Assembly (NCBI GenBank): GCA_022615805.1
Contig: JAKEGO010000152.1
Location: 1 to 34,277 of the forward strand
Direction: 5' to 3'
Length of the DNA stretch: 34,277 nt
Source: Thermoplasmata archaeon
Lineage (GTDB): Archaea > Thermoplasmatota > JAKEGO01
Positions 1 to 34,277 of this stretch are shown here, in pieces (position 1 is the first letter of the stretch; every line of letters starts with the position of its first letter). The notes under the pieces were generated by a model. The model did no database searches, was not told the origin of the DNA, and saw only the letters and a list, made by a program, of their open reading frames with translations. A program made the position numbers and the translations under genes.

Positions 1-242
1 AGTGCCTCCCGCCACGACCGCGCGCCTCCGAGGTCCACGGCCCGCCGCTGGAGCCCCCACATCTGGAGGTGCGCGTGCGCGTCCACGAATCCCGGAAGGA
101 GTGCCGCGCCCCCCAGGTCGACGACCTCGCAGCCGGACGGCACGGCGAGGCGGTGGCCTATCTCGTCGATGAGGCCGTCGACGCACACGAGCGTGTCCCC
201 GTAGGGGGAGTTGAACCCCTTCAGCGCCAGATCGCCGGCCAT
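1..242 (-). CDS. amidohydrolase-superfamily metal-dependent hydrolase, N-terminal fragment (gene continues past left window edge)
   Basis: Absent from the ORF track because it has no in-window stop. Manual reverse translation from the ATG (complement of 240-242) gives MAGDLALKGFNSPYGDTLVCVDGLIDEIGHRLAVPSGCEVVDLGGAALLPGFVDAHAHLQMWGLQRRAVDLGG... The 'LLPGFVDAHAHL' HxH metal-binding N-terminus is typical of amidohydrolases. Third codon positions are strongly G/C. Confidence 0.65.
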   Translation of the reverse strand, partial: MAGDLALKGFNSPYGDTLVCVDGLIDEIGHRLAVPSGCEVVDLGGAALLPGFVDAHAHLQMWGLQRRAVDLGGARSWREA

Positions 243-276
243 GGCCGCGGAAGGGCGCCCTCCGGTAAAAGGTTTG

Positions 277-286
277 TTTTTTATAG
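277..286. promoter_or_regulatory. AT-rich TATA element (TTTTTTATAG) in the divergent intergenic region; candidate bidirectional promoter
   Basis: This is the only AT-rich block between the minus-strand ATG at 242 and the plus-strand start near 319. It reads as a TATA box in both orientations. Confidence 0.45.
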
Positions 287-318
287 CGCCTAACCGTTGC
301 GTTCCGGGGGAGGTACGG

Positions 319-678
319 TTGGAGACCGGTATATCTGAGCTGTCGTTCGCATTCGCGCTCCTCGAGGAGCTCGCGGAGAGGCTGACCGACGTGGCGGAGG
401 TCACGTCGCTCGGCTCGGGAGTCTTCGAATGGCCGCGCCTCGACGGGACGGGCGTGCGGCCCGGGATATCGGCGTTCCTCCATTTCAGGCACCCCGAGTT
501 CATGGTCAAGTCCACCGCCGCCGAGTGGGACCGCCACGAGAAACCCTACTTCCGGCTCGTCGTCCCCCGGCGGAGCCAGTCCAACATCCCGCGGATGCTC
601 AGGGCCCTTTCAGAGCTCGAGCCGGAGACCTTCTACGTGTTGCCGCTGTTCCGTACCCAGCAGGAGCTCGACCGCTAG
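319..678 (+). CDS. hypothetical protein (N-terminal part of a TAG-interrupted reading frame)
   Basis: Track ORF 211..678. An ATG at 211 would overlap the divergent amidohydrolase start and the shared TATA element. I therefore prefer TTG 319, which is preceded by GGAGG (309-313). No family is recognised. High GC3 supports coding. The ORF ends at TAG 676-678, after which the same frame stays open to 1047. Confidence 0.5.
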   Translation: METGISELSFAFALLEELAERLTDVAEVTSLGSGVFEWPRLDGTGVRPGISAFLHFRHPEFMVKSTAAEWDRHEKPYFRLVVPRRSQSNIPRMLRALSELEPETFYVLPLFRTQQELDR

Positions 679-813
679 CACATACTTCGGAACATCATCG
701 GTGACTCGGCTTTCATCCCCGTCAGGACGCTCGCCTCCCTCGACGACAACGAGCACTACGTCACGGGGAACGCGGCCGACGACCTCCTCCTCGACGGGGA
801 GCCCCTGGAGGGC

Positions 814-1047
814 GTGCTCACGGGGAACGCGATGACCGAGAGCCTCGCAGCGGCACTGGCGGACGACCAACGCGTCTCGCTCATCAACCGGGAGTACCTG
901 CAGAGGATGAACAGGACCCTCGAATCGATCATCTTCCCCGGCTCCTCGTCGGCGCCAGATTCGCCACCGTCGACCGCGGCGAACGCGATTGCGCGCCTCA
1001 TGCGCATCTACCTCGGAGGCGAGGCGGTCCTCCTCATGCGCCATTGA
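814..1047 (+). CDS. hypothetical ORF, probably the C-terminal continuation of 319..678 rather than an independent gene
   Basis: Same frame as 319..678, with no other stop codon between 679 and 813. Region 679-813 has coding-like GC3. The track start is GTG 814 and the first ATG is at 832. Stop is TGA. Confidence 0.35.
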   Translation: MLTGNAMTESLAAALADDQRVSLINREYLQRMNRTLESIIFPGSSSAPDSPPSTAANAIARLMRIYLGGEAVLLMRH

Positions 1048-1120
1048 CCGCGCGACGCGGCCGGCCCCTCGCTGAGCGATATGACCCGGCCAAAGCGCGC
1101 CAACGGTTGGCTCCACCAAC

Positions 1121-1131
1121 ATTTAATATAT
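1121..1131 (+). promoter_or_regulatory. TATA box (ATTTAATATAT) for the 1151 gene
   Basis: AT-rich element centred about 25 nt upstream of ATG 1151, which implies a leaderless or near-leaderless transcript. Confidence 0.5.
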
Positions 1132-1150
1132 CGCATCGGGATAATGGCGC

Positions 1151-1552
1151 ATGGCACGTTCCAGGCTGAGGATGGCCGCCGTACTTGCGATCCTCGCAGG
1201 GGGTCTGCTCCTGTTGTCGGGCATCGCTGGCGCCGGGACATGGTCGAGCCTCAGGGATGCCCTGGAGAAGCACGTGGAGATGGACGGCAACCTCGAGATG
1301 GTCTTCTTCGTGCTGATCCTGCTCGGCTCCTTCGGTGGCCTGACCGTCATGGCAGGCGGATGGTTCCTCTGGCGCGGCATGAAGCGCACCGGGAGGGTCC
1401 TCGTGACGATCGGCGTCGGCATCGGCCTCATCGGTCTCGTACTTGCCCTCCTGATCGCGACCCTGAAGGGCGACCTCGAGGGATTCCTTTCGCCATCGGC
1501 CGGCCTTGTCGGGATCGTGCTCTCCATCGCCGCGAGGATGATGGCCAAGTGA
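1151..1552 (+). CDS. small integral membrane protein (about 4 TM helices), function unknown
   Basis: 133 aa with hydrophobic helices AAVLAILAGGLLLLSGIAG, MVFFVLILLGSFGGLTVMAGGWFL, VLVTIGVGIGLIGLVLALLIA and LVGIVLSIAA. The overlapping track ORF 1081..1593 in another frame lacks such structure. Confidence 0.6.
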   Translation: MARSRLRMAAVLAILAGGLLLLSGIAGAGTWSSLRDALEKHVEMDGNLEMVFFVLILLGSFGGLTVMAGGWFLWRGMKRTGRVLVTIGVGIGLIGLVLALLIATLKGDLEGFLSPSAGLVGIVLSIAARMMAK

Positions 1553-1597
1553 TGGCATTGACCTCGACGCGAACGATACGGGTCCGGGGATGAACGT

Positions 1598-2650
1598 ATG
1601 ATCGGCGTGGTGCTTGCCGGAGGCGAGGGGACGAGGCTGAGGCCATTCACGGCGCTGAGGCCGAAGCCCTTCGTGCCGGTCCTCGGGAGGCCGTGCATCG
1701 ATTATGCGCTGGACCTCTTCGATCCCATCGGCGTAAGGGACGTGCTCGTCACTACCTACTTCCGTCCGGAGCAGCTCATCGGGCACCTCAGGGGCGGTTC
1801 CGCACGCGACATGCGCATATTCTACTCGATCGAGGATGCCGCCCTCGGCACGGCAGGAGGCGTCGCCAAGGCCCGCCGCCTCCTTAACGAGACCATCATC
1901 GTCGTCAGCGGCGACCTGTTCGTCGAGGCCGACCTCACCCGCCTTATCGAGGCTCACCGCAGGACCGGCGCGAGGGCGACCATGGCCCTGAGGGAGGTGC
2001 TCAACCCAGTCGAGTACGGGATAGTCGGCCTCGACAGTAAGGGGCGCGTGACCCGATTCATCGAGAAGCCCTCGCCCGAAGAGGTCTTCTCCAACCTCAT
2101 CAACGCCGGGATCTATGCGATCGAGGCCGATGTCCTCGACATGATACCCGAGGGTGCGCGGTTCGATTTCTCGAGGGACCTCTTTCCCCTCCTGCGAGAC
2201 GAGGGCACGCTGTACGGTTCGGAGCTCGAGGGGATATGGATCGACATCGGCCGCCCCGCCGACCTGCTGCGGGCGAACAAGGAGGCCGCGATGAAGAGGA
2301 TCTCCGCGGCAGGCGGGTCGCTCTCGGCCAGCGGCCTCGTCCACCCCGAGGCCCGGGTGGAGGGCGAGGTCTCCGGCGCCTCCTACCTCGGGCCCGGAGC
2401 GGTCGTGGAGAGGGAGGCCAAGGTCCGGGACTCCTTCCTCCTCGACGGGGTGTACGTCCGTCAGGGGGCCACGGTCGAGGGGAGCCTCGTCCTCGAGGGC
2501 ACACGGATCGAGCGCGACAGCGCAGTCCACGACACCCTGATCGGCTCGGGCTGCGAGATATCCTCGCAGTCCCGCCTCGAGGAGTGCGTCCTCGGCGACA
2601 TGGTCGTAGTCCCCGGCGGTTCCTGGCTCGTCAGGCAGAGGCTGGAGTGA
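1598..2650 (+). CDS. sugar-1-phosphate nucleotidyltransferase with C-terminal left-handed beta-helix (GlmU/ManC/RmlA-like)
   Basis: The N-terminus MIGVVLAGGEGTRLRPFT...PKPFVPV carries the G-x-G-T-R-L nucleotidyltransferase signature. The C-terminal third has hexapeptide-repeat character (e.g. 'GAVVEREAKVRDSFLLDGVYVRQGATVEGSLVLEG'). Sugar specificity cannot be assigned. Confidence 0.8.
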   Translation: MIGVVLAGGEGTRLRPFTALRPKPFVPVLGRPCIDYALDLFDPIGVRDVLVTTYFRPEQLIGHLRGGSARDMRIFYSIEDAALGTAGGVAKARRLLNETIIVVSGDLFVEADLTRLIEAHRRTGARATMALREVLNPVEYGIVGLDSKGRVTRFIEKPSPEEVFSNLINAGIYAIEADVLDMIPEGARFDFSRDLFPLLRDEGTLYGSELEGIWIDIGRPADLLRANKEAAMKRISAAGGSLSASGLVHPEARVEGEVSGASYLGPGAVVEREAKVRDSFLLDGVYVRQGATVEGSLVLEGTRIERDSAVHDTLIGSGCEISSQSRLEECVLGDMVVVPGGSWLVRQRLE

Positions 2651-2656
2651 TGCGCG

Positions 2657-4270
2657 ATGCTTGCACGCAAGGCGATGTTGGTCGTCCTCAATGACATCAT
2701 CGGCACGCTCCTCGGGTACTTCGCCCTCTACCTCATCCTGCGCGAGTTCGGGAGGTTCGAATACGGCGTGCTCGCCTTCGGGCTCGGCTTCACCGGCCTG
2801 TACAGCATCCTCGGCAACCTCGGGTACAACAAGGCCAACGTGAAGCGCGTCTCCGAGGGGAAGGACCTCGGGACATGCGTCGGCACGTTCCTCGTCGTCA
2901 AGATCGTCCTCCTTGCCATCTTCAACGCCACGATACTCCTCTCGCTCTACGTCTGGACGGACCATATGGGTCGCGGGTTCGAGACCGACAGGCACGAATC
3001 GGTCATCCTCATCCTCCTCCTCTACGTCAACCTCGACGCCCTCTCCGAGGTCTTCTGCACGACGTTCAACGGGCGCCTCGAGCTCGCCAAGGCCCAGGTG
3101 TCGCGCATCACCGGGAACGTCATACGCCTCGTCGGGATGATATACGTCACGACCATAGCGACGATCGACAACGCCGCCGAGCTCCTCGCATGGACCTACG
3201 TGCTCGGTTCCTCGGTCGAGCTGGCCGGGGCGATGCTGCTGTACAAGGGCCTCCCGATATCCCGCCCGTCCATGGAGTACTTCCGGTCCTACACGAAGTA
3301 CGCGCTGCCCGCGCTCATCATGACGTCCACGACCGTCATCACCGTCAACACCGACAAGGTCATGCTCCAGGCGTTCTGGTCCGCTTCGACCGTGGGGACA
3401 TACGCCTCGGCGCAGCGCGTCATACTGGTCATTGGCTTCCTCGGCAACGCGATCAGCGCGGTGCTGATGCCTTCCATCTCCAAACTCCACTCGAAGGGCA
3501 AGCACGGACGGATACTGGAACTGGTCGACCAGACCGAGAAGTACATATTGATTGTATCCCTCCCCCTCGTCGCGTTCATAGTCGCGGTTCCCGACCGCAT
3601 TGTCTACATACTTCTGTACAACGAGTCCTCGCCCGTCGTACTCATGATCCTCGCCGTCTGGGTCGTGATATACGTCTTCAATACCCCGTACCGTTCGCTG
3701 ATCCAGGGATGGGACCGCCCGGACGTCATGGCGAAGATCGGGGTGCTCGACGCCACCACGAACGTCGCCCTGAACCTGATATTCATCCCCGCCGCGCTCC
3801 TCGGGGTCACGATGTTCGGGTGGCGGGCCGTCGGAGCCGCCTTCGCCACGCTCATCGCCCAGATCATCGTCTACATAAGCATACGTTATTACGGCCACCG
3901 CCTGGCGAACGCGAAGACGCACCTCAGGCATCTCGCCATCATCCCGGCGGCCATAGCGCTCTGGGCGACGGTCTACCTCCTCGACTCCTTCAGCCCCGCC
4001 CTCCGGTGGCACCACCTCGCTCTGTACTTCGTGGTCGGGTTCGAGGTGTACGCCATCGTGCTCATGATCACACGGCGGATCACCGCAGGCGACATCTCGT
4101 TCATCCTCGACGTCATGAACCCTTTCAGCATGGCCAGGTACGTATCCGACGAGATAACTGGGAGGGATGCCCGGCGGGATCCCCGCGCGCCCGGGGCGGC
4201 CGGCAAGGGCGCCACGGCCGGCAGGTGGAGACCTGGCGAGCCCCATCGCCGAGGAGATCGCCCGCGGTGA
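2657..4270 (+). CDS. Wzx/RfbX-type (MOP superfamily) oligosaccharide flippase / polysaccharide biosynthesis membrane protein
   Basis: 537 aa and polytopic (about 12-14 hydrophobic helices). It starts 6 nt after the nucleotidyltransferase stop. Its length and helix layout are typical of archaeal 'polysaccharide biosynthesis protein' flippases. It has an Arg/Gly/Pro-rich C-terminal tail. Confidence 0.7.
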   Translation: MLARKAMLVVLNDIIGTLLGYFALYLILREFGRFEYGVLAFGLGFTGLYSILGNLGYNKANVKRVSEGKDLGTCVGTFLVVKIVLLAIFNATILLSLYVWTDHMGRGFETDRHESVILILLLYVNLDALSEVFCTTFNGRLELAKAQVSRITGNVIRLVGMIYVTTIATIDNAAELLAWTYVLGSSVELAGAMLLYKGLPISRPSMEYFRSYTKYALPALIMTSTTVITVNTDKVMLQAFWSASTVGTYASAQRVILVIGFLGNAISAVLMPSISKLHSKGKHGRILELVDQTEKYILIVSLPLVAFIVAVPDRIVYILLYNESSPVVLMILAVWVVIYVFNTPYRSLIQGWDRPDVMAKIGVLDATTNVALNLIFIPAALLGVTMFGWRAVGAAFATLIAQIIVYISIRYYGHRLANAKTHLRHLAIIPAAIALWATVYLLDSFSPALRWHHLALYFVVGFEVYAIVLMITRRITAGDISFILDVMNPFSMARYVSDEITGRDARRDPRAPGAAGKGATAGRWRPGEPHRRGDRPR

Positions 4271-4436
4271 ACGTCGCCCGATGACCGACCGACATGATCG
4301 AGACCATCGTTCCGGGTGCGTATGGTCATCTGGCGATGTCCAGGAAAAGGGTCGCATGCCATCCCTTGTCGGTACCAATGACCATGTTGCCAACGGGAGC
4401 GCTGGGCCGGGGCCGCCCGCGGTCCGCTCCGCGGAA

Positions 4437-4447
4437 CGTATAAGTAA
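4437..4447 (+). promoter_or_regulatory. TATA-like element (CGTATAAGTAA) upstream of purN
   Basis: Centred about 26 nt upstream of ATG 4468, which suggests a leaderless purN mRNA. Confidence 0.4.
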
Positions 4448-4467
4448 CGACCGCCCGCTCCAGGCCC

Positions 4468-5121
4468 ATGGGCCGCATCAGGATCGCCGTGCTCGCCTCA
4501 GGGTCGGGTAGCGATTGCCAGTCGGTCATCGACGCGTGCCGGTCCGGGGCGATCGACGGGGACGTCGTCCTTGTCGTCTCCAACAATCCCGAGGCCCCGG
4601 TCCTCGGAAGGGCGTCCAGGCACGGCATCGAGGGCGTTTCGATCCCATCGAAGGGCCTGCGCCGCGAGGAACACGAGGCCCTCGTGATCGACCTAATGGA
4701 GTCGAGGGAAATAGACCTCATGGTGCTCGCAGGTTACGTCAGGATGCTCACGCCGCTGTTCATCGGGTACGCGAGGGGCCGAGCAATGAACATACACCCG
4801 ACCCTCCTCCCGCTCTTCGGCGGCAAGGGGATGTACGGGCTCGCCCCCCACGAGGCGGTCATCGCGAGCGGCATGAAGGTCTCGGGATGCACGGTCCACT
4901 TCGTGGACGAGCGGGTCGATGGAGGCCCGATAATAGCGCAGCGCTGCGTCCCCGTGGTCGAGGGGGACACGCCCGAGAGCCTCCAGCAGAGGGTGCTCAT
5001 CCAGGAGCACATCCTCCTCCCCGAGGTCGTCCAGATGTTCGCGCAGGGGCGCCTCCTTATCGAGGGCGACAGGGTCAGGGTCCTCGAAGTCCCTCGGCGG
5101 AAGGCGCGTGCGGTCCGGTGA
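4468..5121 (+). CDS. purN: phosphoribosylglycinamide formyltransferase (GAR transformylase)
   Basis: Motifs 'RIAVLASGSGS', 'NIHPTLLPLFGG', 'SGCTVHFVDERVDGGPIIAQ' and 'DTPESLQQRVLIQEH' match the PurN formyltransferase core. Its 217 aa length is typical. Confidence 0.9.
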   Translation: MGRIRIAVLASGSGSDCQSVIDACRSGAIDGDVVLVVSNNPEAPVLGRASRHGIEGVSIPSKGLRREEHEALVIDLMESREIDLMVLAGYVRMLTPLFIGYARGRAMNIHPTLLPLFGGKGMYGLAPHEAVIASGMKVSGCTVHFVDERVDGGPIIAQRCVPVVEGDTPESLQQRVLIQEHILLPEVVQMFAQGRLLIEGDRVRVLEVPRRKARAVR

Positions 5122-5168
5122 GCGCCCCGCCCGCGGACGGTTCCCAAGGAAGTAAGAGTAAAATGGCC

Positions 5169-5174
5169 TTTTTT
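5169..5174 (+). terminator. oligo-T tract (T6), candidate archaeal terminator after purN
   Basis: 'GGCCTTTTTTCG' lies about 50 nt after the purN stop. Archaeal termination commonly uses oligo-T runs. Confidence 0.45.
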
Positions 5175-5215
5175 CGCTGGTAAACTCGACATTCACTGGT
5201 AATTACCAACCATGG

Positions 5216-5225
5216 TATTTATATC
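5216..5225 (+). promoter_or_regulatory. TATA box (TATTTATATC) for the tandem wHTH genes
   Basis: AT-rich element about 50 nt upstream of ATG 5272. It lies inside the track's 5212 ORF extension, which argues against the 5212 start. Confidence 0.45.
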
Positions 5226-5271
5226 GAGCGGCAGAAGGGGATATCGCTCCGGGGAACCGGGGCATGGGGGT

Positions 5272-5646
5272 ATGAGAACGGACGCTTACCATGGAATGGA
5301 GGGCTCGTGCCCGCTGGCCAGTCGATTGATGGCCGAACCGGCAATGCTGAAGGTCCTGGAGGGCGTGGGAACGCTCTCGGACGAGCGGGGGCATGCCATG
5401 TTCGAACGGCTCAGGTCGGCTGCGGACATCTCCATCGGGCAACTCTACTACAACCTCTCGATACTGTCCCAGCGCGGCCTCGTCTCCATGTCCCGCGGGG
5501 CCCTGGGGTGCGGGTCCAGGGCGGGGTTCAGGTGCGAGATGACGGCGCTCGGCCGCCGGGCGATCTGGGGCCTCCCGCACATGAGGGCCGATGCCGGCGA
5601 GTGGGACACCCCGGCGACAGGAGGCGAGTGCGCTGTCGCCCGATGA
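5272..5646 (+). CDS. ArsR/winged-helix-type transcriptional regulator (copy 1)
   Basis: 'MLKVLEGVGTLSDERGHAMFERLRSAADISIGQLYYNLSILSQRGLVSMSRG...FRCEMTALGRRAI' has the layout of a helix-turn-helix followed by a wing. The start is uncertain (ATG 5272, 5296 or 5329). Confidence 0.55.
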   Translation: MRTDAYHGMEGSCPLASRLMAEPAMLKVLEGVGTLSDERGHAMFERLRSAADISIGQLYYNLSILSQRGLVSMSRGALGCGSRAGFRCEMTALGRRAIWGLPHMRADAGEWDTPATGGECAVAR

Positions 5647-5650
5647 CCCG

Positions 5651-5944
5651 ATGGGGCGCATGTGCGCCCACATGCTGGGCCCGGAGCAGGCGAGGCTCCT
5701 CGAGCGGATCGCCAGGGGCTCACGGGGGAACGGGGCCAACATCGACGATATCCGCTCCTCGACGACGCTCTCCGGAGAACGGGTCTTCTTCCACCTTACG
5801 GTCATGGCCCAGGTCGGTTTGATCTCCACCGTGATCGACGGCAGCGACGGGTCCGGGCCGAAGGTGCATTACCGGCTCACGGACGCGGGAGAGAGCGCGA
5901 TCGCGGACCTTTGGAACGGCGGGGGTGGCGGGATACGGTCCTGA
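5651..5944 (+). CDS. ArsR/winged-helix-type transcriptional regulator (copy 2)
   Basis: 'EQARLLERIARGSRGNGANIDDIRSSTTLSGERVFFHLTVMAQVGLISTV...KVHYRLTDAGESAI' is a wHTH. It starts 5 nt after the copy 1 stop, with alternative ATGs at 5660 and 5672. Confidence 0.55.
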   Translation: MGRMCAHMLGPEQARLLERIARGSRGNGANIDDIRSSTTLSGERVFFHLTVMAQVGLISTVIDGSDGSGPKVHYRLTDAGESAIADLWNGGGGGIRS

Positions 5945-6046
5945 TCTTCCTCCTTCCGGCGCACCCGCTGGTGATCCCAGTCTGAGATCCCCCAGCGGCT
6001 CCCGGTCGGCACTATGAGGCCCTACGAGCGCGATGGCCAGGCATCA

Positions 6047-6502
6047 TCACTTGCGCGATGCCGTTCCGTCCGAACGCCTGTCCAACGTCATGACCCTCAG
6101 GCCGGTGGCCGGGTCCTCCTTCCGTGAAAGACCGATGCCGTCGAGGGCGAGCATCGTCACCTCGTTGACGTACTGGACCGTGCCGCCGAGGACGTGGCCT
6201 CCGGCCGTCGAGTGGTCACCCAGCCCGACGACCGCGTGAAGGTGGACCGAGGAGGGCGCGCAACTGCCGAGGAGCGACAGTAGTTCCACCGGGCCATCGA
6301 GGGTCGATTCCCGGTACCCTTTCCCGTCCCAGTATCCGAGCCTCGCGTTCCGCAGCATCCCGATGCCGGATACGACCAGGGCCGAGCCCGCCGCCTCGCG
6401 TGACGCCATGGCCTCGACCGATGCCAGGAGTTCCTCGCCGTCGTCCAGCCTCGCAACGATCACTTGACCCGACCGTGCCGATTCCATGCTCCTACCTCGC
6501 AT
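6047..6502 (-). CDS. PPC (DUF296) domain protein, putative DNA-binding
   Basis: 'VIVARLDDGEELLASVEAMA...ALVVSGIGMLRNARLGYWD...GPVELLSLLGS...VHLHAVVG...GGHVLGGTV.YVNEV' matches the PPC/DUF296 fold signature. The upstream part of the track ORF (to 6616) overlaps the promoter of the divergent pilin-like gene. I prefer ATG 6502, with ATG 6487 as an alternative. Confidence 0.75.
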   Translation of the reverse strand: MRGRSMESARSGQVIVARLDDGEELLASVEAMASREAAGSALVVSGIGMLRNARLGYWDGKGYRESTLDGPVELLSLLGSCAPSSVHLHAVVGLGDHSTAGGHVLGGTVQYVNEVTMLALDGIGLSRKEDPATGLRVMTLDRRSDGTASRK

Positions 6503-6577
6503 GACGGGACGAGCGTTTCCATAGTTAAGGGTGAGCCATGCCGACCCTCCGGCGGACGAATGCCAGTCGCCCGGAGG

Positions 6578-6590
6578 AAAATTGATATAC
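6578..6590 (+). promoter_or_regulatory. TATA-like element (AAAATTGATATAC) for the pilin-like gene pair
   Basis: AT-rich element about 40-50 nt upstream of ATG 6629. Confidence 0.35.
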
Positions 6591-6628
6591 GGGTGCGGCC
6601 ATATGACGAGAGGCAAGGCGGGAGCAGC

Positions 6629-7708
6629 ATGAAGGGGTTCCGGAAGCGCTTTATGAACGATGTCGATGCCGTAACACCCATCATCGGCACACTTCTCCTG
6701 ATCACCATCATGCTGACCATCATCTCGACGATACTCTACTGGAGCATACCTACCATCAACAGGATAAGCTGGGACACCGAGTTCAGGACCTCGATGGCCG
6801 GTTTCGAGGCGTACGACGCCGCGCTCGAGGATACTGTCACGGGCGGGATCGCGGGCTCGACGCGGACCGTCAGGATATCTGTCGCCAAGGGCGACATGAT
6901 GTACATATCAAACAAGGCGCGCTGGTACGTGTCGTACACGACGAGCGCGAACTACGACTTCGAGATCGATGGGATCGACCAGGAGTACGAGTCCACCCGG
7001 AGCATCACGCCCTTCCGCGTCCTCATCCGGCCGGAGAACACGTTCGAACCGGATTTCGACCTCGAGCTCATCTGGGTCAACGACACATCGACGGAGTCGC
7101 AATGGTTCGACGACCGGGAATTCGGTCAAACGCTCACACCTGGCCGTGCGTTCTTCGGCGAACAGGATACGCGGTACGTCCGATTCAGGATCACCCGCTA
7201 CGACGACCGGGACCACCTCATGGGAGAGGGATACCTCATACGGCTCGACAGGCTGGAGGTGAGGATACCCAGCGAGTTCGGCACGGCCCGCATCATCTCC
7301 GAGAACGGCGCTCTCATCCGATCGTACAACGGCCACACGGTGATCAATTCCCCGATACTGGACTACGACCAGGACTCGACCAAGGTCCTGATGAACGTCA
7401 TCCCAATGGACGTTATGGGGCTGCGTGCGGTCGGCCCGGGGAACTGGCGCGTCCGGATGAGGCTCGCGGACAGGGAGTACATGCCCTTCGACGAGGCCTA
7501 CCACATCAGGGTCCGCGTGTTCGGCGAGAACCAGGTGGCGTGGGAGGAGCACCTCTCGCGCAACTTCGAGGCCTTCCAGCCGGCGGTGGACGCCCCGGTC
7601 TCCCTGACCCCCGGCGACGAGCAGGACGGTTTCCACCTCCTCGCGGAGGGCGCCGTCCAGCTGAAGCTCGTGCGCTCCACCGTCGAGGTGGACATCGAGG
7701 GGGTGTGA
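6629..7708 (+). CDS. archaeal type IV pilin-like / class III signal peptide protein (DUF1628-like N-terminus)
   Basis: The N-terminus 'MKGFRKRFMNDVDAVTPIIGTLLLITIMLTIISTILYW' resembles the archaeal pilin/archaellin-like consensus (D/E)xAVSPVIGvILMvAITV. The remaining ~320 aa are a soluble domain with no recognised family. The track start at 6464 is rejected. Confidence 0.7.
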   Translation: MKGFRKRFMNDVDAVTPIIGTLLLITIMLTIISTILYWSIPTINRISWDTEFRTSMAGFEAYDAALEDTVTGGIAGSTRTVRISVAKGDMMYISNKARWYVSYTTSANYDFEIDGIDQEYESTRSITPFRVLIRPENTFEPDFDLELIWVNDTSTESQWFDDREFGQTLTPGRAFFGEQDTRYVRFRITRYDDRDHLMGEGYLIRLDRLEVRIPSEFGTARIISENGALIRSYNGHTVINSPILDYDQDSTKVLMNVIPMDVMGLRAVGPGNWRVRMRLADREYMPFDEAYHIRVRVFGENQVAWEEHLSRNFEAFQPAVDAPVSLTPGDEQDGFHLLAEGAVQLKLVRSTVEVDIEGV

Positions 7709-8160
7709 CACCGGTGGACGATTCCGGGGTATCGGCGGAGATAGGCTACGTCTACACGTTCATCATCTCCTCGATGCTCCTGACCAGCATGACGCTCCTC
7801 ACGACCGACATGGTCAACGATTCCAGCCGCGCCTCCCTCCGGATGATGCTGAGGGACATGGCGAACCACATCGAGGAGCACATCGGCGAGGTCGCCAGCC
7901 ATGGCGCCATGGTCCCCAACTCGACCTTCGAGAGGCTTGTGACCCTCCAGCCCGCCGGGTTCGAGTTCTCCTACAGCGTTTCAGCTACGGACCACCTGCT
8001 GTACGTCAATTCCACCTACCAGGGCGTCAGGGTCCTCAAACCGCTATCCAATCCCGGGGACCTGGACATCAGGGGCACGGTCTCGAGCAGCGCGAGGGCG
8101 ATGAGCATCGTGTACTCGCAGATCAACGGCACCGGCGCGGTGCGCATCATGACCGACTGA
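7705..8160 (+). CDS. second archaeal pilin-like protein (short; N-terminal hydrophobic pilin-type segment)
   Basis: GTG 7705 overlaps the upstream TGA (GTGTGA). 'VTPVDDSGVSAEIGYVYTFIISSMLLTSMTLLTTD' resembles the 'GVSxxIGyvlxF' N-termini of archaeal pilin-like DUF families. GTG 7714 is an alternative start. Confidence 0.55.
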   Translation: MTPVDDSGVSAEIGYVYTFIISSMLLTSMTLLTTDMVNDSSRASLRMMLRDMANHIEEHIGEVASHGAMVPNSTFERLVTLQPAGFEFSYSVSATDHLLYVNSTYQGVRVLKPLSNPGDLDIRGTVSSSARAMSIVYSQINGTGAVRIMTD

Positions 8161-8208
8161 GGCCATGCCGGGCGGCCGACGCGCGATGGCCGCAGGAGGG
8201 CTCCCGAA

Positions 8209-8218
8209 TTTTCCCTTT
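8209..8218 (+). terminator. T-rich tract (TTTTCCCTTT) after a GGCCAT...ATGGCC hairpin; candidate terminator of the pilin-like pair
   Basis: The hairpin arms GGCCAT (8161-8166) and ATGGCC (8186-8191) are followed by a T-rich run. Confidence 0.35.
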
Positions 8219-8348
8219 GACATAGATCGACGGCAGGCCCACCTCATCCTCCAAACTGCGATCCGCGGTGTGAACCCGCACCGCCTTTCGAGGGCGCATT
8301 CCGAGCTGGAATGCCCAAGGCAGACCCGGGCCCAACTCCAGTGGAAAT

Positions 8349-8380
8349 GGTGGTCACGTGCCAGCGTGGTGGTCACCACC
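8349..8380 (+). promoter_or_regulatory. direct repeat GGTGGTCAC x2, the second forming the palindrome GGTGGT-C-ACCACC, abutting the TATA box; candidate operator
   Basis: GGTGGTCAC occurs at 8349-8357 and 8368-8376. Positions 8368-8380 form a perfect 6+1+6 inverted repeat that ends 7 nt before the TATA element. Confidence 0.4.
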
Positions 8381-8387
8381 ATATACC

Positions 8388-8396
8388 TTTATAAAT
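8388..8396 (+). promoter_or_regulatory. TATA box (TTTATAAAT) of the DUF4350-MoxR-DUF58 operon
   Basis: Consensus-like archaeal TATA about 40 nt upstream of ATG 8433, followed by the SD-like GAGGAAGTG. Confidence 0.6.
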
Positions 8397-8432
8397 CGAC
8401 GTTCGCTAATCAACAACGGCGAGGAAGTGGCG

Positions 8433-9647
8433 ATGAAGGGCGACGTTGTAGGCGTGGTTCTGCTCGCAGCGTGCATAGTATTACTCGCGTTCGTATATCC
8501 GATGGCGCTGGATGAGCTCACGCAGCGGTCGGGCAGGGAATCGAACCTCTCGGCCTATTCCAACGGGTGGAACGACGTGTCGATGTTCAGGAAGGCCCTT
8601 GAGGATGAGGGCTTCGAGACCCACGGCGTCGTGGCGACCGCTGGGATCCTCAAGGAGGTCGAGGAGCCGGAGAGGACCCTTCTCGTCATCGTGGGCGTGG
8701 AGACCAGGTACAGCTACCGCGACACCCTGGCGATCGAGGGTTTCATCGATGCCGGCGGGTCCATGATAATCGCCGACGACGGCGGCTATGCCGACGACCT
8801 CGCCAGGAAGTTCGACGTCTCGTTCTACCGGTACGACATGTGGGACCCGAACTTCATCCACAACACCTCCTTCCTCAACATCACGGTCACGCTTCCGGAC
8901 GAGGCGGGTGACCCGAAGCCCTACGAGGTCCTCCTGAACAGGCCGACCGCGCTGGACTCGAAGGACCAGGGCACACCCCTCGGGATGACGACCGACGAGA
9001 GCTACCTCGACAGCTCCAAGCCGTACAACTACATCGATACCGGGGACATCCGCGGGCCATTCGAGGTGGTCACCCTGAAGGGGCGGATGGTCTTCATCGG
9101 GGACTCGAGCATATTCATCAACGACATGTGGGACAAGCTGGACAACGCCGATTTCAGCGTCTCCCTCGTGGAGTTCCTGCTTCCCGAGGGCGGGGTCGTC
9201 CTCTTCGACGAGAGCACCCATCTTCCCAGCGACCTCAGCGAAGGGTTCTACAGGACCATCGCCGCGACCTTCGTCTTCGTGTTCGGGGACCTCTGGACCG
9301 GGCTCTTCGTCACCGCCGGGATAACAACGATGCTGGTAGTCGCCTCGACGGTGGTGAGGGACCCGCGCCTGTGGCACCACAGGCTGGGCATCAGGGAGAG
9401 GACGTCCGGGAACCTCACGTTCATGGAGTCGAACTTCAAGGGAAAGGGCCAGGACCTGAAGGACCGGCTCCGCTCCAACGCTTATGACCTCATCTCCGTG
9501 CGGTCCGGGATGAGGCCGGACGAGTTCGCCGCGATATCCGACAAGCGTCTGCAGACGCTCGTAGCTGACGACAGGCTCTACGAGTTCCTGAAGGGCGGGG
9601 ACCTTTCCCCGGAAGAGATCTTCGAACGACTTGGCAGGTGGTTGTGA
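8433..9647 (+). CDS. DUF4350-like membrane-anchored protein (N- and C-terminal TM helices flanking an extracytoplasmic domain)
   Basis: An N-terminal TM helix ('VVGVVLLAACIVLLAFVY') is followed by 'SAYSNGWNDVSMFRKALEDEGFET....LLVIVGVE..Y......IEGFIDAGGSMIIADD', the signature I associate with DUF4350. The C-terminal TM region is 'FVFVFGDLWTGLFVTAGITTMLVVAS'. Its position upstream of MoxR/DUF58 is the usual context. Confidence 0.65.
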   Translation: MKGDVVGVVLLAACIVLLAFVYPMALDELTQRSGRESNLSAYSNGWNDVSMFRKALEDEGFETHGVVATAGILKEVEEPERTLLVIVGVETRYSYRDTLAIEGFIDAGGSMIIADDGGYADDLARKFDVSFYRYDMWDPNFIHNTSFLNITVTLPDEAGDPKPYEVLLNRPTALDSKDQGTPLGMTTDESYLDSSKPYNYIDTGDIRGPFEVVTLKGRMVFIGDSSIFINDMWDKLDNADFSVSLVEFLLPEGGVVLFDESTHLPSDLSEGFYRTIAATFVFVFGDLWTGLFVTAGITTMLVVASTVVRDPRLWHHRLGIRERTSGNLTFMESNFKGKGQDLKDRLRSNAYDLISVRSGMRPDEFAAISDKRLQTLVADDRLYEFLKGGDLSPEEIFERLGRWL

Positions 9648-11152
9648 TGGTTGAGGAGAAGGATTTCGAGGAGATACCAGGGCAGATACACGAACTGAAC
9701 GCGCTCATGAAGAAGCTCGACAGGCTCACCGGCGAGCAGGACGAGCCCATCGAGGCCTCCCAGATCCCCTTCGCCGATCCGTTTATCGACGCCTCCGGAA
9801 GGGGAGAGAACGAGGAGGGGGGCATCGGCGACCCGCTGGTCGAGGATGGCTCCGGGGACGAAGCGGACGTCCAGGCACCTCCCCTTCGCCCGACCCCCCC
9901 TGGGTACGTCGAGGAGGAGGGATACTACCCATCGGGCGACACCAAGCCGATATGGGAGCACGTCGCCGAGGAGGAGGAGCGCCCCAGGCGCGCCCTCCGG
10001 CCCCGGAAGGCAAAGGGGGCCGCGAGCGCGCCTGCCCCCCGCCCGAGGCAGGTGGCCCCCGGGACCGCCCGTCCCCACCCCCAGGCCCAGCGCCAGCCGC
10101 GCAAGGCCGTCGAGGGCCGGCCGGCGGCCGAGCCGGTCGCCCCCATCAAGGTGACCCGGGAGGGCGCAGCCCCTATGGACCTCACGCCCGAACAGATCGG
10201 CCGCTACGTCGAGATGGTCGAGAAGGTCTCCGGGCTGATACTCGACGAGGTGGGGAAGACGATACTGGGCAAGGAGTACGTCCTGAAGATCGTCATGACC
10301 TCCATCCTGGCGGACGGCCACATACTCTTCGAGGACTACCCCGGGCTTGCCAAGACGCTCCTGGCCAACACCTTCGCCAAGACGCTCGGGTGCAAGTTCA
10401 GGAGGTCGCAATTCACCCCCGACCTGCTGCCGTCCGACATCACCGGGACGTTCATCTTCCATGAGCGCGAGGCCGAATTCAAGTTCCGCGAGGGTCCGGT
10501 CTTCACGAACATCCTGCTCTCCGACGAGATAAACAGGTCTCCGCCCAAGACCCAGGCCGCGCTCCTCGAGGCGATGCAGGAACATCAGGTGACGCTGGAG
10601 GGCCAGACCATGCCGCTGCCGCGCCCGTTCATCGTGCTGGCGACCCAGAATCCCATCGAGTACGAGGGCACTTACTCGCTCCCAGAGGCGCAGCTCGACA
10701 GGTTCCTCATCCGCATGGGCATCGGCTATCCGAGCGAGGAGATCGAGAGGAGCATCCTCAAGAAAAGGATGGAGCGGCGCCAGGACGAGACGGAGGTCAA
10801 GCGGGTGGCCAGCCCGGACACGATAATCAAGATGCAGAAGATCGTCGAGCTGGTCTATGTCAGCGACCCTGTCATCGAGTACATCGTCTCCCTCGTCCGG
10901 GCGACACGCGACGACCCGCGGACCATGGTGGGCTCGAGCCCCCGCGGCTCGCTCTCGATATTCAAGCTCTCCAGGGCGTGGGCCGCGCTCGACGGCCGGG
11001 ACTTCGTCATCCCAGACGACGTGAAGGAGGTCGCGCTCCACGCGCTGAACCACAGGATAATCCTCAACCCAGAGCCGCGCATCATGGGCGTGAAGCCCGA
11101 GGACGTGATCCAGGACATCATAGCGGAGATACCGGTGCCCGTGGTGGAATGA
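9647..11152 (+). CDS. MoxR-family AAA+ ATPase with ~176-aa N-terminal acidic/Pro-Arg-rich extension
   Basis: The core 'ADGHILFEDYPGLAKTLLANTFAK...FRRSQFTPDLLPSDITG...ILLSDEINRSPPKTQAALLEAMQE.QVT....PFIVLATQNPIEYEGTY.LPEAQLDRF' contains the MoxR Walker A/B motifs, sensor and arginine finger. ATG 9647 overlaps the upstream stop (TGATG). An internal ATG at 10175 with GGGAGGG upstream is an alternative start. Confidence 0.85.
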   Translation: MVEEKDFEEIPGQIHELNALMKKLDRLTGEQDEPIEASQIPFADPFIDASGRGENEEGGIGDPLVEDGSGDEADVQAPPLRPTPPGYVEEEGYYPSGDTKPIWEHVAEEEERPRRALRPRKAKGAASAPAPRPRQVAPGTARPHPQAQRQPRKAVEGRPAAEPVAPIKVTREGAAPMDLTPEQIGRYVEMVEKVSGLILDEVGKTILGKEYVLKIVMTSILADGHILFEDYPGLAKTLLANTFAKTLGCKFRRSQFTPDLLPSDITGTFIFHEREAEFKFREGPVFTNILLSDEINRSPPKTQAALLEAMQEHQVTLEGQTMPLPRPFIVLATQNPIEYEGTYSLPEAQLDRFLIRMGIGYPSEEIERSILKKRMERRQDETEVKRVASPDTIIKMQKIVELVYVSDPVIEYIVSLVRATRDDPRTMVGSSPRGSLSIFKLSRAWAALDGRDFVIPDDVKEVALHALNHRIILNPEPRIMGVKPEDVIQDIIAEIPVPVVE

Positions 11153-11153
11153 G

Positions 11154-12404
11154 ATGTGGACGCTGAAGAGCGCGCTGCTCGTTGACGCCGGAGCTATACT
11201 GCTCCTCCTCGGCCTCGTGTTCCGCAACTACCAGGCCATAGTGCTTGCGCTGACGCTCCTGTCGTTCGTCATCATCGTGGGCTACAAGACCGTCAACGTC
11301 CGGCTCGACGCCCAGCGGACCATCTCCACCGAGAAGTCCTTCGAGGGGAGCATCGTCGAGGTCCGGCTGAGGATCAAGAACCTCGGCCGGAAGATCGAGT
11401 TCCTTGAGATCATCGACGACGTGCCGCCGACCATGGAGATCGTGGACGGGAGCAACTACCTCCTTATGACCCTGGCCAGGGGCGAGCAGTTCGTCATGAA
11501 GTACTCGTTCAAGTGCCACCTGCGCGGGCACTACAGCCTCGGCCCCGTGCGCCTGAGGAGCAGGCCCCTCTTCGGGATGTTCTACAACGAATCTACGGTC
11601 GATATACTGTCGCCGATAACGGTCCTCCCGAGGATCGACGACCTCTCCGGCGTCCAGATCAAGACGAAGTTCCCGAAGATCTTCCCCGGCGCCCTCTCCG
11701 TCCGCCAGCTCGGTGCCGGTACCGAGTTCTATTCCATACGCGAGTACGTCCGCGGCGACGAACTCAAGAAGGTCAACTGGAAGGCCTACGCCAGGACCGG
11801 AAAGATGATGGTCAACGAGTACGACAGGGAGAACGTCTCCGACGTCATGATCGTCCTCGACAGCAGGGAGACGGAGGGCGTCGGCACGAGGCTGGAGAAC
11901 CCCCTCGCCCACGGCGCCAGGGCCGCGGCGACCCTCGCCAGCTATTACCTGGGCCGGCGGGACAGCGTTGGCGTCGCCGTGTACACCGACACCCTGCGGA
12001 TAGTCCCCATCGATGCGGGCAGCGGACGGCTCTTCAGGCTACTTGACGAGATCGCGGCCGCGGAACCGCGCGGCAACGCGCCCCTCAACGGCGTCGTCGA
12101 CCTCCTCCTCCCCTACATAAGCCCCAACGCGACGGTCGTCGTGATATCCACGCTGAACAACGACCTGACGGTACGTGAGGCGCTGAGGAAGCTCTGCGCC
12201 CACCACTTCGACCTCATCGTCCTTTCCCCCTCCCAGGTGGACTTCGAGAGGGCGGCCATGGAGATCGCGGAGGACGAGATGTTCCGGACCCTGAAGCTCG
12301 AGCGGACGATCCTCCTATCCGAGGTCCGGAGCTACGGCGCGCGCGTCATAGACTGGTTGCCCGGCACTCCCATGAGGAGGGCACTGACGGGGTTGATGTC
12401 ATGA
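11154..12404 (+). CDS. DUF58 domain protein (vWA-like partner of MoxR) with N-terminal TM hairpin
   Basis: 'FYSIREYVRGDELKKVNWKAYARTGKMMVNEYDRE...MIVLDS' is the DUF58 signature. The N-terminus has two TM helices, followed by an Ig/CARDB-like stretch. The gene starts 1 nt after the MoxR stop. Confidence 0.85.
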   Translation: MWTLKSALLVDAGAILLLLGLVFRNYQAIVLALTLLSFVIIVGYKTVNVRLDAQRTISTEKSFEGSIVEVRLRIKNLGRKIEFLEIIDDVPPTMEIVDGSNYLLMTLARGEQFVMKYSFKCHLRGHYSLGPVRLRSRPLFGMFYNESTVDILSPITVLPRIDDLSGVQIKTKFPKIFPGALSVRQLGAGTEFYSIREYVRGDELKKVNWKAYARTGKMMVNEYDRENVSDVMIVLDSRETEGVGTRLENPLAHGARAAATLASYYLGRRDSVGVAVYTDTLRIVPIDAGSGRLFRLLDEIAAAEPRGNAPLNGVVDLLLPYISPNATVVVISTLNNDLTVREALRKLCAHHFDLIVLSPSQVDFERAAMEIAEDEMFRTLKLERTILLSEVRSYGARVIDWLPGTPMRRALTGLMS

Positions 12405-13222
12405 GCCTCGCTGCCTGGTACAGGGAGGATCGCGACAACGTCTCGACCGCGTTCAGTGACGAGTTCAGGGGGATCACCGCTCTGCAGGTCGTCTCGACCG
12501 CCGCACTCGGCGTCGCCATTTTTCTGAACGCGTACCTCAACGTGTGGGTCTATTACGACGGGTTCGGGCCTTTGGGGATGCCCTTCATCGCCGCGGCGGC
12601 CGCCGTCGCCATCGCCCTCGGCATCATCTGGACGCTGCTCGTCCGCATATCCGGGTACCTCCTCGCGGCCGTGCCATCGGTGGCGTTCGCCCTTCTCGCC
12701 CTGGCCGAGGCAGCGAAAGGCCACTTCGGCGTCTATCTCGGCGTCACGCTCCTGCCCGGAGTCATCGGCGCCTACGGGATATGGCGGCGCGCCTTCCTCC
12801 CCCTGTACATCGGCTTCATAGCGCTCGTCGCCTCCATCTTCGTCTACTCGAACCCCATCGACACGCCCATCGCCCCCGTCTTCGGATTCGCGGCCACAGC
12901 GCTCCTCTACCTGGAGGCCGGCCACATCGCGATAACCTTCACCCGCGTGAAGGCGCGGGTCCTCGAGAACCAGAAGCTCTCGGCGGTGTTCGTCAACCTC
13001 TACCGACGCGTGATACTGCGCTACGGCATCAGCGCCTCGACCGCCCTCCTCCTGACGGTGGCGCTGACGTACGTCCTCGTGGACATGAACTCGCTGTTCG
13101 CGTACGTGGGTTCCGGCCTCGTGGTCCATTCCTTCGAGATGACCTCGTTCACCGGGGTGGTCATATCGGCGACGATCGGCCTGCTGGTCATCTCCCTCGT
13201 CCGGTCGGCCATGCCCCGCTAA
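12401..13222 (+). CDS. polytopic membrane protein (about 7 TM), unknown function, last gene of the MoxR operon
   Basis: An ATGA overlap with the DUF58 stop indicates translational coupling. The sequence is 273 aa of mostly hydrophobic helices. Stop is TAA. No family is recognised. Confidence 0.6.
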   Translation: MSLAAWYREDRDNVSTAFSDEFRGITALQVVSTAALGVAIFLNAYLNVWVYYDGFGPLGMPFIAAAAAVAIALGIIWTLLVRISGYLLAAVPSVAFALLALAEAAKGHFGVYLGVTLLPGVIGAYGIWRRAFLPLYIGFIALVASIFVYSNPIDTPIAPVFGFAATALLYLEAGHIAITFTRVKARVLENQKLSAVFVNLYRRVILRYGISASTALLLTVALTYVLVDMNSLFAYVGSGLVVHSFEMTSFTGVVISATIGLLVISLVRSAMPR

Positions 13223-13301
13223 ACGTTTTATGCCCTGAACAGCATCGGTCCTCCGGTCGGCCGGGCGGCGGGGCACCGCTCCCGGACGCGGACGAGGGTA
13301 C

Positions 13302-14855
13302 ATGATCGAGGCCAGGCGAAGGGACGGAAGGGCGAGGACCTGCGAGGCGGGGGCGTTCGAGACCCCCGCACTGGCGGTGATCGACGACGGCAGCCCGTCG
13401 GCCGCCCGTGTCCTCGAGGTCCTTGGCGAACGTGCCGTGCGCCTCCGGCCGGAGGGCCGCGCCCATTTCGACCTGCGGGCCCGCAGCGCGGGAGAGCCGA
13501 CGCTCGTCCCCGTGGGGGAGGGCCATCTGGCCGCGGCCGGCCTGCCTCCCGCCGGAAGGGACCCTGTCGGATTCATCGCGGCCCTGCTCTCGCTCAGGGA
13601 TGCCGCGGGACCAGGCGCCCTTCTGCACCTGCCGCACGCCGCGACCCCTCACACCGTCCCCCTGCTCGCCTACGCGGGCGCCGACACTTTCGGGCCATGG
13701 GAGGTCTTCCGCGAATGCCTGAGGGGCGGGCGCTTCACGCCGTACGCCCTTGTGGAGGGGCCCGGGAGCCTGGAGGAGGGGCTCTCTCTCCTCGCTGACT
13801 CGCTGGATGGGGCGCGGGCCGCCATCGCCGGCGGCTACCTCCGGGAGATCGTCGAGGCCACCGCCGCCCTCACCACCTTCGGCGCGGCCTCGCTGAGGGC
13901 CATGGACCTCGACCACCGCCCCTTCTTCGAGGCCTACGCCCCGGTCCACCGCCCGCGGGGCATGATGGCCGGGGACCGTTCGCTCACCCGCCCCGAGGTC
14001 GTTAGGTTCCAGGAGCGGGTGATCGAGCGGGTCGAGCTCCCAGCATACGGGGTCCTGCTCCTGCTCCCGTGCTCGGCGCGTAAGCCGTATTCGCGTTCCC
14101 CGAGCCACCGTCGGTTCATCGAGGCGATAGAGCGCGCCGGGGCGGGACGCGCGGTCCAGGAGCTCATCGCGACCTCCCCCCTGGGCCTCGTCCCCCGCGA
14201 GCTCGAGCGGCTCTACCCTGCCAGCTCGTACGATATCCCTGTCACCGGGCACTGGACGGCCGATGAGCGAGAGATGCTGACGTCACTCCTCCACCGTTTC
14301 CTCGAGAGGCATCGGTACGACGCCGTCGTCATGCACCTGCCCGACCACATGGCCTTCCTCCGCGAAGCGGCTCCCGATGCCCTGTGGACCGCCAAGGGTC
14401 CTCCGGGGTCGGCGGGCTCTCTCGATTCCCTGACGTCCGCGCTCGCGTCGATCGCACCCGAGAGGCCCGCCGGCCAGAGGGAGGCGGCCTTCAGGGCCGC
14501 CGTTTCGCTCTTCTTCCCCCGCACCGAATGGCTGGGGCGGTTCCGCGTCAGCGCATACTCCGCCTCGGATGGCGACGTCCTCGTCCGCCTCACCGACAGG
14601 CCGCACCTGACGATGACCGGCGGGGAGCGCCTGATGGCCGCGGGCATCCATCGCGTGTCGATCGACGACTTCATGCCGAGCGGGAGCGTGCTGGCACCCG
14701 GCGTCGTCGGCTGCACGGGCGAGGTCAGGCCGGGCGACGAGGTCGTGGTGGCGTTCGGGGAGGAGCTCAGGGCCGTGGGGACGGCGGCGATGTGCGCGGA
14801 CGAGATGGTGAGGTCCAGGCGCGGCGTCGCGGTCCGGGTGAAGGGGCACGGGTGA
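13302..14855 (+). CDS. arcS: archaeosine synthase alpha subunit-like protein (ArcS; DUF5591 + C-terminal PUA domain)
   Basis: 'LLLLPCSARKPYSRSPSH' matches the PCSxxKPY motif of DUF5591/ArcS. The N-terminus 'RDGRARTCEAGAFETPAL' resembles TGT-family starts. The C-terminal 'GVVGCTGEVRPGDEVVV...ELRAVGTAAMCADEM' is PUA-like. Confidence 0.7.
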   Translation: MIEARRRDGRARTCEAGAFETPALAVIDDGSPSAARVLEVLGERAVRLRPEGRAHFDLRARSAGEPTLVPVGEGHLAAAGLPPAGRDPVGFIAALLSLRDAAGPGALLHLPHAATPHTVPLLAYAGADTFGPWEVFRECLRGGRFTPYALVEGPGSLEEGLSLLADSLDGARAAIAGGYLREIVEATAALTTFGAASLRAMDLDHRPFFEAYAPVHRPRGMMAGDRSLTRPEVVRFQERVIERVELPAYGVLLLLPCSARKPYSRSPSHRRFIEAIERAGAGRAVQELIATSPLGLVPRELERLYPASSYDIPVTGHWTADEREMLTSLLHRFLERHRYDAVVMHLPDHMAFLREAAPDALWTAKGPPGSAGSLDSLTSALASIAPERPAGQREAAFRAAVSLFFPRTEWLGRFRVSAYSASDGDVLVRLTDRPHLTMTGGERLMAAGIHRVSIDDFMPSGSVLAPGVVGCTGEVRPGDEVVVAFGEELRAVGTAAMCADEMVRSRRGVAVRVKGHG

Positions 14856-14859
14856 CGTC

Positions 14860-15699
14860 ATGCGGACGCCTTTCGAGCGCATCAGGGAAGCGCTCACCCT
14901 CCCGGGCGACCTGGCCGCCCTCCTCCCGCGCCGGTGGGAGCTCATCGGCGACGTGCTCCTGCTGAAGTTCGATGACCGTCTTTCTCAGCATTACGCGGAG
15001 ATCGCCAGGGCATATGCCAGCGTCCTCGGGGCCAAGACGGTGCTCAGGGACATGGGTATATCAGGTCGGTTCCGCACGCCGAGCGTCGAGATCCTGATCG
15101 GGACGGAGACCGTCACCTGGCACCGGGAGAACGGTGTGGTCTTCCGGACCGACCCGGCGCGGGTGATGTTCTCGAGCGGGAACATCGACGAGCGAATGAG
15201 GATGGCGACGATCGCCCGGAGGGGCGAGTTCGTCGTGGACATGTTCGCGGGCATAGGCTACTTCATCGCCCCGATGGCCGTCCACTCCGGCGTCGGGGGC
15301 AGGGCCTACGAGCTCAACCCTGTGTCACACGGCCTTCTTCTGGAGACCCTCGAGGCCAATGGGGTCGCCGGGCGCGTCGAGGCCCTCAACGCCGACTGCC
15401 TCACGGCCGAGGAGAGCGTGGCCGACAGGGTCGTGATGGGGTACCTCACCGACACCGAGATGTATCTGGAGAAGGCATTCCGGATCCTCCGCCCGGAGGG
15501 TGGGGTAGTCCACTGTCACACCGCCTGCCCCGTCGAGCTCATCCCGGAGAGGCCGCTCGCCACGGCCGCCGCCGCCGCGCGGCGCGCCGGCGGCGCGCAT
15601 GAGGTGCTCCTCGTCCGCGAGGTCAAATCGTACGCGCCCGGGGTCGATCACATCGTCCTCGACATCGCGTTCAGGGCGCATGTCCCCCGCGACCCGTGA
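14860..15699 (+). CDS. Met-10+/Trm5/Taw2-family SAM-dependent tRNA modification enzyme (tRNA m1G37 methyltransferase or wyosine-pathway Taw2)
   Basis: 'WELIGDVLLLKF', 'VTWHRENGVVFRTDPARVMFSSGNIDER' and 'GEFVVDMFAGIGYFIAPMA' are the Trm5/Taw2 (Met-10+ like) motifs. The ~279 aa size favours Taw2/Trm5a-like. It starts 4 nt after arcS. Confidence 0.75.
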   Translation: MRTPFERIREALTLPGDLAALLPRRWELIGDVLLLKFDDRLSQHYAEIARAYASVLGAKTVLRDMGISGRFRTPSVEILIGTETVTWHRENGVVFRTDPARVMFSSGNIDERMRMATIARRGEFVVDMFAGIGYFIAPMAVHSGVGGRAYELNPVSHGLLLETLEANGVAGRVEALNADCLTAEESVADRVVMGYLTDTEMYLEKAFRILRPEGGVVHCHTACPVELIPERPLATAAAAARRAGGAHEVLLVREVKSYAPGVDHIVLDIAFRAHVPRDP

Positions 15700-15858
15700 C
15701 GGGCCTGCCTCTCCCTCCTTCGTGCATGGATAAAAGCCGGCCTGCTGGACCCTTCTGTCAAAGACCTGTGCGGGACCTGCCAGGCACCTCCCTCCGTTTC
15801 GATGGACGGCGGGTCGGACGGGCGTCAAAGGGGGCCGCGGCAAGGCTCGCCGACCGCG

Positions 15859-16284
15859 TCAGGCCCTCTCGACGAGCACAGCCTTCAGGTCCATGCCCCG
15901 GTGGCACCTCAGCCCCTCCCCGACCTCGATCACCCTGTACTTGCCGGGGATGAAGAACGCGTGGCTGCAGAACTGGTGGTGCTCGCACCCGATGTTCCGG
16001 CATCGGCGCTCCTCGAGGGTGATGATGGTGTTCTCGCTTGCGTGGCGGGACTCCACCGCTGTTCGCGACGGGACCTTGTCCACTTCCACCACGACGACGT
16101 TCTCGTGCAGCTTGCAGTCGTGGGAAATGTCCCTTGTGCGGGCGATGCGGTATCTCTGGCCCGGCTCGAGGCTCATGCATGCGTTCTTTATCTTGCACGT
16201 CTTGCACTCAGGGGTCGGGCCAGTGTAGATGAATTCGTACCCTTCCCGCGCGAGGTTCGAGCTGACCAGCGTCACGAGCGCCAT
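15859..16284 (-). CDS. UPF0179 family protein (archaea-specific, Cys-rich)
   Basis: 141 aa. 'LVSSNLAREGYEFIYTGPTPECKTCKIKNAC.SLEPGQRYRI...R...H.C.LHE..VVVVEV' together with the C-terminal 'C....C....FC' pattern fits UPF0179. Confidence 0.7.
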   Translation of the reverse strand: MALVTLVSSNLAREGYEFIYTGPTPECKTCKIKNACMSLEPGQRYRIARTRDISHDCKLHENVVVVEVDKVPSRTAVESRHASENTIITLEERRCRNIGCEHHQFCSHAFFIPGKYRVIEVGEGLRCHRGMDLKAVLVERA

Positions 16285-16315
16285 CGGGCCACCGTTCCCT
16301 CGATGCCGGACCCCC

Positions 16316-16325
16316 TATTTAAAAC
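16316..16325 (-). promoter_or_regulatory. TATA box (minus-strand TTTTAAATAG) for UPF0179 gene
   Basis: AT-rich element about 35 nt upstream of the minus-strand ATG at 16284. Confidence 0.45.
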
Positions 16326-16491
16326 CTCGATGGTCTGGTACCATGGCGATGAGCGCCGGCCGGGGCGGGTATGGCCCTATTACGGTGCGCGGGACATAGG
16401 TCCGCAGGTGGCCGCCTCCGCCAGGAGGCACCCGAAGGCCCTGCCGCCGATGCCGCTCCTGCGGAAGCGCCCGGGCCAAAACACGGAAAGG

Positions 16492-16499
16492 GTTAATAC
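16492..16499 (+). promoter_or_regulatory. TATA-like element (GTTAATAC) for the DUF354 gene
   Basis: Centred about 27 nt upstream of ATG 16523, giving a leaderless geometry. Confidence 0.35.
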
Positions 16500-16522
16500 C
16501 GCCAGCTGGATTACCGGCACGG

Positions 16523-17572
16523 ATGAGGGTCCTGTTCGACATCGCCCACCCCGCGAACGTCCACTTCTTCAAGCACGTGATGTGGGAGCTGAGGCGGATG
16601 GGCCACGAGACGGCCATCACAATTCGCGAGCGCGAGGGGATGATCAGGCCGCTCCTCGACGCCTACGGCTTCGAGTACATGGAGATGCTCCCGAACCAGC
16701 GGGGCCTGCTGAGGAAGGCCTCGGGCGTGCCGATCAATGACATCATGGCCCTCAGGTGCATTCACGAGTTCGAGCCAGACCTCATCATCGGCCGCGCGGC
16801 CCCCTACATAGCACATGCGAGGGCACTGACCCGCACCCCCTACGTCATCTACGAGGACACCGAGGTCGCAACGATGAACCTGATGCTGAGCCTCCCTTTC
16901 ACCACGAGGATCATCGTGCATACCGGCTATCAGCTCAGGTTCGGGCGCCTCCTCGAGAGGAAGGTGGACCGGATACCGGCCTACAAGGAGCTGGCCTGCC
17001 TCCATCCCAACTGGTTCACGCCCGACCCGAACATCCGGGCGGAAATGGGCCTGGGAAGGGACGAGAAAATCGTCCTTGTGAGGCTCTCGGCCAGGGACTC
17101 CTCCCACGATTTCGGCGTCTCGGGCCTCCCGCATGCGAAGCGGGCACTGATGCCGATCGTTAAGCGGCTCGAGGAGCACGCCCGGGTCCTCATCACATCC
17201 GAGCTCGAGATGCCCGAGGGGATGGAGGAGTACGCCATGGACATCGAGCCCCACAGGATCCACGACCTCATGGCGGAGCTGAGCCTCTACGTCGGGGAGG
17301 GCTCGACCATGGCGGCGGAGGCCGCCTGCCTCGGCGTGCCGTGGATCTTCGTCTCGAACCAGACAAGAGGCCAGCTGGAGGAGATGGAGCGCGATTACGG
17401 CCTCGGCTTCAAGATCGGGGACCGGCGGGCGGCGATCGACAAGGCGGTCGAGCTCCTTGGCAGGGAGGACCTCCTCGCTGAGTGGCAGTCCCGGAGGGCC
17501 AGATTGCTCGAGGACAAGATCGATTTCGTGCGGTACCTGGTCGACCTCGCGGTGGGTTACGATGCTCCCTGA
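16523..17572 (+). CDS. DUF354 domain protein (archaeal glycosyltransferase-fold protein)
   Basis: The N-terminus 'MRVLFDIAHPANVHFFKHVMWELRRMGHETAITIRERE' matches the DUF354 start (MkiwiDi.hP.hvhFFk). Its 349 aa length is typical. Confidence 0.7.
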   Translation: MRVLFDIAHPANVHFFKHVMWELRRMGHETAITIREREGMIRPLLDAYGFEYMEMLPNQRGLLRKASGVPINDIMALRCIHEFEPDLIIGRAAPYIAHARALTRTPYVIYEDTEVATMNLMLSLPFTTRIIVHTGYQLRFGRLLERKVDRIPAYKELACLHPNWFTPDPNIRAEMGLGRDEKIVLVRLSARDSSHDFGVSGLPHAKRALMPIVKRLEEHARVLITSELEMPEGMEEYAMDIEPHRIHDLMAELSLYVGEGSTMAAEAACLGVPWIFVSNQTRGQLEEMERDYGLGFKIGDRRAAIDKAVELLGREDLLAEWQSRRARLLEDKIDFVRYLVDLAVGYDAP

Positions 17573-18221
17573 GCACATCGGCCGCAGGGACGACAAGGCG
17601 TGGCTCGGCGGCGTGGACGAGGCGGGGCGCGGCCCCGTCATGGGCCCGCTCGTCGTCGCAGGCGTGGCGACCTCGGACCCGGCGGGCCTGGCCGCCTCCG
17701 GCGTGAGGGACTCGAAGGTGCTCTCCCCCGCCAGGCGCGAACGCCTTTTCGAGGTGATAGTGGGCACGTGCGAGGCATGCGTCCTGACCATAAGCGCGAG
17801 CGAGCTGGACGACCTCATGGGGAAGAGGTCGCTGAACGAGGTGGAGTTCGCGGCGTTCGACGCCGTCATCAGGGCCCTCCCCGCGCGCAAGGTGGTCGTG
17901 GACGCCTTCGGGGACGAGGCCGAGCTCTCGCGCAAGCTCGGCGCGAGGACCTCGCGGGAGGTCGTCGCGAGGCACAGGGCCGACGCGACCGATCCTCTGG
18001 CCTCGGCCGCATCCATCGTGGCCAAGGTCGTTCGGGACAGGGCCATCGCGGAGATCGGGAGGGAACTGGGTGCTGAGATAGGGAGCGGCTATCCCTCCGA
18101 CCCCGCGACGATATCCTTTATGGAGCGCTACATCGAGGAGAACGCGACGCTGCCGCCGCACGCCAGGCGCAGGTGGGAGACGAGCGCGAGGCTGATGAAC
18201 CGGAGGCTCGACACCGGCTGA
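17562..18221 (+). CDS. rnhB: ribonuclease HII
   Basis: 'LGGVDEAGRGPVMGPLVVAGV', 'DSKVLSPARRE' and 'VVVDAFG' are RNase HII catalytic motifs (DEDD). ATG 17562 overlaps the DUF354 end by 11 nt. The track start at 17457 is rejected. Confidence 0.85.
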   Translation: MLPEHIGRRDDKAWLGGVDEAGRGPVMGPLVVAGVATSDPAGLAASGVRDSKVLSPARRERLFEVIVGTCEACVLTISASELDDLMGKRSLNEVEFAAFDAVIRALPARKVVVDAFGDEAELSRKLGARTSREVVARHRADATDPLASAASIVAKVVRDRAIAEIGRELGAEIGSGYPSDPATISFMERYIEENATLPPHARRRWETSARLMNRRLDTG

Positions 18222-18496
18222 CCACCCTGACCGCGACACGCGCCATTCTACTTGGCTATTGTGCCTTGCGGGGCCGCATCCCCTCCATTTCGCCGATACA
18301 TCCCCACAACCTCGAAGGCTCATCCCGAAAGTCGGGCATCTTCCCGGCGAGAGGCGAAGGCAAATTTTGAAATATCGCCCATTTTATTTTCAGGCCAGCA
18401 CGTTAAGGTTTCCTATATTTCCTGTGAAAATTCTTCCCGTCAGAGGGCTTCGCCGGCCCCGCGGTCAGCCGTGGACGACCACCTTTTCCAAGGGAT

Positions 18497-18510
18497 AAAT
18501 ATTTATAATG
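18497..18510 (+). promoter_or_regulatory. TATA box (AAATATTTATAATG) of the giant surface-protein gene
   Basis: This is the strongest TATA in the 357-nt AT-rich intergenic region. It predicts a ~45-nt 5' UTR containing a 6-bp hairpin (GAAGGC 18546-18551 / GCCTTC 18557-18562) and the SD GGAGGGTG (18566-18573). Confidence 0.55.
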
Positions 18511-18578
18511 CCAGATGGTTAGATTATTAACGTCCGAAATGGGTCGAAGGCGTCGAGCCTTCATCGGAGGGTGCTAGG

Positions 18579-21500
18579 ATGAGACGGACAGCATGGTTCC
18601 TCGCGTGGCTGATGATGACGAGCACACTCGCTCCACTTTTTACTACGAACTCGACCGCCGATGGCACCGAAGGCGCCGCACCCCTGCGGGCCGGTCACAT
18701 CGAGGGCTTCGTGCTCGATCGAGAGGGAGCCCCCCTCTCCGGGGCGACGGTGACCTTCGACGGTGGATTCCTCACGAACACGGACGAACGGGGCTTCTTC
18801 TCGTCAGCGCTCCCAGCGGGTTCGTACGATGTGATGGCAACCATGACGGGGCACTCCCCCGCCGTCATCAGGGACGTCGTCGACGGCGAGACCGTCACGG
18901 TCCATCTCGTCCCGCGCGGGTGGATGGAGGCTGGCGACGAGTTCATGGACGGGACCCACACGAACACGCAGCACCTCGCGGACGGCGTCCGCCTCGCCGC
19001 GGCCGTGGACCCGGTCCTCCCCCAGGACGAGTGGTTCTTCTCGACGTCCAACGATTACATGTCGGGCTCGAGCTGGCTCGAGCGCAACGACAACAAGGGC
19101 CGTGTATGGTACGTCGACATCAACGGCGACGGCACGTTCGGGACGAAGGACGAGCTCAACGCCGACTACGAGGACTTCGAGATCGCGGTGGACGGGTATA
19201 CGCTGAACCAGCGGGGCCTACCGATGGCCGACTTCGATAACGACGGTGATTACGACCTCGTTATACCGTACATATGGTACGACGGCTCGTGGCACACGAC
19301 GAACAACCTAAGGTTCGTCGAGAACCTGGGCAAGGACGGGGACGGGCACAGGGTCTTCGCCGCCCCGGTCGAGATACCCGGGACCGCGGTCAACCTCGCC
19401 AACTACATGTACGACGCCGCGGTCGACGATTTCAACGAGGACGGTGACTGGGACTTCATATTCTGCGGGGCCAACGACGACCTCCGTTTCATGGAGGGTA
19501 ACGGCGACGGGACCTTCTCGCTCCACGTCATCACGAACAACGCGCCGGGCTCCCAGGTCCGGGGGAAGGGAGCGGGCGACGTCAACAACGACGGCCACGC
19601 CGACCTGGTCATGATAGAGCGGACGACGGGTGGGGTATACGTTTACTACGGGGATGGGGCGGGCAACTTCCCGGCCAACCCCACCTTCCTGTTCACCGCC
19701 TATTCCGAGCTCTACGGCACCGTCACGTACCGGGACCCGTACGGCCTCGCGGTGGCAGACTTCGACAACGACGGCACGGTCGACATCATCACGAACGATG
19801 GCTCGCCGGCGCTCTATTCGCTCTGGCTCGGCGATGGCACCGGCGCCTTCGAGTTCGCCGGCCCCAAGTTCGACCTGAGCAACCACGGCGCCATCGATCC
19901 CTTCGACATCGACGGCGACGGGGACATGGACCTGCTCGTGATCGAATCGGCTAGCGGCGGTACCATATGGTCCGTCTCGAACTGGGACGACGGCGAGACG
20001 TGGACCACCGGGAGCATAATCAAGTCGAGCTCCTCCACCCACCCGGGCACCTACGGGATCGCCACACCTCCGGTGCTGCCGGTGTACGAGACTACGGGGA
20101 CCTACACGTCGAGCGTGCACGACACGGGCAGCGCTCAGTCGGTCATCACCCTCGTCACCTTCGGGTCGCGGACGAACGCGAACCAGGGGATCGGCGTCGA
20201 CGTTAGGAGCTCGAACGACCCGGGCATGGCGGGCGCCTCCGCGTGGGAGCCGGTGACATCGCACGACAACGTCATATCCACGCCGGCCGGCAGGTACGTC
20301 CAGTATCGTGCGCGCTTCACAAGCACGATGCGAAGCACCCCAGTGCTGGACTCCGTCACGATACATTACCAGACGAACCCCGCATGGGTGACCGGTACGG
20401 TCTCGAACACGGGCGGTTACGCCGTGCCGGGCGCCAGGGTGGGGTTCTGGTCCGGTGGCCTGGAGGTCGCGTGGGACACGAGCGACGCGTCGGGCGACTA
20501 CAGGATCGGCGTCTCAGCGGGGGATTACTCGCTGCGGGCCGCCTGCGACGACTACAATCCCTACAAAGAGAACGTGACCGTCATCGCGAACGCCCTCAAG
20601 GACATCGAGATATCCTACCGCAACTTCATCGAGCACACCCTCCCGGACGATTTCATGGGCGGCACATTCGACAACGCCCGGATTGCCACGACATTCGCCG
20701 GGGAGCTCGAGCTTGCGACCAACATCGCCCTCGGAACGACCGTGTTCAGCAACCGGTCCTCCTCGTACGAGTACGACTTCCCCTACATGGTCGACGGGAC
20801 GATAACGCGGCGTTTCGAGAGCACGGTCAACGCCGGCCCGGACACCGGGTACATGAACCCGCAGTGGGTCGCCATCGACCTCGGCGGGATGAACGATGTC
20901 TCCGCCATCGATTACCGGATGAGCTACCTCACGCGGTTCTGGCAGAACGGGTTCGTCATCGCCGTTCGCACCGGGTACGACCCGGTCGCCGGGACCTTCT
21001 CCGGGGGCGAGGAGATAGTCTCGTTCCCGAAGTGGACGTGGACCAGTGGGTCCGAATGCCCGGATGACCTCCTGCTCGTGCAGGGCGCGACGTTCAGGGC
21101 CTCCAGCGGGGCGAACGTCAGCGGGTGGCTCCCGGCGACCCCCTCGGTCAATGGCCGGTACGTCGTGATATCGAACGTCTACGGGAACGACACCAACAGC
21201 GCGACGTGGCACAGGTACCGCGTGGCGGAGGTCTCCGTCTACACGCCGTCGATGACGGGCGAATACGTCTCCGCGCCATGGAACGTGACCGACCCTGCCC
21301 GCCAGGTCTCGTGCGTCCAGTGGCACTCCGACGTCCCGGCAGGCACCACGCTCGAGGTCGCCATCCGCGCGGCGGACACGGAGGCGCTGCTCGCCGCCGA
21401 ACCATGGACCGTCGTTGAGGACCGGGAGCACGGCTTCGCGCCGGCGATCCGGGGGCAGTTCGTCCAGTATCGCGTTTCGATGTCCTCGGCCGACGGCATC

Positions 21501-24500
21501 GCGGCTCCAGCGCTGTTCGACATCATGGTCTTCTCATACGAGAGGCCAGCGTGGATCCTCGGCAACGTCACGCAGACCCGTGTGGGCACGGTCATCCCCC
21601 TCGCGGCGGTCCACGTGACCAGGGAGGACGGCCAGTTGCTTCCGTTCACGGTCATGACCGACCTCGACGGCTCGTACATCGCCCCGGTCGAGTATCCGGC
21701 GGCCGGCAGGCTCGAGCACTCGCTCGACGTGAGCAAGCGCGGGTACCAGGACGGCGGTGCAAACGCCAACGTCACGCCCGCCCTCATCGAGGTCACCGCA
21801 GACGTGGAGCTCGAACCGGTCGACGACTGGACGCAGCTGTGGGGCAACCGCGAGCACACGTCCTCGACGAACCTACCCGCGAACATGTACGCCCAGGGCG
21901 TCAAATGGAAGGCATACATCGGTGGATACGCAGGTTGGGGGGTCATCTACGACGTCAACCTGGACACCCGGAACGACCTCGTCATGGTGTACGGCGATCG
22001 GGTCGTCGCCAAGACGCCGGACAACGTCCTCCTGTGGGTCGGAGAGACGAACGACGTGGACCGCATCATCGGCATCTACGACCTGGACAAGAACGGGATA
22101 CCCGACATCGTCGCGGCGAAGCAGAACCCGGCCAGGATAGCGATCATCAACGGCGTCAACGGGTCACTCCAGTACGAGCAGACATGGCCCACGGGCAGCC
22201 TGCACCAGTATGCGCCCGACAACATCGTCGTCGACGACTTCGACGGCCTCGTGGACGGCAAGTACGAGATGATCGTCAAGCTGAACGACGGCCGGCTGAG
22301 GGCATGGGGCTTCGACACCAGAGGGTGGAAGGCCATACCCAGGACGATGTGGGAGATCCCGTATGCCTACGCCGCGAAGAACAGCATCGCGGTCGGGGAC
22401 GTCGACCTCGACGGCGTCAAGGACGTCGTCGTGCTCTACACATACGGCGTCTCGGTGTACGACGCGGAGGACGGGAGCTTCAAGTACGAACGCACCCTGG
22501 CCGCCAGCCCGTACATGATCGGCGGCTCCGTCATCATCCGCGACATAAACGCGAGCGACGGGCGCGGGAACATAATCATCCCGTACTCCGAGCCGAACAA
22601 CAACTGGTACCAGAACAACGATTACTACACGCACGATGGGGTCATGGTCCTCGAATGCAACGCGTCGACGATAGGCCTCAAGACGGACTACGTGGTCGAG
22701 CACGGCGGCTACGGGAACCAGATCCTCTGGGAGTGGATGGAGGGGTGCGTGGCCGACCCGGACGGCGACGGGGTCCTCGAGTTCGTCGGGAGCATGAGGA
22801 ACATCAGCTCCGCTGCGGCAAGGGCGGGGGCGAACCACTGGTACACGGTGATCATCGACCTGGAGAACGGCGTCAAGGAGGGCCAGTACGGCAGCCCGAC
22901 GACCGGCCAGTGGGAGATAAAGACCGTCGCGAACCTAGATGCCGACCCCGAGGAGGAGATCGTGCTCCAGTCGGGGCAGGACTGGGTCTGCCTGGACGGT
23001 AATGAGACCGGCTACCACGTCAAGTGGACGGCCAGCGGGTACACCTACGCGTACTGGAACCGCTTCTACAAGGCCGAGCAAAACCCGGCGGAGTGCTGGT
23101 TCAACTCTGGCCAGTACTACTGGCTATGGTACCAGGTCTACGGCCCGAACGCGCACGGCGACATCGACGGCGACGGCATCGACGAGCTCTTCCTGACGAA
23201 GGCGGGCAACATCACGGCGAACCACGCCAACGGGTCAGCCCTGGAGGAGGTATGGAGGTTCGTTCCCCCGACGAACAATCCGATGCCGAACGTCTACATG
23301 CGCGACATCGGCAACCTGACCGGCGATCCGAGGAAGGAGGCCGTCATCGTGACCGACGACGGCTACCTCTACGTCGTCAACTCCACCGGGAGCTACCGGA
23401 CCGTGAGGACGGGCGGCTCGAGGTCCAACATCTGGGTCGCCGACATGAACGTCGACGGCATCAAGGAGATACTCGTCCAACTCCCGCACGAGACGTGGCT
23501 GACCGTGCTCAACGCATCCCTTGCCGACTACCACAACGAGCCCGTCTCAACGCCGCTCAGGCACATGCACGAGGACACGCACTTCTTCATCGACTACGAC
23601 TCGGACGGGAGGGTCGAGCTCATCACGAAGAACTGGGGGACGATCTACTGCTACGAGTGGGACGGCGCCTCATGGGTGCAGGAATGGCGCCTCGACCGCC
23701 GCGATGTCTACCGGAGCAAGGTCCAGCGCCTCTACGAGTGGAACCAACTGAGGGTAGGCAACTTCAACGGTGACGAGTACCTCGACATCTACGTAAGGTT
23801 CAACAACTACTCGTACAGCCAGCCAAACGAATGGTCCAAGTACACCACAGGCTGCTGCGTGTTCGACGGGAAGACGCGGCGCACGATATGGGCGAAGGAG
23901 GGCATGTCGGCCAGGTACGCCGTCGTGTACGACTACGACAACGACGGGCTCGACGAGATGGTCATCCAGGACGGGACGACCTACAGGGTCTTCGACCCCC
24001 TCATCGGGGAGTACATCTACACGATGGGGAACAGTCCGACCTACTCGTACGGCGGCCAGATGGTGGGGAACGCCGACCATGACGCCATGGACGAGTTGCT
24101 GGTGGCCTACCAATACTACTCGGAGAACGTGATCGGGTCGGCCGTGGACATGACCACGGGTGCGACGCTATGGTACGGTGGCGATACCACCCGTAGCACC
24201 TACAGCGCGGAATCGGCCCATGGGGCGGCGGCGGACGTCGACGGCGACGGTATCGCCGAGATCATCCAGACGATGACGGACGGCCGGGCATACTGCATTG
24301 ACGACAACGGCCTCGTCCTCTGGGAGTTCGACCTCGGCGTGGACGAAACGGTCCTCTCGCCCCCGAGCGCCGCCGACCTCGACTCCGACGGCATCCCGGA
24401 GGTGCTGTTCGGGTCGTCGGACGGCTATATGTACGTCCTCGACGGCAACAACGGGAGCGTCGATTGGACCTTCCACTTCGGTTTCGGGTCGGGCCAGCCG

Positions 24501-26234
24501 GTCATCGTGGACGTGGACGGCGACGACGAGGGCGAGGTCCTCATCTCGGTCGCCGACGGCTACATCTACTGCATCGACAATGTCGACGAGGTCGAGCTCA
24601 TCCTCCGCGAGAAGGACGTCGAATCCGTCGTCAACCAGCCGGACGGCAACACCGTGACCATCGGCGTCGACGTACGCAACGAGGGCGGCATCCCCGCGAC
24701 GGGGGTCATCGTCCGTTTCACCGACAACGGCGCGACATTCCACGAGGAGACCATCAACATCTCCCGCGGAGGCGTCAGGCACCTCGACGTCAAGTGGATA
24801 TCGCACCCGGTCGGCAACCACACGATCAACATCTCCGTGGACCCCGAGGACCTCATCCCGGAGCTCGACGAGACGAACAACAACTTCACGCGCACCATCT
24901 ACGTGTGGCCGGTCCCCGACATGGCGATATCTAACAAGTCGAAGTGGGAGATAAACCCCGACGTCACTTTCGGTCTCGGGCCGTTCCTCGGCCACGAGAA
25001 CCGGCTGGACGTCACCGTACACAACCTCGGACCGGTCATCGCCGAGAACTTCTACGTGAACCTCACGGACAACAACTACACGGTGGACTCCCAGCTCATC
25101 ACCCTCGGAGCATACGAGAGCGGGACCTACTCGCTCTACTGGACCCCGGTCAGGGACCCGAAGAACCTCACCCACACCCTCGAGATATGGATCGACAAGG
25201 AGAACAGGATATTCGAGTCCGACGAGATGAACAACCACGTGATACTGAAGGCCGTCACCTTCGGCCCGCCGCCAGAGATCGAGCTCAGGAGGCAGGACAT
25301 CACGCTATCGGGGAACGTCGAGATGCCCGACGTGCCGAAACCCGGGATGCCGGAGGCCGACATAGGCGTCATCGAGGGCGACCGCCTCAGGGTGGACATG
25401 ACGCTGCGCAACACCGGCTTCCTCGTCGCGGCCTATGTCGGCATGCTCGTCTGGGTGGATGTCGACAGGAACATGAGGTTCAACGGCAAGTACGACGTCT
25501 ACATCAACCTCGACCCTCTCTACAACTCGAGGGACCGGTGGTCGAGATCGGTCGAGATCATCCCCTCGGGGAAGATCAACGTCACCCAGGAGCAGCCGGA
25601 GAGCATACGGATAGACACCGCCACGCTACGCGACCGCATCGTGAGGAAGTCCGGCACCGACGCGATCCTCGCCTACCCCCTGATCATCGAGATGGACCCG
25701 ACCGACATCATCCCGGAGCGCGACAACAACAACAAGGTGAAGATCGGCGACCTGCTCGTCATTCCCATCGAACCCGAGGTCTCCGTCAGGGCGCTCGAGG
25801 TGTTCCCCGACTTCATCGACACGACGATCATACGTGTAGACACCCGCCTGTGGGTGATCGTGAGGAACCTCGGAGCCGCCCCCGCAGAGGGCGTCATCGT
25901 CAACCTGACGGACAACGGCAACTTCGTGGGCAGCGTGACGCTCGACGTCCCCTGCGTGAGCCACACCAGGGCATACGTCGACGCCTACGCGGTCGCATAC
26001 TTCACCTTCAGCCTCAACAACGACGACCAGCACGTGATGCGCGTCGTGCTGGACTATCCCGGCACGGAAGCCCAGACCATCCAGGTGAACAACGACGCGG
26101 AGGTCGAGCTCCACGCCGTCGGGAAGTCGCTATCGATGAGCGGGTTGGACCTCGCGCCATTGCACATCCTCCTCGTCGCGCTCGGCGTGGCCCTGCTGAG
26201 GTCTCGCGCCCGGCGTCCAGAGGACGCTATTTGA
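18579..26234 (+). CDS. giant (2551 aa) secreted, C-terminally anchored surface protein: CarboxypepD_reg-like x3, FG-GAP/VCBS beta-propellers, discoidin (F5/8 type C)-like domain, PQQ-like propeller, CARDB-like Ig array
   Basis: Signal peptide: 'MRRTAWFLAWLMMTSTLAPLF'. CarboxypepD_reg-like: 'IEGFVLDREGAPLSGATVTF...TDERGFF...LPAGSYDV'. Calcium-binding FG-GAP loops: 'DFDNDGDYDLV', 'DDFNEDGDWDFIF', 'GDVNNDGHADLV', 'DFDNDGTVDII', 'DIDGDGDMDLLV'. Discoidin-like: 'NPQWVAIDLGG...VSAIDY'. CARDB-like: 'VRNEGGIPATGVIVRFTDNG...ELDETNNNFT', 'VHNLGPVIAENFYVNLTD...ESDEMNNH' and 'VRNLGAAPAEGVIVNLTDNG...VNNDAE'. The C-terminus has a TM helix plus an RSRARR tail. There are many N-x-S/T sequons. Confidence 0.85.
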   Translation: MRRTAWFLAWLMMTSTLAPLFTTNSTADGTEGAAPLRAGHIEGFVLDREGAPLSGATVTFDGGFLTNTDERGFFSSALPAGSYDVMATMTGHSPAVIRDVVDGETVTVHLVPRGWMEAGDEFMDGTHTNTQHLADGVRLAAAVDPVLPQDEWFFSTSNDYMSGSSWLERNDNKGRVWYVDINGDGTFGTKDELNADYEDFEIAVDGYTLNQRGLPMADFDNDGDYDLVIPYIWYDGSWHTTNNLRFVENLGKDGDGHRVFAAPVEIPGTAVNLANYMYDAAVDDFNEDGDWDFIFCGANDDLRFMEGNGDGTFSLHVITNNAPGSQVRGKGAGDVNNDGHADLVMIERTTGGVYVYYGDGAGNFPANPTFLFTAYSELYGTVTYRDPYGLAVADFDNDGTVDIITNDGSPALYSLWLGDGTGAFEFAGPKFDLSNHGAIDPFDIDGDGDMDLLVIESASGGTIWSVSNWDDGETWTTGSIIKSSSSTHPGTYGIATPPVLPVYETTGTYTSSVHDTGSAQSVITLVTFGSRTNANQGIGVDVRSSNDPGMAGASAWEPVTSHDNVISTPAGRYVQYRARFTSTMRSTPVLDSVTIHYQTNPAWVTGTVSNTGGYAVPGARVGFWSGGLEVAWDTSDASGDYRIGVSAGDYSLRAACDDYNPYKENVTVIANALKDIEISYRNFIEHTLPDDFMGGTFDNARIATTFAGELELATNIALGTTVFSNRSSSYEYDFPYMVDGTITRRFESTVNAGPDTGYMNPQWVAIDLGGMNDVSAIDYRMSYLTRFWQNGFVIAVRTGYDPVAGTFSGGEEIVSFPKWTWTSGSECPDDLLLVQGATFRASSGANVSGWLPATPSVNGRYVVISNVYGNDTNSATWHRYRVAEVSVYTPSMTGEYVSAPWNVTDPARQVSCVQWHSDVPAGTTLEVAIRAADTEALLAAEPWTVVEDREHGFAPAIRGQFVQYRVSMSSADGIAAPALFDIMVFSYERPAWILGNVTQTRVGTVIPLAAVHVTREDGQLLPFTVMTDLDGSYIAPVEYPAAGRLEHSLDVSKRGYQDGGANANVTPALIEVTADVELEPVDDWTQLWGNREHTSSTNLPANMYAQGVKWKAYIGGYAGWGVIYDVNLDTRNDLVMVYGDRVVAKTPDNVLLWVGETNDVDRIIGIYDLDKNGIPDIVAAKQNPARIAIINGVNGSLQYEQTWPTGSLHQYAPDNIVVDDFDGLVDGKYEMIVKLNDGRLRAWGFDTRGWKAIPRTMWEIPYAYAAKNSIAVGDVDLDGVKDVVVLYTYGVSVYDAEDGSFKYERTLAASPYMIGGSVIIRDINASDGRGNIIIPYSEPNNNWYQNNDYYTHDGVMVLECNASTIGLKTDYVVEHGGYGNQILWEWMEGCVADPDGDGVLEFVGSMRNISSAAARAGANHWYTVIIDLENGVKEGQYGSPTTGQWEIKTVANLDADPEEEIVLQSGQDWVCLDGNETGYHVKWTASGYTYAYWNRFYKAEQNPAECWFNSGQYYWLWYQVYGPNAHGDIDGDGIDELFLTKAGNITANHANGSALEEVWRFVPPTNNPMPNVYMRDIGNLTGDPRKEAVIVTDDGYLYVVNSTGSYRTVRTGGSRSNIWVADMNVDGIKEILVQLPHETWLTVLNASLADYHNEPVSTPLRHMHEDTHFFIDYDSDGRVELITKNWGTIYCYEWDGASWVQEWRLDRRDVYRSKVQRLYEWNQLRVGNFNGDEYLDIYVRFNNYSYSQPNEWSKYTTGCCVFDGKTRRTIWAKEGMSARYAVVYDYDNDGLDEMVIQDGTTYRVFDPLIGEYIYTMGNSPTYSYGGQMVGNADHDAMDELLVAYQYYSENVIGSAVDMTTGATLWYGGDTTRSTYSAESAHGAAADVDGDGIAEIIQTMTDGRAYCIDDNGLVLWEFDLGVDETVLSPPSAADLDSDGIPEVLFGSSDGYMYVLDGNNGSVDWTFHFGFGSGQPVIVDVDGDDEGEVLISVADGYIYCIDNVDEVELILREKDVESVVNQPDGNTVTIGVDVRNEGGIPATGVIVRFTDNGATFHEETINISRGGVRHLDVKWISHPVGNHTINISVDPEDLIPELDETNNNFTRTIYVWPVPDMAISNKSKWEINPDVTFGLGPFLGHENRLDVTVHNLGPVIAENFYVNLTDNNYTVDSQLITLGAYESGTYSLYWTPVRDPKNLTHTLEIWIDKENRIFESDEMNNHVILKAVTFGPPPEIELRRQDITLSGNVEMPDVPKPGMPEADIGVIEGDRLRVDMTLRNTGFLVAAYVGMLVWVDVDRNMRFNGKYDVYINLDPLYNSRDRWSRSVEIIPSGKINVTQEQPESIRIDTATLRDRIVRKSGTDAILAYPLIIEMDPTDIIPERDNNNKVKIGDLLVIPIEPEVSVRALEVFPDFIDTTIIRVDTRLWVIVRNLGAAPAEGVIVNLTDNGNFVGSVTLDVPCVSHTRAYVDAYAVAYFTFSLNNDDQHVMRVVLDYPGTEAQTIQVNNDAEVELHAVGKSLSMSGLDLAPLHILLVALGVALLRSRARRPEDAI
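19101..19973 (+). repeat. FG-GAP/VCBS-type repeat array (first beta-propeller) inside the giant gene
   Basis: At least six D-x-[DN]-x-D-G-x-x-D loops are spaced about 45-60 aa apart (aa ~175-465). Confidence 0.7.
24591..26114 (+). repeat. array of ~5 CARDB-like Ig-fold modules inside the giant gene
   Basis: The pattern 'V.(V/L)(R/H)N.G......V.(V/L).(T/V)D' followed by '(E/D).(D/N)(E/N).NN' recurs (aa ~2005-2512). Confidence 0.6.
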
Positions 26235-27414
26235 GGACCTCCCTCCCGCAGGTGAAATCCCTGCCGGGGGACAGCGCGTCGAAGGCCTCCCCGTCGATCG
26301 ACGGGGACCCCGTCGTTATGAGCGATGCCAGGTTCATGCCCACTCCGGGCCCGAGCATCAGCCCCTGCCCGCACATGCCGATCCCGAGGTACAGACCCTC
26401 AACGCATGGGTCCATCCCGATTACCGGGACGCCGTCGGCGGTCATCGGATAGAGACCCCGCCATATCCTCCTGACCGTGAGGTTCCTGAACCTCGGTATT
26501 AGGTCGACGAGGCGGCGCGCGACGGTCGGCATGAACTCCCCCGTGCTCCGCCGGTCCTCCCCCGGGAATATCCTCGCGGGCGTGTAGCAGAAGATGACCT
26601 GCCCCTCGGAGTTCTGGCCGAAATAGAAGTTCGAGGTCCTGCCGTCGGGCCCAGGCCTGAGGTCGACGACCAGCGGTCCCAGGAACGGTCGGACGGGGGC
26701 GCTGATCCCCGCCTCGTGGCTGTCGGGCAGCACCGGTATATCGAGCCCCGCCATGGAACATATCCCGGAGGCGTGTGCGCCTGCCGCATTGACGACTGCC
26801 GCCGCCCGGTGCTCGTGCGCCTTCCCGTCAGGCCCTCGCGTCCGCACCCCCACGACCGCGAGGGACCCGCGTTCGCCCTCCGTCACGAGGCCCGTGACGC
26901 TCTCCCTGAAGCGGAACTCGGCGCCGAGCCGGCGCGCCTCGTTGGTGAATGACTCCGCGGCGAGGAGCGGGCTGACCTGGCCGTCGTCGGGCGAGAATGT
27001 GCCTCCCAGGAGGCCGCGCGTCTCGATCCCGGGGACGAGGCGCCCTATCCGGTCCGCCTCGCACCAATCGATGTCGAGGCCGTGCGCTCTCTGGACCGGC
27101 AGTATGCCCCGGAGAGCCTTCTCCTCCCTCTCCCGGAAGGCGGGGAAGCAGTAGCCACCGGCCTTCCAGCCGATGTCCGTCCCGGTCCTCTCCTTCCACG
27201 TGGAGAAGACGCCGAGGCTCTGGGAGCACAGCAATATCTTCGCAGGGTCCGAGTGAGTCGCCCTCACGCCGCCAATCGCCGACTTGTTCTGCCCCTGTCC
27301 GGAGGACGCCAGCTCGTCGACGACGAGGACTTTCATGCCAGCCTCGGCTAGGAAGTACGCGGTGGGCAGGCCGACGGATCCCGCCCCGATGACGATGACG
27401 TCGTGCTCCGTCAC
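26227..27414 (-). CDS. DAO-family FAD-dependent oxidoreductase (SoxB / HcnC / OoxB / PdhB-like catalytic beta subunit)
   Basis: The N-terminal Rossmann fold is 'HDVIVIGAGSVGLPTAYFLAEAGMKVLVVD'. Its 395 aa length and overall DAO layout are typical. The GTG start overlaps the upstream stop (GTGA). It ends with TAG and converges on the giant gene with an 8-nt overlap. Confidence 0.8.
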   Translation of the reverse strand: MTEHDVIVIGAGSVGLPTAYFLAEAGMKVLVVDELASSGQGQNKSAIGGVRATHSDPAKILLCSQSLGVFSTWKERTGTDIGWKAGGYCFPAFREREEKALRGILPVQRAHGLDIDWCEADRIGRLVPGIETRGLLGGTFSPDDGQVSPLLAAESFTNEARRLGAEFRFRESVTGLVTEGERGSLAVVGVRTRGPDGKAHEHRAAAVVNAAGAHASGICSMAGLDIPVLPDSHEAGISAPVRPFLGPLVVDLRPGPDGRTSNFYFGQNSEGQVIFCYTPARIFPGEDRRSTGEFMPTVARRLVDLIPRFRNLTVRRIWRGLYPMTADGVPVIGMDPCVEGLYLGIGMCGQGLMLGPGVGMNLASLITTGSPSIDGEAFDALSPGRDFTCGREVLK

Positions 27415-29522
27415 CGTTCCTCACCTCCCAGGAAGGCGGAGAGCGGGACCTCCTGCGAGAACGGCCTCTCGACGTGGGGCTGGACCTCTCCGGGGGGCGC
27501 GCCCGCCTCCCGGAAGATGCGCATGACGAGCTCCTGGCACGTCTTGCCGCCGCAAGGGCCCATACCGGTCCTCAGAGCGGCCTTCAGCGAGTTGAAGTCC
27601 CGGACCCCGTTCGCGCGGATGTAATCCATGATCTCGCCCTTGGTGACGCGTTCGCATCTGCACACTATGGCATCGCCGTCGTCCGCGGCCCTCGTGGGCG
27701 TGGGCGAACGGCTGCCGAGCGGCTCGCGTATCCGGACGCCCGCCACCGACGTCGCCTCCGCCGATCGGACCTCGACGGATAGCAACCCCCTCCGGTCCTG
27801 CCACCGCGCCTCCTTGACCGCGATGACCAGGCCCCGCCCCACGACCTCGCCCTCCATCCCCGTCGTCGTGACCTCCTGCCCCGGGACGACGGTGCCTTCC
27901 GGGAGCTCCCACGGGAGGACGACGAGCGCCGTCCGTCCCGAGGGGTCGTAGCGTCGGTCGACGACCGTGATCGCGAGGCCCGGGCATACGGCCACGCAGT
28001 TGAGGCAACCGACGCACTCGCCGGAGAAGCCCGGCCTCCCGTTGAGGTTCCCCTCGGGGATGGATATCGACTGATTGACGCACGCCCAGGTGCACGGATT
28101 GCAGGGGATCTCCTGGGCGCACCGTATCACCGGGAACACGTCGAGGCCCTCAGGGAGATCCCTCGGTCCCAGGACCGGCCCGGGCTTCCCCCTCAGGACC
28201 GCCAGCATCTCGTGCCACTCGGGTGGGACGTCCACATCGCGCCCCAGGTCCCTGAGGACCTCCCTCCCTGCGATACGGCCGGAGAACATCGCGGCGGACG
28301 CCTCCGCGATGACGTCCGCGTCGCCCGCGGATAGGACTCTGAAGCCGTTCCTCCGGGCTTCGCGAGCGAGCTCGTCGATCGGGGAGAGCCCGACCGCGAT
28401 GAGCAGCGTGTCGGCTTCGAAGACCGCCTCCGTGCCCTCGATCGGGCGGAAACGCTCGTCCACCTGCGCGATGACTACCCGCTCGAGGCGCCCATCGCCC
28501 TCGGCCCTCAGGACGGTGTGCGACGTGTAGACCGGAATCCCCAGCCTGAGCAACTTGTCGAGGTGGACCTTGTAGCCGCCGCACCGGGGCAGCGCTTCGA
28601 CGATGCCCAGGACGTCGATGCCCGCCTGGAGCGCGTGGTAGGCGGCGATGAGGCCGACGTTCCCCCCACCGACGATGAAGATGCGGTCCGCCGCGCGGAC
28701 CATGTCCCTGTTCACGAGGGTCTGGAACGCGCCGGCGCCGTAGACCCCTGGGAGATCGCACCCCGGGAAGGTGAGGGCCTTCTCCCGCGCCCCCGCGGCC
28801 ACGAGGATGCGCTCCGTCCTCACATTGACGTACCGGCCCTCCCGCACGACGCCGACGACGCCGTCCGAGAAGACCCCCACGACCGGGGACCGGAGCCACA
28901 CATCGACGGTCCCGAGCTGCGAGACGGCCAGGGCGAGGTCGTCGCCGATGTCCATCCCCCGCTCCCCGGCCGAGCAATCCCTGGTCGAACCGAAGAAGTT
29001 GTGGGTCTGGAGGCTCAGCTTGCCCCCGAGCTCCGCTTTATCGTCCGCGAGGATGCAGCGCACGCCCATGGACCCCAGCTCGATCGCGGCGCTCAGTCCG
29101 GCTGGCCCTCCGCCGACGATGAGCACGTCGGCGGCGTGCTCCTCGATTTGGGCGGACATGACGCCAACGGGCTCGTCCACCTCGGGGAGGGCGGGGAGGC
29201 CGCCGAGCGTCCGGACGTCGATGCCGGCGGCGACGGGCGTGACGCACGACTTCACTGGTACGCCGTCGACGAGGACGAGGCACTGTGCGCACTGGCCGTT
29301 GGCGCAGAAGATCCCCAGGGGAGCGCCGTCGCGGTGGTGCCTGCCCAGGACATGGACGCCGTTGGCAAAAAGCGCGGTGGAGATCATCTCCCCCTCGCGC
29401 GCGGTCATCGCACGGCCTTCGAACGTGAACTCGACGGTCCCCCTGCCGTCGACGCCCCCGAGGATCGGATGCTCGCGAACGCGGAACTTGCCGTCGGACG
29501 GCGCCTTGCCCCGTTCGATCAT
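27411..29522 (-). CDS. fused [2Fe-2S] (SoxA/HcnA-type) - FAD/NAD(P) pyridine-nucleotide-disulfide oxidoreductase - 2x[4Fe-4S] ferredoxin - BFD-like [2Fe-2S] protein (HcnA+HcnB / PdhA+PdhF+PdhX-like)
   Basis: 703 aa starting at 'MIERGK' (ATGA overlap with the upstream stop). Motifs: 'CANGQCAQCLVLVDGVPVKSC'; 'VLIVGGGPAGL' and 'IFIVGGGNVG'; 'CNPCTWAC' and 'CVGCLNCVAVCP'; 'CRCERVTKGEI...GMGPCGGKTC'. The track's 1260-aa ORF (to 31193) is an out-of-frame extension over the upstream gene. Confidence 0.8.
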   Translation of the reverse strand: MIERGKAPSDGKFRVREHPILGGVDGRGTVEFTFEGRAMTAREGEMISTALFANGVHVLGRHHRDGAPLGIFCANGQCAQCLVLVDGVPVKSCVTPVAAGIDVRTLGGLPALPEVDEPVGVMSAQIEEHAADVLIVGGGPAGLSAAIELGSMGVRCILADDKAELGGKLSLQTHNFFGSTRDCSAGERGMDIGDDLALAVSQLGTVDVWLRSPVVGVFSDGVVGVVREGRYVNVRTERILVAAGAREKALTFPGCDLPGVYGAGAFQTLVNRDMVRAADRIFIVGGGNVGLIAAYHALQAGIDVLGIVEALPRCGGYKVHLDKLLRLGIPVYTSHTVLRAEGDGRLERVVIAQVDERFRPIEGTEAVFEADTLLIAVGLSPIDELAREARRNGFRVLSAGDADVIAEASAAMFSGRIAGREVLRDLGRDVDVPPEWHEMLAVLRGKPGPVLGPRDLPEGLDVFPVIRCAQEIPCNPCTWACVNQSISIPEGNLNGRPGFSGECVGCLNCVAVCPGLAITVVDRRYDPSGRTALVVLPWELPEGTVVPGQEVTTTGMEGEVVGRGLVIAVKEARWQDRRGLLSVEVRSAEATSVAGVRIREPLGSRSPTPTRAADDGDAIVCRCERVTKGEIMDYIRANGVRDFNSLKAALRTGMGPCGGKTCQELVMRIFREAGAPPGEVQPHVERPFSQEVPLSAFLGGEER

Positions 29523-32500
29523 CGCTCCCCCTCCATCGAAAGCAGGACAAGCCGATACGGGTCCGTGACCTCCATCGCGTCCGTCCTCCACGCGCCCTCC
29601 CTCCTCGTCATCAGCATGTGCGAAAGGCAGTTCGGCGACGTGCACGCCACTAGCGATGCGCCCGCGGCCGCCGCCTCGGCGACCAGGGCGTCGGACGCGC
29701 GTCGCGCTTCGGCGTCGGAGGCCGCGAGCCCGGTGCTGCCGCAGCTCCCCTTCAACGTGACGACCCTCGCGCCCGCCATCTCGAGAAGGCGCCGGAAGGG
29801 CGTCAGGAACGGATCGTCCTCCATCGAGCATGCGCCGTGGAGTCCCACGGTGAGGCCCAAGGGCGCCATGTCCCCCCCCTCGATCGCCGACATCAGGGCC
29901 TCCGGCAATGCCGTCACCTCGATGCCACGCGCACTTTTCATCGAGGCGAACGCCTCTGGCGTCGAGATCACGAGGCGCGACGGGGATGCCGTGGACAGTG
30001 CCTTGCGGTTGAGCCGGGCGATCCGTTCGACGGCCTTCCGGCGCGATGGGTCCCCGTCGGCCGCGAGCCCTCTCGACGGGCACGCCAGTCCTGGCACGCC
30101 CCCCTCCGCGACGCCGGTGCCCAGCGCAAGCCTCCGGGCCGCGTCCCTCATCGGCACGAGGTCGAAGAGGTCGTGGAGGGCGCCGACGGCGGCGAGCATC
30201 GGGATGCACCCCTCGAAGAGCGCCGGGCGACCCTCCCCGGCGGGCTCGAGACCGCCGAACGGGTCGTCCATCGGCCCATCCGGGCGTGATGCCATCAGCC
30301 GGATGGCTGCGAGCGCGTCCCCGAGAGGGCCGATGCCGCCGGGCGTGGCGGGGAGGTCCAGCGGCTCGAGGCCGATGGCGTCGAGCCGTCTCGCGAAGTC
30401 TCCAAAGGCGACGCCCGGGTCCGTCCCTGCAGGCACTGCGGCGTAGCCTATCCGCTCCGGGGAGACCCCCGAAAGCGAGACGAGCGCCCTGGCCCCGGCC
30501 ACCGCCTCGGCCGGCCCCTTCCCTCGCTCGATGTAATGAGAGCCGCAAGACGCGTCCGGCCCTACGACGAGGACGCCGCGGCCAGCGGCGGCGAGCGCTC
30601 GGACGAGGAACGCCGGCGTGGGCCGTCTTTCGTGCATGACCTCCACGATCCCATCGCGGCCGCCGAAGGTGGGAGCGGGCAGGGTCCAGAGCGCGGCGAA
30701 GGCGATGTCGCCATCCGCCGTCCGGACCTCGCGCACCCTCCCGAGCACCGCGCCATCGGACATCGGCCCCTGGGATATCGCACCAGTGGGGCAGATGGAA
30801 ACGCAGGCGCTGCAGGACGAGCACGCGTCGTGGGCCACTTCCGCCACTGGCGTCTCCCCCTTCCGTACGACCGTGGAGATGGCCCGGTACGCACAGGCTT
30901 CCTCGCAACGGCCGCAACCGATGCAGAGCGTGGCGTCGACGGCCGCCGTGAGGGTGCGCAGGCCGACGGTCCGTTCGCCGCCATCGGTCACGACATCGAT
31001 CGACCCGAGGCCGCCGAAGGCGACCTCGCGTGCCAGTTCCGGCGGCACCTTGAGAAGGAAGGAGGCGCCACGGACGGTGGCAACGAGCTGCTTCGAGCCG
31101 CACGTCGGGACGCAGACGTCGCACAGGGCGCACGGGCCGCAGGTCAGGCACCGCGACGCCTCGCCGACCGCAACGGTCTCGTCCATCGTGCACGTGGCGT
31201 CATCGAAGCACGATGCGTCGGAGGGGCCGTGGCGCGTCTGGCCGCCCTCCCGCGGCCTCCCGCGCAGGGACCCCGGCCTGAGCACCACCGGCACGGGGAC
31301 GGCACGGGGGTCGGGAGGGACGAAGGCCCTGCCCGCCAGGTACGCGTCGATCCCCGCCGCGGCCACGTGGCCGCGCCCGATGGCCTCGACGACCGTCGCC
31401 GGCCCGAGCTCCACGTCCCCGGCAGCGAAGACTCCGGTGACAGAGGTCGCACAGTCATCCCCGACCGCAACGAGGCCGCCGCCCGTGGTGAATCCAGGGC
31501 CGCAGGCCGTTCCGACATCGGGCATGGCTCCGATCGCGGTCAGGACGTGGTCGGCCGCGATCTTGAACTCGCTCCCCTTCACGGGTTCGGGGCGGCGGCG
31601 GCCCGAGCCGTCAGGCTCGCCGAGCCTCGCACTGATGAACTCGACCTCCGTGACCCGCCCTCCCTTCACGACCACCCTCTTCGGGATGGCGAGCGTCCTC
31701 ACGGCGACCCCCTCTGCTTCGGCCTCGGCCACCTCCTGGGGGTCGGCCGGCATCTCCTCCCTCCCGCGGCGGTAGGCCAGGGTGACCTCCGCGCGGAGCC
31801 TCGCCGCCGTCCTCGCGGCGTCGACGGCCGTCGAGCCCCCGCCGATGACCACCGTGCGCCCCCTCAGGTCCGGGCGCTCGCCACGGTTGACTGCCCTCAG
31901 GAGGGCGAGGGCGTCCATGACCCCCTCCGCGTCCTCCCCCGGGATGCCAAGGGGCATCGCCAGGGGGGCGCCTCCAGCGACCAGGACCGCGGAGTATCCC
32001 TCGGTAAGAAGGGCGACGGGGTCGTCAACCCGCGTTCGCGTGCGGACCTCGACGCCGAGGCCCCTGATCCAGTCGATCTCGCGGGCCAGGACCCTCTTGG
32101 GCAGGCGGTAGGGCGGTATCCCGTAGCGGAGCATGCCGCCGGGCTCGTCCCCGGCCTCCATGACCACCACCCTGTACCCAAGGTGGACGAGGTCGACGGC
32201 GGCAGTAAGGCCGGCCGGTCCGGCGCCGACGATGGCGACCCTCTCCTCGTGGAGGACGGGGCAGGGCTCGGCGACCGCAGGCCTCCGGGCCAGCTCGAAG
32301 TCGGCGGCGAAACGCTTCAGGTCGCGTATCGCGACCGGATCGCCGGTTTCGGACTGCTCGCATCCCGCCTCGCACGGGCGCGTGCAGACGCGGCCGCAGA
32401 CGAGGGGGAACGGATTGGCCTCTCGGATGACATCGACGGCCTCCTCGAACCTCCGGTTCGCTATCAGGCCGATGTAGGCCTTGACGTTGACGCCGGCCGG

Positions 32501-32704
32501 GCACTCCCGCGAGCAGGACGGCGCCCCCCTCACCTCCATGACGTAGGCTTCGGAAGCACCGCGCACCTCGCCCCTGCTCCCTCCCAGGAGCCCCACGGCA
32601 TCGAACCCGGTCTTCGCTGGCAGTGCGATCCCTCCGTAATTTCGGTCATCCCCGCGCATCTCAGGCCCGCGCCGCCCCTTTCGCGCGCCCGCATCCCAGG
32701 CCAT
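29519..32704 (-). CDS. 1061-aa fusion: GltD/NfnB-like NAD(P)H flavoprotein - Cys-rich/2x[4Fe-4S] ferredoxin - MvhD(FlpD)-like domain - HdrB/GlcF-type CCG-like domains
   Basis: GltD/NfnB N-terminus: 'CSRECPAGVNV..YI.LI...FEEA...I...NPFP.VCGRVC..PCE..C'. Rossmann sites: 'RVAIVGAGPAGL...EAGDEPGGMLRYGIP.YRLPK' and 'TVVIGGGSTAVD'. Also 'VFAAGDV', 'CLTCGPCALCDVCVPTC', and 'CIGCGRCEEAC' / 'CSSCSACVSICPTG'. The MvhD-like domain is 'FLVRALAAAGRGVLVVGPDASCGSHY'. The CCG-like tail is 'LHGAC...KGSCGS...LVACTSPNC'. The start at 32704 is supported by TATA geometry. ATG 32539 is an alternative. Confidence 0.75.
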   Translation of the reverse strand: MAWDAGARKGRRGPEMRGDDRNYGGIALPAKTGFDAVGLLGGSRGEVRGASEAYVMEVRGAPSCSRECPAGVNVKAYIGLIANRRFEEAVDVIREANPFPLVCGRVCTRPCEAGCEQSETGDPVAIRDLKRFAADFELARRPAVAEPCPVLHEERVAIVGAGPAGLTAAVDLVHLGYRVVVMEAGDEPGGMLRYGIPPYRLPKRVLAREIDWIRGLGVEVRTRTRVDDPVALLTEGYSAVLVAGGAPLAMPLGIPGEDAEGVMDALALLRAVNRGERPDLRGRTVVIGGGSTAVDAARTAARLRAEVTLAYRRGREEMPADPQEVAEAEAEGVAVRTLAIPKRVVVKGGRVTEVEFISARLGEPDGSGRRRPEPVKGSEFKIAADHVLTAIGAMPDVGTACGPGFTTGGGLVAVGDDCATSVTGVFAAGDVELGPATVVEAIGRGHVAAAGIDAYLAGRAFVPPDPRAVPVPVVLRPGSLRGRPREGGQTRHGPSDASCFDDATCTMDETVAVGEASRCLTCGPCALCDVCVPTCGSKQLVATVRGASFLLKVPPELAREVAFGGLGSIDVVTDGGERTVGLRTLTAAVDATLCIGCGRCEEACAYRAISTVVRKGETPVAEVAHDACSSCSACVSICPTGAISQGPMSDGAVLGRVREVRTADGDIAFAALWTLPAPTFGGRDGIVEVMHERRPTPAFLVRALAAAGRGVLVVGPDASCGSHYIERGKGPAEAVAGARALVSLSGVSPERIGYAAVPAGTDPGVAFGDFARRLDAIGLEPLDLPATPGGIGPLGDALAAIRLMASRPDGPMDDPFGGLEPAGEGRPALFEGCIPMLAAVGALHDLFDLVPMRDAARRLALGTGVAEGGVPGLACPSRGLAADGDPSRRKAVERIARLNRKALSTASPSRLVISTPEAFASMKSARGIEVTALPEALMSAIEGGDMAPLGLTVGLHGACSMEDDPFLTPFRRLLEMAGARVVTLKGSCGSTGLAASDAEARRASDALVAEAAAAGASLVACTSPNCLSHMLMTRREGAWRTDAMEVTDPYRLVLLSMEGER

Positions 32705-32722
32705 CCAGCAGGGGAGTGGATA

Positions 32723-32750
32723 CCGTTATATGACTGCGTATAAAAATCCT
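32723..32750 (-). promoter_or_regulatory. promoter region of the redox operon (two TATA-like elements: minus-strand CATATAAC and TTTTTATA)
   Basis: AT-rich elements are centred about 25 and about 39 nt upstream of the minus-strand ATG at 32704. Confidence 0.5.
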
Positions 32751-32850
32751 TTGGACCTCGTCGAGCCCGTCGCCGGACCCGTTCGCATCATCCGCGTCAT
32801 TGAATAAAAATCAAGCGTCGGCCGAGAGGCGTCTCCGTTTCGACGGTAAT

Positions 32851-32860
32851 GTTTATTATC
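32851..32860 (+). promoter_or_regulatory. TATA-like element (GTTTATTATC) for the 32891 gene
   Basis: Lies about 35 nt upstream of ATG 32891. The SD-like AGGTGAGG (32881-32888) is directly before the ATG. Confidence 0.45.
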
Positions 32861-32890
32861 CGAGGAGCGCGATGCATCCGAGGTGAGGCC

Positions 32891-33610
32891 ATGCTCGACT
32901 TTCTCCATGACGGAGAGGTCGTAATAAAGGTGCTCCTCCAGGTGGACCGCCCGGAGGACTACTGCGAGGAGATGACAGGGCTGTTCCACGACCTCAAGGA
33001 GGTCCACGACAGGGCCGTCAGGATCATTGAGGTCCGCAAGGTCCGAGGGAACACCCTGCTGATATCGAGGGAGCGCTACTACCTCGTGTACCTGATCCTC
33101 CATACCCGAGCCGACATGACGGCCCTCTTCCTCCGGATGGCCGGGTCGGCCGAGAGGGAGGACCTCCTCGACACGATGACCCTCGGCTCCTTCCTCCAGT
33201 TGCGGCTTTACATGGGCATGGACGATCCCCGGCGGCAAATGATCGAGGACGCCGCCCGCTCGGACACGTCCCGCGAGCGGCTGGCCGAGTTCAGGAACGG
33301 AGCGCCCATTCTCGGCTCTAGGGGCCAGATAATCACGCCCGAGTTCCTGGCCAAGCTCGACGCCCATGTGAACGCGCTCGACCACCGGGCGGAGACGCTC
33401 GTGACCGAATTCATGAGCCGGCCGGTCCCCTCCCTCGGACGCGCATGGTTCCCCCTCCGGAGGTATGCCACGGCCCCGATGCGGGAGCGCGAATGGATAG
33501 GATTGGACGTCGCCGGGGCGAACCTGACCTCCTTCCACGGCGCCCTCACCCGGCTCCGCGGGGTCCTCGAGAGCGAATGCGGACTGCAGGCCCCGGTGGA
33601 GCCCTGGTGA
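32891..33610 (+). CDS. hypothetical protein (239 aa), no recognised family
   Basis: ATG 32891 with an SD-like element is preferred over the track start 32849, which overlaps the TATA. GC3 is coding-like. The gene is divergent from the redox operon. The N-terminal ~100 aa are faintly Roadblock/LC7-like ('RIIEVRKVRGNTLLISRERYYLVYLILHTRADM'), which is speculative. Confidence 0.5.
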   Translation: MLDFLHDGEVVIKVLLQVDRPEDYCEEMTGLFHDLKEVHDRAVRIIEVRKVRGNTLLISRERYYLVYLILHTRADMTALFLRMAGSAEREDLLDTMTLGSFLQLRLYMGMDDPRRQMIEDAARSDTSRERLAEFRNGAPILGSRGQIITPEFLAKLDAHVNALDHRAETLVTEFMSRPVPSLGRAWFPLRRYATAPMREREWIGLDVAGANLTSFHGALTRLRGVLESECGLQAPVEPW

Positions 33611-33702
33611 ATGTCCGACGGAAATGGTCCTATGCCATGGAACTGACGGGCGACCCGGCGCGAGCGGGACCGGTCATGGCAGGCCCGGCACCCGCCGATG
33701 CA

Positions 33703-33852
33703 TCACGATCCCGGTATCAGCCCGAAGTGGAAGAGCGCCCACACGATGGCGATGAGGACCGCCACCGTGATGACGAACTTGATGATCTTGATGATGATGA
33801 ACACGATCAGCAGGAGCGCCAGGATCACGAACAGCAACAGGAGCCACGGCAT
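33703..33852 (-). CDS. very small hydrophobic protein (49 aa, two TM helices)
   Basis: 'MPWLLLLFVILALLLIVFIIIKIIKFVITVAVLIAIVWALFHFGLIPGS'. A TATA box (minus-strand CTTTATAG, 33873-33880) about 24 nt upstream of this ATG implies a leaderless mRNA. The track start 33909 would include the TATA. The local GC drop could also make this ORF spurious. Confidence 0.4.
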   Translation of the reverse strand: MPWLLLLFVILALLLIVFIIIKIIKFVITVAVLIAIVWALFHFGLIPGS

Positions 33853-33872
33853 GCCACGATATCCCCAGGAGT

Positions 33873-33880
33873 CTATAAAG
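33873..33880 (-). promoter_or_regulatory. TATA box for the 49-aa hydrophobic ORF
   Basis: The plus-strand CTATAAAG reads as CTTTATAG on the minus strand, about 24 nt upstream of the minus-strand ATG at 33852. Confidence 0.35.
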
Positions 33881-33911
33881 AGGTTACGCCCGGCGAGGCT
33901 GCGTCCCATAA

Positions 33912-34277
33912 TTAGCCCACCGCCTTTTCAAGCCTGATCCTGACCCGGAACCTGATCCGGAGGCAGACGTTGTGTGCGACGACCTTCAACCCGACCTCCC
34001 TGGACTGGTTCCACCTCTTCCTGCTGTACAGCCTGCATCCCCAGAGCCTCTTGAACGACGAGTTCGTGGCCTCGCAGTTGCTCCTCTTGCGATACACCCT
34101 CTCGAATCCTTTCCTCCTCCGTCTGTAATGCAGGATCATCCGTCTCCAAGCCGGATGTCCCTTCGCCAGAGCGGTGGCATCCTTCCTCGGCTTCAGGAAC
34201 GGTCTGCCGCCGAGGTCGGCCACGGACTGCGCGTTTTTCCTGGACGAGTAGGCTGTGTCGGCGCAGACCGGACCAAG
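33912..34277 (-). mobile_element. C-terminal part of a DDE transposase (IS4/IS5-like), truncated by the right window edge
   Basis: The frame is open from 34277 with no in-window start. Translation gives 'LGPVCADTAYSSRKNAQSVADLGGRPFLKPRKDAT...YRKRSNCEATNSSFKRLWGCRLYSRKRWNQSREVGLKVVAHNV'. This is the 'aDkgY...n' third-acidic-region context followed by 'Y..R..vE..fs.lKr.fg..l.sr....q..E...k....N', typical of IS4/IS5-type DDE transposase C-termini. Stop is TAA. Confidence 0.65.

Follow-up and report, generated by a model that had tools for sequence, protein, structure and literature searches.

Three consecutive genes of a Thermoplasmata archaeon, here termed g1, g2 and g3, specify an uncharacterized iron-sulfur flavoprotein complex, which we interpret, with a probability of about one in two, as an α-β dehydrogenase of the archaeal proline dehydrogenase (PDH) type that acts on an amine, probably a proline-like one, and is wired through a chain of Fe-S centers to NADP(H). 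They lie in the window, the whole 34,277-nucleotide stretch that was analyzed (contig JAKEGO010000152.1, assembly GCA_022615805.1), with the following features:

32726–32746, minus strand: candidate archaeal promoter, read from the sequence (TTTTTATA at 32739–32746 and ATATAA at 32726–32731)
29519–32704, minus strand: g1, 1061 aa (1046 aa from M16), multi-domain Fe-S flavoprotein
32288–32524, minus strand: g1 61–139, GltD/NfnL-type N-terminal domain, two [4Fe-4S] (Fer4_20, PF14691, E 3.9e-20)
31370–32242, minus strand: g1 155–445, FAD and NADP(H) Rossmann domains (Pyr_redox_2, PF07992, E 4.5e-29)
31100–31150, minus strand: g1 519–535, six-cysteine block CxxCxxCxxCxxCxxxC, invariant in 75/75 homologs and common to the PRK12771 subfamily
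30776–30946, minus strand: g1 587–643, 2x[4Fe-4S] ferredoxin domain (Fer4_21 and Fer4_7, 1e-8)
30395–30712, minus strand: g1 ~665–770, MvhD/FlpD-like domain, four [2Fe-2S] cysteines absent (family profile and Foldseek)
29522–30307, minus strand: g1 ~800–1061, HdrB-like double CCG-fold domain (Foldseek, and Pfam CCG in homologs)
27411–29522, minus strand: g2, 703 aa, start MIERGK, fused α-type subunit (SoxA/PdhA/HcnA+HcnB-like)
29208–29438, minus strand: g2 29–105, Fer2_4 [2Fe-2S] domain (C73, C78, C81, C93; PF13510, 2.4e-23)
28356–29129, minus strand: g2 132–389, two-Rossmann flavoprotein core (GGGPAGL; GGGNVGL; Pyr_redox_2, PF07992, 6.3e-24)
27966–28121, minus strand: g2 ~468–519, putative 2x[4Fe-4S] site (Cx5CxxCxxxC; CxxCxxCxxxCP; Fer4 weak, below cut-off)
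27507–27668, minus strand: g2 619–672, BFD-like [2Fe-2S] domain (C621, C623, C657, C662; Fer2_BFD, PF04324, 1.4e-11)
26227–27414, minus strand: g3, 395 aa, GTG start, DAO-family FAD β-type catalytic subunit

As an earlier, sequence-only reading had it, the three frames overlap behind a TATA-like box: read directly, g1 and g2 share ATGA at 29519–29522 (GAG CGA TGA / ATG ATC), g2 and g3 share GTGA at 27411–27414 (CGG TGA / GTG ACG), and the candidate promoter elements fall 22–42 nt upstream of the g1 ATG at 32704. GGAGG-like motifs precede both overlaps, and the shared starts and stops point to translational coupling of the trio. Either M1 or M16 could be the start of g1; in the database, the protein begins at M16. 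The order g1-g2-g3 recurs, with varying flanks, in 20/20 independent contigs with enough sequence, and the proposed co-occurrence of g1 with the DAO pair is strict, holding at all 20 loci, including three of three look-ups begun from g2. All named hosts are uncultured Thermoplasmatota, and independent assemblies supply more than 70 full-length homologs of g1 (33–55% identity) and more than 120 of g2. Every domain previously named in the three proteins was recovered by Pfam scan, family profiles or AlphaFold2 (AF2) fold, and no characterized counterpart of the combination turned up in the literature searches, as had been surmised, the only related find being different HdrA-NfnB fusions of ANME-1. 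The anatomy of the proteins, the conservation of their cofactor ligands, the strict three-gene linkage and the predicted folds can be taken as established.

The g3 protein is a DAO-family member (PF01266, 1.9e-57) whose best solved relative is PDH1 β of P. horikoshii (1y56_B, 3.9e-38), with SoxB (2.6e-19) and GlpA (1.6e-10) as weaker relatives; it stands much nearer to PDH1 β, SoxB and dimethylglycine dehydrogenase than it does to GlpA. In a motif alignment, WRGLYP of g3 corresponds to WAGYYA of PDH1 β and WAGLRP of glycine oxidase, and g3 shares with PDH1 β a Tyr at the position of the carboxylate-binding Arg of glycine oxidase. From this resemblance, at ~30% identity to one characterized enzyme, L-proline, or an amino or imino acid like it, is the most likely substrate.

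The g2 protein is closest to SoxA and PH1363, both by sequence and by fold (flavoprotein core by Foldseek: 1vrq_A, 5e-26; 1y56_A, 8e-26), so that the proposed placement of g2 and g3 in the heteromeric DAO family of PDH, HcnABC, OoxAB and TSOX holds. All 16 of its Fe-S cysteines are invariant across 19 orthologs, including the eight of the putative 2x[4Fe-4S] site. Its N-terminal half resembles SoxA of SoxABGD (2GAG, 1VRQ; 3e-26, top Foldseek match), but the folate-binding T-protein half of SoxA is missing, with Fe-S domains in its place, and the domain scan found no folate/GCV_T domain in g2. The trio is therefore not a demethylating oxidase, and a substrate undergoing folate-dependent demethylation is disfavored. 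In the Thermococcales dye-linked L-proline dehydrogenases (PDH1 PH1363/PH1364, 1Y56; T. profundus PdhA/B/F/X), whose α and β subunits correspond to g2 and g3, the two genes are likewise adjacent and the folate domain is likewise lacking. The additional [2Fe-2S] and ferredoxin-like parts of g2 correspond to the small subunits of heterotetrameric PDH, here fused in and joined by an added BFD domain. In the wider family, HcnABC, the flavin opine dehydrogenase and the D-hydroxyproline dehydrogenase have been described as α4β4γ4 DAO-superfamily enzymes (PMC4575208). These three share with the trio a [2Fe-2S] protein, a Pyr_redox-type flavoprotein and a DAO subunit; however, they are bacterial, made of separate subunits, respiratory-chain or dye-linked, and without a GltD, MvhD or CCG partner. 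The trio differs, too, by its obligatorily linked 1061-aa NADPH/Fe-S/MvhD-like/HdrB-like subunit, which is present in no characterized PDH.

By sequence, the NADPH-flavin domain of g1 has its nearest relative in the NfnL-like domain of the Bfu-type NfnA (NfnABC/StnABC; 9N5U, 9BOV, 8OH5; PMC12018979, PMC11829005): residues 51–540 match 9n5u_A at 1.9e-100 and NfnB 4ylf_B at only 5e-78. The two have in common the Lys that ligates the cluster nearest the FAD (LKRF; K130 in g1, invariant in 75/75 homologs), GIPPYRLPK and YRR. C64, C68, C103, C107, C111 and C115 are conserved, the Rossmann motifs are GAGPAGL and GGGSTAVD...AYRR, and AYRR is kept in every aligned homolog shown (13 sampled of 75). The cysteine block following them, noted earlier as CxxCxxCxxCxxxC, is indeed present but comprises six residues (C519xxCxxCxxCxxCxxxC535), all invariant. 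Fold and cofactors (FAD, NADPH, two [4Fe-4S]) are also like those of NfnSL/NfnAB (4YLF, 5JCA) and GltD/DPD, but where the cluster ligand of bifurcating NfnL is a Glu, that of g1 is a Lys, and g1 is without NfnS, the partner of NfnL that carries [2Fe-2S] and FAD. In NfnABC, the NfnL-like domain oxidizes NADPH and passes its electrons to a remote bifurcating flavin; the FAD of NfnA is not that flavin and feeds a mid-potential Fe-S path (PMC12018979). Beyond this domain, NfnA has a NuoG/Fdh-like domain, and its partners are NfnB/NfnC, where the bifurcating FMN resides; in g1, HdrA-ferredoxin, MvhD-like and HdrB-like parts follow instead, and the partner is a DAO enzyme.

All eight cysteines of the g1 ferredoxin domain are invariant among homologs. 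Residues 580–759 match HdrA2 through its ferredoxin domain and MvhD (model positions 565–751; 1e-15), the g1 family profile also matches HdrA chains in the ferredoxin region, and by these sequence matches the domain is a homolog of the ferredoxin domain at the C-terminus of HdrA. Taken by itself, the window protein leaves FlpD/MvhD (E 0.0057) and, for the isolated C-terminus, CCG (E 0.0067) below the Pfam cut-off. The family profile, however, finds MvhD 5odc_D at 5e-11, 19 of 21 homologous C-termini match Pfam CCG (best 2.7e-10), and an AF2 model of g1 650–1061 (pLDDT 92) retrieves by Foldseek 5odc_D (TMt 0.64), EtfD (2e-7), HdrB (1.4e-6 to 5e-5) and LutA (1.6e-5). Family profiles and this high-confidence model thus confirm the weak MvhD-like and CCG-like calls of the sequence-only reading, although both domains are cysteine-depleted. 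At the four ligand positions of the MvhD-like domain, the window protein has AHPS, most of clade A has SSPS and clade B has CCCC; all four cysteines are thus gone from the window's clade and kept in clade B. The HdrB-like domain, with only 24 representatives among 1.84 billion proteins, retains six of ten CCG cysteines (833, 875, 959, 988, 1021 and 1026), four of them universal, so that two HdrB-type noncubane clusters cannot form. Loss of the MvhD cluster co-varies with the gain of two CCG-domain cysteines, which argues that functional electron transfer runs through the C-terminal end of g1. The trio thus echoes HdrABC-MvhAGD (5ODC) and HdrA2-MvhD in its HdrA2-like ferredoxin and MvhD-like parts and its HdrB fold, but is without the HdrA flavin domain and a separate HdrC. 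The ANME-1 HdrA with an inserted NfnB-like domain (PMC9012536) also unites an archaeal NfnB-like NADPH module with Hdr parts; there, however, NfnB lies inside HdrA, in Hdr gene clusters and with no DAO pair. These proteins are distant matches of the g1 search (P0112–P0120). CCG and GltD modules are common in non-bifurcating enzymes too (GlpC, GlcF, LutA, EtfD, GltBD, DPD).

We propose that the three proteins form one soluble complex coupling an amine/imine site electronically to an NADP(H) site. The g3 subunit would oxidize the substrate at its FAD, and g2, its α-type partner, would carry [2Fe-2S], flavin, putative 2x[4Fe-4S] and BFD [2Fe-2S] centers on a single chain. The g1 subunit would be an extended redox wire whose modules succeed one another along the sequence: the FAD that binds NADP(H) and its two [4Fe-4S], the six-cysteine site, the HdrA-type 2x[4Fe-4S] domain, an MvhD-like spacer devoid of clusters and, with one or two clusters, a CCG domain resembling HdrB, GlpC and LutA. 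By analogy with NfnA of NfnABC, its N-terminal half could serve as an NADP(H) port that converts reversibly between two-electron and one-electron transfer, and its CCG half may dock onto the g2/g3 dehydrogenase as in GlpABC, GlcDEF, LutABC and EtfD. GlpC, GlcF, LutA and EtfD (9OJN, 9A6L) share with the trio the logic of a flavoprotein dehydrogenase with a Fer4+CCG partner; their electrons go to quinone or unknown acceptors, whereas in g1 the CCG module shares its chain with an NADP(H) flavin module, and the protein appears soluble, with no transmembrane or obviously hydrophobic segments found. The identity of the substrate, the sequence and direction in which electrons travel and the specificity for NADPH we infer. 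Amine oxidation has an E0' near −0.1 V. It cannot drive NADP+ reduction unaided, and hence a plain linear wire would run only reductively, or a third partner is needed. More than 10 Fe-S centers seem excessive for simple NADPH-dependent imine reduction, which counts against the wire.

Such a third partner could be ferredoxin, in a flavin-based bifurcation or confurcation with NADPH as mid-potential donor, the imine/amine at g3 on the high-potential side and ferredoxin on the low-potential side. This refines the wire by a third substrate and is possible, though distinctly less probable than the NADP(H)-wired dehydrogenase as such; within the latter, we hold the plain linear and bifurcating versions to be roughly even. 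The flavin would sit in g2 or g3 (an interface FMN or the g2 FAD) and not in g1, and the HdrA-type ferredoxin domain of g1 or the g2 dicluster would serve ferredoxin. The thermodynamic pattern agrees with that generally known for bifurcating enzymes, the cofactor load of this conserved complex is very high, the HdrA2/MvhD homology of g1 580–759 and the HdrA ferredoxin-domain matches fit, and NfnABC offers the precedent of an NfnL-like domain feeding a distant bifurcating flavin (PMC12018979). The bacterial GltD-Fd-MvhD sister proteins fit as well: they adjoin a split HdrA-like flavoprotein with MvhD, a Fer4+CCG protein and a 2-oxoacid:ferredoxin oxidoreductase. However, homologs of HdrA, EtfAB, NuoF/HydB and NfnS are all absent from the operon, as is NfnA as a partner, bifurcation is not known for any flavin of the DAO/SoxA type, and at standard potentials confurcation toward NADPH runs slightly uphill. 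The sequence-only reading had treated the NfnB, MvhD and Hdr modules as hallmarks of bifurcation; with Lys in place of Glu, the MvhD cluster gone, the CCG motifs degenerate, the expected partners missing and the modules non-specific, bifurcation is possible but not indicated by these hallmarks.

It is rather unlikely that amine (at g3) and NADPH (at g1) are both donors to a third acceptor at the HdrB-like domain, as in HdrB, DsrK, SdhE, GlpC or EtfD, be it sulfur, a carrier bearing a disulfide or persulfide, or quinone via peripheral membrane association. Amine oxidation then becomes thermodynamically feasible, the best C-terminal folds are a menaquinone reductase (EtfD) and a disulfide reductase (HdrB), and four to six conserved cysteines sit at the terminus of the g1 chain. 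Kawakami and colleagues reportedly described Thermococcales PDH complexes with both proline and NADH dehydrogenase activities, which favors two donors. The depleted CCG cysteines and the lack of hydrophobic segments speak against it, as do the varying flanks, which share no gene for a thiol carrier or for quinone-related functions. Improbable is a GlpABC/GlcDEF-like dehydrogenase of a non-amine substrate (glycerol-3-phosphate or a 2-hydroxy acid), from whose ancestry the DAO, BFD, flavoprotein and Fer4+CCG inventory would then stem: the inventory parallels GlpA (DAO+BFD), GlpB and GlpC (Fer4x2+CCGx2), and GlpA matches both g2 601–680 (2.2e-12) and g3, but g3 is far nearer PDH1 β, and g2 is SoxA/PH1363-like in sequence and fold. 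That misassembly, a risk raised earlier, or frameshifts created the long fusions, or that the three genes are neighbors only by chance, has nothing but the unusual length in its favor and is refuted by the shared architecture of the independently assembled homologs (more than 70 for g1, more than 120 for g2), the 20/20 gene order and the confident C-terminal model.

The complex of these uncultured Thermoplasmatota may be a new energy-coupling (electron-bifurcating) enzyme.

Three minus-strand genes of the window, coding for a redox megafusion (g1), an alpha-type fusion resembling SoxA/PdhA/HcnA and HcnB (g2) and a DAO-family flavoprotein (g3), together specify a putative amine dehydrogenase of the heteromeric DAO type, a variant in that it has an obligatorily linked subunit, derived from NADPH and Hdr modules, for which there is no precedent. 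Their layout is as follows:

29519-32704, minus strand: g1, 1061 aa, ORF call
27411-29522, minus strand: g2, 703 aa, ORF call
26227-27414, minus strand: g3, 395 aa with a GTG start, ORF call
32739-32746 (TTTTTATA) and 32726-32731 (ATATAA), minus strand: promoter candidate, 22-42 nt before the ATG of g1 (32704)

The four-base start/stop overlaps that a sequence-only reading had claimed for these genes can be read directly from the sequence. At the g1/g2 junction, ...GAG CGA TGA overlaps ATG ATC to give ATGA at 29519-29522, and at the g2/g3 junction, ...CGG TGA overlaps GTG ACG to give GTGA at 27411-27414, with a GGAGG-like motif located 5' of both. The elements upstream of g1 are consistent with an archaeal promoter, in which case the leader would be short or absent. 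The database copy of g1 begins 15 codons downstream, at M16, and hence g1 may start at either M1 or M16. The stretch upstream of g1 (32726-34277) has a lower G+C content and contains two ORFs without a Pfam match, one of 253 aa (32849-33610, plus strand) and an Arg/Lys-rich one of 103 aa (33912-34223, minus strand). On the other side, a plus-strand gene (18579-26234) converges on g3, its stop overlapping the g3 end by 8 bp (26227-26234); the 2551-aa product of this gene is predicted to be a secreted or surface protein and has CarboxypepD_reg, FG-GAP and CARDB domains. Further away on the plus strand, the window has a typical MoxR/DUF58 cluster (9638-12404), with a MoxR-type AAA+ ATPase (AAA_3, 7.7e-63) preceded by a DUF4350 protein and followed by a DUF58 protein. 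Also on this strand are adjoining tRNA-modification genes (13302-15699) for an archaeosine-synthase-like DUF5591+PUA protein and a Trm5/TYW2 methyltransferase, the latter of which also occurs close to the trio in two related contigs (L008 and L093).

The g3 protein is a DAO-family flavoprotein (PF01266, 1.9e-57 over residues 5-364), with the DAO fold and N-terminal FAD Rossmann motif of the beta subunits of heteromeric DAO dehydrogenases. Of the solved structures, the beta subunit (PH1364) of PDH1, the L-proline dehydrogenase of P. horikoshii, is much the closest to it (1y56_B, 3.9e-38), as against 2.6e-19 for SoxB and 2e-18 for glycine oxidase. In the motif W-x-G-x-x-P/A-x-T-x-D, g3 shares a Tyr with PDH1 beta (WRGLYP and WAGYYA, respectively), whereas glycine oxidase has an Arg (WAGLRP), the residue that binds the substrate carboxylate. 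The adjoining alpha-type Pyr_redox flavoprotein with a [2Fe-2S] module is supplied by g2. Pfam bears out the anatomy proposed earlier for both proteins: g2 combines Fer2_4 (residues 29-105, E 2.4e-23), Pyr_redox_2 (132-389, E 6.3e-24), two four-cysteine motifs with weak Fer4 matches only (468-513) and Fer2_BFD (619-672, E 1.4e-11), and none of its 16 Fe-S cysteines varies among 19 orthologues. Among solved structures, g2 comes closest by sequence to the alpha subunits of sarcosine oxidase and of PDH1 (PH1363). The same chains are its top fold matches in Foldseek (1y56_A, 8e-26), which alone were used from an AF2 model of moderate quality (pLDDT 71.5) whose N-terminal [2Fe-2S] domain is poorly modelled. 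The DAO beta, Pyr_redox alpha and [2Fe-2S] modules are thus common to g2/g3 and PDH1, HcnABC, OpnDH and D-HypDH. Heterotetrameric sarcosine oxidase differs in having a folate-binding GCV_T-like alpha half; Pfam finds no such GCV_T/aminomethyltransferase domain in g2, which has Fe-S domains at residues 468-672 instead. A sarcosine or dimethylglycine demethylase is ruled out by the lack of a folate domain. Two further cysteines of g2, C183 and C255 (about 28758-28976 in the window), are invariant in 19/19 orthologues and lie outside the recognised Fe-S motifs; they could possibly form a redox-active pair or a metal site. An Fe site has been reported in PDH1 alpha. All three proteins lack plausible transmembrane segments.

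The N-terminal half of g1 is a GltD/NfnL-type module, with Fer4_20 (residues 61-139, E 3.9e-20), the FAD/NADPH Rossmann folds of Pyr_redox_2 (155-445, E 4.5e-29) and the YRR motif of the NADPH-binding family, which is present in every g1 homologue inspected (13/75). A novel glutamate synthase is ruled out, as there is no GltB domain. For residues 51-540, the nearest relative is the NfnL-like domain that NfnA has in the Bfu-type NfnABC/StnABC enzymes (9n5u_A, 1.9e-100; 9bov_A, 6.7e-97; 8oh5_C, 1.9e-85), the bifurcating NfnB/NfnL proteins being more distant (4ylf_B, 5e-78; 5jca_L, 3.5e-73). In T. sibiricus NfnABC, the FAD-adjacent cluster is ligated by Lys-165 in NfnA, in place of the Glu of NfnL; the NfnA FAD passes electrons from NADPH to a mid-potential Fe-S path, and bifurcation takes place elsewhere, at an FMN "flavobicluster" (PMC12018979). 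In alignments the NfnA ligand is the K of LKRF, where NfnL chains have LERF. Its g1 equivalent, K130, is a Lys in 75/75 g1 homologues and in the wider subfamily, and the GIPPYRLPK of g1 is identical to that of NfnA. Hence, at the [4Fe-4S] cluster next to the FAD, g1 has a Lys ligand where bifurcating NfnSL has a Glu, and these NfnA-type features make its flavin look like an NADP(H) port rather than a bifurcating centre. Moreover, neither the operon nor the related loci have a gene for an NfnS/NfnA partner (PyrK-like FAD and [2Fe-2S]), the trio lacks an EtfAB or NuoF-like protein, and g1-g3 lack an HdrA core with its bifurcating FAD, only the HdrA C-terminal ferredoxin domain being present.

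This ferredoxin domain belongs to a second, Hdr-derived part of g1. A block at residues 519-535, previously written as CxxCxxCxxCxxxC, is indeed there, with six cysteines rather than five, all invariant in 75 full-length g1 proteins. It is followed by a ferredoxin dicluster (587-643) and, over residues 580-759, by a match to HdrA2, the HdrA ferredoxin domain with a fused MvhD (NCBIfam, E 1e-15). On the window protein alone, the MvhD (FlpD) match (E 0.0057) and the CCG match of the isolated C-terminus (E 0.0067) both fall below the curated Pfam cut-offs, so that these two assignments needed independent support. A profile of 73 g1 homologues matches the MvhD chains 5odc_D (5e-11) and 7bkb_F (1e-10), and 19 of 21 homologous C-termini match Pfam CCG (best 2.7e-10). 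An AlphaFold2 model of residues 650-1061 (pLDDT 92.1, pTM 0.91) retrieves in Foldseek M. smegmatis EtfD (2e-7), followed by HdrB, LutA (1.6e-5) and MvhD. The HdrB matches come from four Hdr structures (1.4e-6 to 5e-5, ~285 columns, target TM ~0.6), and the MvhD match to 5odc_D has a target TM of 0.64. The MvhD-like and CCG-like identities suggested from the sequence are thereby borne out, with an FlpD fold recovered by family profile and Foldseek, and two tandem CCG-fold half-domains by Foldseek and the Pfam CCG matches of the homologues. The likeness of the C-terminus to HdrB, EtfD and LutA is revealed by fold comparison only, its sequence profile matching nothing in the PDB. An exhaustive single-sequence search with the HdrB-like domain retrieved only 24 proteins among 1.84 billion representatives, all of them fragments or members of the g1 family, and no link to canonical CCG proteins. 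Hence, this domain constitutes a narrow, strongly diverged CCG lineage.

A cysteine census of the 75 full-length g1 proteins separates two clades. Clade A (~48 sequences, including the window g1) has no cysteine at the four MvhD [2Fe-2S] ligand positions, which are mostly S-S-P-S and, in the window, A671, H691, P716 and S722; its HdrB-like domain has six cysteines (833, 875, 959, 988, 1021 and 1026). Clade B (~25 sequences) keeps the MvhD ligands as C-C-C-C, and the cysteines of its HdrB-like domain number only four (833, 959, 988 and 1026). The first CCG half of the window protein accordingly has only C833 and C875, and the second half C959, C988(G) and C1021xxxxC1026. The full CX31-39CCX35-36CXXC of both halves (10 cysteines for two noncubane [4Fe-4S] clusters) is lacking in g1. 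Only four of the CCG cysteines are universal in the family, and across the 75 proteins the CC pair and the full 5+5 pattern are missing from both clades, so two HdrB-type noncubane clusters cannot both exist. The MvhD ligands are lost exactly where two CCG-domain cysteines appear (columns 671/691/716/722 versus 875/1021), a reciprocal pattern that suggests relocation of a cluster along an electron path still in use, as opposed to decay of the domain. In g1, Hdr-derived parts (the HdrA ferredoxin domain, MvhD and HdrB) are put to use again with fewer clusters and, in one clade, with this swap.

More than 70 full-length homologues of g1, about 1000-1070 aa long and 33-55% identical, come from assemblies independent of one another, and many of them have precomputed FlpD and CCG matches. 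The g2 family comprises more than 120 clusters at the 90% identity level, with 59-75% identity to the window protein and nearly all 690-697 aa long. The g1-g2-g3 order recurs in seven neighbourhoods taken from g1 homologues, with variable flanks that include an RNA polymerase-L30e-NusA operon, Pus10, FeoAB, Cas4-like genes and fumarase. A locus scan of one genome per GTDB species with a ferredoxin-plus-MvhD alignment gave 80 loci, 63 of which were discarded as irrelevant ferredoxin-only matches from Firmicutes and other bacteria; the 17 true loci are all in MAGs labelled Thermoplasmatota, Thermoplasmatales, Thermoplasmata or Methanobacteriota. In each of the scanned loci with enough sequence (of the others, three stop at the end of a contig and one runs into a 100-N assembly gap), tblastn places g2 and g3 directly downstream of g1. 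Conversely, starting from g2 homologues, g1 lies upstream and g3 downstream in 3/3 cases. The linkage of g1 to DAO/HcnB-type genes, as anticipated from the window, thus holds on 20 distinct contigs with the complete trio and no counter-example, and the named carriers are all uncultured. Conservation within the trio is higher for g2 and g3 (57-72% identity) than for g1 (36-55%). Fusions created by assembly error are excluded by the independent full-length g1 homologues and the recurrence of the trio. Short g1 homologues (about 870-950 aa, without Fer4_20) are at least partly start-site miscalls: for the one checked, from L008, tblastn located the missing N-terminus upstream.

In at least five distinct Thermoplasmatota contigs (L003/L094, L004, L008, L092 and L093), the trio is directly downstream, on the same strand, of rpoB-rpoA'-rpoA''-L30e (L7Ae family)-NusA, a location that suggests a core metabolic role. 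In L003/L094, the RNA polymerase A'' gene (4325-7282 in L003) has an intein with a LAGLIDADG endonuclease and codes for 985 aa versus about 479 aa elsewhere. In the window and L001, the trio is found elsewhere, adjoining the giant surface-protein gene, which in L001 codes for a 2521-aa counterpart at the same position.

Bacterial relatives of g1 are shorter (774-794 aa, GltD-Fd-MvhD) and lack the CCG domain. In the FCB group and others (L089, L090 and L091), they lie in clusters that run from 2-oxoacid:ferredoxin oxidoreductase delta/alpha/beta/gamma through GltD-Fd-MvhD to a Fer4+CCG protein. Behind the latter, a split HdrA-like protein with MvhD consists of an FAD fragment (199 aa) and a Fer4+FlpD protein (624 aa). 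These clusters look like an uncharacterised NADPH/ferredoxin/Hdr-like system in their own right, and BLAST finds no similarity between the g1 C-terminus and their Fer4+CCG protein. They place the N-terminal two-thirds of g1 in an Hdr-like, ferredoxin-linked setting in other phyla. An HdrA with an inserted NfnB domain, of an architecture different from g1, is known from ANME-1 (PMC9012536), and the literature search returned only these fusions and no description of the g1-g2-g3 combination, in keeping with the earlier impression that it corresponds to no characterised enzyme.

For the trio itself, we favour a coupling of NADP(H) to an amine through g1, to which we assign a probability of roughly 0.5. 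Here, g2 and g3 would form a PDH-type alpha-beta core that acts, by oxidation or reduction, on an amino or imino acid resembling proline; g1 would dock on this core with its CCG end, and the g1 clusters would act as a wire from the core to the N-terminal FAD and NADP(H) site. The docking is proposed because the combined inventory (DAO in g3, BFD and flavoprotein in g2, 2x[4Fe-4S] and double CCG in g1) parallels that of GlpABC, GlcDEF and LutABC, in which a CCG protein receives electrons from a flavoprotein dehydrogenase. Amine oxidation, with an E0' of about -0.1 V, cannot reduce NADP+ unaided; hence, a plain wire would run from NADPH to the imine or would need a third partner. A linear NADPH-dependent reductase may accordingly be counted as one of three live variants, and DPD and GltBD are precedents for GltD-type modules in such enzymes.

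The second variant is tentative and less probable. It has electrons bifurcated or confurcated, with ferredoxin, at a g2/g3 flavin, and the trio would then be a new class of enzyme in which an NfnA-like NADPH port serves a split at the SoxA/PDH-type flavin between imino acid and ferredoxin (the former arm being, e.g., P5C to proline), or the reverse, as during amino-acid fermentation. The Hdr-like, ferredoxin-linked clusters of the bacterial g1 relatives provide the best indirect argument for such a role, to be set against the degeneration of several of the cited hallmarks in the trio. The sequence-only reading, which saw an amine or amino-acid dehydrogenase hard-wired to a bifurcating or confurcating NfnB/Hdr-like module, is hence upheld in its structural interpretation and linkage, and its bifurcation stands neither supported nor excluded. 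The third variant, in which amine and NADPH would both supply a further acceptor at the HdrB-like site, appears unlikely. A non-amine substrate would be more improbable still.

To our knowledge, no physiological electron partner has yet been assigned to the dye-linked proline dehydrogenases of archaea. The trio provides a defined candidate for this partner, long missing for the archaeal proline-type enzymes: translational overlap and strict synteny tie a close relative of PDH permanently to one defined subunit with NADP(H) and Fe-S sites, which makes the question directly testable. The trio also lends itself well to testing for a possible new bifurcating enzyme, with which an amino-acid-linked family would join the few enzymes of this kind. 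The trio is widespread in uncultured, presumably peptide-degrading Thermoplasmatota, and if it bifurcates, the abundant Thermoplasmatota of sediments would gain an amino-acid-linked route between their NADPH and ferredoxin pools.
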